Shown: piece after piece, positions 1-48,235 of the stretch | Layout of the letters: each line of letters begins with the position of its first letter | Numbering within the stretch: position 1 is the first letter of the stretch | Assembly: GCA_016195465.1 (NCBI GenBank) | Contig: JACPZO010000015.1 | Location: 1-48,235, forward strand | DNA: 48,235 bases | Direction of reading: 5' to 3' | Source of the DNA: Nitrospirota bacterium | Lineage (GTDB): Bacteria > Nitrospirota > RBG-16-64-22 | The notes under the pieces: model-generated | What the model saw: only the letters and a program-made list of their open reading frames with translations | Database searches by the model: none | What the model was told of the DNA's origin: nothing | Program-made: the position numbers and the translations under genes

Positions 1-141
1 CAGGGGGAAGCATTGAACGGACTTGACAGGATACGCGAAGCAACTTCGCGTCAACGACCCGAGGTAGGAGCCGTATGAGGTAATTCCTCACGTACGGATC
101 TGTGCGGGGGGCGCCCGGCAACGGGCGTCCCTACCGCGAAT
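1..141 (+). mobile_element. Group II intron 3' end (domains V and VI) with a fused remnant of the RT ORF; 5' part lies outside the window
   Basis: GAGCCGTATGAGGTAATTCCTCACGTACGGATC (68-100) is a domain V hairpin with the AGC triad. GGGGGCGCCCGGCAACGGGCGTCCCTACCGCGAAT is domain VI with a bulged A and an AY end. Upstream reads QGEALNGLDRIREA (RT N-terminus-like) joined to LRVNDPR* (RT C-terminus-like). Confidence 0.9.
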
Positions 142-240
142 TCTAATTGAGCAATTCGCTTGACAAGCAACAGGCCGGTCGAGAGGTAGAAAGGACAGAT
201 AGTCGTAAATAGAAACAACGTAGCCCTGAAGTCCCCGACA

Positions 241-268
241 GGAAAGCCGGAAGAACCCGTTGTTGGGC
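241..268 (+). other. Putative integron recombination core site (attI-like, G|TTGGGC) opening cassette 1
   Basis: GTTGGGC at 262-268 is complementary to the GCCCAAC inverse core after the first gene. No upstream RYYYAAC is seen, so it looks more attI-like than attC-like. Confidence 0.45.
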
Positions 269-312
269 CGTGCCTGCTGGGTGAACGCGGTTCTGTTGTC
301 CGGGAATGAGAC

Positions 313-1467
313 ATGAGAACTCGTCGGATCAAACGATGCGGCGCGGTTTTCTTCGCTTTGGCGGCCGCAACAGCGGTATGGTGGATTATCGCGGCTGGTC
401 CGATTACGGTCTATCGGACGGTTGTTTACAACTTTTCCGGCATTGATGACTACCGTATCTTTCCCCAGCGCCGCCTAACAGCTCCACAGCAACCATTTCG
501 ATTCCGCGAAGTCGGCAACGACGGGAACGCACCCTTCGCGGTCAGCTTTGGCAGCCGTCATGAAGTGCCTCTTTCGGAACTGCTATCCGCAACAGAGACG
601 GTCGCTTTTCTGATTGTGAAGAACGATGCAATTGTCTTCGAGAAGTACCTTCAAGGCTTCGATCGTGCGTCGCCATCCTTGTCGTTCTCGATGGCGAAGT
701 CACTCCTATCGGTATTGATAGGTTGCGCCATTGCTGACGGTTACCTGAAGTCGGTAGATCAGCCTGTGACCGATTTTGTCCCGGAACTGAAGGAGCAAGG
801 ATTTGCCTCGGTCACGCTGAAGCACCTTCTGCAAATGACTTCCGGCATTGACTACATGGAAAACGATTTTCCCCTAGGGTTACACGTTCGCTTCTACTAC
901 ACGAACCGACTCGAACCAGAGATCTTGAACCTCAGACTACGGGAACCACCCGGCACCCGATTTGTTTACAAGTCAGGCGATGCCTTCGTGTTGACGCTCG
1001 CTCTCAAGCGTGCACTCGGCGGCATGAGCATCACTCAGTACATGCAAGAACGCATCTGGAACCCGCTGGGTATGGAGGCCGACGGGGTGTGGAGCATCGA
1101 TCATGCGCCGGACGGTTTGGAGAAAACCAGTTGCTGCATCGCGGCCACCGCCCGGGACTTCGCCAAGTTCGGCCGCCTTTATTTGAACAAAGGAAGCTGG
1201 AACGGGCGACGCATCGTTCCGGAGGTCTGGGTGAGGGAATCCACTCGGAGCGATACGAGCCCCGGCAGCAACTGGAATTACCAGCACCTATGGTGGCTGG
1301 TCGCGCGCGACCGGCCCGACTTTATGGCGAATGGCCACCTCGGGCAGTTTCTGTACATCAACCCGTCCGCTGGAGTAGTCATCGTTCGCCTTGGCAAAAG
1401 CATGGGGGGGTTGAGTCGGGAGGAGTGGACGCAGGTCTTCATGTCGCTGTCGGACGGTATCCGATGA
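313..1467 (+). CDS. Serine hydrolase, class C beta-lactamase/AmpC-like family (NylB-like), N-terminal signal/anchor; gene cassette 1
   Basis: SFSMAKS (SxxK), HLLQMTSG, F-x-Y-K-S, ARDFAKFGRLYL and G-x-x-GQ motifs. Confidence 0.88.
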   Translation: MRTRRIKRCGAVFFALAAATAVWWIIAAGPITVYRTVVYNFSGIDDYRIFPQRRLTAPQQPFRFREVGNDGNAPFAVSFGSRHEVPLSELLSATETVAFLIVKNDAIVFEKYLQGFDRASPSLSFSMAKSLLSVLIGCAIADGYLKSVDQPVTDFVPELKEQGFASVTLKHLLQMTSGIDYMENDFPLGLHVRFYYTNRLEPEILNLRLREPPGTRFVYKSGDAFVLTLALKRALGGMSITQYMQERIWNPLGMEADGVWSIDHAPDGLEKTSCCIAATARDFAKFGRLYLNKGSWNGRRIVPEVWVRESTRSDTSPGSNWNYQHLWWLVARDRPDFMANGHLGQFLYINPSAGVVIVRLGKSMGGLSREEWTQVFMSLSDGIR

Positions 1468-1513
1468 CGTTCGGGAAGAAATAGACGTCTCACCAATACC
1501 GTACCACTTCGCG

Positions 1514-1603
1514 GCCCAACACGGCGCACCACCCCGACTACCTACAGCTTCTACTCCAGGCATCGCTCCGGTTTTCGGCAGCGGGTAAGCGTGGTCGCTG
1601 GGC
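1514..1603 (+). other. attC site 1 (degenerate R' box)
   Basis: GCCCAAC(1514)...GCACCACCCCGAC...GCGGGTAAGCGT...GCTGGGC(1603): imperfect palindrome between two co-oriented ORFs. Confidence 0.65.
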
Positions 1604-1620
1604 GTAACAGGAGAAATCGC

Positions 1621-2169
1621 ATGGAGGTACTCAACGTACATCAGCGCGAGCTTGAAGCAGACCCGATACAAGTTGGCGCGCTCATTGATTCGCTTGCGTC
1701 GAAAGAAGATCGGTTATGGCCAAGACAAGCCTGGCCGCGCATGCAGTTCGACCGCGCGCTTGGGGTCGGCGCGAAGGGTGGACATGGCCCAATCGGGTAC
1801 TTTGTCGAGGAGTACACATCTGGCAATTCAATCAAGTTTCGCTTCACTCGCCCGGAAGGTTTCGATGGTCACCATATTTTCGAAATCACGAGCGGCCCCC
1901 AACAACCGGTTGTCTTGAGGCATACACTGAAAATGAATACTCACGGCCTCGCGGTCTTGTCATGGCCTTTGGTTTATCGGCCGTTGCATGACGCCCTGGT
2001 GGAGGACTCTCTTGCTGCGGCCCAGGCATCGCTCGGGCTGCCTCCGGCAACTCAACCCTGGTCACTTTGGGTAAGGATCCTTCGTTGGGCTGTTTCCGGC
2101 GGCAAGGCTCGTTCCCAGATTACGCCCAACAACTCGCCCAGGGGGACGCGCCAAGACCGACGCGCCTGA
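1621..2169 (+). CDS. SRPBCC/START-like family protein; gene cassette 2
   Basis: ATG at 1621 after RBS CAGGAGA; VLNVHQREL...DRLWP...GAKGGHGPI...FRFTRP...WPLVYRPLHDALVEDSL pattern; stop falls inside attC2. Confidence 0.7.
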   Translation: MEVLNVHQRELEADPIQVGALIDSLASKEDRLWPRQAWPRMQFDRALGVGAKGGHGPIGYFVEEYTSGNSIKFRFTRPEGFDGHHIFEITSGPQQPVVLRHTLKMNTHGLAVLSWPLVYRPLHDALVEDSLAAAQASLGLPPATQPWSLWVRILRWAVSGGKARSQITPNNSPRGTRQDRRA

Positions 2170-2184
2170 GATCGGGCGTTGGGA
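2124..2184 (+). other. attC site 2
   Basis: GCCCAAC(2124)AACTCGCCCAGGGGGACGCGCC-AAGACC-GACGCGCCTGAGATCGGGC-GTTGGGA(2184), ~61 bp imperfect hairpin. Confidence 0.7.
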
Positions 2185-2206
2185 GGGGATCAAGGCGGGT
2201 AAATCA

Positions 2207-2764
2207 TTAGAGCACTTCCTTCAAGATGGTCTCGAAGGTATTCAAGAAGTTCCTGCCGTCCGAGGCGGAACCGAAGTCCTTCAGGCAGGCTCGGATGTGC
2301 CCAATGTCGATATTGCGGTTCTTGAGAAGGATGGACCGAACATCCTCCAAGTCCCTGGGCCGGCCGGCGAAGACCTTATGGATCACGAGGTCTTCCGGGG
2401 ACGCAAAACATACTTCTTGTCCCCCAATCTTGACAATCCGGCCGCGGCCTATGGCTTCCCTTTCGTACGGCGTGAAGGAAAAGATGAAATCCACGCGGAT
2501 TCCGGTTATGTCGTCGAGCGTGGGGAGCACCATCGTTTCCTGGACAAAGGCTGATGGGTTTTCGGGAAGGGGTCGCAAAGAAAGTTCCCGGACCAGCGAT
2601 AAGACCTCGTGGGCCCGGCTTGGCTCGAGTCCGAGCGTTACGTCGATGTCCCGCGTGAGGCGAGGCTCACCGTAGATCAGGACCGCTTGGCCGCCGATAA
2701 TCATGTACGGCACGCGGTGATCGCGCAACGACTTGCCTAGCTTGGCGAGGATTTCCTCGAACAT
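2207..2764 (-). CDS. Nucleotidyltransferase (DUF6036/AbiEii-like), putative toxin-antitoxin component
   Basis: YMIIGGQAV...GEPRLTRDID motif (GG...DxD); SPEDLVIHKVFAGRPRDLED; start reassigned to MFEEIL. Confidence 0.82.
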   Translation of the reverse strand: MFEEILAKLGKSLRDHRVPYMIIGGQAVLIYGEPRLTRDIDVTLGLEPSRAHEVLSLVRELSLRPLPENPSAFVQETMVLPTLDDITGIRVDFIFSFTPYEREAIGRGRIVKIGGQEVCFASPEDLVIHKVFAGRPRDLEDVRSILLKNRNIDIGHIRACLKDFGSASDGRNFLNTFETILKEVL

Positions 2765-2958
2765 GAATTTAGGATCGAAGCCAGGCGTATGTCGGTTTCG
2801 ATCCCCTCCATGGGGTCGCTGGGCGGGAGCACGCCGAGCGCCACGCCTTCGCGCCACATCGCGTCGACAAGGGCGAAGGCCCGGCGGGCGTCCAACCTCC
2901 CTTCGGTGCGTGAGAGGCGGTCTTCGAACTCATTCAGCGCCCGGGGATTTTCGATCAC
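2737..2958 (-). CDS. Small hypothetical protein, partner of the nucleotidyltransferase
   Basis: 73 aa, overlaps the downstream gene start, GGGAAG RBS; MWREGVALGVLPPSDPMEGIETDIRLA. Confidence 0.65.
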   Translation of the reverse strand: MIENPRALNEFEDRLSRTEGRLDARRAFALVDAMWREGVALGVLPPSDPMEGIETDIRLASILNSCSRKSSPS

Positions 2959-3071
2959 GGTTCGTCTTCCCCTTCCGTCGGAACTGCCGGCAGGTTATTC
3001 TTCACATTCTACCATGTCGGCGAGTGCGCTCGTAACTTTCTGCGCCCGCAGGGTCCGGACAACGGAGACGG

Positions 3072-3125
3072 TGAAGAACCCCGCCTTTCAAGGCAAGGCG
3101 GGGATTCTCCGACCTCTGCGGTTCA
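3072..3125. repeat. MITE/REP family A, short copy
   Basis: TGAAGAACCCCGCCTT..AAGGCGGGGATTCTCCGACCTCT|GCGGTTCA; matches both ends of copies at 44101 and 46879. Confidence 0.8.
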
Positions 3126-3388
3126 GCGCAAGACCTTGACCATCTGCTCGTGCGGAACGCGCGACCGGGGCAGGGGGTGCTCGGCCGGATAGCCGACGGG
3201 GACGAGCGCGACGGGGCGAAGATCGTCCGGGATGTCGAGAAGAGCGCGCACGGGCTCCTCGTCGAACGAGCCGACCCAGACTCCGCCGAGTCCCCTCGCG
3301 TGGGCGGCCAGGAGAAGGTTCTGGACGCTCGGGGACTGGAGGTTCCCCCGCTCGGCGCCCATCGGAGGGCCTCGACGAGGTCGTCCAT
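3123..3388 (-). pseudogene. Nitroreductase family remnant (frameshift and internal deletion)
   Basis: EALRWAPSGG in one frame continues as NLQS..VQNLLLAAHARGLGGVWVGSFDEE..LRPVALVPVGYPAE in another; middle and N-terminus are missing. Confidence 0.75.
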
Positions 3389-3431
3389 CTGCCTTTAGCT
3401 GGGTATGGGGAGGCAGGCCCCCGACTACGGG

Positions 3432-4220
3432 TCAGGCCTCGGCGGGTTTCTTTCGGCCGAAGAGGCGGGCGGAGATGATGCCGATCTCGTAGAGGATGAT
3501 GAGCGGGCCGGCCATGAGCGTCTGGTTGAACACGTCCGGCGTCGGCGTCAGGATCGCTCCGATGATGAAGGCGAGGAGGACGGCGTACTTGCGGTTCCGG
3601 GCCAGGAAAGCCGGTGTCGTGAGGCCCATCCGCGCCATGAGCGTAATGACGAGCGGGAGTTCGAAGATCAGGCCGAAGGCCAGGAGGAACTTGACGCAGA
3701 AGTCGACGTACTCCCCGACGGTCAGGATCGGCTTCAGGTTCTCGTCGAACGAGACGAGGAAGTTCAGGGCGAAGGGGAGGACGACCTTGTAGCAGAAGGC
3801 GAGGCCGAGAGCGAAGAACAGGGTCGAAAGGACGACGAAGGGGAGGGCGTAGTGCCGCTCGCCGGGGAGAAGGCCGGGGGCGATGAACCGCCAGACTTCG
3901 AAGAGAATGACCGGGACCGACAGGAACAGCGCGGCGAAGAAGGCCAGCTTCAGGTGCGTCCAGAATGGCTCGGTCGGCGTGTGGAAGTAGAGCGTAAGAG
4001 GCTCCGGACGGGCCTTCGCCTGGACGTACGGCGGAACGCGCTCGAAGACGTACGTCGTGTTGAGCGGCGCCTGGACCAGTTGGAGGATGAAGTGCGACTG
4101 GTTGAACGTGACGACCATGGCGATCCCCACGGCGACGATCGAGACGAGAAGCCGCTTCCGGAGCTCTTCGAGATGAGCGGTGAGGGGCATCCGCTCCTGG
4201 CCGTTTTCTTCCTCAGCCAC
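3432..4220 (-). CDS. tatC: Twin-arginine translocase subunit TatC
   Basis: [34 protein letters not shown] motifs; six hydrophobic segments. Confidence 0.97.
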
Positions 4221-4572
4221 CTTGCGGACCTCCAGCCGGCCGGCCTTTCGGCGCGTTTTCTGCCGGGGCGGGCTCGCCGGCTTTCGCTTCCTTCTCGACG
4301 GGCGATTCCACGGCCGACGTGATCTGGCGGGCGGTGTCCTCCGCGGCTTTCTTCGTTTCCTCCAGGTACTTCTCGATGTCGGCTTTCTCCTCTTCGAGAC
4401 GGATCTGCTTGATCTCTTCGTCGATCGTCTCCTTGACCTCCTGCGTGGCCCGCTTGAACTCCGCGAACCCCTTCCCCACGGCGCGGGCGAGGTCCGGGAG
4501 TTTCTTCGGGCCGAAGACCAGAAGGGCGATGACGAAGATGACGATCAGCTCGGGGACACCGATTCCGAACAC
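4213..4572 (-). CDS. tatB: Twin-arginine translocase TatA/TatB family subunit
   Basis: [33 protein letters not shown]; overlaps tatC; TatA versus TatB cannot be resolved. Confidence 0.85.
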
Positions 4573-4592
4573 AGAGATTCTCCGGAATTAAA

Positions 4593-4624
4593 CAGGCACC
4601 CCCGGGTCCGTCCGGGGGTGCCTG
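4593..4624 (-). terminator. Hairpin downstream of the OmpA-family gene
   Basis: CAGGCACCCCCGG-GTCCGT-CCGGGGGTGCCTG followed by TTTAA on the minus strand. Confidence 0.6.
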
Positions 4625-4655
4625 ACGAAAAAGCCGGCCGCGCGAAGGTCTTCCG

Positions 4656-5933
4656 CTATTGCGTCTTTACGGTGAAATGGGCGCGGCGATTCTTGGCCCG
4701 GTTCGCCTCCACGTCGTTGGGATAGGCCGGCTTCTCTTCGCCGTAGGAGATCGTCGAGAGCCGGTCGGCGGGGATGCCCAGGAGGACGAGATAGTTGTAA
4801 ACGCTCCGGGCGCGGCGGTCTCCCAGGGCGAGGTTGTATTCCGTCGTTCCGATGTCGCACGTGTGGCCTTCGACGACGATCGCCACGCCGGGGTTCTTCT
4901 TGAGCTCCTCGGCGGCCCGGTCGAGGATCTTCTTCCCTTCGGGACGAAGCGCGGCGCGGTCGAAGTCGAAGTGGACGTCCTCCAGGGCCGCCACGAGGCT
5001 CGCGGGGACGGCGGCAGGGACGGGGGCAGGTGCGGCGGGGGCCGCGGCCGCGGGAGCGGCAGGTGCGGCCGGCGCCGCGGGCGGCGCGGCTTCGGCTTTC
5101 TTGACGCCGAACAGGAAGGCGACGCCCGCCGTCAGCCCCCAGTCGGGAGAACTGCTCGTGAACGCCCGGCTGGCGCCGAAGTGGGCGACGACCTTGTCCG
5201 TGACGTAACGAAGGCCCGCGCGTCCCTCGATCTGCCGGGAGGCGGCGTGGTCCGGGTTGCGGTCGGAATTTCCCGCGACTTCCGCCAAGCCCTGGAGCTT
5301 TCCGCCAGCGGGGAAGGCGAGGCCGACGCCGTACGTCACCTCGTTGTCCCTCTTGAACTCGGAAGGCTCGCCGACGACGGTGTAGCCGACGTTCACGTTC
5401 GTCTCGACGGTCCCCAGGGTCTTCGTGAGAAGGAGCTTCGCGCCGTAGTCGGTCTTCTTGGTCCCGATCCCCTTGTCCTTGCTCGCCGTGGGCGCGGCCA
5501 CGAACCCGAGGACCCCGAGTCCCGGCCTGCCGGCGGCCTCATCGAGGAAGCGGTACCGAACGCCGACCGTGAGGTCGTCGAGCCCCGCCTTGTTCGTCTT
5601 CGACTTGTCGGCTTCCCAGAACGTGAACGGGACATTGGCCTCGATCTGGAGGTTGTTTCTGATTCCGTAGGCCAGGGGGACGTAGAACGTGTTCTGGTCC
5701 AGGTCGTCCCCACCGCCTTCCGTAATCGCCTCGCTTCCATACCAGCCCAAGCCGACGCCGAAGGCTCCCTGGGGGAGAGTCCGGGTCCCGATGACCGTGA
5801 AGATTCCAGTGTCGCCCACCGGCTTGTGACCCCAAGCCTCGGCCTGAGGCGCGGCCGCCGAGGCCGAGACTGGCACAAGAAAGACGACGAGCATCGCGGC
5901 GAGGACTCCCGTCAACCAGGGTCGAGCGTTCAT
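4656..5933 (-). CDS. Outer-membrane beta-barrel (transporter/MetA-pathway-like) fused through an Ala/Pro linker to a Pal/OmpA peptidoglycan-binding domain
   Basis: Signal peptide; alternating beta-strand pattern; C-terminal VHFDFD..VEGHTC..YNLALGDRRA..ISYGEEKP..KNRRAHF. Confidence 0.85.
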   Translation of the reverse strand: MNARPWLTGVLAAMLVVFLVPVSASAAAPQAEAWGHKPVGDTGIFTVIGTRTLPQGAFGVGLGWYGSEAITEGGGDDLDQNTFYVPLAYGIRNNLQIEANVPFTFWEADKSKTNKAGLDDLTVGVRYRFLDEAAGRPGLGVLGFVAAPTASKDKGIGTKKTDYGAKLLLTKTLGTVETNVNVGYTVVGEPSEFKRDNEVTYGVGLAFPAGGKLQGLAEVAGNSDRNPDHAASRQIEGRAGLRYVTDKVVAHFGASRAFTSSSPDWGLTAGVAFLFGVKKAEAAPPAAPAAPAAPAAAAPAAPAPVPAAVPASLVAALEDVHFDFDRAALRPEGKKILDRAAEELKKNPGVAIVVEGHTCDIGTTEYNLALGDRRARSVYNYLVLLGIPADRLSTISYGEEKPAYPNDVEANRAKNRRAHFTVKTQ

Positions 5934-6052
5934 CTCATCCTCCTTGTCGGCTCCTCCCCGAACGGCTCGCGGGAGGAGAAGGGCTAAGGCGTTCCTGTCT
6001 CAAGTCGAAATCGTCGGCTGGGACCGGCGGGGCGGACCGAAAAACGGTTGGG

Positions 6053-6081
6053 ATAATAACAACGCGGGAGAAAGGGGTCAA
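6053..6081 (-). promoter_or_regulatory. Sigma-70-type promoter for the OmpA-family gene
   Basis: TTGACC-17 bp-TATTAT on the minus strand. Confidence 0.5.
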
Positions 6082-6110
6082 GCGGTTTGGGAGGTTCGGT
6101 TTTTCCAGGG

Positions 6111-6145
6111 AATTGGAAATTGTAAATTTGAAATTGTAAAGTGAA
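6111..6145. repeat. AT-rich heptamer tandem array (AAATTGN-type)
   Basis: AATTGGAAATTGTAAATTTGAAATTGTAAAGTGAA; recurs at ~15890, ~37418, ~46075. Confidence 0.75.
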
Positions 6146-6149
6146 TAGA

Positions 6150-6187
6150 CAGGGGGAGGCCAGCCCTCGGCCGGGACTCCCCCTATC
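6150..6187 (-). terminator. Hairpin after the 6203-6682 gene
   Basis: CAGGGGGAGGCCAGCC-CTC-GGCCGGGACTCCCCCTA imperfect stem. Confidence 0.45.
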
Positions 6188-6202
6188 GACCCGCGGTTTG
6201 CG

Positions 6203-6682
6203 TTACTTCGCGGCCGGAGCCGGAGCAGGGGCCGGAGCGGCCTCCTTCTTCTCCTCCTTCTTGGCAGGAGCGGCCTTCACTTCGACGGAGCTGGCCACGT
6301 TCTTGCCATCCTTCTCGGAGTACTTGGCCGTGACCTTGTCCCCTTCCTTGACGTCGCCGATGCCCTTGACGCCCTTGAACTTCGTCTTGTCGGTGCAGGT
6401 GAGGACGACTTCCTTCTCCTCCTTCTTCACCTTCTTGACGACGGTCAGGGTGCTGGCCTTGGCGTCGACCGCCTTGACCGAGCCAATGACCGTGTGGGCC
6501 TTGGCGGCCTTCTTCTCGGCCTTGGCAGGCTCGCCCGGATGCTCGGCCTTCTTCTCGGCGGCCGGAGCGGCGGCGGGCTTCGTCTCGGCCTTCTTCTCCT
6601 CGGCCTTCTTCTCCTGAGCGAAGGCAACCGTGGAGACGGCGACGAACGCGAATGCCATTGCGATTGCGAAGATCTTCTTCAT
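6203..6682 (-). CDS. Secreted Lys/Ala/Glu-rich small protein with a predicted OB-fold (DUF5666-like)
   Basis: Signal peptide ending AFA; GSVKAVD..TLTV..TKF..GIGDVKEGDKVTAKY..VASSVEV; strong RBS GGAGGTGA. Confidence 0.8.
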   Translation of the reverse strand: MKKIFAIAMAFAFVAVSTVAFAQEKKAEEKKAETKPAAAPAAEKKAEHPGEPAKAEKKAAKAHTVIGSVKAVDAKASTLTVVKKVKKEEKEVVLTCTDKTKFKGVKGIGDVKEGDKVTAKYSEKDGKNVASSVEVKAAPAKKEEKKEAAPAPAPAPAAK

Positions 6683-6738
6683 GTTGGATTCACCTCCTTC
6701 CAGATGGGATCGAAAAAATCAGTTCGGATGGACGGTAA

Positions 6739-6753
6739 GCAACTCCATTGCCA
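6739..6753 (-). promoter_or_regulatory. Sigma-54 (-24/-12) promoter
   Basis: Minus strand TGGCAATGGAGTTGC = GG-N10-GC; AT-rich IHF-like site just upstream (6777-6805). Confidence 0.75.
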
Positions 6754-6900
6754 CAGCTACGGATTGTAAGATTCGGTTAGTTGTTGAATTATTTCAAATT
6801 GTTACGAGGGCTGCTTGCCTGGTCGGTGATGACGTATCTGACGATTTCTTTCGGAGACCGCACGATTTCGTGCAACCCGCCGCACGAACTGGGGTGTTTG

Positions 6901-7052
6901 GCGGGTTGCGAAAAAGTCTTTTCCCTTCTCCCTCCGGGAGAAGGCCAGGATGAGGGGGATATTTAAAACAAATGTTTATGAAAGTGAGATCGCCCTCACC
7001 CCAACCCTCTCCCATGAGGAGAGGGGGCAAAAGGGGGTTCAGCAACCCTTTA
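6901..7052. repeat. Composite MITE/REP: IS-like ends enclosing a CCCTCACCCC..CCCTCTCCC REP pair
   Basis: GGGTTGCGAAAAAGTC...TTCAGCAACCC ends; internal CCCTTCTCCCTCCGGGAGAAGG..GATGAGGG and CCCTCACCCCAACCCTCTCCC..GGAGAGGG. Confidence 0.65.
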
Positions 7053-8417
7053 GGGCTCTTTCTTGATGGCGAATTTTTCCAGCCGGTATTGAAGGGTCCT
7101 GTAACTCATGCCGAGAAGACGGGCGGCCCGGGCCACGACGCCGTCCGACTTCCTGAGGGCCTTGAGGATGATCTCGCGCTCGAACTCTTCGAAGGAGAAT
7201 CCCTCGTCGGGAATCTCGAAGTCAACCTGTTCGATCGAGAGCGGGCGGTCCCGGATCTCGGCGGGAAGGTCCTTGAGGTCGATCCAGTCGCCCGCGGAAA
7301 GGACGACCGCCCGTTCGATCGCCGACTGGAGCTGGCGGACATTTCCCGGCCACGGGAACCGGACGAGCCGCTCCATGGCGGCGGGCGTGATCCCGAGGAT
7401 CCCGCGGATCGGGCTCTCGCGGTTGTGCCGGGCGAGGAAGTGCTCGGCCAGCTCGGGAATGTCGGTCGTTCGATCTCGCAAAGGCGGAAGGGGAATGACA
7501 AGCCCGCACAGGCGGTAGTAGAGGTCGGCGCGGAACCTTCCGGTCTGCACGTCACGCTCGAGGTTGCGGTTCGTGGCCGCGAGGATGCGCACGTCCACCG
7601 TGAGCGCCGTGTTTCCGCCGACCCGCCGCACCTCCTTTTCCTGGAGGACGCGAAGGATCTTCGCCTGCATCGGCAGGGGCATCTCTCCGATCTCGTCCAG
7701 CAGAACGGTTCCCCCCTGCGCGGCCTCGAAGAGGCCCGGATGGGCGGCCGTCGCGCCCGTGAAGGCTCCCCGTTCGTACCCGAACAGCTCGCTTTCGAGG
7801 AGCGTCTCGGGGATCGCCGCGCAGTTGATGACCCGGAACGGGGCGGTCCGCCGCGGCGAGGCGAAGTGGAGGGCGCGGGCCACGATCTCCTTCCCCGTTC
7901 CCGATTCCCCCGCGATGAGGACGGTGGAGGAGGTGGGAGCCAAGCGCCTGATCATCTGGCGGACCTCGTCCATCCGGCCGGACGAGCCGACCAGGTTCTC
8001 GATCCGGAAACGGTCCTCGAGTTCTTCCTTGAGGCGGCGGTTCTCGCGGACGAGGCTGACGCGGTCGGCGGCGCGCCGGACGGTCATCAGGAGGGCATCC
8101 CGGTCGATCGGTTTGGTCAGGTAGTCGAAGGCCCCCTTCTTCATCGCCTCCACGGCGGAGGCGATCGTGCCGTGGGCGGTCATCATGATGACGCAGGCAG
8201 AGGGGTCTTCGCGGATCAGCGCGTCGAGAAGGGCGTCCCCGGCCAGATCGGGCATCTTGAGGTCCGTGAGGACGACGTCGAAGGAATCGCGCCGGTACGC
8301 CTTGAGGGCTTCGCGTCCGCCGCCGGCCGTCTCGACGCGGTACCCCTCGCCCTCGAGGATGACGCCCACGATCTCCCTCTGCGGGGGATCGTCGTCAACG
8401 ACGAGAATCGACGGCAT
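7050..8417 (-). CDS. Sigma-54-dependent response regulator (NtrC/ZraR/AtoC family)
   Basis: Receiver domain (ILVVDDD, DLKMP), GESGTGKE, ESELFGYERGAFTGA, WPGNVRQL, Fis-type HTH. Confidence 0.96.
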   Translation of the reverse strand: MPSILVVDDDPPQREIVGVILEGEGYRVETAGGGREALKAYRRDSFDVVLTDLKMPDLAGDALLDALIREDPSACVIMMTAHGTIASAVEAMKKGAFDYLTKPIDRDALLMTVRRAADRVSLVRENRRLKEELEDRFRIENLVGSSGRMDEVRQMIRRLAPTSSTVLIAGESGTGKEIVARALHFASPRRTAPFRVINCAAIPETLLESELFGYERGAFTGATAAHPGLFEAAQGGTVLLDEIGEMPLPMQAKILRVLQEKEVRRVGGNTALTVDVRILAATNRNLERDVQTGRFRADLYYRLCGLVIPLPPLRDRTTDIPELAEHFLARHNRESPIRGILGITPAAMERLVRFPWPGNVRQLQSAIERAVVLSAGDWIDLKDLPAEIRDRPLSIEQVDFEIPDEGFSFEEFEREIILKALRKSDGVVARAARLLGMSYRTLQYRLEKFAIKKEP

Positions 8418-9879
8418 GAGAAACGGGCTCGGGGGCGGGTGAAGTCGAAGAGGCGTCTTCCGGCTCGCCTTCCGGAATGACGATGCGGACGGTCGTGCCC
8501 CGGCCGGGCGCGGAGTCGATCGAGATGTTCCCGCCGTGCTCCATCAGGATTTTCCGCGTGAGCGCGAGGCCGAGGCCGATCCCCGTGTCCTTCGTCGTGA
8601 AATAAGGCTCGAAGACCTTGTCGATGTTCTCGGGAGGGATTCCGCCGCCCGTGTCGCCGATCGTGACGGCCGTCCCCTTATCGACGGGACCGGTCGAGAT
8701 CTGGAGGCGGCCTCCGTCCGGCATCGCCTGGAGGGCGTTGGCCGTGACGTTGTTGAGCGCCGTCCGGATGGCGTCGGCGTCGAACGGGATGGGCCGGGCG
8801 GCCGGATCGAGCGAAAGGGCGATCTCCACCCCCTGGGCGCGGGACCTCGCTTCGATCAGCGCGACGAGCCCCGCGACCACGGTGTTGACGTCGCCGCGCC
8901 GCTTGACCAGCCGGCCCGGGCGGCCGAACGTCAGGAAGTTGGAGACCATCGTATTGAGCCGGGCGATCTCTTCCTTCATCTGCCCCAGAAGGGCCGCGTC
9001 CGCTCCGCTCGGGTCCGCGGCGCCCTTTTCCATCCGGGCCCGCAGGTGGTCGATCGTCAGGTTGATGAAGTTCAGGGGATTTCGGATCTCGTGCGCGATT
9101 CCGGAGGCGAGCTGGCCCACGGCCGACAGGCGTTCGGCCTCGTGAAGCTTTTCCTCGAGCTGGCGGTTGTGCCGGAGCTTCACGACCATCTCGTTGAAGC
9201 TCCGGATCAACTGCCCCACCTCGTCGCTCCGGGTCTCGGGAAGGGTCTGTGAGAGGTCCCCGTCGGCCACGCGGCGGGCCGCCTGAACCACATGGAAGAT
9301 CGGCCGCGTGTAGCGGGTCGAGAGGTAGAGGGCCGCGACGGCGCCCAGGGCGAAGACGACGACGGTGGCGGCGATCCTCTTGGCGTTATTCGACCGGATG
9401 AGGGCGCGGAAGTCGTCGAGCAGCATGACGATGTGGACGTATCCGATCTCCTCGTCCCCCACGACGATCGGGAGGATGACGTTGTAGCGCTTCTTCGTCT
9501 CCCCGCCGACGTTCTCCCCGAGCGTGGCCTTGACGATCAGCTCCGGCTCCGGAGAGACCTTCTTGCCCACGTGCCGCGGATTGGTGCTTGCGATGATCTC
9601 CTCGTCCGGCGTGGAGACGACGGACACTTCCTCGATCCCCTTGGAGCGGATCTCCGGGACGTACTTCTGGAGGGCGTCGCTGTCGACCCTGCCGCCCTGC
9701 GTCAGGCGCTCGACGGACACCTGGATCGCCCGGGAGAGGTCGTTCGTATAGGTCGTCACCTGGCGGATGAGCTGAGCTTCGCTCGTCATGTAGACGAAAG
9801 AGAGGGATGAGAGCGAGAGAATGGAGAGAACGAGAAGGATGAGGAGGAGCTTAGTCTTAAGGCCCAGATTGACGTGCAC
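8395..9879 (-). CDS. HAMP-domain sensor histidine kinase
   Basis: Two TM helices, HAMP, AHEIRNPL H-box, NALQAM, DTGGGI, FTTK..GIGLGL; start placed at GTG 9879 (alternative ATG 9912). Confidence 0.92.
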   Translation of the reverse strand: MHVNLGLKTKLLLILLVLSILSLSSLSFVYMTSEAQLIRQVTTYTNDLSRAIQVSVERLTQGGRVDSDALQKYVPEIRSKGIEEVSVVSTPDEEIIASTNPRHVGKKVSPEPELIVKATLGENVGGETKKRYNVILPIVVGDEEIGYVHIVMLLDDFRALIRSNNAKRIAATVVVFALGAVAALYLSTRYTRPIFHVVQAARRVADGDLSQTLPETRSDEVGQLIRSFNEMVVKLRHNRQLEEKLHEAERLSAVGQLASGIAHEIRNPLNFINLTIDHLRARMEKGAADPSGADAALLGQMKEEIARLNTMVSNFLTFGRPGRLVKRRGDVNTVVAGLVALIEARSRAQGVEIALSLDPAARPIPFDADAIRTALNNVTANALQAMPDGGRLQISTGPVDKGTAVTIGDTGGGIPPENIDKVFEPYFTTKDTGIGLGLALTRKILMEHGGNISIDSAPGRGTTVRIVIPEGEPEDASSTSPAPEPVSHAVDSRR

Positions 9880-9982
9880 GGTTCGTCTGCCCCCTGACAG
9901 TGTCCCCGCCATTATAATGCCCCTCCGGGCCGGCCGCAACGTCGGCTTGGGCGCGACGCGCGCCTCCGCTATAATAACTCTG

Positions 9983-11656
9983 ATGGACGCGAAAGAACCC
10001 CCTCTCCAATCGCTCGATCCGGCGTTCGATTTCGCCGGCCCCTTTACATGGGACGAACTGCCCCGGATTCTCCTGCGCGCCCAGGCGGCGCGGGCGGCGG
10101 GACGCTTCGTTTTCCGGGGGGCGGGGGCGGAGAAGGTCGTCTGGCTCGACGAAGGGATGGTCGTCTTCGCCACGTCGAACTTGGGGGACGACCGGCTCGG
10201 GGAGATGCTGATCAGGGCCGGCATGATCACGCTGGACCAGTACGACGAGTCGGTCCGCCTCATCAAGGAGACGGGGAAGAAGCAGGGCGTCGTTCTCGTG
10301 GAGATGGGGGCGCTCACGCCGAAGGACCTCTTCGGCGGCCTCAAGTTCCAGGTGCGGGAGATCGTCGTGTCCCTGTTCTCCTGGCCGGAGGGGAGGGCCG
10401 TCTTCATTCCTCCGGCCGAGGGGGAGATGCCGCCGATCCGGGTCCACTTCTCTCCGCGAAGCCTCATCCTGGAAGGGATCCGCCGGCGGGCTGACTCGGC
10501 AAGGCTCAGGCGCCGCCTGCCTCCGAGAGACGCCGTCGTCCGGCTGAACCGGGCGGCCCTGCTCGAGGAAGGACCCGCGATTCTCCTGCCGGAGGAACAG
10601 AAGATCGTGGAGGCGGCGGACGGCGGTCCGACCGTCGCCCAGATTCTGGATAGGACGGAGGGGGAGGAATTCTCGAGGCTCAAAGCCCTTTACGCGTTGG
10701 CCTCCGCGGGCCTGTGCGTGGTCGAGGGAGGAACGGCGACCGTAGAACCCGAGCCCGGGCCGGACCGGGAAAGCGAAGAAGCGTTTCGGGAGAAAGCGGC
10801 GCCTCCACCGTCTCCAACTCCGGAACCGGCGGAGCCGTCGATTTCGCCCGGGCCTTCCCCCGAGCCAAAGACGTCCCCGGTCTCGGGGGCCGCGCCTTCC
10901 GGCGCGGAGGATGAGGAAGAGACCCCCGAAACGATCCGCCGGTTCCTCGATGGAATGGAGGGGAAAACACACTACGAGATCCTGGGCGTGTCCGAGGAGA
11001 CGGACGCCCGGGTCGTCCGCCGGGCGTACCTGAGGCTCGTGAAGCGGTTCCACCCCGACCTCCACACCCACAAGGGCCTCGAAGGGGCGAAGGAGGACCT
11101 CGAGGAGATCTTCATGCGCGCGAACGATGCCTACGAGGTCCTTTCGGACGAAGCCAGGCGGAAGGAATACGACCTGGATCGGTTCGGGCTGAAGGAGAGC
11201 GAGAAAGAGAAGGAACAGCAGACCCAGGCCGCGCGAGCGGCCGAGCAGTTTGCGCGGGGGAAGGCGGAGCTCGAGAAGGGGAACTTCTGGGGGGCGGAGG
11301 AGTTGTTCAAGTGGGCTGTCCGGCTGGATCCGACTCGAGCAAACCATTACTACTTTCTGGCCACGGCCCAGAGCCGCATTCCAAAGCGCCTGCACGAGGC
11401 CGAGGAGAACATTCAGAAGGCGATCGAGATCGCGCCTTCGCGGCCCGACTACCACGTTCTCCTCGGACAGATCTACTTGAGGGGCGGGCTCAAGGCGAGG
11501 GCCGTCAAGAAGTTCATGGAGGCGCTCAACTGGAACCCGAGCCATCCGGGGGCCTTGAAGGGGATCGAGGAGGCCGGCGAGGAGAAGCCCGCGTCGGCGA
11601 TCGAGGAGGCGGGCGGCGTCCTGGGCCGGTTTTTCGGCAAGAAGGAAAAAGACTGA
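9983..11656 (+). CDS. DUF4388-like N-domain + DnaJ domain + TPR repeats protein
   Basis: RLGEMLIRAGMIT and LFSWPEG (DUF4388-like); HYEILGV..KRFHPD..AYEVLSD J-domain; C-terminal TPRs. Confidence 0.88.
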   Translation: MDAKEPPLQSLDPAFDFAGPFTWDELPRILLRAQAARAAGRFVFRGAGAEKVVWLDEGMVVFATSNLGDDRLGEMLIRAGMITLDQYDESVRLIKETGKKQGVVLVEMGALTPKDLFGGLKFQVREIVVSLFSWPEGRAVFIPPAEGEMPPIRVHFSPRSLILEGIRRRADSARLRRRLPPRDAVVRLNRAALLEEGPAILLPEEQKIVEAADGGPTVAQILDRTEGEEFSRLKALYALASAGLCVVEGGTATVEPEPGPDRESEEAFREKAAPPPSPTPEPAEPSISPGPSPEPKTSPVSGAAPSGAEDEEETPETIRRFLDGMEGKTHYEILGVSEETDARVVRRAYLRLVKRFHPDLHTHKGLEGAKEDLEEIFMRANDAYEVLSDEARRKEYDLDRFGLKESEKEKEQQTQAARAAEQFARGKAELEKGNFWGAEELFKWAVRLDPTRANHYYFLATAQSRIPKRLHEAEENIQKAIEIAPSRPDYHVLLGQIYLRGGLKARAVKKFMEALNWNPSHPGALKGIEEAGEEKPASAIEEAGGVLGRFFGKKEKD

Positions 11657-11787
11657 CCCGCAATCCGGCCCAGGGACGGCGCGGGTGTTTGCCATCCGAG
11701 ACAACCGGAATGGCCGTCTGGATATATCTCCATACAGTTTTTCCGAAGGCTGGACCGTAAGTTCCCGTTGAATCTACGGCCGGTTCG

Positions 11788-11802
11788 TGGCACGGCCCCT
11801 GC
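11788..11802 (+). promoter_or_regulatory. Sigma-54 (-24/-12) promoter
   Basis: TGGCACGGCCCCTGC = GG-N10-GC, ~75 bp upstream of the ATG. Confidence 0.7.
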
Positions 11803-11878
11803 TTCAGGTTCCGCCGTCTTTCATCCAGCGCCGGTTCTCCGGCCCATTCTCGATCGCCAACAGACAGGGAGGTTTCCG

Positions 11879-12748
11879 ATGATCCAATCTCTCAAGAAGT
11901 TCCTCGTTTGTTCGCTCGGACTGGGGGTCGCCGCGAGCGTCCTCGTTTCCCCGGCTTTCGCGGAGATCTCCGTCGGGCTCCTGCCCCGCCTTCCGGAGGA
12001 GCAGATGATCAAGATGTTCGCGCCGCTGGCCGCCTACCTCGAAAAGGAGACGGGAGAGAAGGTGAAGCTCGTCATTCCCAGGGATTTCCAGTCGTTCAGG
12101 GGGGCCGTCGCCCGCGGAGAGGTGGACTACGGCTTCGCCAATCCGCTCGTCTACGTGCAGGCCAAGAAGGAGGGAGGCGCGGTCGCGCCGCTTGCGATCG
12201 CGGCGGAGCCCGCCGGGGGGACGGCGTTTCGAGGGATCCTGATCTCGCGGAAGGGGTCCGGAATCGAGAGCGTGTCCGGCCTCAAGGGAAAGAAGCTCGT
12301 TTTCGTCGAGCCGGATTCGGCGGCGGGGTACGTGGCCCAGATGCTCATGCTCAAGAACGCCGGCCTCGAGAAAGGGCGTGACTATACGGTTCTGCCGTTC
12401 GCCGGCAAGCACAGCGAAGTCGTGAAGGCCGTGGCCGAGGGGCGGGCCGACGCCGGGGGAATCCGGGACGGCGATCTGGAGATCGCGGCCAAGGCGGCGG
12501 GCGTACAGGCGGCGTCGATCCAGACGGTCGGGACGTCCGAGCCGATTCCGAACTGGGCCTTCTTCGCCACGAGGAAAGCCAACCCAAACAAGTCGAACAA
12601 GGTGCTTCAGGCCCTTCTCCGCCTCAAGCCGGGAAGCGAGGAGGCCTCCGTTGTTCTCGGCTTGGCTCATTTGACCGGCTTCGTCCTGACGGCCGACCAG
12701 GATTACGACCCGATGCGGAAGGCTGGACAGGCCGCGGGCGTTCTGTAA
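11879..12748 (+). CDS. Phosphate/phosphite/phosphonate-binding periplasmic protein (PhnD-like), orphan
   Basis: Signal peptide; PLAAYLEKETG, D(Y)GFANPLVYV, FVEPDSAAGY, GKHSEV..AV..GRADAG; RBS GGGAGG. Confidence 0.85.
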   Translation: MIQSLKKFLVCSLGLGVAASVLVSPAFAEISVGLLPRLPEEQMIKMFAPLAAYLEKETGEKVKLVIPRDFQSFRGAVARGEVDYGFANPLVYVQAKKEGGAVAPLAIAAEPAGGTAFRGILISRKGSGIESVSGLKGKKLVFVEPDSAAGYVAQMLMLKNAGLEKGRDYTVLPFAGKHSEVVKAVAEGRADAGGIRDGDLEIAAKAAGVQAASIQTVGTSEPIPNWAFFATRKANPNKSNKVLQALLRLKPGSEEASVVLGLAHLTGFVLTADQDYDPMRKAGQAAGVL

Positions 12749-12883
12749 CAAATCGCTCAACGAGAAGACTTGCACGATTTGGCGGTGCACGGATGCACCG
12801 CGGCAGGCTGGGGATTTTCGGCAGCCTGCCGGCCGCGCGGGTGGGGGAACTTGCCCCCTCGATTTCCCCACCCGCGCTTTTTC

Positions 12884-13042
12884 CAGCAGGGCGTTGAATA
12901 ACACCCTGCTGGCGCAATCCATGGATGGATTGCCAAATTGCGAGAATCGAAGAGTCGAACAATTTGAAAGACCTGGACGAATTCATTTCGTCCAGGTCGT
13001 AGTTGAAAAAACCATGGATGGGTTTTTTCAACATCCTATTAG
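12884..13042. mobile_element. MITE family B, copy 1 (IS5/IS1182-like terminal inverted repeats)
   Basis: CAGCAGGGCGTTGAATAA...TTTTTTCAACATCCTATTAG; inverted homologue at 42088-42245. Confidence 0.85.
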
Positions 13043-13061
13043 TTCGGCCGGAGGTCAGCAC

Positions 13062-13235
13062 ATGGCCGGAAAGACGCTCAGGCTTCTTGCGCGGTTTGTC
13101 ACGCTCCTCTCCCAGCGCGATCCTCTTCAGATCGTCCGCGAGGACGAGGACGCGATGCTCTCGTGGCGTCTGTCCATCCTCAAGAACAACAAGTTCGACA
13201 AGACCCTCCCGAAGGGCAAGCGGTCGCCTTCCTGA
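13062..13235 (+). CDS. Hypothetical 57-aa protein
   Basis: GGAGGT RBS 6 nt before ATG; host-like GC3 codon usage; no motif recognised. Confidence 0.5.
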   Translation: MAGKTLRLLARFVTLLSQRDPLQIVREDEDAMLSWRLSILKNNKFDKTLPKGKRSPS

Positions 13236-13240
13236 AAGGC

Positions 13241-13273
13241 GTCCAAAGTCGAAAGTCCAAGGTCCAAGGTCAA
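13241..13273. repeat. Heptamer tandem array (GTCCAAG-type)
   Basis: GTCCAAA GTCGAAA GTCCAAG GTCCAAG GTCAA. Confidence 0.65.
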
Positions 13274-13401
13274 CGATCGCCCTTTTGACCTTTCACGTTG
13301 GACGTCGGGCGCCGCTCCTGTCCTTGACACTCGGCTCCCCTTGAGGCTACTCTAGGCCTCGCTTTTCTGGCCACACACTCCACATCGCGAACCCGACCTG
13401 G

Positions 13402-15864
13402 ATGCTTCCGCACAAGAAGGTTTCCTCTCATCGTACTTCCGGCCGCGTCGTCGTGCCCGCGCTCGTTCTGGCCGTGATCATTCTCCTCGTGGGAGGAGGG
13501 GGGTACTGGTACGTCACGCGCGATCTTCCCTGGGTCGACGTCCTCAAGGATCAGAAGGCCTATCCGGGGACGAAGATCTACTCGGACGACAACGTCCTGC
13601 TGGGCGAGATCAAGTTCGAAAAGGGGGTCCCGGTCTCCCTCAAGAAAGTCCCGAAGAACCTCGTTCAGGCGATTGTCGCCGTCGAGGACGCCCACTTCTT
13701 CCGCCACCACGGCCTCGACTACGTCGGAATGCTGCGCGCGCTGCTGACGAACATCTGGGCCGGGGGCGTCCGCCAGGGCGGGAGCACGATCACCCAGCAA
13801 TTGGCCAAGATCATGTTTCTGACGCCCGAACGGACCTTCTCCCGCAAGATCCGGGAGGTGATCCTGGCGCGGAGGATCGAGGCCCAACTGACCAAGGAGG
13901 AGATCCTCGACCTCTACCTGAACAAGATCTACTTCGGTCACGGCGCGTACGGGATCGAGATGGCCGCCCAGACCTACTTCGGCAAGCACGTCGAGGCGCT
14001 CACGCTTCCCGAGGCCGCCGTCCTGGCGGGTCTTCCCAAGGCGCCGAACATCTACTCCCCCTACGCGGACCTGGACCGGACCAAGAGGCGCCAGCGGTAC
14101 GTCCTCGACCGGATGATCGAGGAAGGGTACATCACGGCCGAAGAGGCGAAATCGGCCTACTCCAAACCCCTTGCCTTGAGGAACCTTCGGAAGAAGACGG
14201 ACGTCGCCCCCTACGTCGTCGAGGCGGTCCGGAAAGAGCTCGAGGAACGGTACGGCCAGGAAGCGCTGTACCAGAAGGGATTGAAGGTCTACACGACGAT
14301 CGATCCCGCGATGCAGCTTGCGGCCGTTCAGGCGCTTCAGGCGGGCCTCCGCGATCTGGACAAGCGCCACGGGTTCCGGGGACCGGTGGAGCACAGGGAG
14401 CCGCGGAAGACGGACGGGAAGAAGAAGGACGAAGACGAGACCACGGTCGGCAAGACGGTCCTGCCTCTGGGGGACGTGATCACGGGCCGCGTGACGGCCG
14501 TTTCGGACGACGGGGCCGCGGTCGTGGCGAGAGGCGTCAAGGGGCGGATCCCGTCCGCCGGGATGGCCTGGGCGCTCGACAAGGTGAAGCCGGCGAAGAG
14601 CGAGAAGGTCCCGAAGGGAAAGAAATGGCGGGCCGCGCCGGACCGGATCCTCAAGGCCGGAGACATCATCCGCGTGCGCGTGGCGGCCCTCCCGCAGAAG
14701 GGGAAGGCCGCCCTGTTCGACTTGGAGCAAGATCCTCTCGCCGAGGGCGCGGCCGTGATCCTCGACCCCGCGACCGGGTTCGTCAGGGCCCTGGTTGGGG
14801 GGTTCGACTTCGGCCGGAGCGAGTTCAATCGGGCGCTCCACGCCCGGCGACAGGCGGGCAGCGCCTTCAAACCGTTTGTCTACGCGGCCGCGATGGATGC
14901 GGGGTTCTCGCCGGCCTCCATCATCATCGACGCGCCCGTGACGTACGACGAACAGAAGGACCTCAAGCCCGGCTGGTCGCCCGAGAACTACGACCGGGAG
15001 TACTTCGGACCGACCCGGCTCCGGACGGCGCTCGCGTACTCGCGGAACATCGTGACGATCAAGCTTCTCAAGGAGGTCGGACTCAAGCCGGTCACAACCC
15101 TGGCCCGCCACTTGGGGATTTCCGGTCCGCTTCCGGAAGACCTGACGCTGGCTCTCGGCTCCGGGAGCGCGACGCCTCTCGAGCTCACGGCCGCTTACGC
15201 GGCCTTTGCCAATGGAGGCACGCGGATGAAGCCGATCCTGATCCGGGCGGTCGCGGACGCGAACGGAGAAATCATCGAGAGCCAGGAGCCGCAGGGCGAG
15301 CCCGTCGTTTCGCCCGAGTCATCGTACCTGTTGACCAGCATGCTTCAGGACGTCGTGGCCTACGGCACGGGTTGGCGCGCTCGGGAGGTCGGACGCCCCG
15401 TGGCGGGGAAGACGGGGACCACGAACGACTACAACGACGCGTGGTTCGTCGGGTACACGCCCAACCTGGCGGCCGGCGTGTGGGTCGGGTACGACAACGA
15501 GAAATCGCTCGGGCCGCAGGAGACGGGATCGCGGGCGGCCTCTCCGATCTGGACGGCCATGATGAAGGAGGCGCTCAAGGAGGTCCCTGTGGAATGGTTT
15601 CAGAAACCGCCGGGGATCACGGTTCTCGAAATCGACGCCGCCACGGGGCTCCTGGCTTCGTTCGACTCCGAGGAAACCATTCCCGAGGTCTTCAAGGCGG
15701 GGAAAGAACCGACGCGGGCCTCGACGCAGGCGGACCGCGAGGCTCTGGAAGAGGCGGCCAGGAAGGAGTTCGAAGCCGCGGCGGAGAGGGAAAAAGACAA
15801 GGGAAAGAAAGAGAAGAAGGCCGCCCGCCGGGGCCAGCGCCAGACCCGGGAGGACCGGGACTGA
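13402..15864 (+). CDS. mrcA: Penicillin-binding protein 1A (bifunctional transglycosylase/transpeptidase)
   Basis: EDAHFFRHHG, QGGSTITQQL, RKIRE, GSAFKPF (SxxK), YSRN, GKTGT. Confidence 0.95.
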   Translation: MLPHKKVSSHRTSGRVVVPALVLAVIILLVGGGGYWYVTRDLPWVDVLKDQKAYPGTKIYSDDNVLLGEIKFEKGVPVSLKKVPKNLVQAIVAVEDAHFFRHHGLDYVGMLRALLTNIWAGGVRQGGSTITQQLAKIMFLTPERTFSRKIREVILARRIEAQLTKEEILDLYLNKIYFGHGAYGIEMAAQTYFGKHVEALTLPEAAVLAGLPKAPNIYSPYADLDRTKRRQRYVLDRMIEEGYITAEEAKSAYSKPLALRNLRKKTDVAPYVVEAVRKELEERYGQEALYQKGLKVYTTIDPAMQLAAVQALQAGLRDLDKRHGFRGPVEHREPRKTDGKKKDEDETTVGKTVLPLGDVITGRVTAVSDDGAAVVARGVKGRIPSAGMAWALDKVKPAKSEKVPKGKKWRAAPDRILKAGDIIRVRVAALPQKGKAALFDLEQDPLAEGAAVILDPATGFVRALVGGFDFGRSEFNRALHARRQAGSAFKPFVYAAAMDAGFSPASIIIDAPVTYDEQKDLKPGWSPENYDREYFGPTRLRTALAYSRNIVTIKLLKEVGLKPVTTLARHLGISGPLPEDLTLALGSGSATPLELTAAYAAFANGGTRMKPILIRAVADANGEIIESQEPQGEPVVSPESSYLLTSMLQDVVAYGTGWRAREVGRPVAGKTGTTNDYNDAWFVGYTPNLAAGVWVGYDNEKSLGPQETGSRAASPIWTAMMKEALKEVPVEWFQKPPGITVLEIDAATGLLASFDSEETIPEVFKAGKEPTRASTQADREALEEAARKEFEAAAEREKDKGKKEKKAARRGQRQTREDRD

Positions 15865-15889
15865 TTTCTCGATGGGATTGCGGACTCGG

Positions 15890-15929
15890 CAATTTACAAT
15901 TTGAAATTTACAATTTCCAATTTTCAATC
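15890..15929. repeat. AT-rich heptamer array (inverse orientation)
   Basis: CAATTTA CAATTTG AAATTTA CAATTTC CAATTTT CAAT. Confidence 0.75.
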
Positions 15930-16023
15930 TGTCTTCCCGCTTGACATCACCCCCCGAGGATTTCCATACTGCGACCGTCGCCGTATTGTCAACCAATCGC
16001 TTGAATACTTGAAAGGAAACCCG

Positions 16024-16704
16024 GTGAGATCCAGGAGCCGTACCTTCAAGAACCGGATCTACGCGCAGTTTGCCCGCGTCGGGAAGGCTCTTTCCAGCCC
16101 CAAGAGACTGGAGCTCCTGGAGCTTCTGGCCCAGGGCGAGCGGACGGTCGAAGGCCTGTCGAGGGAGGCGTCACAAACCATCGCGAACTGCTCTCGGCAC
16201 CTTCAGGTCCTCAGGCAGGCCAACCTCGTGGAAACGCGCAAGGAGGGGACCTACGTCTATTACCGCCTTGCGGACGACGGCGTCAGCCGCTTCTGGCTTG
16301 AGCTTCGGGCTCTGGCCGAGGAGCGGCTGGCCGAGGTGGAACGCGTGGTGAGAGATTACATCGAGTTGAAGGACGACTTTGAGCCCATCGGCTGCTCTGA
16401 ACTGTTGGACAGGCTTCGAAAAGGCGAGGTCGTTGTTTTGGATGTCCGTCCCGAGGAAGAATACCGGGCTGGGCACCTCCCCGGCGCGCTCTCCGTTCCG
16501 CCCGGGGAGGTTGAACGGCGGCTGGCGAGTCTCCCGCGGGACAGGGAGATCGTGGCCTACTGCCGGGGCCGATATTGTGTTTACGCGGTGGAGGCGGTCA
16601 AGGCCTTACGTAAGCACGGCTATGCCGCCCGGCGCATGGAGCAGGGGATCCCCGAGTGGCGGCTCCTTGGTTTTCCCCTCGAAGTCGGGGGGACCGCGGG
16701 ATGA
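16024..16704 (+). CDS. ArsR/SmtB-family regulator fused to a rhodanese domain
   Basis: ALSSPKRLELLELL..SRHLQVLR..YYRLAD; VLDVRPEEEYRAGHLPGA; AYCRGRYC active-site loop; GTG start after AAAGGA. Confidence 0.92.
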   Translation: MRSRSRTFKNRIYAQFARVGKALSSPKRLELLELLAQGERTVEGLSREASQTIANCSRHLQVLRQANLVETRKEGTYVYYRLADDGVSRFWLELRALAEERLAEVERVVRDYIELKDDFEPIGCSELLDRLRKGEVVVLDVRPEEEYRAGHLPGALSVPPGEVERRLASLPRDREIVAYCRGRYCVYAVEAVKALRKHGYAARRMEQGIPEWRLLGFPLEVGGTAG

Positions 16705-16785
16705 AACATCAGTCCGGCCGATGCGCGGAAGATGTCGGGGGTTCTTCCTCGGCCCTCCCAAGAACCCTGAGTTAGGGAAGGACCA

Positions 16786-17478
16786 ATGGGAAATAAGGCG
16801 ACAGCCGGGAATGGGAACGCCCGAGAATCCGGGGTGCGGACCCTCAACCGATTCCTGGCCCAGACGGCCGACGGGGCATTCGTCCTAGACGAGCGACATT
16901 GTATCGTTCTCTGGAACAAGGCCTGTGAGCGCATCTTCGGTCTGGATCCCCGCATTGTGCTGGGGAAGCCGTGCTGGGAAGTGGTCGGCGGAGAGGACCG
17001 CTACGGAAACCCGATCTGCCTCTCTCGGTGCTTGGTCTCCGCTGCCGCCCGCCAGGGGCGGCTTGTGAAAAGCTTCGAGATGCGGATCCTCCGGAAGGGG
17101 GAGCCGGTGTGGATCAGCGCAAGCACTCTCTTCGTTCGGGGTCACCAGAAGGGTCTCTCGACCACCATCCATCTTGTGCGGGAAAGCTGGGATCCGCGCG
17201 GGCTGGAAGGCCATCTTCAGGAACTGCTCGCGCGATTGGAAAAACACCCGTTGGCGGAAAAGGAATCTCTAGACGCGAAGGCCATGCCGCCGCTCAGTCC
17301 GCGGGAAAGAGAAGTCCTCTCCTGCTTGTCGCGGGGCCAGCACGCGAAGGAGATCGCCCGGCAGCTCGGCGTGAGTCCGAGCACGGTGCGCAGCCACGTC
17401 AAGACCATCCTCTGCAAGCTCGAAGTCCACAGTCAGCTCGAGGCTGTTGCCCACGCGTTCCAGCACCACCTGCTCTGA
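16786..17478 (+). CDS. PAS-domain + LuxR-type HTH transcriptional regulator
   Basis: DGAFVLD..IVLWNKACERIFG..GKPCWEV PAS; LSPREREVL..KEIARQLGVSPSTVRSHVKTILCKL. Confidence 0.92.
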   Translation: MGNKATAGNGNARESGVRTLNRFLAQTADGAFVLDERHCIVLWNKACERIFGLDPRIVLGKPCWEVVGGEDRYGNPICLSRCLVSAAARQGRLVKSFEMRILRKGEPVWISASTLFVRGHQKGLSTTIHLVRESWDPRGLEGHLQELLARLEKHPLAEKESLDAKAMPPLSPREREVLSCLSRGQHAKEIARQLGVSPSTVRSHVKTILCKLEVHSQLEAVAHAFQHHLL

Positions 17479-17515
17479 TCCCTTCTCCGTCCTTCGGGTC
17501 CTTCGGCGGCGTTTT

Positions 17516-17554
17516 TCCCCTATCTGTGGGAGCAAAATCCCCTCGCTGGGGGAT
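17516..17554 (+). promoter_or_regulatory. Tandem dyad boxes, candidate PAS-LuxR operator
   Basis: TCCCCTATCTGTGGGA and ATCCCCTCGCTGGGGGAT with 22-bp periodicity upstream of the molybdoenzyme operon. Confidence 0.5.
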
Positions 17555-17737
17555 AGTATTCGAGAGGCTGCCGGCGTAGCCTTTGTTTCCAGCAATTCCC
17601 GCGAGTGCTTTCGTACCGCGATCCCCCCGGATGGACCCGATCTGGCCCCGACTGCGCGTCAAGGCCAGCGTTGATGGTCGTTCCCCTGATGTTACGCCTC
17701 ATGCGACGCCAACGGTCCCAGGCAAAAGGAGCAGATC

Positions 17738-20665
17738 ATGAAGGCAATCGGAAGAAGGGAGTTCCTGAAGGGGTCCGGAGTGGGCCTTCTTGCCCTGCTG
17801 GCTACGCCGGACTTGGCCTTTTCGAAGATCCAGGCCGTGGGCGACCCCCTGCGGGAATACCCCTACAGGGGGTGGGAGGATCTCTACCGGAAAGAGTGGA
17901 CTTGGGACAGGGTCCAGTACGCCACCCACAGCGTGGGGTGCGTGGGCAAATGCTCGTGGAAGGTCTACTCCAAGGACGGGATCCCGCTCCGGGAGGAACA
18001 GACGGCGACCTATTCCACCTACGCCCGGCGCACGCCCGGAAAGTACACTTGGAAATGCAATGGAAAGGAGCGAGGGGAGTATATCCGGTACGGTCCGGGC
18101 GGGGTCGTCCCTTCCTATTCGCCCCGGGGCTGCCAGAAAGGGATCGTCTACTCCGACTACATGAAGCAGGGAAACTTCCTCAAGTACCCGCTCAAGAGGG
18201 TGGGCGAGCGCGGGGGGAGGAAGTGGAAGAGAATCTCCTGGGAGCAGGCGTTCGACGAGATCGCGGAGAAGATCATCGAGACCACGCTGAAGGACCCGGG
18301 AGCGATGATCACCACCTCACGGGCTTTTTCGCAGCTTTCCAAGGGGAGCTCGGAGCGGTTCACGGGGCTCCTGGGCGGGCAGCTCGTCCCCGTCTCGGCC
18401 ATGGTGGGCGATGCCTATCCGGCGGGCCATACGGTCCTGATCGGAAGGATCGGCTCTACCCGGGACGACTGGTTTACAGCCGACCTCTTCATCGGCTGGA
18501 CCCAGAATTTCACCGCCATGGCGATGCCCGACGCCCATTTCGCCCACGAGGCGAAGTATAACGGCGCAAGGATTATTGTGGTTGACCCGAACCACAATGT
18601 GACTGCCGCGCAGGCCGCGGACCTCTATGTGCCGATAAGGATGGGGAGCGACTCCTATCTCGCGGCGGCAATCTGCAATGCCATCATCAAGGAGAAGAAA
18701 TACGATGAGGACTTTCTGAAGGAGCAGTCGGATTTGCCGTTCCTCATAAGGCTCGATACCAAAAAGTTCCTTGCCCAGAAGGACATGAAGCCGGATGGCA
18801 AGGAGTTTCAGTATTATTTTTGGGACACAAAGACCAATCAGGCCGTTGAAGCTCCCGGATGCCTTGACAGCCCAAAGGAAAAAAAGACTCTCGATATTGC
18901 GAAGCTCGGTTTTGACCCGGCCCTGGAAGGAAAATACAAAGTAAAGCTTGCGGATGGCAAAGAAATCGAATGCACGACGGTTTTCGAGATGACAAAGGCC
19001 GGGATATCAGAATACGACATGAATAGCGCGCTCGTGAGAGAGACAACGGGACTCCATCCCTCGGTCATCCGGACCATGACCGACTGGATGCTGGAGTCAA
19101 AATCCCTCCATATCACAAATGGGTATAACTGCCAGAAGCATTATGACGGGTATCAGTCCGAGAGGCTCAAGCTCTTGATACTTACCCTCACGGGACAAAT
19201 CGGAGGACCGGGCGCCTATCATCAGACCTATGAAGGCATGAAGCTCGAAGGGGGGCGGGCGGCGGGCGGCCTTCACTTTCCTGACCAGCCTGCTCGTCCC
19301 GAATTTGGGATAGAGGCTAAAAAAGGCGGTAAGCAACCGCCGAGCGTGGGTATCTACCACGAGGTCATCTACGGGAAGAGCCTCGAGCGGAGCAAGAAGT
19401 ATTTCGCCGGCACGCCCCTCAAGGAGCAGATCGGCTTCGACGTGAACGACATGGAGGCGTTCCTCGGGGACGCCCTCCAGAAGAAGTACCTCCCCAGCCA
19501 GAAGACGCCCAAGATCGCCCTCTGGCACTCCTGCAACAACTACCGCAACAAGACCGGCCAGCAGTGGTGGAGGGATAACTACCTGAAGAATCTCGATCTC
19601 CTCATCGTGACGGAGCTCAGGATGTCAGCCTCCGCCCAGTCCGCCGATTATGTCCTGTCAGCGGCAACCGACTACGAGAGGTGGGACGGCAGAGAGACAA
19701 CCAGTAATCCCTTCTTCACCCTTTTTGGGCGGGCCGTCAAGCCGATGTTTGGCCGGAGATCGGACTGGCAGATCTACGCGGGTCTCTGCAAGGCGATCCA
19801 GGAGAAGGCCATCGCCAGGAGGGTTGGGAGCATTCCCTTCGAGTACTGGGACGGGACGAAGAAGGTCAAGCGGACCATAGACCTTCAGACTATACATGAC
19901 GAGTATATACAGAATGGCGAGTTGGACACAGATGAGAAGGCGCTAAAGTGGCACAATATGAAGTCTAAAGGGCTTGGCGGTGAGGAAGGCTACGAGAAAT
20001 TCGTAAAAGAGGGTTATGTAAAATTCAGAGGACCCGCCAAATATGGCAACTACGAAGACGATGCCCCTGCCAGATCCATGAGATGGCAGGTCATAGACAA
20101 AAAGCCGTCCAAGACCAATACAGGAAGGTTCCAGTTCTATGTTGACCACGAGTATCACATAAAGTTGAACCAGATGACGCCGAAGCCTCAATACACCGAC
20201 AAATGGAAGGGCGGACCCATCATGCCGAGGAAGCCCGACGGAAGCCCATACCCATTCGTGATGAACTATCCCCACACTAAGTGGGGCATCCATTCGTCCT
20301 TCAGGGAAAACCAGTGGTTGATGAGGCTCCAGAGGGGGGAGGTCTACCTCTACCTGAGTCCCAAGGTCATGCGGGAGAGGGGGATCAAGGACATGAACAT
20401 AGTGAGAGTGTACAACCACATGGGCGAGTGGTTCGCCCGGGCCAAGGAGTGGCCGGGACTGCCGCCCTATATCGTCTTCACCGAGCACGGCTGGGACCAT
20501 CAGTACACAAAGAATTGGACGCACTACAATAACCTGAATTGCGAGTTCCTGAACCCCCTGGAGATGGCCGGCGGGACCCGGGGACACATCGTCTACACCG
20601 GAAACCACACCGGTAACCGCATCTACTACGAGACAGGCGTGGACATCGAGAAGGTGGAGGGCTGA
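17738..20665 (+). CDS. Type II DMSO-reductase-family molybdoenzyme, catalytic alpha subunit (Tat-exported; Ebd/Ser/Clr/Pcr/Ddh/Nar-related)
   Basis: GRREFLK twin-arginine signal; YPYRGWEDLYR; FS0 motif THSVGCVGKC...PRGCQKG; MVGDAYP (probable Asp Mo ligand); YPHTKWGIHSSF. Confidence 0.93.
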   Translation: MKAIGRREFLKGSGVGLLALLATPDLAFSKIQAVGDPLREYPYRGWEDLYRKEWTWDRVQYATHSVGCVGKCSWKVYSKDGIPLREEQTATYSTYARRTPGKYTWKCNGKERGEYIRYGPGGVVPSYSPRGCQKGIVYSDYMKQGNFLKYPLKRVGERGGRKWKRISWEQAFDEIAEKIIETTLKDPGAMITTSRAFSQLSKGSSERFTGLLGGQLVPVSAMVGDAYPAGHTVLIGRIGSTRDDWFTADLFIGWTQNFTAMAMPDAHFAHEAKYNGARIIVVDPNHNVTAAQAADLYVPIRMGSDSYLAAAICNAIIKEKKYDEDFLKEQSDLPFLIRLDTKKFLAQKDMKPDGKEFQYYFWDTKTNQAVEAPGCLDSPKEKKTLDIAKLGFDPALEGKYKVKLADGKEIECTTVFEMTKAGISEYDMNSALVRETTGLHPSVIRTMTDWMLESKSLHITNGYNCQKHYDGYQSERLKLLILTLTGQIGGPGAYHQTYEGMKLEGGRAAGGLHFPDQPARPEFGIEAKKGGKQPPSVGIYHEVIYGKSLERSKKYFAGTPLKEQIGFDVNDMEAFLGDALQKKYLPSQKTPKIALWHSCNNYRNKTGQQWWRDNYLKNLDLLIVTELRMSASAQSADYVLSAATDYERWDGRETTSNPFFTLFGRAVKPMFGRRSDWQIYAGLCKAIQEKAIARRVGSIPFEYWDGTKKVKRTIDLQTIHDEYIQNGELDTDEKALKWHNMKSKGLGGEEGYEKFVKEGYVKFRGPAKYGNYEDDAPARSMRWQVIDKKPSKTNTGRFQFYVDHEYHIKLNQMTPKPQYTDKWKGGPIMPRKPDGSPYPFVMNYPHTKWGIHSSFRENQWLMRLQRGEVYLYLSPKVMRERGIKDMNIVRVYNHMGEWFARAKEWPGLPPYIVFTEHGWDHQYTKNWTHYNNLNCEFLNPLEMAGGTRGHIVYTGNHTGNRIYYETGVDIEKVEG

Positions 20666-20668
20666 GAC

Positions 20669-21880
20669 ATGTCCGAGTTCACGGGAAAGCAGCTCGCCGC
20701 GGTCTTCGATCTCAACAAATGCCTCGAATGCCACACCTGCACCCTGGCCTGCAAGCTCATGTGGACGAACCGGGGCGGCCGCGAATACATGTACTGGAAC
20801 AACGTGGAGACCATGCCGGGGTTCGGTTATCCCAAGGGGTGGGGAAACGGGACGAACCAGACCGCGTCCGGGGAAGGACAGGTCCTGGGCGGAGGCTTCC
20901 GGAGCGTGGCGTTGGAGGAAGGGAGGAGCGACGGGAAGGTCAAGAGCCGGGGCTCCGTGATCCGGGACGGGAAGATCCCGGAGATGGAAGATGACTACGG
21001 CCTTCCGTGGGAGTACGACTACGAGGCGGTGTTCGAGCCCGGCGCCTCTTTCGAGACGCCCGGGGCCACGGGTCCGCGGCCTCACTGGGAGGGGAAGGAG
21101 GTCAGGCCCAAGTGGGGCCCGAACTGGGAAGAGGACCAGGGGGCCGGCGAGTGGCCCAATCACTGGGCGCTTGCCCTTCCCCGGATCTGCAACCATTGCA
21201 CCCATCCGGCCTGCCTGCAGGCCTGCCCGAGGAAAGCGATCTACAAGAGGCAGGAGGACGGCGTCGTCCTCGTGGACCAGGACCGGTGCAGGGGTTATCG
21301 CCACTGCGTCAGGGCGTGTCCCTACAAGAAGCCTTATTTCAACGTCCTCGTCGGCAAGACCGAGAAGTGCCTCCTTTGCTACCCCAGGGTCGAGAAGGGC
21401 GTGCCGCCGGCCTGCTTCTGGCAGTGCCCGGGGAGGATCCGGTTCATCGGCTGGAAGGACGACCCGAAGAGCGCGGTCCACAAGCTTGTCAACGAGTGGA
21501 AGGTTGCCCTGCCTCTGCACCCGGAGTTCGGGACGGAGCCCAACGTTTTCTACGTGCCGCCGGTCGGCTCCTTCAAGTTCGGGCCGAACGGCGAGATGAC
21601 CCAGGAGAGAAGGATTCCCCTTCAGTACCTGGCCCGTCTCTTCGGGGGGGCTGAGAACGTGAAGCGCGCTCAGGACGTCATTCTGGCGGAACGGGAGAAG
21701 ATGAGGAAGGGGATCAAGAGCGAGCTCTGCATGATCCTGATCGGCCATGACAACGAGGACCGGTTCCAGCTCAACGTGGACGGCAAGCCTTTCAAGAGGC
21801 CGGAAGAGGTCCAGCCGGTCAAGACCCAGTTCGTGGCGCCATCCGAGGACCCTGAAAAACCCTCTCGCGGGGACGTCTGA
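20669..21880 (+). CDS. Type II DMSO-reductase-family beta subunit (three [4Fe-4S] + one [3Fe-4S])
   Basis: FDLNKCLECHTCTLACK, YMYWNNVET, CNHCTHPACLQACP, CRGYRHCVRACPYKK, KCLLCYPR, LPLHPEFGTEPNVFYVPP. Confidence 0.95.
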   Translation: MSEFTGKQLAAVFDLNKCLECHTCTLACKLMWTNRGGREYMYWNNVETMPGFGYPKGWGNGTNQTASGEGQVLGGGFRSVALEEGRSDGKVKSRGSVIRDGKIPEMEDDYGLPWEYDYEAVFEPGASFETPGATGPRPHWEGKEVRPKWGPNWEEDQGAGEWPNHWALALPRICNHCTHPACLQACPRKAIYKRQEDGVVLVDQDRCRGYRHCVRACPYKKPYFNVLVGKTEKCLLCYPRVEKGVPPACFWQCPGRIRFIGWKDDPKSAVHKLVNEWKVALPLHPEFGTEPNVFYVPPVGSFKFGPNGEMTQERRIPLQYLARLFGGAENVKRAQDVILAEREKMRKGIKSELCMILIGHDNEDRFQLNVDGKPFKRPEEVQPVKTQFVAPSEDPEKPSRGDV

Positions 21881-22587
21881 TGGAGACGACCCGGAATATC
21901 GAGGTCGCGGGGCCCGCCCGGCGCATCGAATCCACAAGCCGGATATACCTGCTCCTGGGCCGGTTCTTCTCCTATCCCGACGGGCGTTTCTACGGGACAA
22001 CGAAAGATCCGCGGATACAGGAGGACCTGCGCTCTCTTGTGGATGGGCTGCCTTTTGACGTGAAGTTCGAGGACATCCCCTCTCCTTCCGTTCCGCAGGA
22101 CGAGTTCGAATCCGAGTACATCAATTCCTTCGACATCACCCCGCCTTGTCCCCTGTACGAGTTCCACTACAGAAGCGGAGAACTGACCCGCAGGGAGATC
22201 CTCGAGGAGCTCCTCTGCTTCTACGGACACTTCGACGTCAAGCTGAGCGAGACGGAAAAAGACTATCCGGACCACCTGGTGGCGGAGCTGGAATTCATGG
22301 CTTTCCTCGCGATGAAGGAGGCCGACGCCGGAGAGCGGGGGACGGACCCGGACCCCTACCGCAGGGCCCAGCGAGATTTCCTGGAGAGGCACTTGGGGCG
22401 ATGGGTCGATAGACTGGACGCACGGATCCGGAAAGTCACCCGGGAGCGCTTTTACAGGGGGGCGAGTTTTCTCCTGAGGGAGTTTGTGAAGAGCCACCTC
22501 TTGCACCTTCGAGAGCAAGGGAGCGCCGAATCAATCGTCCCCCCGGGCTTGGGAGGAGATTGCGCTGAAAGGGAGGCGTCGCCATGA
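21880..22587 (+). CDS. Delta subunit / TorD-NarJ-like maturation chaperone
   Basis: CPLYEFHY, FYGHF, YPDHLVAELEFMAFL, YRRAQRDFLERHLGRW; translationally coupled. Confidence 0.92.
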   Translation: METTRNIEVAGPARRIESTSRIYLLLGRFFSYPDGRFYGTTKDPRIQEDLRSLVDGLPFDVKFEDIPSPSVPQDEFESEYINSFDITPPCPLYEFHYRSGELTRREILEELLCFYGHFDVKLSETEKDYPDHLVAELEFMAFLAMKEADAGERGTDPDPYRRAQRDFLERHLGRWVDRLDARIRKVTRERFYRGASFLLREFVKSHLLHLREQGSAESIVPPGLGGDCAEREASP

Positions 22588-24059
22588 CGAGAATAGTGAA
22601 GTGGGCGTGGGTTTCATTCGGTGTGTTTCTCATGGGGACGGCCTCAGAGGGAGCAGCCCCCGCCCCTTCGAGACAGGGCGAGGCGCTTTACAAGGAGCAA
22701 TGTTCCATTTGCCACGGCGCCGAAGGCAAGGGGGACGGCTCCGCGGCCGAATTCCTTTTCCCCAAGCCGAGAAATTTCACGACCGGCACGTTCAAGGTTC
22801 GCTCGACCCCCAGCGGCTCCCCACCGACGGATCAAGACCTCTTGAACACGGTGACCCAAGGGATGCCGGGCTCGGCCATGCCGGGGTTCTCGTTCCTCTC
22901 CAAGGGAGATCGCCTGGCCCTGGTCAGCCACGTCAAGAGACTCGCCAATCTCCAGGAGAAGCCCGAGGGGACCATCGCGGTCTCTTCGCCCCCCGCGGCG
23001 ACGCCGGAAACTCTTGCCCAGGGAAAGAAGCTTTACCGGGAGATGAAATGCTGGGAGTGCCACGGCGATGAGGGGCGGGCGGATGGTCCGTCGACCGGCA
23101 CACTGAAGGATGATTCGGGGGAGGCCATCCTCGCGAACGACTTTACCCGCGGCATCTACAAGGGGGGAGGAACTCTCTCCGACATCGTCTTCCGCTTCGC
23201 CACGGGGATGGACGGGACTCCGATGCCCTCCTACGAAGATTCGCTCAAGGAGCCGGAGCGCTGGGCGCTGGCCCGCTACGTGAAGTCCCTGGCGGGTCCG
23301 AAGGTGGCGGTTCAGCCGACCACGGGAACGGTTGTGGTGAAGAGAGTCTCGGGGCCCGTTCCGACCGACACCATGGATCCGGCATGGGGGAAGGTCCCCG
23401 CCGTCCCCGTTCCGCTCATGCTGCTCTGGCAGAGGAACGAGGCGGCCGCCGACGAGGTCTCGGTCAAGGCCTTGCACAACGGGAAAGAGATCGCGCTGCT
23501 GCTCGAATGGAAAGACGAGGAGGTCAGTACGCGGTTCCGCCGCGATCGCCACTTCGCCGACGCGGCCGCCGTCATGTTCTCGCTCGCGCCCCAAGTCCCT
23601 CTTTCCCGGCAGGCGCACTTCGCCATGGGGGAAAAGAAGAAACCGGTCAACATCTGGTACTGGGCGCTGGACCGGCGCATGGACCTCGTCGGCGTTGAGC
23701 CTCCGGTCCAGCCGGCTTTCGCGCGCGGTCCGGCCCTCGTTGCAGGGTGGGGATCGGGGAATGCGGCCTCGGTCCCCTTGAGGCCCTCGGCGATTGTCGA
23801 GGACCTGAACGCGGAAGGTTTCGGGACACTTACGGCCCAGCCGCGCGCGGACCAGAACGTCAACGGATCCGGGTTCTACGCGGCCGGCCGCTGGAGAGTT
23901 GTCTTTACCCGCGACCTTCGCTCAAGAGGTGCGCTCGACGCGCCGCTTGAGCCTGGCCGGGCCATCCCGGTTGCGTTCGCCGTCTGGAACGGTTCCGCGG
24001 AGGACCGCGACGGCCAGAAAGCGGTCTCTACCTGGTACAGGCTTGTGCTGGCGAGATAG
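22584..24059 (+). CDS. Gamma subunit: di-haem cytochrome c fused to an ethylbenzene-dehydrogenase-gamma (haem b/DOMON) domain
   Basis: Signal peptide; CSICH and CWECH; AMPGF and PMPSY distal Met motifs; ALHNGKEIALLLEWKD, AMG, VNIWYW, AFAVWNGS..RDGQK. Confidence 0.9.
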   Translation: MTRIVKWAWVSFGVFLMGTASEGAAPAPSRQGEALYKEQCSICHGAEGKGDGSAAEFLFPKPRNFTTGTFKVRSTPSGSPPTDQDLLNTVTQGMPGSAMPGFSFLSKGDRLALVSHVKRLANLQEKPEGTIAVSSPPAATPETLAQGKKLYREMKCWECHGDEGRADGPSTGTLKDDSGEAILANDFTRGIYKGGGTLSDIVFRFATGMDGTPMPSYEDSLKEPERWALARYVKSLAGPKVAVQPTTGTVVVKRVSGPVPTDTMDPAWGKVPAVPVPLMLLWQRNEAAADEVSVKALHNGKEIALLLEWKDEEVSTRFRRDRHFADAAAVMFSLAPQVPLSRQAHFAMGEKKKPVNIWYWALDRRMDLVGVEPPVQPAFARGPALVAGWGSGNAASVPLRPSAIVEDLNAEGFGTLTAQPRADQNVNGSGFYAAGRWRVVFTRDLRSRGALDAPLEPGRAIPVAFAVWNGSAEDRDGQKAVSTWYRLVLAR

Positions 24060-24172
24060 GGGAGGCCACCCCCCAAGCTCTCGGGCAAGTTGACTGCACC
24101 TCCGTCCCGTGGTATTTTTTCGACCGGGAAAGGGCTGTGGTTCTTCAACCTTTCACGGATGGGAGGCGCGAG

Positions 24173-24475
24173 ATGATTGCGAGACTTGCGAAGGGTGTTG
24201 CCGTCGTTCTTTTTTTAGCCGTGGCCGCTCCGGCATGGAGCGCCGAGGAAGGAAAGCCGGACCTCTTCGAGCAGGCGAAAGCGGCGTACCTCAAGAAACA
24301 GTTTGGGAAGTCCGCCGCGCTTCTGGAAAAGGCCGTCGCGGCCAATCCGAACGATCCCCGGTCCCACTACTACCTGGGGTACTCCTACTACAAGACCCGC
24401 TCGTTGCCCAAGTCCCTCGCCGCGTTTGCCAAAACGTACGACTTGAACCCGGGGTATTCTCCCGCGAAGAAGTAA
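24173..24475 (+). CDS. Secreted tetratricopeptide-repeat protein
   Basis: Signal peptide AWSA; ALLEKAVAANPNDPRSHYYLGYSYY; RBS GGGAGG. Confidence 0.8.
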   Translation: MIARLAKGVAVVLFLAVAAPAWSAEEGKPDLFEQAKAAYLKKQFGKSAALLEKAVAANPNDPRSHYYLGYSYYKTRSLPKSLAAFAKTYDLNPGYSPAKK

Positions 24476-24514
24476 CCGGGACCTCGATTTTCCGGCGGTG
24501 ATTCGCTCGGCGGG

Positions 24515-26020
24515 CTATGCCTCTTCCTTCTCCGACGCCCTCGCGGCGCGGTTGTAGGCCCAGTGCTCGATCTTCTTGATCTGCTCCTGCATCGTGACGG
24601 AGAGGGGCACCGTCCGGTCGAGGGCGATCATGATGTCCCTCTGCTGGAGGGGCCGCTTATCGCTGAACGCCTCGAACATGGCGCTCACGACCGCCTGCTC
24701 GATCTCCGCCCCCGAGAACCCCTTCGTTCCGTGGGCCAGAAGGTTCAGGTCGAAGTCGTCCGGGTTGTTCTTTCGCGTGGACATGTGGATCCGGAAGATC
24801 TGCTTGCGCTCCTCCTTCGTGGGGAGCGAGACGAAGAAGATTTCGTCGAACCGCCCTTTCCGAAGGACCTCCGCGGGGAGGAGGTCGATCGCGTTGGCCG
24901 TGGCGGCGACGAAGACGAAACCCTGCTTCTCCTGCATCCAGGTGAGAAACGATCCGAGGACGCGCGACGCGGCGCCTCCTTCCGCCTTGAACCCCTGGAC
25001 GGAGATTCCCGCCTCGATCTCGTCGATCCACAGGACGCAAGGGGCCACGGCCTCGGCCGTGTGCGCCGCCTTGAGAAAGGCTTCCTCCGGCGAGCCGAAC
25101 GAGCCGCCGTAGATCTTGGACATATCGAGGCGGAGCAGGGGAAGGTTCCAGAAGGAGGCGATGGCCTTCACGAAGAGGGACTTCCCGCAGCCGGAGATCC
25201 CGGTCATCAGGACGCCCTTGGGGAGCGACAGGCCGAACTCCCGCGCCTCCTCCGAGAAGAGCGTCTGGCGCTTGACGAGCCAGTCCTTGAGCATCTTCAT
25301 CCCGCCGATGTCCTCGAGGCGGATGCCGGCTTCCGCGAACTCCATGATCCCGCTCTTTTTTATGAATTGCTGTTTCTCCTCGAAGATCGTCCTGGGGACG
25401 GACGCGTCGATCGCGTTCTTGCCCACGAGGGCGCGGCGGAATGCCCGCTCCGCTTCCGGGTAGGAAAGACCCATGGCGGCGGCGAGAATCTGCTGTTTGA
25501 CGTCGGCCGGCAGGGAGGCGAGAGAAGGCGCCAACTGTTTGTTGGGGGAGGCCGTCCGCGTGAAAAGCGCATCGAGCTCGTCGGCACCCGGCAGTCCCAT
25601 GTCCACGACGAGCGTGATCGTCGAGAGCTCCGCCGGAAGGTGCAGGGTCGGAGAGGAAAAGACGAGGCACGAGTAGGTCGGCCGGAACCTCTGGTAAACG
25701 TCCTTGAGGCGGCGAACGATCTCGATGTCGGACAGAATGCGACGGTGGAGGTCGTGGAAGAGATAGAACGCGACCTCCGAACGGCCCGCGGCCCAGGCGA
25801 GGGCCGGCTCGGCGTCCCGAGGCGCTCCCTCGACCGGTTTGCCGCCCTGCGTCACTCCGTCGGAAAGCGTCCAGCGGTAGAGAGGGACGGGCTTCGAGAA
25901 GGCCCTGCCGGCGAGGTCCTGCATGAGCGTCTCGATCCGCTCGTCCCCTTCCGTGACGGCGCAGATGAGGGGCGTGCGGGCGACAATCGAACGATGGATT
26001 TGCTCGGAGGGACTGGGCAT
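24515..26020 (-). CDS. AAA+ ATPase, Ycf46-like
   Basis: DIGGMKMLKDWL, PKGVLMTGISGCGKS, PCVLWIDEIE, FLTWMQEK, LRKGRFDEIFFV. Confidence 0.92.
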   Translation of the reverse strand: MPSPSEQIHRSIVARTPLICAVTEGDERIETLMQDLAGRAFSKPVPLYRWTLSDGVTQGGKPVEGAPRDAEPALAWAAGRSEVAFYLFHDLHRRILSDIEIVRRLKDVYQRFRPTYSCLVFSSPTLHLPAELSTITLVVDMGLPGADELDALFTRTASPNKQLAPSLASLPADVKQQILAAAMGLSYPEAERAFRRALVGKNAIDASVPRTIFEEKQQFIKKSGIMEFAEAGIRLEDIGGMKMLKDWLVKRQTLFSEEAREFGLSLPKGVLMTGISGCGKSLFVKAIASFWNLPLLRLDMSKIYGGSFGSPEEAFLKAAHTAEAVAPCVLWIDEIEAGISVQGFKAEGGAASRVLGSFLTWMQEKQGFVFVAATANAIDLLPAEVLRKGRFDEIFFVSLPTKEERKQIFRIHMSTRKNNPDDFDLNLLAHGTKGFSGAEIEQAVVSAMFEAFSDKRPLQQRDIMIALDRTVPLSVTMQEQIKKIEHWAYNRAARASEKEEA

Positions 26021-26213
26021 CGCACGCCATCCTACCGGCTTTGCGCTCTTCGGTCAACGCTTACGCGAACGGGTCCGGATGCGAGCCATTCCCAGATGCG
26101 AGCCATTCCTTGCGGGAGAGTCCGGGCCGCTGTATATTGGGTCGGGTCGAGGACGGCTTGACCGGCGGCATGGTGTCTCGACGAACTCAAGGAGAACACG
26201 GGCAGTCAAAATC

Positions 26214-27056
26214 ATGAATCGAACGGTTTCGCAAGCCATCCGTCTCGGCCATTCCCCCGACCCCGACGACGCCTTCATGTGGTGGCCGCTGGCCGCGGGG
26301 AAGGTCGACTCGGGGAGTTGGCGGGTCGTGCACCTCCTCGAGGACATCGAATCGCTCAACCGCCGGGCGATGATGGGCGAGCTCGAGATCACGGCCGTCT
26401 CGATCCATGCCTACGCCTATCTCGCGGATCGCTACCTTCTCCTCCCCCACGGCGCCAGCATGGGGGACGGATACGGGCCTCTCCTCGTTTCGCGGGAGCC
26501 GATGACTCCCGCCGATCTCGCGGGAGCGACGATCGCCGTGCCCGGACGGATGACGTCCGCCTTCCTGGCGCTCAAGCTCTACAGGCCGAACGTCCGGGAG
26601 ATCGTCGTTCCGTTCGACGAGATCCCCCGGTACGTGGCCGACGGGAAGGCGCCCGTGGGTCTCCTCATCCACGAGGGCCAGCTCACGTATGGAAACCTCG
26701 GCCTTCACAAGGTCGCGGACCTGGGCGCGTGGTGGAAGGAAGAGACGGGTCTCCCCTTGCCGCTCGGCGGGAACGCGATCCGAAGAGACCTTGGCCCGGA
26801 GGCGATCCGGGAGCTTTCGACGATTCTCAAGTCCTCCATCCGTTACGCCCTCGATCATCGGGAGGAGGCCCTGGGCGCGGCGATGAAGTACGCCCGCGAC
26901 ATGGGGCGGGACCTCGCCGACCGGTTCGTGGGGATGTACGTGAACGACTACACGCTCGATTACGGGCCGAAAGGACGGGAAGCGATCGCGCTCTTCCTCG
27001 ACCGGGCGCGCCAAGCCGGCCTCGTTCCGCCGGTCGGGGTCGAGTGGGCGGAATGA
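26214..27056 (+). CDS. mqnD: 1,4-dihydroxy-6-naphthoate synthase (futalosine menaquinone pathway; MqnA/MqnD family)
   Basis: GHSPDPDDAFM, DIESLN, GDGYGP, IHEGQLTY, LPLPLG, MYVNDYT. Confidence 0.88.
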   Translation: MNRTVSQAIRLGHSPDPDDAFMWWPLAAGKVDSGSWRVVHLLEDIESLNRRAMMGELEITAVSIHAYAYLADRYLLLPHGASMGDGYGPLLVSREPMTPADLAGATIAVPGRMTSAFLALKLYRPNVREIVVPFDEIPRYVADGKAPVGLLIHEGQLTYGNLGLHKVADLGAWWKEETGLPLPLGGNAIRRDLGPEAIRELSTILKSSIRYALDHREEALGAAMKYARDMGRDLADRFVGMYVNDYTLDYGPKGREAIALFLDRARQAGLVPPVGVEWAE

Positions 27057-27105
27057 CGGACGGTGCGAGAGGGACGGCCTGGATTATTTCCGCTTGGTAC
27101 GTCAA

Positions 27106-28191
27106 TCAGGCCCCGAGCAGCCGGATCTGGTCGGGGATTACGCTGACCGTAACGGATTTATTCTCTTCGAGCGCAGGCGCGCCGACGAGGTGCGGAAGAT
27201 CGGCGAGGATTTCCACCTCTCCGGCTCTCAGCGTGTAGCGGATCGTTTCCCCCTGAAACTCCCTGGCCGTGACGACGGCATGAAACGCGGTTCCGCCGGG
27301 GGGCGGGTGGTCCAAGGCCGGGGAGATCTTCACGGCGTTTGGCCGGAACGCCAGCGTGGCGGATCCCCGGACCGCCTCGCCTCCGGGAAGGCGGATCGAG
27401 ACATCCCGTGCGCCGGCCGGGAGAAAAATCGGTTCGCCGGACGGCCCGGAAACCACCTCTCCTTCCAGGATGTTCACGCTCCCCACGAATCCGGCCACGA
27501 ACCGGTTCGCGGGCGAGTCGTACAGATCGACGGGCGTCCCAACCTGCTGGAGAACCCCCTGGTCGAGCAGGGCCACGCGGTTCGCGATGGCCAAGGCCTC
27601 CTCCTGGTCGTGCGTCACGAAGAGCGTCGTGATTCCGAGATTACGCTGGAGCGCCCGAAGCTCCTGGCGCATGTGGAGGCGGAGCTTCGCGTCCAAGTTC
27701 GAAAGAGGCTCGTCGAGGAGCAGGACCTGCGGCTCGATGACGATCGTCCGGGCCAGGGCCACGCGCTGCTGCTGCCCTCCGGAGAGCTGGTTGGGCCTCC
27801 GCTCCGAGAGGTCGGCGAGGCCCACCAGGTTGAGCGCCCCTTCCACTTTTTCCCGGATGGTTCGTCGGGAGAGCCTCCGCTCCTCGAGTCCAAAGGCCAC
27901 GTTCTCGCGGACGGTCATGTGCGGCCAGAGGGCGTAGTTCTGGAACATGAGTCCCACGTTTCGCTTCCAGGGCGGGACGCGGGTCACGTCCGTGGCGCCG
28001 ATCACGATCCGCCCGCCTTGGGGGCGGCTGAAGCCCGCGATGGCGCGAAGGAGCGTGGACTTGCCGGAGCCCGAGGGGCCCAGGAGCGCGAAGAACTCTC
28101 CAGGCTCGACGGCGAGATCCACGTCACGGAGGACCTCCGTTCCGCCGAACGACAGAGAAAGGTTCTCGATGGAGACGGCCGCTCGTTGCAC
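27106..28191 (-). CDS. ABC transporter ATP-binding protein (FbpC/PotA-like, TOBE domain)
   Basis: GPSGSGKS, FQNYALWPH, LSGGQQQRVALAR, LLDEPLSNLD. Confidence 0.93.
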   Translation of the reverse strand: MQRAAVSIENLSLSFGGTEVLRDVDLAVEPGEFFALLGPSGSGKSTLLRAIAGFSRPQGGRIVIGATDVTRVPPWKRNVGLMFQNYALWPHMTVRENVAFGLEERRLSRRTIREKVEGALNLVGLADLSERRPNQLSGGQQQRVALARTIVIEPQVLLLDEPLSNLDAKLRLHMRQELRALQRNLGITTLFVTHDQEEALAIANRVALLDQGVLQQVGTPVDLYDSPANRFVAGFVGSVNILEGEVVSGPSGEPIFLPAGARDVSIRLPGGEAVRGSATLAFRPNAVKISPALDHPPPGGTAFHAVVTAREFQGETIRYTLRAGEVEILADLPHLVGAPALEENKSVTVSVIPDQIRLLGA

Positions 28192-28196
28192 GGTCC

Positions 28197-29879
28197 CTAG
28201 ATCGCCTCGGATTCTTTCGGCTCCCGCCGGTTTTTCACGAAACGGTGCGAGAGGTAGGTTCCAACCGCCACGATCGCCACGGCCACGACGCCCAGCGCCG
28301 CACCCGGACCCCTCCCCGTGATACTCTGCAGATACCAGTATATGCCGTAGGAGATCGGAGCGTCCGTGGACGACGCCGTGAGAACGATGGTGGCCGAGAG
28401 CTCCACGGAGGCGGTGATGAAGCTGGTCACGAATCCCGCCAGAAGCCCCCCGGCTACGAGTGGAACGACGATCCGCCGGACGGCGCGAGTCTTGGGCGCA
28501 CCCAGATTTTCGGCCGCTTCTTCGAGCGAGACGTGAAGCTGCCGCAGGGCCGAGATGGCGGAGCGAAGAGCGTAAGGAAGCCTGCGGACCGTGTACGCCA
28601 AGACGAGGATGGCCCACGTGGCGGTCACCGGCCCGTCCATGAAGGGAAGCTCGACGTGGCGGAACGTGCGCAGGAGACCGATGGCCAGCACGACGCCGGG
28701 GATGGCGAGAGCCGCGGTGGCCGCGAAGTCGAGGAGGCGGCGGCCGGGAACTCTGGTCCGAAGGATCAGGTAGGCGATGGCGCCGCCGATCAGCACGTCG
28801 AGGCCGGCCGCGATCGTGCAGTAGAGGAGCGTGTTTACGATCATCCGCGGGGAATCCTGGAAGATCGTGGCGTAGTGTTCCAGCGTGTATCCCTCCGGGA
28901 TCATCGTGAAGCTCCAGACCTTGCCGAGAGACAGGAGCAGGATCCCGGCGTGCGGGGCGAGGACGAGAAGGAGGACGAACACGACAAAGACGTAGGCCGC
29001 GGCCGCTCCAAGGGGGGAAAGTCTCCGCTTCGCGGGAGAGACGGAGCCTCGGGAGATCGTGGCGTACTCCTTCTTCTTCATGAACCGTTCGGCGATCCAG
29101 AGCGAAAGGAGCGAGAAGGACACCATGATGACGCTGATCACGTATCCGAAAGGGTCATCCAGTCCCACGGACGTGATCCGCAGGTACGCCTGGGGCGCGA
29201 GCATGTTGGTGACGTTCAGCACGAGCGGCGTGCCCAGGTCGTCGAAGACCTTGATAAAGACGAGCGAGGCGCCCGCGATGTACCCCGGCATGGCAAGGGG
29301 AAAGACGATGCGGCGGAAGAGGCGCAGGCCGTTCGCACCGAGGTTCTGGGCCGCTTCTTCCAGCGAGCCGTCGATTCCGGAGAGGGAGGTCGTGAGGTTG
29401 AGGAGGATGAACGGGAAGTAGTGGATCGTCTCCACGAAGATGACGCCGTTCAGCCCGTCCATGAGTGGGAGGGTGATTCCCAGCCAGTCGCCCAGGAGAA
29501 GGTTGATGGACCCGCTGCGGCCGAACACGAGCTGCATGGCCACGGCGCCCACGAACGACGGCATCACGAGGGGGAGAACGCCCAGCGTCTGGATGAGGAC
29601 CGCTCCGCGGAACCGGAGGCGCGCCGTGAGGTAGGCGAGCGGGACCGCGAGGAGGGAGGCGAGGAGGACGGACATCCCGGCCACGTAAAGGCTGTTCACG
29701 AACGACTCGCGCATGAGCGAGATCTCGAAGAAAGAGGAGAAGTGGCCGAGGGTGAAGCCGCCCGCGCCGTCGGAGAACGCCACGTAGGCCACCGTCCCCA
29801 CCGGGACCGCGAGGAACGCGGCGAGGAAGAGGCCCAAGGCGAAGGCGAGGAGGGCCTGAGGAAACGTGAAGCGGGGCAT
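28197..29879 (-). CDS. Iron(III)-type ABC transporter permease (FbpB-like, duplicated domain)
   Basis: Two EAA loops (LEEAAQNLGA, LEEAAENLGA); ~12 hydrophobic segments. Confidence 0.92.
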   Translation of the reverse strand: MPRFTFPQALLAFALGLFLAAFLAVPVGTVAYVAFSDGAGGFTLGHFSSFFEISLMRESFVNSLYVAGMSVLLASLLAVPLAYLTARLRFRGAVLIQTLGVLPLVMPSFVGAVAMQLVFGRSGSINLLLGDWLGITLPLMDGLNGVIFVETIHYFPFILLNLTTSLSGIDGSLEEAAQNLGANGLRLFRRIVFPLAMPGYIAGASLVFIKVFDDLGTPLVLNVTNMLAPQAYLRITSVGLDDPFGYVISVIMVSFSLLSLWIAERFMKKKEYATISRGSVSPAKRRLSPLGAAAAYVFVVFVLLLVLAPHAGILLLSLGKVWSFTMIPEGYTLEHYATIFQDSPRMIVNTLLYCTIAAGLDVLIGGAIAYLILRTRVPGRRLLDFAATAALAIPGVVLAIGLLRTFRHVELPFMDGPVTATWAILVLAYTVRRLPYALRSAISALRQLHVSLEEAAENLGAPKTRAVRRIVVPLVAGGLLAGFVTSFITASVELSATIVLTASSTDAPISYGIYWYLQSITGRGPGAALGVVAVAIVAVGTYLSHRFVKNRREPKESEAI

Positions 29880-29923
29880 TGGGATGCTTGCCGGCGGGGT
29901 CTTGTCTTCCCGGGGACGCGGGC

Positions 29924-31273
29924 TCAGCGGGCCATGGCGGCGGCCTTCTCGGCCAGCTCCGCGGCCTTGGAGTAGTTCTCCTTCGCGTGCCGATCCCACT
30001 GCTCCTCGACGGCCGCGATCTTCCTGGCAGCCTCGGGGTCCTTCTTCCCCCCCTGGAAGACGGCGATGAACGCCTTATCCTTGACCTTCGCGGCCGAGAC
30101 GGGCGGCGTGAAGGCGAGGTCGCGCGCCTGGGCGAGGAGCTTCTCCGCTTCGGCGTTGCGTTTTCCGGCCAGGCGGGCCGCGGCGTCGTCGATCGCCTTC
30201 TTGGCCTTGTTTAACTCCTTGAGCCGGAACGTGATCGCGTGGTCGAACATGGACGTCACGACGTAGTAGCGGGACTCGGAGAGGTTCGCGTCGAACGAAA
30301 CGCTCGCCTTGATCGTTCCGGTAAAGGGATTTGGATATCCCGCGGGCGCCTTGGCGTAGACGCTGGGAAGGACCGGCAGACGGCTGATCTTGGGGTCCAG
30401 GAGGATCTGTTGCCCCTCGGGCGAGAGCGTGAAACCGATGAACGTCTTCGCCGCCTCCGCGTTCCGCGCGCCGGCGATGAGGGCGATGTTGGCCGGCACG
30501 AGCGCGGTCACGCTCGGGTAGACGAAATCCACCGGGAAGCCCGAGTTCTTCGCGGCGAGGCCCAGGAAGTCGATGACCAGGCCGATCCCGAACTGGCCGC
30601 TGCTCACGCCGTCGGGGACGCCGAAGCTCCGCTCGGTGACCGCCGCGCAGTTTCCCGCGATCTCGAGCATCTGGCGCCACCCCTTGTCCCACCCTTCGCC
30701 CTGGAGGATCGTCTCCACCGTGAGATGCGTCGTTCCGGACTTGGACGGCGATGAGATGGCCACGTGGCCGTGGTAGACCGGCTTCGCGAGGTCGGCCCAT
30801 TCGCGGGGCTCGGGGAGCTTGTGGGCCTTGAGGTAGCGGGTGTTCCACATGATGCCGTAGCCGGAGATCGCCTGGCCGCGGTAGAACCCTTCCGGGTCGT
30901 TCATCGGGTAGTTGCCGATCCTGGCGGGGATCTCGGGGCTGCCGCCCTCGAATTTCCGGAGGAGCTTCTCGCGGGCGAGCACCTCGAAGGCATCCGGGGC
31001 CGAGGCCCAGAAGACATCCGGCTTGCTCGCCGCGGGCGCCTCGCGCACGTAGACGATCCCGGCCGTGGTCCCCTTGTTGAGGATCTCGAGTTTGACGTTC
31101 GGGTATTTGGCCTCGAACGCTTTCTTGTACGCGGAGGTGAGCTCCTTGGGGAAGGAGGTGACGACGACCACTTGGTCCGCCGAGGCGGGCCCTGCAAGCC
31201 AGAGGGCCGCGACCGCGGCGAGGACGGCCAGAAAGCGGGTCTTGCGTTCCGAGAGACCGGAGTATCGCGTCAT
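29924..31273 (-). CDS. ABC transporter periplasmic substrate-binding protein (Fe3+/phosphoglycerate PgtC-like)
   Basis: Signal peptide; PDVFWASAPD, P(R)EWADL, SPSKSGTTH. Confidence 0.88.
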   Translation of the reverse strand: MTRYSGLSERKTRFLAVLAAVAALWLAGPASADQVVVVTSFPKELTSAYKKAFEAKYPNVKLEILNKGTTAGIVYVREAPAASKPDVFWASAPDAFEVLAREKLLRKFEGGSPEIPARIGNYPMNDPEGFYRGQAISGYGIMWNTRYLKAHKLPEPREWADLAKPVYHGHVAISSPSKSGTTHLTVETILQGEGWDKGWRQMLEIAGNCAAVTERSFGVPDGVSSGQFGIGLVIDFLGLAAKNSGFPVDFVYPSVTALVPANIALIAGARNAEAAKTFIGFTLSPEGQQILLDPKISRLPVLPSVYAKAPAGYPNPFTGTIKASVSFDANLSESRYYVVTSMFDHAITFRLKELNKAKKAIDDAAARLAGKRNAEAEKLLAQARDLAFTPPVSAAKVKDKAFIAVFQGGKKDPEAARKIAAVEEQWDRHAKENYSKAAELAEKAAAMAR

Positions 31274-31499
31274 GGCTTGCCTCCCTCAGGGTGATGTGGC
31301 GGCGAGATTGTAGAAGAAGCGTTTCGCGGATTCAAGATGCTATCCGCGCATCCAAGGCGGCAAGTCTTGTCTTTCGCGGGTTCATCCCTTATTCTAACCC
31401 AGGCCATGAAGAGCTTTCGCAAAACTCCGGTTCACAATCCCGAGCCGGCGGAAGAAGCGAGGTCCGGCCAAGATCGTCGGAGAATAAGAAAGGAAAACC

Positions 31500-32564
31500 A
31501 TGAGCCGCCTGTTCGAGTCCCTTACGCTTCGGGGTCTAACGTTCCGCAACCGCGTCTTCATGTCCCCCATGTGCCAGCACTGCGCCATGGACAGCATCCC
31601 GGACGACTGGCACTTCGGCCATTACGGGACGCGGGCCGTGGGGGGCGTCGGGCTCGTCATCGTCGAGGCCACGGCCATCACGTCCGAGGGCCGGATCTCG
31701 CCGGGAGACCTGGGGATCTGGTCCGGCGAGCAGGTGAAGGCGTTTCAGCGGATCACGCGGTTCATCCGGGAGCAGGGGGCCGTTGCCGGAATTCAGATCG
31801 CCCACGCGGGGCGGAAAGCCTCCACGGACATTCCTTGGAAGGGCGGAGGGCCTCTCGGCGCGGAGAAAGGCGGATGGCCCGTCGTCGCGCCGAGCCCCAT
31901 TCCGTTTTCGCCGCGGCATTCCATCCCCCGCGCTCTTTCCGAAGCGGATCTGCGCGACCTGCTCGGGGTCTACGAGACGGCGGCGCGGCTTGCACTCGAG
32001 GCCGGCTTCGAGGTTATCGAGGTCCACATGGCGCATGGCTACCTGCTTCACGAGTTCCTATCCCCGATCACGAACAAGCGCACCGATGCCTACGGGGGCC
32101 CTTTCGACAACCGGGTCCGTTTTCCGCTGGAGGCGGCGCGGACGGTCCGCAGGGTGTGGCCGGACGATCTGCCGGTGTTCGTCCGGATCTCGGCCACGGA
32201 CTGGGTGGAGGGCGGGTGGGATCTCGAACAGTCCGTGCGCCTGGCCCGTGCCCTGAAGGACGTCGGGATCGATCTCATCGACTGCTCGAGCGGGGGCCTC
32301 GTCGAAGACGCCGTGATTCCGGCGGGCCCCGGGTTCCAGGCTCCCTTCGCCGCGGCGGTCCGCGAGAGGGCGGGGATTGCGGCGGGCGCGGTGGGGTTCA
32401 TCACGAGCCCGGCCCAGGCCGAGCAGATCGTCGCCGCCGGGCAAGCGGACGCCGTTCTCCTGGGCCGCGTCCTTCTCCGCGATCCGTACTGGGCGCTGCA
32501 CGCGGCGCGGACGCTGGGCGCCGACGTCCATTGGCCCCCGCAGTATCTCCACGGCCGGGCGTAG
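31500..32564 (+). CDS. NADH:flavin oxidoreductase (old yellow enzyme, YqjM/NamA type)
   Basis: NRVFMSPMCQ, QIAHAGRKA, HMAHGYLLHEFLSP, RTDAYGG, VRISATDW. Confidence 0.93.
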   Translation: MSRLFESLTLRGLTFRNRVFMSPMCQHCAMDSIPDDWHFGHYGTRAVGGVGLVIVEATAITSEGRISPGDLGIWSGEQVKAFQRITRFIREQGAVAGIQIAHAGRKASTDIPWKGGGPLGAEKGGWPVVAPSPIPFSPRHSIPRALSEADLRDLLGVYETAARLALEAGFEVIEVHMAHGYLLHEFLSPITNKRTDAYGGPFDNRVRFPLEAARTVRRVWPDDLPVFVRISATDWVEGGWDLEQSVRLARALKDVGIDLIDCSSGGLVEDAVIPAGPGFQAPFAAAVRERAGIAAGAVGFITSPAQAEQIVAAGQADAVLLGRVLLRDPYWALHAARTLGADVHWPPQYLHGRA

Positions 32565-32572
32565 AGGCGGCC

Positions 32573-32929
32573 GTGCAGGACGATATTATCTTCGACGTGA
32601 GCGAGGAAGACTTCGAGCAGAAGGTGATCGAGGCGTCGCGGACCCGGCCCGTTATGGTCGATATCTGGGCCGAGTGGTGTCCGCCGTGCCGCCAGCTCAC
32701 GCCCGTGCTGGAAAGGGTGGCGAAGAGCCGTGGAGGGAGGATTCTCCTGGCCAAGCTGGAGGCGGACGAGAACATGCGGCTGGCGGGATTCTACAGGGTG
32801 AAGGGGTTCCCCACCGTGATGCTGTTCCTGGACGGCGAGGAGAGGGGGCGATTCGCCGGCTTCCGGTCCGAGCAAGCCGTGCGCGAGTTCATCGACGAAC
32901 ACGCCTCCCCGCCCGACGCCCGCGGCTAG
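32573..32929 (+). CDS. Thioredoxin
   Basis: VDIWAEWCPPCRQL, GFPT; GTG start after GAGG. Confidence 0.9.
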   Translation: MQDDIIFDVSEEDFEQKVIEASRTRPVMVDIWAEWCPPCRQLTPVLERVAKSRGGRILLAKLEADENMRLAGFYRVKGFPTVMLFLDGEERGRFAGFRSEQAVREFIDEHASPPDARG

Positions 32930-33010
32930 AACGGCTTACCAACGGTGGGTCGGCCCCGGCTCCCTCGGGGAGTCGCGCCAGGGCCGTTTTGCACGGCTGG
33001 GGGGAGCGGG

Positions 33011-33724
33011 ATGACAACACGAAATCACCGGGAAACCGTGACTTGCCCCGTGTGCCGGGAACAGAGGCCGCTCAGCGAGATGATGCACGGGGAGCTGGTC
33101 CACGGCCCCGTCGTCGAGTTGATTCAGAAAAAACAGCCGGAATGGTCGCCCAGCGACAAGATCTGCCTCGCCTGCCTCAACCGGTTCCGGACGGAATACG
33201 TGGAAGACGTCCTCGAGATGGAGAGAGGGGAGCTCTCCTCTCTGGAGGACGAGGTCGTCGAGAGCCTGAAGGAGCAGGAGCTCCTCTCCAAGAACATCAA
33301 CATCGACTTCGACCGCGGGCTCACGCTGGGCGAGCGCGTCGCCGACAAGGTCGCCGAATTCGGCGGAAGCTGGAAGTTCGTCATCGGCTTTTTCGTCGTG
33401 CTGCTGGCCTGGGTGGGCGTCAACTCCGCCGTTCTCCTCTGGCGGACGTTCGATCCTTATCCCTTCATCTTGCTCAACCTTGTCCTCTCGTGCCTCGCGG
33501 CGATCCAGGCGCCCATCATCATGATGAGCCAGAACAGGCAGGAGGCCAGGGACCGGATGCACGCCGAACATGACTACCAGGTCAACCTGAAAGCGGAGCT
33601 CGAGATCCGGCACCTCCACCGAAAGGTCGATCAACTGCTCACGCACCAGTGGCAGAGGCTCCTGGAGATCCAGCGGATCCAGATGGAGTTGATGGAGGAC
33701 CTTGCCCGCCGCCCCAAGGCGTAG
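33011..33724 (+). CDS. DUF1003 membrane protein with an N-terminal CxxC..CxxC motif
   Basis: ERVADKVAEFGGSW, FDPYPFILLNLVLS, QAPIIMMSQNRQ, DYQVNLKAELEI. Confidence 0.92.
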   Translation: MTTRNHRETVTCPVCREQRPLSEMMHGELVHGPVVELIQKKQPEWSPSDKICLACLNRFRTEYVEDVLEMERGELSSLEDEVVESLKEQELLSKNINIDFDRGLTLGERVADKVAEFGGSWKFVIGFFVVLLAWVGVNSAVLLWRTFDPYPFILLNLVLSCLAAIQAPIIMMSQNRQEARDRMHAEHDYQVNLKAELEIRHLHRKVDQLLTHQWQRLLEIQRIQMELMEDLARRPKA

Positions 33725-33757
33725 GGGGAATCCGAGACGCGCCCTCGGGCGGGAACG

Positions 33758-36187
33758 TCAGGCCGGCTGAGTGTGCGCGCATCCCTCGCGCACGCACTTG
33801 AGGACGGTCCCGCTCTTCTTCGTCCGGTTCTCGACGAGAAAGAGCGCGCCGCAGGCCGGGCACGGCGTCGGGACGGGCCGGTCCCAGACGGCGTACTTGC
33901 AGTCCGGGTAGCGGGAGCAGGAGTAGAACGTCCTCCCCCGCTTTGTCTTCTTGGCCGTGAGGTATCCGCCGCAGTCCGGCTCCGGACAGGCGACGCCGAT
34001 GCTGATCGGCTTGGTCGTCTTGCAGGTCGGGTAGCGCGCGCAGGCGATGAAGCGGCCGAAGCGCCCCGAGCGGATGACGAGGGGGCTCCCGCACTTCCCG
34101 CACGTCTCGCCCGTCGGTTCCGGGGGTGCGGCCGGCTCCTCCGGTCCCTTCCCAACCGGCCGCGTCGTCTTGCACTCCGGGTAGCGCGAGCATGCGAGGA
34201 ACGGTCCGAAGCGCCCCCGCTTGTGGACCATGGGGCTGCCGCAGTTCTCGCAGGTCTCGCCCGTCTCGGGCGGCGCCACCGGCTGGACTCCCCCCTCCGC
34301 GTCCCGCGCGAACTCCCGCGTGTTCTTGCAGTCCGGGTAGGCCGAGCAGGCGAGGAACTCTCCGTTCTTTCCCCATCGGATGACCATCTTCCCGCCGCAC
34401 TTGTCGCAAACGAGTTCGGTCGGGATCTCGTGGGTCTTGACGTTCCTCATCTCCACCTTGGCTTGCGCCAGGCTTTCCGAGAAGGGCGCGTAGAAGTCGC
34501 CGACGGCCTGCCTCCAGGGAAGATTCCCTTCCTCCACGCGGTCGAGTTCCTCCTCCATGCGCGCCGTGAAGGCGACGTCCAGGATCGTCGGGAAATGCGC
34601 CACGAGAAGGTCGTTGACCAGGAGGCCAAGCGGCGTGGGATGGAATTTCTTCTCGATTTTTTCCGCGTACTTCCGGTCCTGGATCGTCGACAGGATGGCG
34701 GCGTACGTGGACGGGCGGCCGATGCCCTTCTCTTCGAGCGCCTTGACGAGGGTCGCCTCCGTATAGCGGGGGGGAGGCTGGGTGAAATGCTGGCGGGGCG
34801 CGAGGCTCTTGAGCGAGAGCACGTCTCCCGCCTTCATGGCGGGGAGCACGCCTTCCCGTTCTTCGGCTTGGGCCTCGGGCTCCTCGGAGTTCTTTTTTTC
34901 CTCCTCGTCCCGTCCCTCCGCGTAGACCTTGAGAAACCCGGGGAACGTGATGACGGAACCCGTGGCTTTGAAGAGCCCGGGCCCCGCCTCGATCTCGACG
35001 GACGTGGCGTCCATGAGGGCGGGAGACATCTGGGAGGCGATGAACCGTTCCCAGATCAGGCGGTAGAGCCGGGCCATGTCGCGTTCCAGGAAATCCTTGA
35101 CGGCATCGGGCGTTCTTGACGGCGACGTGGGACGGACGGCTTCGTGCGCGTCCTGGGCGCCCTTCTTCGACGCATAGACCGGGGGGGCCGCGGGCAGGTA
35201 CTCCGGGCCGAACCTGGTACGGATCGCGTCGCGCGCCTCGTCCTGGGCCTCCTTGGCGATCCGGAACGAGTCGGTTCTCATGTACGTGATAAGGCCGACC
35301 GAGCCCTCGCTTCCGATCTCCATGCCCTCGTACAGGCGCTGGGCGAGCATCATCGTCTTCTTCGCCGTGAACCCGAGCTTTCGGGCCGCTTCCTGTTGCA
35401 GGGTGCTCGTGATGAACGGAGGGACGGGGTTGCGCCGCTTCTCTTTCCGCTCGACGCTCGCGACCCGGAACGGCTTTCCCTCGACCGCCCGGAGGGCGGC
35501 CTCGGCGGCCGCCTGGTCGGGAAGAGAGGCTTTCTTTCCGTCCAGGCGGGCGAGCTTCGCTTCGAACGGGGGAGGAGTGCCGGCTTCGAGGCCGGCCGTG
35601 ATCGACCAGAACTCTTCCTGCTTGAATTCGTTGATCTCGCGCTCGCGCTCGCAGACGAGGCGGACGGCGACGGACTGGACCCGGCCGGCCGAGAGGCCCC
35701 GCCGGACTTTCTCCCAAAGGAGGGGGGAGAGCTGGTATCCCATGAGCCGGTCCATGACGCGCCGGGCCTGCTGGGCGTCCACGAGCGACATGTCGATCCG
35801 GCCGGGGGTCTTGAGCGCGTCGGTGACGGCGCGCTTGGTGATCTCGTTGAACGTGATCCGGTAGATCGCGGGGGCCTTCTTCGACCCGTTGCCGATCTCT
35901 TCGGCGACGTGCCAGGCGATCGCTTCTCCCTCGCGGTCCGGGTCGGTCGCCAGGAAGACGGCCTTGGCGGTCTTCGCCGTCTGCCTGATCTTCGCCAGGG
36001 CGTCCTTCTTGCCCTTGATCGTCTCGTACTGGGGCTCGAAACCCTTCTCGACGTCGACGCCGAGCGTCTTTTTGGGGAGATCCCTGACGTGTCCGACCGA
36101 GGCCAGGATCTCATACTCCTTGCTCAGGAACTTCCTGAGCGTCTTGACCTTTGCCGGCGACTCGACGATGATGACCGAACTGCTCAT
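33758..36187 (-). CDS. topA: DNA topoisomerase I
   Basis: IVESPAK, ATDPDREGEAI, SAGRVQS, LITYMRTDS, GIGRPSTYA, C-terminal zinc ribbons. Confidence 0.98.
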   Translation of the reverse strand: MSSSVIIVESPAKVKTLRKFLSKEYEILASVGHVRDLPKKTLGVDVEKGFEPQYETIKGKKDALAKIRQTAKTAKAVFLATDPDREGEAIAWHVAEEIGNGSKKAPAIYRITFNEITKRAVTDALKTPGRIDMSLVDAQQARRVMDRLMGYQLSPLLWEKVRRGLSAGRVQSVAVRLVCEREREINEFKQEEFWSITAGLEAGTPPPFEAKLARLDGKKASLPDQAAAEAALRAVEGKPFRVASVERKEKRRNPVPPFITSTLQQEAARKLGFTAKKTMMLAQRLYEGMEIGSEGSVGLITYMRTDSFRIAKEAQDEARDAIRTRFGPEYLPAAPPVYASKKGAQDAHEAVRPTSPSRTPDAVKDFLERDMARLYRLIWERFIASQMSPALMDATSVEIEAGPGLFKATGSVITFPGFLKVYAEGRDEEEKKNSEEPEAQAEEREGVLPAMKAGDVLSLKSLAPRQHFTQPPPRYTEATLVKALEEKGIGRPSTYAAILSTIQDRKYAEKIEKKFHPTPLGLLVNDLLVAHFPTILDVAFTARMEEELDRVEEGNLPWRQAVGDFYAPFSESLAQAKVEMRNVKTHEIPTELVCDKCGGKMVIRWGKNGEFLACSAYPDCKNTREFARDAEGGVQPVAPPETGETCENCGSPMVHKRGRFGPFLACSRYPECKTTRPVGKGPEEPAAPPEPTGETCGKCGSPLVIRSGRFGRFIACARYPTCKTTKPISIGVACPEPDCGGYLTAKKTKRGRTFYSCSRYPDCKYAVWDRPVPTPCPACGALFLVENRTKKSGTVLKCVREGCAHTQPA

Positions 36188-37332
36188 GATGACCCTGTTT
36201 CTCCTGCCGGGATGACGGGGAGCGAAACGAACCGCTTCCCGTCCATTTGCCTTACGGCTCCCTTCATTTCGAGAATGGTGAGGATCGGCGCGACTTCCCG
36301 GATGGGGCGACCGAGCTCCGCGCTGACCCGATCGATGTGTTTGGGATCAGCGGAGAGCGAAGCATACACGCCCCGTTCGGCCGGAGTCAACGAGACGGTT
36401 ACGGGGGGGCGGGGCGGCGAGGCGTGCAGGGTGACTCCCTCGGCTTGGGGACGCAAGGCGTCGGCCACTTCCGAAGCCGATTCCACGAGGACGGCCCCTT
36501 GGCGGATCAAGGCGTGGGGGCCCTTGGAGAGGGGCATCCCGGGCCGTCCCGGGACGGCGAAGACCTCGCGGCCCTGTTCGAGCGCCAGGCGGGCCGTGAT
36601 GAGAGACCCGGAATCGGGAGCGGCTTCGACAACGACGACGCCCATCGACAGGCCGCTGATGATCCGGTTTCGCTGGGGGAAGTTGGACGGATCGGGAGGG
36701 GTTCCGCACGGAAGCTCGGTCATGACGGCGCCGTGCGCCGCGACGGCCGCGAGCAAAGGGCCGTGCTCGCGGGGATAGGCGACGTCGATCCCGCACCCCA
36801 GGACGCCGATGGTTCTCCCGCCGGCCGAGACCGCTCCGCGGTGGGCGGCCGCGTCGATTCCCCGCGCGAGGCCGGAGACCACGGTGAATCCCATGGCGGC
36901 GAGCTCGCGGCCGAACTGCTCCGCCAGAGAGAGACCGAACGGAGAGGCCCGGCGGGCGCCGACGATCGCGACGGCGGCCGTGTCCCGGGGGAGGAACGTT
37001 CCTTTCCGCGTGAGGATCAAAGGCGGATCGGGGATCTCGCGAAGCCTGGTTGGATAGTCGGGGTCGTCGGGCGTCGAGATCTCCGCGCCCAGATCGCGCA
37101 GTTTGCTCCACTCTTGTCGGGCCTCTTCGAGCCACCCGTGCGACGCGAACGAGTCGACCTGGCGGGCGGAAAGCCCCTCGACCCGCCTGAGAAGCGCGGG
37201 CCCGGCGCGCAGAGCGGCTTCGGGGGAGCCGAAGGCGTCGATCAGCCGGCGGGCGGAAACGGGGCCGATGCCGTCGACCGACCGAAGGCCGAGCCACGCG
37301 AGCTTTTTTCCGGAGAGATTTTCCTGATCCAT
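36184..37332 (-). CDS. dprA: DNA-processing protein DprA
   Basis: VAIVGAR, VVSGLARGIDAAAH, FPQRNRIISGLS, SGSLITA; upstream of topA. Confidence 0.96.
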   Translation of the reverse strand: MDQENLSGKKLAWLGLRSVDGIGPVSARRLIDAFGSPEAALRAGPALLRRVEGLSARQVDSFASHGWLEEARQEWSKLRDLGAEISTPDDPDYPTRLREIPDPPLILTRKGTFLPRDTAAVAIVGARRASPFGLSLAEQFGRELAAMGFTVVSGLARGIDAAAHRGAVSAGGRTIGVLGCGIDVAYPREHGPLLAAVAAHGAVMTELPCGTPPDPSNFPQRNRIISGLSMGVVVVEAAPDSGSLITARLALEQGREVFAVPGRPGMPLSKGPHALIRQGAVLVESASEVADALRPQAEGVTLHASPPRPPVTVSLTPAERGVYASLSADPKHIDRVSAELGRPIREVAPILTILEMKGAVRQMDGKRFVSLPVIPAGETGSS

Positions 37333-37364
37333 GGAAACCGCCTGGTAAGGTAAAACGGAAACGA

Positions 37365-37392
37365 ATTATACAGGGCGGGGCCGGAGGGTCAA
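37365..37392 (-). promoter_or_regulatory. Sigma-70 promoter for dprA-topA
   Basis: TTGACC-16 bp-TATAAT on the minus strand. Confidence 0.6.
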
Positions 37393-37393
37393 G

Positions 37394-37458
37394 GGCCGAA
37401 AGATTGAGGGCCGAAAGATTGAAAATTGGAAATTGAAAATTTCAAATTGGAAATTGGA
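37394..37458. repeat. Direct duplication (GGGCCGAAAGATTGA x2) plus AT-rich heptamer array
   Basis: GATTGAAAATTGGAAATTGAAAATTTCAAATTGGAAATTGG. Confidence 0.7.
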
Positions 37459-37527
37459 TGACGAAGACCGGAAGGGCGAGGGCTGAAATCGCGGATTCGC
37501 GGTTGGCCGGGGGATCGTCAGGAAGGT

Positions 37528-37556
37528 GCTCCTGCCTCCCTGGGGGAGGCAGGAGC
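37528..37556 (-). terminator. Hairpin after the LysM gene
   Basis: GCTCCTGCCTCCC-TGG-GGGAGGCAGGAGC. Confidence 0.6.
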
Positions 37557-37591
37557 GAAGTGTGGAGGAGGAGATACTGGAGAACCCCGCG

Positions 37592-38665
37592 TTACGGCCT
37601 GCTTTGAACCTCGTACCCGCGTTCGACTTCCTTGTAGCTCTTCACGAGGACGGCCGTGGCGGTGCCGTCCTGGATGGAGATGACCTTGGCTTCGCTCACG
37701 AGCTGGTGTGGAAGCTGGATCCGGGCTTCCGACCAGCGGGCCTTCTTCACGAGGCCGGGGAGAATGACGGCGAACTTCGCGCCCACGCGGATTCCATCTT
37801 TTCTTCCGCGGTCGATGTAGACGATGTCGTGCTGGCCGTTCGAGTTCTTGTTGTCGGCCGTCTCGACGATGTGTCCCTTGACGGCCGGCGTCACTTCGCC
37901 GGCCACCATCTGGTCGGCGCCGGAAGGCTCGGCGAAGTCGGTGACCCGGTCCCCTTCCTCGATGGCGTCGTAGGAGCGGATGACGCGAGCCGTGGCGACC
38001 CGCCCGTCCGTCGCCGTCACCTCGGCGTAGCCAAGCGACTTGATCAGGTACCCCAGATTCCGTCCCGTGATCGGATGTTTCACCGCCCGGACGGTCCGGA
38101 CGATCGAGACCTTCGAGCCGGTCTGCGGATTGAAATTTGGCCCATGAGCGATGTAGATCGTGTCCTCCTGGCCGAGAAGGACCTTGTTGTCCCAGGAGCC
38201 GACGACCTCGCCTCCGGCCGGGACCGATCCGACGTAGCCGGCGGAGAGGATCAGCTTCTTCAAGGTGGGATCGACAGGCGCGGGCGGGACTGCCGGCCGC
38301 GCTTCTTCCGCTCCGGCCGCCGCCTCCTCCGGCTTTGCGGCCGCGACGGCTTCGGGGGCACCCTTCTCTTCGGCTTTGGCTTCCGCCTCCGTCTTTGAAG
38401 GCTTGGCGGGCGCTCCCGGAATCGCGATCTTCTGTCCCGGGTAGATCAGATCAGGGTTCTTGATGTCGGGATTCGCTTTCCAGACTTTCGGCCAGAGGAA
38501 GGGATCCTTGAGGTACGAGGACGTGATCCCCCAGAGAGTATCTCCCTTGACGACGTCGTGGCTCGCCGTCCCTTCCTTCTCGGCCATCGTCTGGTTGACG
38601 AAGAGAAAGACGGCGGCGCCAACGACCGCCGCCCCGATGCCGATCCATTTCGTGATCTTTGACAT
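37592..38665 (-). CDS. LysM peptidoglycan-binding domain protein (TsaP-like)
   Basis: HDVVKGDTLWGI..YLKDPFLWPKVWKANPDIKNPDLIYPGQ; conserved position upstream of dprA. Confidence 0.9.
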   Translation of the reverse strand: MSKITKWIGIGAAVVGAAVFLFVNQTMAEKEGTASHDVVKGDTLWGITSSYLKDPFLWPKVWKANPDIKNPDLIYPGQKIAIPGAPAKPSKTEAEAKAEEKGAPEAVAAAKPEEAAAGAEEARPAVPPAPVDPTLKKLILSAGYVGSVPAGGEVVGSWDNKVLLGQEDTIYIAHGPNFNPQTGSKVSIVRTVRAVKHPITGRNLGYLIKSLGYAEVTATDGRVATARVIRSYDAIEEGDRVTDFAEPSGADQMVAGEVTPAVKGHIVETADNKNSNGQHDIVYIDRGRKDGIRVGAKFAVILPGLVKKARWSEARIQLPHQLVSEAKVISIQDGTATAVLVKSYKEVERGYEVQSRP

Positions 38666-38845
38666 GTCGGACCTCCCCTGGCAGAGGCGTGGAACAAGGG
38701 ACTGGAAATTATTTTGAGCCTAGCGAATGAGCCGGATATTGTCAAGGATATTTCTAGATTCGATGGCGTAATGTGCTGTTTTTGAACGGTTCAGAACTTC
38801 TTTCGGGCCTTGGTCTGGGTTCAAGGTCAGGGGTCAGGCTGTGGT

Positions 38846-38895
38846 TGGAGAACCCCGCCTTGAAACGCGGGGATTTCGGCCCACTTTGCGGTTCA
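38846..38895. repeat. MITE/REP family A, short degenerate copy
   Basis: TGGAGAACCCCGCCTTGAAACGCGGGGATTTC...CACTTTGCGGTTCA. Confidence 0.7.
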
Positions 38896-38971
38896 TCTTG
38901 CTCGGCCATGGGGGGTGTGGTACGGTTTTTCTTCAGGGAGCACTGCCAATCAACGAAAGATGGGAGGAGGA

Positions 38972-39181
38972 ATGGATTTCCTGATCACGCTGGTTGTCGT
39001 CCTGCTTTTCGTCTACGCCGGTTCAGCCGTCTATCTGTACTACGGGTACAAGAACAACATGACCCTCTGAGGTATCGCGCATTCCCCGGAGGTCCTGGCG
39101 CGCATCGAAAAGAAGCTCAGGGCCGAGGGGAAAGACGTCCCCAGTTGGGTGACGGCAAGACAGAAGAAAGGCTCCTGCTGA
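38972..39181 (+). CDS. Candidate small membrane-anchored selenoprotein (69 aa, in-frame TGA at codon 33); alternatively a 32-aa peptide or pseudogene
   Basis: RBS GGAGGAGG; MDFLITLVVVLLFVYAGSAVYLYYGYKNNMTL-TGA-GIAHSPEVLARIEKKLRAEGKDVPSWVTARQKKGSC*; SECIS-like hairpin follows the TGA. Confidence 0.55.
39071..39103 (+). promoter_or_regulatory. Putative bacterial SECIS hairpin
   Basis: GCGC..CCGG[AGGUC]CUGG..GCGC with apical GG 20 nt after UGA, resembling the E. coli fdhF SECIS loop AGGUCU. Confidence 0.5.
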
Positions 39182-39224
39182 CGGCGCAAGGGGCAATGCG
39201 ACGCAGGGGCGTAATGCCACCGCA

Positions 39225-39815
39225 CTACCGCCAGGAGAGGATCTCGCTCACGGCCTTTCGCGGGGGCGCTAACGGCGTGTCCCGCGGAAAGCCGAGGACG
39301 AGCGAATCGACGACCCGGAACCCGTTCGGGACGTTCAGGCGTGAAATCAGGCGATGGTCCCGGTTGATGAGCGAGACGCCGCCGATGTGCGTCCCCCCGA
39401 GTCCCAGCGCCGTCGCGGCGATCAGGATGTTCTGAGCGGCGTAGGCGCAGGAGGCCTCGGCGTTCGGCCAGGAAGCGTCGGCGCAGACCAGGAGGAAGAG
39501 GGGGGCCCGGTGGATCGTCTGGCGAGGCGCTTTCTCGATGATCTCCCGGATTCTCTCCCCGCGGAGGGAAGGGAGAACGAGCTTGAGAAAGGGCCTCGCC
39601 TTCCAGATCCTCGCGGCCTGCCGGCGAAGCGCCGCCTCCACCTCATCGATCAGGAGCCTGTCTCGGACGGCGATGAAATGCCAGGGTTGCGAGTTGTACG
39701 GAGAAGGAGCGAGCGAGGCGAGGCGGACCAGGTCCTCGACCGTCTCGCGGGGGATTTCCCTTTCCTCGAAGCTCCTGCGGGCCCGTCTCTTTTCGATCGC
39801 CTCGATCGCGTCCAT
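39225..39815 (-). CDS. Nitroreductase family protein
   Basis: AIEKRRARRSF, LAPSPYNSQPWHF, QNILIAATALGLG. Confidence 0.9.
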   Translation of the reverse strand: MDAIEAIEKRRARRSFEEREIPRETVEDLVRLASLAPSPYNSQPWHFIAVRDRLLIDEVEAALRRQAARIWKARPFLKLVLPSLRGERIREIIEKAPRQTIHRAPLFLLVCADASWPNAEASCAYAAQNILIAATALGLGGTHIGGVSLINRDHRLISRLNVPNGFRVVDSLVLGFPRDTPLAPPRKAVSEILSWR

Positions 39816-39844
39816 TTGCCTCCTCCCGCCGCCTCTCCGGCCTG

Positions 39845-41071
39845 ATGCGCACTGAAAAGATACCCGATCGCTTCACCCCATCCAAGGGGATTTGGCGGCC
39901 GGTTCTTCTTCTCGCCGTTCTGGTCGCCGTTCTCTTGTCCGGGGCCTGCGCCGGAATCCCCGAAGCCCCGCCGCCGGACTACGTTCCGGCCCCCCGTTCC
40001 GTTTTCGGCGGTCTCGCACTCTCCGTCGAAGATGCCGAGGCGCTTGCTCGATCGCTGGACGCCGCGGCCAAACGGCTGCCGGCTCCCGCGAACGCCTCGC
40101 AGGGTCTTGCGGGCGTTCTGTCGCTTCGCGGAATCCTTCGAGATGCCGGGACCCCGGATGAGATCCGGGCGAAGGTCGCGGAGGCGTTCGACCCGTGGAC
40201 GGCCGGAACGACGGAAGGCCAGGCCCTGGTCACGGGGTACTACGAGCCCGTGGTTGATGGCTCTCTTGCCCCTTCGGAGCGGTTCCGATACCCTCTGTAC
40301 GCCGTTCCCGACGATCTCGTGACGGTTTCCCTCCTTCCTTTCGGACTTACGAACGCCTCCCGCGACCGGCTCGTCGGGCGGCTGGCCGGGAGGACGGTTG
40401 TCCCGTACTACACGCGGCGGGAGATCGACAGCGGGAGCGCCCTCGCCGGGAAAGGATTGGAACTGGCCTGGCTGGACGATCCCGCGGAGGGCTTCTTCCT
40501 CCACGTGCAGGGGTCGGGCGTCGTCCGCCTTCCGGACGGACCTCCGCGGCGCATCGGCTACGCGGGATCGAACGGACACCCCTACCGGAGCATCGGCCGG
40601 CTCCTGGCGGACGAAGGGAAGATCCCGCTTGCGGACGTGACGATGCAGGCGATCCGTGACTACTTGGCGCGGAATCCCGACGAGCGGGACAAGGTTCTCC
40701 ATCACAACGAGAGCTACGTCTTCTTCCGCTGGACGGAGGGCGGGCCGTTCGGGTCTCTCGGCGCAAAGCTCGTTCAATTCGCGAGTGTTGCCGTCGATCC
40801 GCGCGTCTATCCGCCGGGCTCGATTCTCCTGCTCGAAACGGAAATTCCGGCTCCGGATGGGGGGGCGGCGCGCCCCTTCAGGAGTCTTGTCGTGGCGATG
40901 GACACGGGAGGGGCGATCAAGGGGCCGGGGCGCGTTGACCTCTTCTGCGGAACCGGAAAAGAAGCGGGCGAGATCGCCGGCCGTCTCAAGAGCCGCGGAA
41001 AAATCTACCTTCTCCGACCGAGAGGGCAGGGACCGCCGCGCGTTGAATCTGGAAAAAGGGGGGACACGTGA
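39845..41071 (+). CDS. mltA: Membrane-bound lytic murein transglycosylase A (lipoprotein)
   Basis: Lipobox-like SGAC; TGYYEP, FFLHVQGSG, YAGSNGHPYRSIG, NESYVFF, DTGGAIKGPGRVDLF. Confidence 0.92.
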   Translation: MRTEKIPDRFTPSKGIWRPVLLLAVLVAVLLSGACAGIPEAPPPDYVPAPRSVFGGLALSVEDAEALARSLDAAAKRLPAPANASQGLAGVLSLRGILRDAGTPDEIRAKVAEAFDPWTAGTTEGQALVTGYYEPVVDGSLAPSERFRYPLYAVPDDLVTVSLLPFGLTNASRDRLVGRLAGRTVVPYYTRREIDSGSALAGKGLELAWLDDPAEGFFLHVQGSGVVRLPDGPPRRIGYAGSNGHPYRSIGRLLADEGKIPLADVTMQAIRDYLARNPDERDKVLHHNESYVFFRWTEGGPFGSLGAKLVQFASVAVDPRVYPPGSILLLETEIPAPDGGAARPFRSLVVAMDTGGAIKGPGRVDLFCGTGKEAGEIAGRLKSRGKIYLLRPRGQGPPRVESGKRGDT

Positions 41072-42090
41072 TCGAATTGAAGCCGGAACAGATCCAGGAG
41101 TGGATGGTTGGAACGGCCACGGCGGGCGTGGCGTTCGCGGGGATGGCCCACGGCCTGTTTGGACGTCTGGCCGACGAAGGCCCGCTCTCCGCGAAAGCGC
41201 TGGCCGGCCGGGCCGGTGTTGACGAAGCGTACGGCGCGCGCTGGTGCGAGGTGGCTTTCGCGTTCGGATTTCTCGATCGGGTGGGGGACGGCTTCGCGCT
41301 TTCAGACGCGGGCAGGGCCGCCCTCGTTCCCGGTTCGCCTCAGTACGCCGGCGGGGCATTCGTCAACATGATGCTCCTCGGCCACTTCAGCCTCCGGTTC
41401 GCCGAGTGCCTGGGAACGGGCGACGTTCCCGGCGAAGGTCTCTTTGCCGAGCGCCGGATCTTCGCGCCCCTTTTTGGCCCGATGCTCGAGGCGAACTTCA
41501 AGCCCTTGTTCGAGCAGGCCGTCCTGCCGGCCGTCGCGGCCTATCGGGAGGCGGGCGGGAAGGGTGGCCGCGTGCTGGATCTCGGATGCGGGAACGCGTG
41601 GTTCCTCGTCTCGCTCGCCCGCGCGTTTCACTCCCTGACGGGCGTCGGCGTCGAGGGGCACGAGGCCCAAATCGCGAACGCGAACAAGCGGATCGAGTCG
41701 GAGGGGCTGGGGAGCCGGCTCCGTTGCGTGGCGGGAGACATCGTCGATCCGCCGGTGGACGGGCCGTTCGACCTCGTCACGATGAACCGCTCGGTCCATC
41801 ACGTGTGGGACAGGAAAGAGAGGCTCATTGGGTCCGTCAGGGACCGGCTTTCGCCGGGCGGCCGGTTCGTCGTCTGGGACCCCAACTTCCCCGACACGGA
41901 CGAGGGGCTTCGGACCCCCGCAAAGCGGACGATGGTCCTTCACTCTCTCGCGGAGGCGATGCAGGGGAACCGCCTGATGCCGGCGCGCGAGATCGTCGAC
42001 TGGATGCGGTCGGGCGGGTTCGAGGTGGAAGTGCATCTTCTCAACGGCGGGAACGAGGGGGTCGTCGTGGGGAGGAAGAAAGCATCATAG
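41068..42090 (+). CDS. Class I SAM-dependent methyltransferase with an N-terminal wHTH (Rv2258c-like)
   Basis: VLDLGCGNA, GPFDLV, LSPGGRF. Confidence 0.88.
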   Translation: MIELKPEQIQEWMVGTATAGVAFAGMAHGLFGRLADEGPLSAKALAGRAGVDEAYGARWCEVAFAFGFLDRVGDGFALSDAGRAALVPGSPQYAGGAFVNMMLLGHFSLRFAECLGTGDVPGEGLFAERRIFAPLFGPMLEANFKPLFEQAVLPAVAAYREAGGKGGRVLDLGCGNAWFLVSLARAFHSLTGVGVEGHEAQIANANKRIESEGLGSRLRCVAGDIVDPPVDGPFDLVTMNRSVHHVWDRKERLIGSVRDRLSPGGRFVVWDPNFPDTDEGLRTPAKRTMVLHSLAEAMQGNRLMPAREIVDWMRSGGFEVEVHLLNGGNEGVVVGRKKAS

Positions 42091-42245
42091 CGGGATGTTG
42101 AAAAAGTCCATCCATGGCTTTTTCAACCACGACTTGGCCGAAGTGAATTCGTCCAAGTCTTACAAATTACGAGACTTTCCAAGTCTCGCAATTTGGCAAT
42201 CCATCCATGGATTGCATAGCAGGGTGTTTTTCAACACCCTGCTAG
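42088..42245. mobile_element. MITE family B, copy 2
   Basis: TAGCGGGATGTTGAAAAAG...TTTTTCAACACCCTGCTAG; its first TAG is the stop codon of the methyltransferase. Confidence 0.85.
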
Positions 42246-42284
42246 GGGCGGGTTTCCGAAACGGCTGCCCGCGCGAACGCGGCA

Positions 42285-42314
42285 TTGACAAACAGAGCCG
42301 AAGAAGTGTACTTT
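42285..42314 (+). promoter_or_regulatory. Sigma-70 promoter for tRNA-Asn
   Basis: TTGACA-18 bp-TACTTT. Confidence 0.55.
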
Positions 42315-42357
42315 CGCGTCCTGCGCCGAACCGCTTCTTCTTTGCAACGGACACCAT

Positions 42358-42433
42358 TCCCGGGTAGCTCAGTCGGCAGAGCAGGTGGCTGTTAACCACC
42401 CTGTCGGGGGTTCGAATCCCTCCCCGGGAGCCA
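42358..42433 (+). tRNA. tRNA-Asn (GTT)
   Basis: TCCCGGG acceptor stem, TAGCTCAG D-arm, GGTGG-CTGTTAA-CCACC anticodon arm, GGTTCGAATCC T-loop, CCA end; 76 nt. Confidence 0.97.
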
Positions 42434-42470
42434 GAATTTCATCCGCTGAATTCGGCGGTTCCTGTGTAAC

Positions 42471-42505
42471 GCGAGACCCCGTGGGTTGAACCCCTCGGGG
42501 TCTTG
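42471..42505 (+). terminator. Hairpin after tRNA-Asn
   Basis: CGAGACCCCGTGGG-TTGAAC-CCCTCGGGGTCTTG. Confidence 0.55.
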
Positions 42506-42559
42506 TCGTTTCCGGCGATCCCACGCCGTTTTCCGCTCTCCCGGACATTCTCCCCTGCG

Positions 42560-43747
42560 TCATTCCGATCTCGGAGGCGCGGTCAGAGTCTCCCAGATAT
42601 CTTCGGCATGGAGCGGATTGAAAACGCGGACGCCCCGGACGTTGAACCTTTGCTCGCCGTTATAGAGGATCGCGCCTGCGCTGAGGCGTTTGATTCCGAG
42701 CGCCTGAAAGCGCTCCATCCCCTTGACGAAATCGACGGAAAAGGTCGCCGCGGATTTGATCTCGACCGGTGTGAGCGCGCCTTTTTCCCTAATGAGCAGA
42801 TCCACCTCGTTGCCGTGGGAGTCTCGGAAGAAATAAACCTCCGGCCTGATTCCCCTGTTGAGAGCGCCCTTCACGATGTCCGCGACGACGAGATTCTCAT
42901 ACAGGCTTCCGCGCAAGGGATCGCGGGATGCCTGCTCTTCCGTGTGGATGCCCAGCAAAAAGGAGGCGAGGCCCACATCCGTGAAGAATATCTTCGGGGA
43001 TTTGATCACGCGCTTTCGGACATTCTCGAAAAACGGCGGCAGTTCGAACAGAACATACGAGGCTTTCAGCACGGAAAGCCAGGTCCTGACGGTCGTGCCG
43101 GACACGCCGACGTCGTTCGAAAGCGAAGCGAGGTTCACAACCTGTCCCACCCGGCCCGCCAACAGCATGAGGAACTTCTGAAACTGCGACAGGTCGCGCA
43201 ACTGGATCAAGGCGCGCACATCGCGTTCGACGTAGGTCTGCAGATAGCCGTTGTAGAACCTGCGCGGTTCGAGCCTCTCTTCGTGAAGCCGCGGGAAGCA
43301 TCCGCGGACGATCAGGTCGAAGGGGGCCCGAGGAGTCTCATAACGGAGAAGTTCATGAAGGGAGAAAGGCCACAAGGTCAGCATGGCGGTTCGGCCCGCC
43401 AGCGACTGGCTGACCGCTTCGTGCAACTGCGGTTGATGGCTGCCGGTCAGGATGAACCGCCCGCGCTTCCTGGTCTTGTCCACCATCCCCTGGACGTAGG
43501 AAAGCAGCGCCGGGAGACGCTGGACTTCGTCCAGGATGCCCCCCTCTTCCATCCGGCCGAGGAATCCACGCGGGTCGGCTTCTGCCGCGATCCGGACATC
43601 CGGGTCTTCCAGGGAAAAGTACGGTTTGTCCGGAAACGTCATCCGGGCCAGGGTGGTCTTGCCTGATTGGCGCGGCCCCAGGATGGTCACCACGGGATAC
43701 TCCGCGGCTGACCGGACCAGTTCTTTTGAGATGTCTCGCGTAATCAT
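42560..43747 (-). CDS. AAA_14 ATPase with a DUF4143 C-terminal domain
   Basis: ILGPRQSGKTT, ILDEVQR, FILTGS, SLAGR, KSPKIFFTDVG, EVDL..PVEIKS. Confidence 0.92.
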   Translation of the reverse strand: MITRDISKELVRSAAEYPVVTILGPRQSGKTTLARMTFPDKPYFSLEDPDVRIAAEADPRGFLGRMEEGGILDEVQRLPALLSYVQGMVDKTRKRGRFILTGSHQPQLHEAVSQSLAGRTAMLTLWPFSLHELLRYETPRAPFDLIVRGCFPRLHEERLEPRRFYNGYLQTYVERDVRALIQLRDLSQFQKFLMLLAGRVGQVVNLASLSNDVGVSGTTVRTWLSVLKASYVLFELPPFFENVRKRVIKSPKIFFTDVGLASFLLGIHTEEQASRDPLRGSLYENLVVADIVKGALNRGIRPEVYFFRDSHGNEVDLLIREKGALTPVEIKSAATFSVDFVKGMERFQALGIKRLSAGAILYNGEQRFNVRGVRVFNPLHAEDIWETLTAPPRSE

Positions 43748-43837
43748 GCTGGCGTAATGATGCTCGGTAGATGTGTAAATAGCAAGCAAAACATCTGATT
43801 TGCACAAATCTACAGTGGAACTGCATGAGCATCCGTC

Positions 43838-44080
43838 TGCCAAGACCAAGTCGCGGCCGTCGAGCCGAAGGTCTCCCAAGCCGAACTCGACGCCCTGCGC
43901 AAGTTGGTCGAAACGGCCAAAGGCGGGCTGGAAAAGGCCCAGGACGACCTGCCCGCGCGCGTGCCGGGCACGCACGCGCAGGCCGGCGGGGGCGAAGGCG
44001 CTCACCGACAAGGCGCGGGGCCTGGTCGCCGAGGCGAAGGACGCCTACCGGACGGTGCTCGCTCCCTATCTGCCTCAAGT
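43838..44080 (+). pseudogene. Fragment of a helical hypothetical protein, frameshifted and truncated
   Basis: Coding-like VEPKVSQAELDALRKLVETAKGGLEKAQ continues in another frame as AKALTDKARGLVAEAKDAYRTVLAPY; ends at a MITE. Confidence 0.4.
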
Positions 44081-44100
44081 CCGGTCTCCCCTGTCCCGGT

Positions 44101-44240
44101 TGAAGAACCCCGCCTTGAAAGGCGGGGTTCTTCAACCTCCAAGGCGCTTTTCGATATTTTGCATTCGTGCGCTTTGACCCCGCCCCACCTGCCTGCCGGT
44201 AGGCAGGTGGGGCGGGGATTGCGGCGCACTGCGCGGTTCA
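44101..44240. mobile_element. MITE/REP family A, long copy with a nested 22-bp palindrome
   Basis: Colinear with 46879-46997; two GC hairpins; TGAA...TTCA ends. Confidence 0.85.
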
Positions 44241-44271
44241 TAGAAGATCGGCGTTTCCGCCCCCTCTTGGT

Positions 44272-44313
44272 TCTCCTCCCCCCTTGCGGGGGAGGATCAA
44301 GGTGGGGGGGGAG
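44272..44313. repeat. REP-like palindrome
   Basis: CTCCTCCCCCCTTGCGGGGGAGGATCAAGGTGGGGGG; same class as the REP inside 6901-7052. Confidence 0.55.
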
Positions 44314-44379
44314 CTGGCCAGACAACGAACCACAGTATGTTGGGGGGACCTACAGAAAAGCCGGAAGGACCAGCAAGTG

Positions 44380-45375
44380 CTAGTGTGAATGAGCCGGGAG
44401 GCCGTCGTGGGCGTGGGTGCCGATCCGATGGTGTTCGAGACCAGAGGCGCTTGCCGGGTCGACGTGAATCGTCACGTGGCGGAGATGGGGGATGCGGTGG
44501 AGGAGGTGGTGTCGCACGTACAGGGCGCCTGCGTGCCCCTCTTGCACCGTGAGGCCGGGATCGACGGCGATGGAAACGTCCGCTTCGAGTCGGTGTCCCA
44601 TCCACCGGACGCGGACGTCGGTAACCGCCTGGACGCCCGGGGCGGAGCTGGTCGCTAGGCGGATCTCCTCCGCGACGTGAGGGTCCGTCTCATCGAGGAG
44701 CCGCCCGATGACCGCGCGGCCCGCCGTCCACGCGATGACACAGATGACGCCGGTGATGCCGAGCCCGACGATGGGATCGGCTTGGGGAAACCCAAGCCAT
44801 ACGCCGGCGGCGCCGAGAAGGACCGAGAGGCTGGTCAGGGCATCCGCGCGCGCGTGCTGGCCGTCGGCGATAAGCGCGGCGCTGGCGATGCGGCGGCCGG
44901 CGTTGATCCGGATCCGCGCGGCCGCTTCGTTTCCGGCGAATCCGACGAGGGCGGCCGCGGCGACGATCCCGAGGTGGGAGATCTCCCTCGGTTCCAGGAA
45001 ACGGAGGACGGATTCATAGGCGGCCAGGAGGGCGCTGGCGGCGATGACGACGACGATGGCCAGGCCCGCCAGGTCCTCCACGCGCCCGTAGCCGTAGCTG
45101 AACCGGCCGTTCGGCTCCCGGCGGGCCATCCGGAAGGCCAGCCATAAGGGGATCGCGGTGAGGGCGTCCCCCGCGTTGTGGATCGTGTCGGCAAGAAGGG
45201 CGACGCTCCCGGAGACGGCGACGGCCGCGGTCTGGACGGCGGCCGTGCCGAGGAGGATCGCAAGGGAGCGCCTGACGGCGCGGATCCCGACATCCGTCGA
45301 CAGGAGCGCGGGGTCGGGCGGCGCATGGCTGTGCCCGAAATGCCCGTGCGGGTGCGGCGGCTTGTGCTCAGGCAT
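44380..45375 (-). CDS. Cation diffusion facilitator (CDF) metal efflux transporter
   Basis: His-rich termini, SGSVALLADTIHN..D, FSYGYGRVED, LIADGQHARAD. Confidence 0.94.
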   Translation of the reverse strand: MPEHKPPHPHGHFGHSHAPPDPALLSTDVGIRAVRRSLAILLGTAAVQTAAVAVSGSVALLADTIHNAGDALTAIPLWLAFRMARREPNGRFSYGYGRVEDLAGLAIVVVIAASALLAAYESVLRFLEPREISHLGIVAAAALVGFAGNEAAARIRINAGRRIASAALIADGQHARADALTSLSVLLGAAGVWLGFPQADPIVGLGITGVICVIAWTAGRAVIGRLLDETDPHVAEEIRLATSSAPGVQAVTDVRVRWMGHRLEADVSIAVDPGLTVQEGHAGALYVRHHLLHRIPHLRHVTIHVDPASASGLEHHRIGTHAHDGLPAHSH

Positions 45376-45613
45376 CGCGCTCTTTCGCGCGGCCGAGCGT
45401 AAAGCCGAGAATCCCGAACCATATGATTCCCGTCCACACGAGCACAGCCGCCCCCAGGTGAACCGCGACCGAGGCGCCGGCGATGAGTCCCACCGCGGGA
45501 AGGGCGGACGGCCAGTTCGCCAGCGTCACGCCTCCCGCGATAAGAATGAGTCCCAGCGCCAGATGGGCTCTGAGCATTGTGTTCGGTTGCTTTACGGCGA
45601 TGCGGTGGCTCAT
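45368..45613 (-). CDS. Small hydrophobic membrane protein
   Basis: 81 aa, two to three hydrophobic segments, RBS GGAGGAG, coupled to the CDF gene. Confidence 0.6.
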   Translation of the reverse strand: MSHRIAVKQPNTMLRAHLALGLILIAGGVTLANWPSALPAVGLIAGASVAVHLGAAVLVWTGIIWFGILGFTLGRAKERDA

Positions 45614-45629
45614 GGCGGCTCCTCCATTT

Positions 45630-45908
45630 TCAGCGCAGAAAGGCGCGGATGATTTCCATCAACTCCTCGGCGGCCCCGGCCTGTTCCGCCGTCGGTCTCC
45701 GCTTCTCGTCGAGGACGTGAAGGCGCACATGCCCCTCGATGATCTCGGCCATCAGGCTGCTCAGCGCTCCCCGGCAGGCGGCCACCGTCTGAAGGATGTG
45801 GAATGGCTCCTTCTCCCCCTCGAGCGCCCGCTCGATTCCCTCCACCTGTCCCTTGATTCGGCGGACCCGGTGTAGGAGTTTTTGCCTCTCGCGGATCGTG
45901 TGCGACAT
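45630..45908 (-). CDS. RcnR/CsoR/FrmR-family metal-sensing repressor
   Basis: MSHTIRE..RVRRIKGQVEG..AA.RGA..EGH..H; RBS GGGGAGG. Confidence 0.92.
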   Translation of the reverse strand: MSHTIRERQKLLHRVRRIKGQVEGIERALEGEKEPFHILQTVAACRGALSSLMAEIIEGHVRLHVLDEKRRPTAEQAGAAEELMEIIRAFLR

Positions 45909-45930
45909 GGGTCAACCTCCCCTGTTTCTT

Positions 45931-45959
45931 ATATACCATACCCCACTATGGTATGTCAA
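45931..45959 (-). promoter_or_regulatory. RcnR/CsoR-type operator overlapping a sigma-70 promoter
   Basis: ATACCATA-CCCCAC-TATGGTAT dyad with central C/G tract, lying between TTGACA and a TATATA-like -10 on the minus strand. Confidence 0.85.
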
Positions 45960-46048
45960 GGGCGGTGCCGTTGAACGGCTGTGCGGGGGGCCTGGTATTG
46001 CAAATCGTAAATAACGAAGCATTTTGTTTGGGGCTTATCCGCGGTCAT

Positions 46049-46296
46049 GTAGGTTGGGTTAGGTCACAAGAGCGATTGTAAATTGGAAATTGGAAATTTC
46101 AAAGTGAAAGGTTGGACGAAAAGTGTAAATCGCAAAGCGGAGAACTTCTTCTCAGTTCTTTCGCTTTACAATTTTCAATTTTCAATGAGCCTTTCGTGGT
46201 CTTAGGGGCTTTATCGCGTAACCCAACGAACCGAATATTCGCCAAAACGGTTTTGTTGGGTTTGAGGCGCAAAAAACCGCGCCTAACCCAACCTAC
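46049..46296. repeat. GTAG-type REP pair interrupted by an inverted heptamer-array element
   Basis: GTAGGTTGGGTTAGG...CGTAACCCAAC...GTTGGGTTT...CCTAACCCAACCTAC. Confidence 0.75.
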
Positions 46297-46336
46297 GCAT
46301 CCGCGGAGGAGGTTTCGTAATTAATGGGTTCGGATA

Positions 46337-46735
46337 CTAGACCGCCGTCACGACGACCTGCCTCGTGCGGGGGCCGTCGAACTCGGCGAGAAAGACGCCC
46401 TGCCAGGCGCCCAGGACGAGCGAGCCTCCCTGGACGGGGATCGTGAGGGAAGAGCCGACGAGACTGCTTCTCACGTGCGCCGCCGTGTTCCCCTCGGCGT
46501 GCCGGTCGCGGAGATTCTCCCACGGGACCAGCTCTTCCAAGCGCCGGAGGATGTCCCGCGCCACGTCGGGATCGGCGTTCTCGTTGATGAGGAGGCCGCA
46601 GGTGGTGTGGAGGACGAAGATGTGGGCGACGCCGTCCTCGATCCCGAGGTTGCCGACGGCCTCGGCCACCTTGTCCGTGATCGGGACGAGGGCCTGATGC
46701 GACGGGGTTGGGACCGTGACCCGGTGCGATTTCAT
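46337..46735 (-). CDS. yjbQ: YjbQ/UPF0047 family (secondary thiamine-phosphate synthase) protein
   Basis: HTTCGLLINENADPDV, HAEGNTAAH, LG.WQGVFLAEFDGPRTR. Confidence 0.93.
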   Translation of the reverse strand: MKSHRVTVPTPSHQALVPITDKVAEAVGNLGIEDGVAHIFVLHTTCGLLINENADPDVARDILRRLEELVPWENLRDRHAEGNTAAHVRSSLVGSSLTIPVQGGSLVLGAWQGVFLAEFDGPRTRQVVVTAV

Positions 46736-46771
46736 CGTTTGTGGCTTTCAGTCCCGCGCCGGTTTGTTGCA

Positions 46772-46863
46772 AATCCGCGGATTGCGCAGATGACCGCGGA
46801 TAGGACGGGCCGATTCGCGGGGTTCGTAAGAATCTGCGTCAATCTGCGTCCATCGGCGGATAA
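46772..46863. repeat. Inverted repeat element (CCGCGGATTGCGCAGAT...ATCTGCGTCAATCTGCGT)
   Basis: Imperfect long palindrome in the intergenic region. Confidence 0.5.
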
Positions 46864-46878
46864 CCGCTTTTCCCAGGT

Positions 46879-46997
46879 TGAAGAACCCCGCCTTGAAAGG
46901 CGGGGATTCTCCGACCTCTAAGGTACTTTTCGTTATTTGCATTCGTGCGCCTTGACCCCGCCCCAAGGGGCGGGGTCAAGGCGCACTTTGCGGTTCA
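46879..46997. mobile_element. MITE/REP family A, long copy
   Basis: TGAAGAACCCCGCCTTGAAAGGCGGGG...GTGCGCCTTGACCCCGCCCC-AA-GGGGCGGGGTCAAGGCGCAC...GCGGTTCA; terminal TCA is the stop of the adjacent gene. Confidence 0.85.
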
Positions 46998-47297
46998 GTC
47001 CAGGTCAATCGGCCGGGTGGGGGGCGGGGCGTTCTTGTCGACGCGCTTTAACGCCTCCTTGACGCGCTCATCGAGGATCCGCGACTGATCCTTGAGAACT
47101 TCATTTTCCCGTTCCACCCGCTCCTGGGCGTCCTTCTGCTTCTGGGCCAGGTCGGCCATCATCTCCTTGATGGACCGGTTTTCCTTCGGGGCCGGCTTGC
47201 TCTCGTGCCAGAGGACGGCGCCCGTCTTCTGGTCGATCGTGAGACGCGCGCCGCAGTCGGGACAAGCGGCCGTGATTCGGGGGGTTTCGTCGGCCAT
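46995..47297 (-). CDS. Small conserved hypothetical protein with a CPxC motif and coiled coil
   Basis: CPDCGARLTID..TGAVL; C-terminal PPTRPIDLD; RBS AAGGA. Confidence 0.75.
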   Translation of the reverse strand: MADETPRITAACPDCGARLTIDQKTGAVLWHESKPAPKENRSIKEMMADLAQKQKDAQERVERENEVLKDQSRILDERVKEALKRVDKNAPPPTRPIDLD

Positions 47298-47308
47298 CGG
47301 GCGTTCCT

Positions 47309-48235
47309 TTAAGGAGAAAAGGCTATCAGCTCGCGCGGGAGGCCGAACGTCGTCGATTCGATCACCGTGCGTTCCTCCCGCACGTCGATAATACCATACT
47401 TTCTCAGCCGGTCGATGACTTCACGCACGAGGTGCTCCGGGGCGGACGCGCCGGCCGTGATCCCCACTCGCCGCACTCCTCCGAGCCACTCCGGGTCGAT
47501 GTTTTCCGCCGATTCGATCAAGTGCGAGCGGATGCCGGTTCTCTCCCCGATCTCCCTCAAGCGGTTCGAGTTGGAGGAGTTCGGCGCGCCGAGGACGAAG
47601 AGGAGGTCCACTTCTCCTTCCAGCATCTTCACGGCGTTCTGGCGGTTCTGCGTGGCGTAGCAGATGTCGTCTTTTGACGGGGCCTTCAGGGCCGGGAAGC
47701 GGCGCTTGAGGATCGCGACGATCCCGGCGGCCTCGTCCAGCGAAAGAGTCGTCTGCGTGACATAGGCGACTTTATCAGGGTCCGGGACCCGGACCGTCTC
47801 CGCCTCGGCGGGAGAGCCGACCAGGAGGCAGCCTCCCGGTATCCGGCCCATTGTGCCGACGACTTCCGGATGCCCCGCGTGGCCGATCAGGATGACCGTG
47901 TCTCCCTCGGAATAGCGTTTCTTCGCCTCCTCGTGGACCTTCGTGACGAGAGGACACGTCGCGTCGAAGACCTTGAGACCCCGGCGCCGGGCTTCCTCCT
48001 CCACGGCGAGGGGGACACCGTGGGCGGAGAAGACAACGGTGGCGCCGTCCGGGACCTCATCCAGATCCTCGACGAAGACGGCCCCCTGCTCCCGCAGGGC
48101 TTCGACGACGTGTCGGTTATGGACGATCTCGTGACGGACGTAGATCGGCGGGCCGAGGAGCGCGAGCGCCCGCTCGACGATCTCGATCGCCCGGTCGACG
48201 CCGGCGCAGAAGCCGCGGGGAGAGGCGAGGATGAC
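47309..48235 (-). CDS. ispH: 4-hydroxy-3-methylbut-2-enyl diphosphate reductase (5' end cut by the window edge)
   Basis: [67 protein letters not shown]. Confidence 0.97.

What the first reader, a model, noticed from the sequence alone, without database searches (positions are those of the whole stretch)
16024..24059. Complete regulated operon for a divergent periplasmic type II DMSO-reductase-family enzyme of unknown substrate
Seen: alpha (Tat signal, His/Cys FS0 motif, probable Asp ligand in MVGDAYP), beta, delta and gamma in tight operon order, preceded by ArsR-rhodanese and PAS-LuxR regulators. Established: this architecture is shared by ethylbenzene, steroid-C25 and DMS dehydrogenases and by selenate, chlorate and perchlorate reductases. 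The alpha subunit is not one I can assign to any of them. It has a ~25-aa Cys-containing insertion between the third and fourth FS0 ligands and atypical active-site flanks. No chlorite dismutase or hydrocarbon-degradation genes are adjacent. Inference: a new clade of respiratory molybdoenzyme; the persulfide-type regulator hints at a sulfur or selenium oxyanion/organosulfur substrate.
Basis: partly seen in the sequence, partly recalled or inferred. Interest (0 to 1): 0.85.

Follow-up and report, generated by a model that had tools for sequence, protein, structure and literature searches.

The report
Uncharacterised periplasmic molybdenum oxyanion enzyme operon
A groundwater sulfur-oxidising bacterium carries a complete operon for an exported molybdenum enzyme that is a distinct, untested cousin of chlorate and selenate reductases, joined to an unusual three-haem cytochrome subunit; its substrate is still unknown.

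Summary
The operon is real: ArsR-rhodanese, PAS-LuxR, then alpha (Tat signal, FS0 motif, Asp225), beta, delta and gamma, tightly packed. Alpha is not inside a characterised clade. It sits in a small clade (16 clusters at 76-89% identity). With a 58-60% sister group this clade branches beside the Ideonella ClrA / SerA clade (43.8% identity to ClrA).

That points to a small oxyanion, not an organosulfur or hydrocarbon substrate.

New here: gamma is a fusion of a dihaem cytochrome c with a haem-b domain, the "alternative NxrC" type known from nitrite oxidisers. Relatives carry a cupredoxin, an anion porin, a PhnD-like binding protein and a bd-like oxidase nearby.

No full-length chlorite dismutase match appears in 7 of 7 host genomes. 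The sulfur-type regulators are specific to this genus.

Best guess: a respiratory reductase of a selenate-like oxyanion (0.5). An oxidising role is the main rival. The scan noted this clade before on other DNA (e1-4478883).

The parts
16024..16704 (+). ArsR/SmtB-type HTH fused to a rhodanese domain (226 aa; Cys56, Cys124, Cys180, Cys185). Candidate sulfane-sulfur or oxyanion-responsive regulator.
   Evidence: Pfam HTH_5 plus Rhodanese, NCBIfam HTH_metalloreg 80 bits. PDB matches to ArsR-family proteins, thiosulfate sulfurtransferase, BigR and an ArsR-family regulator. Start codon checked. Syntenic in L001 and L003 and present in L076.
16786..17478 (+). PAS-LuxR (GerE) one-component regulator, 230 aa.
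   Evidence: Pfam PAS plus GerE. Found upstream of alpha only in the three genomes of this genus: window, L001 and L003.
17515..17554 (.). Two adjacent inverted repeats (TCCCC-N7-GGGAG and ATCCCC-N6-GGGGAT), about 185-220 bp upstream of alpha. Candidate operator.
   Evidence: It is the only well-conserved block, apart from the ribosome site, in the alignment of the three intergenic regions. Binding has not been tested.
17738..20665 (+). Alpha, the catalytic Mo-bisPGD subunit, 975 aa, Tat-exported.
   Evidence: PF00384 plus PF01568. TIGR03479 861 bits, below the cut-off of 984.75. EbdA 364 and PcrA 361 bits. ClrA 43.8% identity. Tree.
17927..18133 (+). FS0 [4Fe-4S] motif H64-C68-C72...C132.
18026..18100 (+). 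25-aa clade-specific insertion (aa 97-121) between the third and fourth FS0 ligands.
   Evidence: Present in the window clade and the 58% sister group and absent from all other groups.
18410..18412 (+). Codon of Asp225, the predicted molybdenum ligand.
   Evidence: Aligns with EbdA Asp223. Asp in 60 of 60 sequences.
20669..21880 (+). Beta, the four-cluster Fe-S subunit, 403 aa. It has three clade-specific insertions and a C-terminal extension of about 30 aa.
   Evidence: TIGR03478 461 bits (cut-off 480.7), PF13247. 16 Cys, of which 15 lie in four groups. The insertions are shared with the 58% clade and absent from ClrB, the beta of the C78 operon and Haloferax NarH.
21880..22587 (+). Delta, a NarJ/TorD-type assembly chaperone, 235 aa.
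   Evidence: TIGR03482 158.4 bits, above the cut-off of 152.3; PF02613.
22584..24059 (+). Gamma, 491 aa: signal peptide, dihaem cytochrome c (CSICH at 40, CWECH at 156), then an EB_dh haem-b domain.
   Evidence: PF00034/PF13442 twice, plus PF09459. aa 29-240 score 204 bits against PDB 6H5L_B. aa 288-490 score 106 bits against Kuenenia NxrC 7B04_C, compared with 51 bits against EbdC. 26% identity to Ideonella ClrC. Motif positions.
11768..12748 (+). PhnD-like periplasmic binding protein (PF12974), 5 kb upstream. Possibly linked to the operon; uncertain.
   Evidence: TIGR01098 125 bits. The same blastp cluster lies near alpha in 8 of 26 loci. Here the PBP1A gene separates it from the operon.

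Best explanation
This is a Tat-exported, soluble periplasmic alpha-beta-gamma molybdoenzyme of the type II (Asp-ligated) DMSO-reductase family. It belongs to an uncharacterised clade that branches beside the chlorate reductase (ClrA group 1) / selenate reductase (SerA) clade.

Shown:
- All cofactor-binding motifs are present, plus a dedicated chaperone.
- The active-site and gate positions are those of the ClrA/SerA clade.
- Gamma is not of the ClrC type. It is an 'alternative NxrC'-type fusion of a dihaem cytochrome c with a haem-b domain.

Inferred:
- The enzyme transfers an oxygen atom to or from a small oxyanion at the Mo centre.
- Electrons pass through FS0, the four beta clusters, haem b and two c haems to or from the periplasmic high-potential pool (cytochromes c; cupredoxin and a bd-like membrane protein in relatives).
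- In this sulfur-oxidising, denitrifying organism it most likely works as a respiratory reductase for a high-potential oxyanion. Selenate is the likeliest substrate; nitrate, bromate, iodate or chlorate are possible alternatives or side substrates.
- It is probably switched on through ArsR-rhodanese and PAS-LuxR acting at the conserved repeats upstream.
For: Family and motifs.

Placement (SH-aLRT 100 on each of the next three nodes):
- window clade plus 58% group;
- these plus the P0024/25 group;
- all of these together with the clade holding Ideonella ClrA;
- the Ddh/ClrA group 2 clade lies outside.
Clark 2013 (PMC3735179, passages read) places Ideonella ClrA with Thauera SerA.

Active site:
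- R195, F197, S220, Y227, H468, D470 and E499 are identical in 39 of 39 sequences of the superclade.
- Among the 32 window-clade and ClrA/SerA-clade rows the same residue is kept by 31 at V219, N464 and Y498 and by all 32 at K467. In the 58% group (4 rows) V219 is Pro and K467 is Arg.
- The Ddh clade differs at all of these except K467 and N464, each kept by 8 of its 18 rows.
- Positions 219, 220 and 502 map to the PcrA gate residues F164, Y165 and W461 (PMC6650914 figure legend). They are V/S/K here and V/S/R-or-K in the ClrA clade.

Oxyanion hints from relatives:
- Porin_O_P anion porins lie next to alpha in 5 of 26 loci, and in L009.
- PhnD-like binding proteins lie beside the sensor kinases in 8 of 26 loci.

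Not chlorate respiration: no full-length Cld match in 7 of 7 host genomes.

Respiratory context:
- The nap operon lies directly upstream in L003.
- A related dihaem cytochrome c sits beside NosZ in this genome.
- SerABC takes electrons from a dihaem cytochrome c4 (cited in PMC3578206, passages read). A fused dihaem domain fits that scheme.

The conserved operator-like repeats are shown.
Against: - No activity, expression or ligand data exist. No RNA run was listed.
- The direction of electron flow cannot be read from sequence. High-potential haems b and c and cupredoxins serve dehydrogenases as well as reductases.
- The gamma type, the cupredoxin and the bd-like protein are the set that accompanies nitrite-OXIDISING enzymes (PMC3578206, PMC6606698).
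- SBP plus kinase plus sigma-54 regulator systems are known for arsenite oxidases (recalled from memory, not checked here).
- SerA itself could not be placed in my tree, because no labelled sequence was obtainable.
- Two positions next to the Mo ligand differ from the ClrA clade: 226 is Ala rather than Leu, and 231 is His rather than Gln.
- The mapping of the other positions to the active site rests on alignment to EbdA and on residue roles (His192, Lys450) that I recall and did not verify.
Confidence: 0.5

Rival explanations
1. The enzyme runs oxidatively. It would be a periplasmic oxyanion dehydrogenase (nitrite, arsenite, selenite, sulfite or phosphite) that passes electrons through the alt-NxrC-type gamma to cytochromes c, a cupredoxin and a bd-like membrane complex, as periplasmic nitrite oxidoreductase is thought to do.
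For: - The haem-b domain of gamma is closer to Kuenenia NxrC (106 bits) than to EbdC (51 bits) or ClrC (66 bits, 26%).
- The dihaem part scores 204 bits against a Kuenenia dihaem cytochrome.
- In relatives a cupredoxin-like gene is present in 8 of 26 loci and a bd-like oxidase gene in 2 of 26.
- The same set (alt NxrC, mono- and dihaem c, cupredoxins, bd-like oxidase) is conserved in NXR clusters of Nitrospira, Nitrospina and Kuenenia (PMC3578206, PMC6606698).
- The own genome holds that module on contig C111 and has haem-copper oxidases.
- Binding protein plus kinase plus sigma-54 regulator resembles AioXSR (recalled).
Against: - Alpha is far from NxrA (145 bits against Kuenenia NxrA, compared with 739-744 bits by tblastn against ClrA).
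- It keeps the ClrA/SerA residues at the mapped active-site and gate positions.
- The alt-NxrC-type protein family is very widespread (2561 hits, many non-nitrifying phyla). It therefore marks a wiring style, not a direction.
- A related dihaem cytochrome sits next to NosZ, which is a reductase.
Confidence: 0.25
2. It is a periplasmic nitrate reductase (a pNar-like enzyme), either duplicating Nap or replacing it in hosts that lack it.
For: - Nitrate is the abundant oxyanion in aquifers.
- The operon abuts the nap operon in L003.
- Two host genomes (G004, G008) showed no NapA over the cut-off, and none of 5 showed NarG.
- Related enzymes reduce several oxyanions in vitro (Clark 2013).
Against: - NapA is present over its cut-off in 4 of 6 host genomes, including this one.
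- Alpha is much closer to ClrA than to NarG.
- The gate positions differ from the Haloferax pNarG, PcrA-like and ClrA3-like outgroup rows, which have F/Y at 219/220.
- The NarG search missed even the type II alphas themselves, so its negative result is weak.
Confidence: 0.1
3. It is a dissimilatory chlorate reductase like ClrABC.
For: ClrA is the nearest characterised relative (43.8% identity). The two share the gate residues and most of the mapped active-site positions.
Against: - There is no chlorite dismutase in this 93%-complete genome.
- None of 7 host genomes has a full-length Cld match. Two show only 40-46-bit partial matches.
- In GWC2_42_11 the cld gene lies beside the PcrA-like and ClrA3-like genes, not beside the homologue related to this clade.
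Confidence: 0.04
4. It is a dehydrogenase for DMS or another neutral organosulfur or hydrocarbon substrate.
For: The architecture is shared with DdhABC and EbdABC. A sulfur-type regulator lies upstream.
Against: - The Ddh/ClrA2 clade differs from the window clade at most compared positions; for example Gly replaces Arg195 in 17 of 18 sequences.
- The EbdA equivalog model scores 363 bits against a cut-off of 2000.
- No hydrocarbon genes are nearby.
- The regulators are genus-specific.
Confidence: 0.04

Closest known systems
Chlorate reductase ClrABDC of Ideonella dechloratans (and Alicycliphilus denitrificans BC)
   Same: - Gene order alpha-beta-delta-gamma, Tat signal and AFSKIQ cleavage region, FS0 motif and Asp ligand.
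- Same residues at 11 of 13 mapped active-site and gate positions.
- Sister-group position in the tree.
   Different: - Only 43.8-44.1% identity in alpha.
- A 25-aa insertion in alpha.
- Three insertions and a tail in beta.
- Gamma is 26% identical and carries an added dihaem cytochrome c.
- No chlorite dismutase, and no composite transposon as at the Ideonella locus.
Selenate reductase SerABDC of Thauera selenatis
   Same: - It is reported to group with Ideonella ClrA (PMC3735179).
- It is a soluble periplasmic enzyme fed by a dihaem cytochrome c4 (cited in PMC3578206). The fusion seen here would hard-wire that arrangement.
   Different: SerC is a single haem-b protein.
Alternative NxrC / bd-like oxidase module of periplasmic nitrite oxidoreductase clusters (Nitrospira, Nitrospina, Kuenenia)
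   Same: - Gamma has c-haem sites plus the haem-b domain.
- Relatives carry cupredoxin, extra cytochromes c and a bd-like oxidase.
- The own genome has the module on contig C111.
   Different: - The catalytic subunit here is ClrA/SerA-like, not NxrA-like (145 bits against Kuenenia NxrA).
- This gamma has no C-terminal membrane helix (read from the sequence). N. moscoviensis alt_NxrC_2 has one.
Ethylbenzene dehydrogenase EbdABC and perchlorate reductase PcrAB (solved structures 2IVF, 4YDD)
   Same: Overall fold family; Asp ligand, FS0 and a full-length alignment.
   Different: About 360 bits only. The PcrA aromatic gate F164/Y165/W461 is V/S/K here. The EbdA equivalog model falls far below its cut-off.

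Membership tests
Type II (Asp-ligated) DMSO-reductase family enzymes | Conserved Asp ligand of Mo | tested here: met
   Asp225 aligns with EbdA Asp223. Asp in 60 of 60 sequences. The ligand role comes from PMC8840923.
Type II (Asp-ligated) DMSO-reductase family enzymes | FS0 motif H-x3-C-x3-C-xn-C and a Tat signal on alpha | tested here: met
   H64, C68, C72, C132; RREFLK at aa 6-11.
Type II (Asp-ligated) DMSO-reductase family enzymes | Four-cluster beta, NarJ-type delta, haem-b gamma (EB_dh) | tested here: met
   PF13247 with four Cys groups. TIGR03482 is over its cut-off. PF09459 scores 97 bits.
Type II (Asp-ligated) DMSO-reductase family enzymes | Scores above NCBIfam subfamily cut-offs (TIGR03479/03478/03477) | tested here: not met
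   alpha 861 vs 984.75; beta 461 vs 480.7; gamma 138 vs 169.85. The proteins are divergent but match the models over their full length.
Chlorate reductase ClrABDC | Alpha inside the ClrA clade | tested here: not met
   It is in a sister clade on a long stem, at 43.8% identity.
Chlorate reductase ClrABDC | Chlorite dismutase in the genome or locus | tested here: not met
   No full-length match in 7 of 7 host genomes. The genomes are incomplete MAGs; this one is 93% complete.
Chlorate reductase ClrABDC | Chlorate reduction activity | not testable with these tools
   Needs an enzyme assay.
Selenate reductase SerABDC | Alpha groups with Thauera selenatis SerA | not tested
   No labelled SerA sequence was obtainable. 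The position is inferred from Clark 2013.
Selenate reductase SerABDC | Selenate reduction with a cytochrome c donor | not testable with these tools
   A fused dihaem c domain is compatible with this but proves nothing.
Periplasmic nitrite oxidoreductase NXR | Alpha in the NxrA clade | tested here: not met
   145 bits against Kuenenia NxrA 7B04_B, compared with 364 bits against EbdA and 739-744 bits by tblastn against ClrA.
Periplasmic nitrite oxidoreductase NXR | Accessory set: alt NxrC, cytochromes c, cupredoxin, bd-like oxidase | tested here: inconclusive
   Gamma is of the alt-NxrC type. Cupredoxin (8 of 26 loci) and bd-like oxidase (2 of 26) occur only in relatives. In this genome the set is unlinked, on contig C111.
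Ethylbenzene / hydrocarbon dehydrogenases | EbdA equivalog score | tested here: not met
   NF042978 scores 363 bits against a cut-off of 2000.
DMS dehydrogenase DdhABC / ClrA group 2 | Alpha in the Ddh clade with its active-site residues | tested here: not met
   It lies outside that clade. Most compared positions differ. The genome's second operon, on C78, is the one that falls on that side.

The most novel reading that the evidence does not exclude
A ClrA/SerA-type catalytic core has been captured by the electron-transfer set of nitrite oxidisers (alt-NxrC-type three-haem subunit, cupredoxin, bd-like membrane protein). It would then work as an energy-conserving oxidase of an inorganic oxyanion. 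That would be either a further independent origin of nitrite oxidoreductase or a first type II arsenite, selenite or phosphite oxidase. The operon is spreading by horizontal transfer among at least six groundwater phyla.
Probability: 0.2. Interest if true: 0.9.

Novelty: new variant of a known kind. Interest (0 to 1): 0.6.

Why it matters
Type II molybdoenzymes define whole respiratory guilds: nitrate, nitrite, selenate, chlorate, perchlorate, DMS and hydrocarbons.

- This clade has no tested member, yet it is well conserved (76-89% identity).
- It is found in MAGs assigned to Nitrospirota, Methylomirabilota/Rokubacteria, Planctomycetota, Acidobacteriota, Nitrospinota and Thermodesulfobacteriota from aquifers.
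- It therefore probably confers a useful and transferable redox trait in groundwater.
- It shows that a catalytic core and an electron-exit subunit of different lineages can be recombined.
- If the substrate is selenate, it would extend selenate respiration to sulfur-oxidising autotrophs. If it is an electron donor, it would be a new lithotrophic metabolism.

Tried and rejected
- EbdA reference for the tree: a family search in 151 genomes of the order around a Rhodocyclales MAG found none. EbdA and PcrA distances therefore come from PDB bit scores only. PcrA-like and ClrA3-like sequences of GWC2_42_11 served as the outgroup.
- SerA label: the cluster names of 10 ClrA-clade proteins showed no selenate reductase.
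- RNA evidence: no RNA holder was listed. Four groundwater DNA runs of one study hold at least half of the sampled words of the stretch.
- A look-up of earlier findings by place returned nothing.
- Group 3 chlorate reductase (Barnum and Coates 2020): the paper is not in the library. It was rejected as the identity of this clade because the ClrA3-like gene next to cld in GWC2_42_11 is only 31% identical to alpha and groups with PcrA.
- Sigma-54 promoter upstream of alpha: reading the three-way alignment showed no conserved -24/-12 element. No formal scan was made.
- The window's own kinase and sigma-54 regulator (7050-10683): the regulator is 40-43% identical to those beside alpha in L004, L007, L038 and L076, and the kinase matches only in its core. 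This is not enough to call them orthologues.
- The NarG family search returned nothing even where type II alphas exist, so it is a weak negative.
- No structure was predicted. The tools return no coordinates, so the substrate funnel could not be examined.
- Literature: searches found no paper that describes this clade. The two papers on class RBG-16-64-22 contain none of the words DMSO, chlorate, selenate or molybdopterin.
- Supplementary tables were not available (for example Table S7 of PMC11033732 on NxrA/NarG hits). They might list this protein under another name.

Full report
**What is there.** The stretch 16024-24059 holds six genes on the + strand.
- An ArsR-type HTH fused to a rhodanese domain (16024-16704). 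The GTG start sits behind a ribosome site.
- A PAS-LuxR regulator (16786-17478).
- After 259 bp, four tightly packed genes: alpha 17738-20665, beta 20669-21880, delta 21880-22587 and gamma 22584-24059.

Alpha has a twin-arginine signal (RREFLK), the FS0 motif H64/C68/C72/C132, and Asp225. Asp225 aligns with the Mo-ligand Asp223 of ethylbenzene dehydrogenase (PMC8840923, passages). Beta has 15 of its 16 Cys in four groups. Delta passes NCBIfam's cut-off for the type II chaperone. Alpha, beta and gamma match their type II models end to end but fall below the cut-offs: 861/984.75, 461/480.7 and 138/169.85 bits.

**Where alpha belongs.**
- Against solved structures alpha scores 364 bits (EbdA), 361 (PcrA), 166 (NarG) and 145 (Kuenenia NxrA).
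- Among 5.8 billion clustered proteins the listed hits fall into bands: 16 clusters at 76-89% identity, 4 at 58-60% (995-999 aa), 2 at 48-50%, about 40 at 41-46%, and then a 33-37% band.
- The biochemically known chlorate reductase of Ideonella dechloratans is 43.8% identical. That of Alicycliphilus BC is 44.1% identical.

I built a tree (IQ-TREE, LG+G4, SH-aLRT) of 60 rows:
- the window alpha;
- 53 of the 120 listed hits, chosen by hand to cover all bands (P0019, an 805-aa fragment, was dropped);
- Ideonella ClrA;
- the genome's second alpha;
- three GWC2_42_11 proteins;
- Haloferax NarG.

In this tree the window clade joins the 58% group (support 100, stem 0.5). These then join the P0024/25 group (100). 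The resulting 23-row group is sister to the 15-row group that holds Ideonella ClrA (that join has support 80). With P0033 as the earliest branch, these 39 rows form a superclade (support 100). The Ddh/ClrA group 2 clade lies outside. Clark et al. 2013 (PMC3735179, passages) report that Ideonella ClrA groups with Thauera SerA and the other ClrAs with DdhA. I could not obtain a SerA sequence to test this myself.

**Clade-specific structure.**
- The 25-aa insertion between the third and fourth FS0 ligands is shared by the window clade and the 58% group and is absent elsewhere. Its Cys107 is kept in only 13 of 16 and 0 of 4 sequences respectively.
- Beta carries three insertions and a C-terminal tail with the same distribution.

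**Active site.** Three positions can be mapped with some support. Positions 219, 220 and 502 align with the PcrA gate residues F164, Y165 and W461. PMC6650914 (figure legend) names these residues and says that Haloferax NarG has Glu at the last one, and my alignment shows that too. The window clade has V/S/K(R) there, and the ClrA/SerA clade has V/S/R(K).

At the other compared positions the whole 39-sequence superclade is nearly uniform. These are R195, F197, Y227, N464, K467, H468, D470, Y498 and E499, which lie next to the ligand Asp or aligned to EbdA His192 and Lys450 (roles recalled, not verified). The Ddh clade and the outgroup differ. Only 226 (Ala vs Leu) and 231 (His vs Gln) separate the window clade from the ClrA clade. 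The active site is therefore not atypical. It is ClrA/SerA-like, with a smaller residue next to the ligand.

**Gamma is the surprise.** It is 491 aa: a signal peptide, two CxxCH motifs, then the haem-b EB_dh domain.
- Residues 29-240 match a dihaem cytochrome c of Kuenenia (PDB 6H5L_B) at 204 bits.
- The haem-b part matches Kuenenia NxrC (106 bits) better than EbdC (51 bits), and better than Ideonella ClrC (66 bits, 26%).
- Proteins with this three-domain build are very common: 2561 hits, with all 120 listed having the same Pfam architecture except one fragment, from many phyla.
- Lücker et al. 2013 (PMC3578206) and Mundinger et al. 2019 (PMC6606698) (passages) call such proteins 'alternative NxrC'. 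They describe a conserved set around periplasmic NXR: alt NxrC, mono- and dihaem cytochromes c, cupredoxins and a bd-like oxidase.
- This genome has that set on contig C111 with a 31%-identical paralogue of gamma. A 40%-identical dihaem cytochrome lies beside NosZ on C104.

**Neighbourhoods.** I compared 26 non-redundant loci of the close clade: the window, 9 genome loci and 16 metagenome loci. Four exact duplicates (L079-L081 and L088) were dropped. Many loci are cut by contig ends. Families were named on representatives only.

| Feature | Loci (of 26) |
|---|---|
| Fused dihaem/haem-b gamma | 13 |
| Haem-b gamma with separate cytochromes c | 4 |
| No gamma seen | 9 |
| PhnD-like binding protein (PF12974) | 8 |
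| Cupredoxin-like protein (C-x2-H-x2-M) with a carboxypeptidase-regulatory-like tail | 8 |
| Porin_O_P anion porin | 5 (also in L009 of the 58% group) |
| bd-like oxidase | 2 |
| ArsR-rhodanese | 4 |
| PAS-LuxR | 3 |
| Cache/HAMP/HisKA_3 kinase | 5 |
| NarL-type regulator | 6 |
| PAS kinase | 4 |
| Sigma-54 regulator | 5 |

Regulation is therefore host-specific, while the redox wiring recurs. In L003 the nap operon lies directly upstream.

**Host and transfer.**
- The genome (2.6 Mb, 93% complete) is of the same genus as Nitrospirae RBG_16_64_22 and a Hainich aquifer MAG. 3 of 3 genomes of the genus carry the operon. 0 of 38 other sampled Nitrospirota do.
- Relatives at 76-85% identity sit in MAGs named Rokubacteria, Planctomycetota, Acidobacteria, Nitrospinota and Thermodesulfobacteriota. 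Binning errors cannot be excluded.
- GC drops to 0.568 over alpha, against 0.646 for the genome.
- Between the window and L003, alpha and beta are 84% and 81% identical, but delta and gamma only 58% and 50%. The operon is mosaic.
- Papers on class RBG-16-64-22 infer sulfur oxidation by reverse Dsr, the rTCA cycle and denitrification (PMC11033732, PMC10203281; passages).
- In line with that, I found two dsrAB sets, NapA, NosZ and haem-copper oxidases.

**Function.** Chlorate respiration is unlikely. No full-length chlorite dismutase match was found in 7 of 7 host genomes, and two have only 40-46-bit partial matches. The ClrA/SerA-type active site, the anion porins and the PhnD-like sensors point to a small oxyanion.

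Direction is open. The high-potential haems and the cupredoxin would serve either a reductase fed from the cytochrome c pool, as in SerABC, or an oxidase feeding it, as in NXR. I favour a reductase of a selenate-like oxyanion (0.5) because of the catalytic kinship and the respiratory neighbourhood. I keep an oxidative role as the main rival (0.25).

An earlier report of this scan on another genome (e1-4478883) reached the same general reading. It is not independent evidence.

Noticed in passing
L068 (G000 contig C78:22000-34418); alpha at L068:4611-7388: This is a second type II operon in the same genome: alpha 926 aa, beta 326 aa, and a 369-aa EB_dh protein. It falls on the Ddh/ClrA group 2 side of the tree. 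It is flanked by a YeeE-type sulfur transporter, a tandem rhodanese and an FCSD/SQR-like flavoprotein. This operon, rather than the window's, is the one embedded in sulfur genes. It is present in all 3 genomes of the genus.
   Followed up: partly
L066 (G000 contig C111:1-8904): A gene cluster encodes a bd-like oxidase, two cytochromes c, a dihaem-c/EB_dh protein and a cupredoxin-related carboxypeptidase-regulatory-like protein. This is the set described as conserved beside NXR in nitrite oxidisers and anammox bacteria. No nitrite-oxidoreductase-type subunit was named among this genome's nine molybdopterin proteins.
   Followed up: partly
L067 (G000 contig C104:15000-26000): A dihaem cytochrome c, 40% identical to the N-terminal half of gamma, lies directly upstream of nosZ and nosD.
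   Followed up: no
L056 (G000 contig C103:1-3820): A formate dehydrogenase-N-type alpha subunit has one in-frame TGA, probably selenocysteine. Similar TGA-bearing genes occur in the two sister genomes. The organism therefore probably needs and handles selenium.
   Followed up: no
window 16024-24059 vs L003:6304-14482: The operon is mosaic within one genus. Alpha and beta are 84% and 81% identical, but delta and gamma only 58% and 50%.
   Followed up: no
window 7050-12748: A sigma-54 response regulator (7050-8417, minus strand), a HAMP histidine kinase (8395-10683, minus strand) and a PhnD-like binding protein (11768-12748, plus strand) lie 5-10 kb upstream. The layout resembles the three-component sets directly beside alpha in other phyla, but orthology is not shown.
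   Followed up: partly
window 3432-4572: tatC and a tatA/B-family gene lie 13 kb upstream of this Tat-dependent operon.
   Followed up: no
window 25923-27056: Two long ORFs overlap on opposite strands. The plus-strand ORF carries the futalosine-pathway MqnA domain (PF02621, 252 bits) and is the real gene. My GC3-based caller picked the minus-strand ORF instead.
   Followed up: no
L057, L058, L060 (MAG GWC2_42_11): This MAG holds three type II alpha genes. A PcrA-like gene and a ClrA3-like gene lie beside cld on one contig. A third, on another contig, is 50% identical to the window alpha and away from cld.
   Followed up: partly

Follow-up and report, generated by a model that had tools for sequence, protein, structure and literature searches.

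The window, a 48,235-nucleotide stretch of DNA from a Nitrospirota bacterium (contig JACPZO010000015.1 of assembly GCA_016195465.1, positions 1 to 48,235 of the forward strand), carries an ORF for a 69-residue single-helix membrane protein at 38972–39181 on the plus strand, as read from the window and its translation. Codon 33 of this ORF is an in-frame TGA. From the comparison of sequences we conclude that this is very probably a real, monocistronic gene encoding a genuine selenoprotein of an undescribed small-membrane-protein family, with recoding of the standard bacterial type; the probability of this reading is put at roughly 85%. Comparison with relatives shows the UGA to be conserved together with its two flanks as a single protein, far beyond chance.

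General features of the gene and its locus

The features of the locus are as follows.

38962–38970, plus strand: Shine-Dalgarno-like sequence GGGAGGAGG, read directly, just 5' of the ATG at 38972
38972–39067, plus strand: codons 1–32, with the N-terminal transmembrane (TM) helix including Tyr15 and an aromatic/basic juxtamembrane stretch, ending in Leu32 (translation, alignment, AF2)
39068–39070, plus strand: in-frame TGA, proposed selenocysteine (Sec) codon, residue 33, in the motif L-U-G (conservation, Cys column)
39071–39178, plus strand: codons 34–69, tail predicted to be cytoplasmic, containing an amphipathic helix, the G-K-x-V-P-x-W motif and, at its C-terminus, Cys69 (alignment, entropy, AF2)
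39077–39103, plus strand: SECIS-like hairpin within the coding region, GCGC / CCGG [AGGUC] CUGG / GCGC (letters read; hairpins of relatives)
39179–39181, plus strand: stop codon TGA (conservation ends there; TAA or TAG in some relatives)
37592–38665, minus strand: LysM-domain gene, divergent neighbour (ORF list and annotation)
39225–39815, minus strand: nitroreductase-family gene, convergent neighbour, with an MltA gene next (ORF list and annotation)

An earlier note on this DNA had described a hidden ORF with a ribosome-binding site (RBS), one TM helix, a UGA at 39068–39070 and 36 further codons, and had remarked that the ORF track misses it. The letters and the translation agree with this description, and the standard ORF list (translation table 11) does end the frame at 39070. 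Between the helix and the UGA the window gene reads Y-Y-G-Y-K-N-N-M-T-L. The 36 sense codons between the internal TGA and the stop encode a tail that ends in G-S-C, with TGC (39176–39178) as the codon of Cys69. The gene stands alone in a 560-bp gap of the window.

Purine-rich GGAGG-type sites are also found 5' of the start in most high-GC relatives. Low-GC members and Cys forms (L043, L044, L046, L050, L055–L058) show a TATAAT-like box approximately 7–12 nt before the ATG, without a Shine-Dalgarno sequence, and these genes may be leaderless. At the locus itself, a scan for promoters and terminators gave no promoter-like site and nothing informative, and a search for inverted repeats upstream of the gene found none. 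Rfam models applied to 38600–39300 returned only a sub-threshold chance match (14.3 bits vs 44.5).

A GC-rich element with a CCCCGC...GCGGGG hairpin is located at 38843–38897, and a second copy in the window at 46876–46908. With a 559-bp query, 16 matches were obtained in G000, 21 in G001 and 12 in G002; G001 and G002 are the two further members of the genus, recorded as Nitrospirae bacterium RBG_16_64_22 and as a Nitrospiria MAG. Nearly all off-locus matches fall on the GC-rich element of approximately 30–55 bp, some copies of which are paired about 93 nt apart, and this repeat looks REP- or MITE-like. The region that separates the LysM gene from the small ORF downstream of it is about 700 bp longer in G001 (L003, approximately 1800–2480) than in G000 and G002, and the extra sequence is unrelated.

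Conservation of the in-frame TGA and of the Sec/Cys pair

A six-frame protein search of 401 Nitrospirota genomes was performed, and matches with E ≤ 1e-3 were kept. In each of the 30 best places in these genomes, the frame has a TGA at the same position of the alignment, and 29 of them contain exactly one TGA. The remaining copy (L042 in G178), with an extra TAA and a second TGA, looks decayed. L033 (G220) and L038 (G211) also look damaged; their conserved C-terminus is lost and the frames run on into long unrelated sequence. Start-codon choice left 29 ORFs. G220 and G211, with aberrant C-termini, and G056, which belongs to a sister mini-family, were left out of the alignment, which comprises 32 sequences (27 Sec forms and 5 Cys forms).

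The genomic Cys forms were retrieved from weaker, stop-free matches in the same search. Cys replaces the TGA in G297, G327, G252, G243 and G216, and the tail and the terminal Cys are the same. Tyr15, Sec/Cys33, Gly53, Pro57, Trp59 and Cys69 are invariant across the 32 sequences. Within the genus, whose genomes are not independent, G001 and G002 both keep the gene and the TGA. Their helices differ from that of the window gene by hydrophobic swaps and a one-codon in-frame indel, and they lose similarity to the window immediately behind the final TGA. Past the UGA, G000 and G002 differ at four sites, all of them synonymous third positions. The UGA is also unchanged in related-strain contigs from two other studies.

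A profile search against 1.84 billion representative proteins gave 14 matches. These include full-length Cys forms (P0004–P0008), C-terminal halves called as separate small ORFs, and members of the sister mini-family; where named by the source, they are annotated as 'hypothetical protein' of Nitrospirota MAGs. P0002, the only near-length match to the window protein in a database of 5.8 billion clusters, ends exactly at the TGA. A locus search with the window protein (P0001) recovered only the two same-genus MAGs and two Undibacterium matches; the latter lie antisense to a gene for a permease and were rejected as spurious. Outside the 401 Nitrospirota genomes sampled, the range of the family is judged from the protein-profile search and three single-protein scans, and the family has so far been seen only in Sec-using Nitrospirota.

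The earlier note had called for homologues with a kept TGA or a Cys at this site, and both kinds were found, with TGA in every one of the best places and Cys in five genomic relatives and in P0004–P0008. It had also held that Trp or Arg in homologues would point to a nonsense mutation. One such case was seen: the full-length database relative P0003 has W where others have Sec or Cys. The nearest genomic relative of P0003 (Ca. Sulfobium, L078) has TGA at that site, and the W may come from a gene caller reading TGA as Trp; the site is otherwise TGA or Cys.

Probable coding beyond the UGA, and the stop codon

Column entropies show the same pattern by codon position on both sides of the UGA. After the UGA, the mean values are 0.65/0.57/1.12 in 18 sequences of the S-P-E-V subgroup and 0.68/0.50/1.23 in 6 sequences of the G-G-V-x-P-S-V-R subgroup; before the UGA, the corresponding values are 0.76/0.71/1.38 and 0.55/0.37/1.11. 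In the related-strain contigs, the ORF shows only substitutions and one 3-nt deletion, and frame-breaking indels of 1, 2 and 4 nt occur only past 39181, from 39193 onwards. The in-frame periodicity, the conserved G53, P57, W59 and C69, and this indel pattern agree with the earlier claim that coding continues past the UGA.

These data bear on the reading of the UGA as an ordinary stop, by which the locus would encode a 32-residue membrane peptide followed by a separate conserved RNA or a re-initiated second small ORF. In line with it, gene calling with table 11 ends at 39070, and databases hold the N-terminal piece P0002 and the C-terminal pieces P0009, P0011 and P0016 as separate proteins; some termination at the UGA is, however, expected in any Sec gene. 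Against it, the Cys forms unite both halves in a single uninterrupted ORF, and no in-frame ATG, GTG or TTG is present between the UGA and codon 59 in G000. A two-gene arrangement was rejected on these two grounds. Moreover, the periodicity and the invariant residues persist in the same frame, and Rfam has no match there. An ordinary stop at codon 33 is thus very unlikely. A pseudogene reading was also rejected.

An antisense gene as the source of the conserved signal has a negligible probability. A 61-codon antisense ORF at 39040–39225 shares its wobble positions with the plus-strand frame, and this frame is open in G000 and, downstream of the UGA, in 25/29 members. However, it contains stops in the other 4/29, the region of its start is lost or altered in G002, and frame-breaking indels lie there in related strains. 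An antisense gene also leaves the TM helix and the RBS unexplained, as well as the Sec/Cys column and the invariant residues G, P, W and C.

The preferred reading, a single recoded gene on the plus strand, ends at 39179–39181. The stop codon is TGA in 21/29 members and TAA or TAG in 8/29, and between 0 and 13 residues separate it from the last Cys, depending on the member. Sense codons follow directly after the terminal TGA in the window, with no immediate second stop, and no conservation was detected behind the final stop in G001, G002 or the related strains. The earlier note had considered a second Sec at the terminal GSC-TGA. The TAA and TAG endings, the variable distance between Cys and stop, and the collapse of conservation and frame after 39181 speak against this suggestion, and by these comparisons the terminal TGA is an ordinary stop.

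Selenocysteine machinery

The selA, selB, selC and selD genes, which the earlier note had asked to be confirmed, are all represented in the genome of the window. The tRNA-Sec scores 78.2 bits (gathering score 47), selB 365.7 bits and selA 601.8 bits, and selB and selA are adjacent. The Sec-type selD (382.8 bits; contig C78:21854–22765, L073) has its own in-frame TGA, followed by a hairpin with a 7-bp stem and a GGUC-type apex 27–29 nt after the UGA. This selD gene itself encodes a selenoprotein.

The selA gene was identified in 193/401 Nitrospirota genomes (48%) and in all 32 genomes with a TGA form, namely the 27 aligned ones and G220, G211, G178, G056 and G244; since kin are not independent, this co-occurrence is a consistency check and not a statistic. 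The selA-negative families f10 (0/76), f17 (0/40) and f11 (0/28) gave no match with E < 0.001. Among the five Cys-form genomes, four have selA, and G243 is absent from the selA-positive set.

SECIS-like hairpin

The hairpin proposed for the window gene consists of GCGC (39077–39080), CCGG (39086–39089), AGGTC (39090–39094), CTGG (39095–39098) and GCGC (39100–39103). There are 20 nt between the TGA and the apical GG, and the GGU is located 21–23 nt after the UGA; the bSECISearch model uses a window of 16–37 nt for an apical loop with G/U. The letters, the 20-nt spacing and the AGGUC apex are as the earlier note had given them, but the structure is no more stable in the window than in shuffled sequences. 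The stem is interrupted (4+4 bp). The minimum free energy fold of 39060–39125 does not contain it (z +0.32; 116/200 shuffles fold as well), and folding of a 43-nt segment yields the outer stem alone (−9.4 kcal/mol, z +1.25; 183/200 shuffles as good).

Many relatives have a clean 7-bp hairpin, CGCCGG[AGGUC]CUGGCG, approximately 21 nt after the UGA, and in G253 and G335/G045 the stem is kept through two-sided changes. Over 21 aligned members, 75.7% of cells are paired, compared with 34–61% when the partner is slid. Two-sided changes occur in 3/7 pairs, and the covariation score was reached by 0/500 shuffles. RNAalifold gave no consensus structure for these 21 members, and in about five members (G190, G193, G250, G163 and G211) the corresponding stretch forms no hairpin with a GGU apex. 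In the UGGV-PSVR subgroup the hairpin is of another and weaker kind, the C-U-C [CGUGA] G-A-G type, with GU approximately 20 nt from the UGA. Three of the five Cys forms have no GGU at +15 to +30. In a crude scan of the whole genome, 530 of 60,543 TGAs were followed by a GGU-apex hairpin of ≥5 bp, and both this site and selD were missed; because of this low specificity and these misses, the hairpin evidence alone is given little weight. Given the hairpins and the covariation of the relatives on one side, and the lacking RNAalifold consensus, the members without the hairpin and the divergent subgroup on the other, a SECIS element in the window gene is regarded as plausible. In the window gene it is weak, and it becomes convincing only through the relatives.

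The weak or atypical SECIS of several members, together with the W in P0003, would fit a UGA that is decoded independently of selenium in a programmed leaky termination, with a near-cognate tRNA inserting, for example, Trp or Cys. We consider this highly improbable. All 32 genomes with a TGA form have selA, compared with about half of the sample; relatives substitute Cys, the usual partner of Sec; and TGA is the normal stop of the same gene in most members. The W itself may be a caller artefact, as the closest genomic relative of P0003 has TGA. Insertion of Sec thus remains the preferred reading of codon 33.

Protein features and predicted topology

The AF2 model built on the alignment has a mean pLDDT of 80.5. 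It contains a helix at residues 2–28 (pLDDT 92–95), a loop at 29–38 that holds residue 33, and further helices at 39–51 and, short, at 58–61. Foldseek against the PDB gave no match with E ≤ 0.001, and a search of the ESM Atlas with the natural Cys form P0004 gave no useful look-alike (scores ≤ 0.83). Across the 32 sequences, the charge of the N-terminal flank ranges from −1 to +2, and the tail of 40–57 residues has a net charge of +3 to +11 in every sequence. By the positive-inside rule, the tail would be cytoplasmic.

Genomic neighbourhoods and proposed function

Gene neighbourhoods differ between lineages. In 7/29 loci (genera g30 and g22), the next gene upstream is msrA, in the same orientation and approximately 20–115 nt away. 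In G371, from another family, an msrA-msrB fusion is divergent at approximately 64 nt, which brings the loci with an msr neighbour to 8/29, in 3 genera and 2 families. In G219 the gene stands in a row of a PNPOx-like gene, the small gene, DUF3795 and OsmC. In the genome of the window, the neighbours are the LysM and nitroreductase genes and not msr.

In the proposed mechanism, the downstream hairpin, approximately 10–35 nt past the UGA and with the AGGUC apex, would recruit SelB with Sec-tRNA(Sec), and the ribosome would then insert Sec at codon 33 rather than terminate. By prediction, the product crosses the membrane once, its very short N-terminus facing outwards and its basic tail of 40 residues lying in the cytoplasm. 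Sec33 would be placed two to five residues past the helix, at the membrane face, and would most likely form a selenenylsulfide or selenol-thiol redox couple with the invariant Cys69. This disulfide-type bond could be re-reduced by a thioredoxin-type system.

The role of the protein is probably in oxidative-damage defence at the membrane, as hinted by the frequent msrA or msrAB neighbours of the gene and, in one case, an OsmC neighbour. The neighbouring MsrA proteins have signal peptides and a G-C-F-W-C site. Since an MsrA with a signal peptide is probably exported, whereas the Sec tail is predicted to be cytoplasmic, the msr link is read as weakly suggesting co-regulation in oxidative-stress defence and not as a proven partnership. 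A bolder and rather doubtful proposal sees in this gene the first representative of a class of minimal bacterial selenol/thiol relays that are anchored in the membrane (helix, Sec and terminal Cys) and would serve methionine-sulfoxide repair or peroxide defence there; the MsrA/MsrAB pairing would then represent an undescribed reductant route for exported Msr in Nitrospirota. As a side possibility of this proposal, selenium supply would set the ratio of the 32-residue helix peptide to the full protein.

The main functional rival accepts the selenoprotein but lets the Sec/Cys site bind a metal or metalloid at the membrane, so that the protein would act as a sensor or chaperone of species such as Cu, Hg or chromate, instead of forming a redox couple. 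The sister mini-family, with a Cys-rich C-G-C-K-G-x-x-C tail after the same helix and P-L-C-G site, points in this direction. So do two gene contexts: in G293 the gene follows two chromate-transporter halves, and in G187 it is divergent from a TauE/SafE exporter gene. However, each of these contexts occurs only once, Msr and OsmC neighbours are commoner (8 + 1 of 29), and no metal-binding family was matched in Pfam or NCBIfam. Metal binding is therefore held to be unlikely, and the redox couple is the preferred function.

Comparison with known systems

The window protein matched no family in Pfam-A or NCBIfam r20 at E up to 10, and for the 32 members an E limit of 1 gave nothing but scattered chance matches in Pfam-A and NCBIfam. 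A table of 119 prokaryotic selenoprotein families in a 2026 review contains no single-helix L-U-G protein (PMC13188914), and those of its families that have NCBIfam models gave no match. None of the 119 catalogued families fits, which accords with the view of the earlier note that the protein resembles no known selenoprotein family. No description of the family was found in the main texts of the literature searched.

If the reading is correct, the family adds to the prokaryotic selenoproteome, and standard pipelines are blind to such genes because the gene has fewer than 70 codons, is split by the UGA and has only rare Cys homologues (the 14 profile matches above). Predictors that depend on Cys pairs and those that depend on SECIS models share this blind spot. 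Within the searches performed here, it would also be the first bacterial selenoprotein that consists of a single TM helix with Sec at the membrane surface. To our knowledge, a single-TM-helix selenoprotein architecture is otherwise known from the eukaryotic SELENOK and SELENOS. The family also offers a lead on membrane redox repair in uncultured groundwater and sediment Nitrospirota.

The Escherichia coli fdhF gene is the prototype of bacterial SelB/SECIS-dependent selenoprotein genes. Like such genes, including fdhF and the selD of this genome, the window gene has an in-frame UGA and a candidate hairpin in the coding region with a G/U apex approximately 20–30 nt downstream; it has Cys homologues, and its TGA form is found only where Sec machinery exists. 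It differs from the catalogued bacterial selenoproteins in that the protein is unrelated and the window hairpin is interrupted and weak.

KCU-star (DUF466, NF033934) and other small 'star' selenoproteins are named in NCBIfam, according to the review table (PMC13188914). Like KCU-star, the present protein is small, and many members end in Cys-TGA. Unlike KCU-star, it has no match to NF033934, its Sec is internal, and its terminal TGA is a stop with sense codons after it, replaced by TAA or TAG in some members.

The closest likeness in Nitrospirota is to the sister mini-family, which comprises membrane proteins of approximately 45–65 residues with the pattern Y-Y-Y-G-F-K-N-W-x-P-[LM]-C-G (L051–L054, L059–L066). 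Sec variants with TGA at the Cys site are present in L049 (G056) and L067 (G244). Both groups share the helix with Tyr, the juxtamembrane stretch and a Cys/Sec at the same place. In the sister mini-family, a short Cys-rich or unrelated tail replaces the tail helix, the G-K-x-V-P-x-W motif and the terminal Cys.

SELENOK and SELENOS are small eukaryotic proteins with a single N-terminal TM helix and a basic cytosolic tail that carries Sec, and SELENOS pairs its Sec with a nearby Cys. Pfam presumably holds models for both families, and none of the 32 members has a Pfam match, so the likeness is one of architecture only. In the present family, Sec is placed by the membrane and Cys at the C-terminus, the reverse of the arrangement in SELENOK and SELENOS, and the SECIS-like element is of the bacterial type, inside the ORF.
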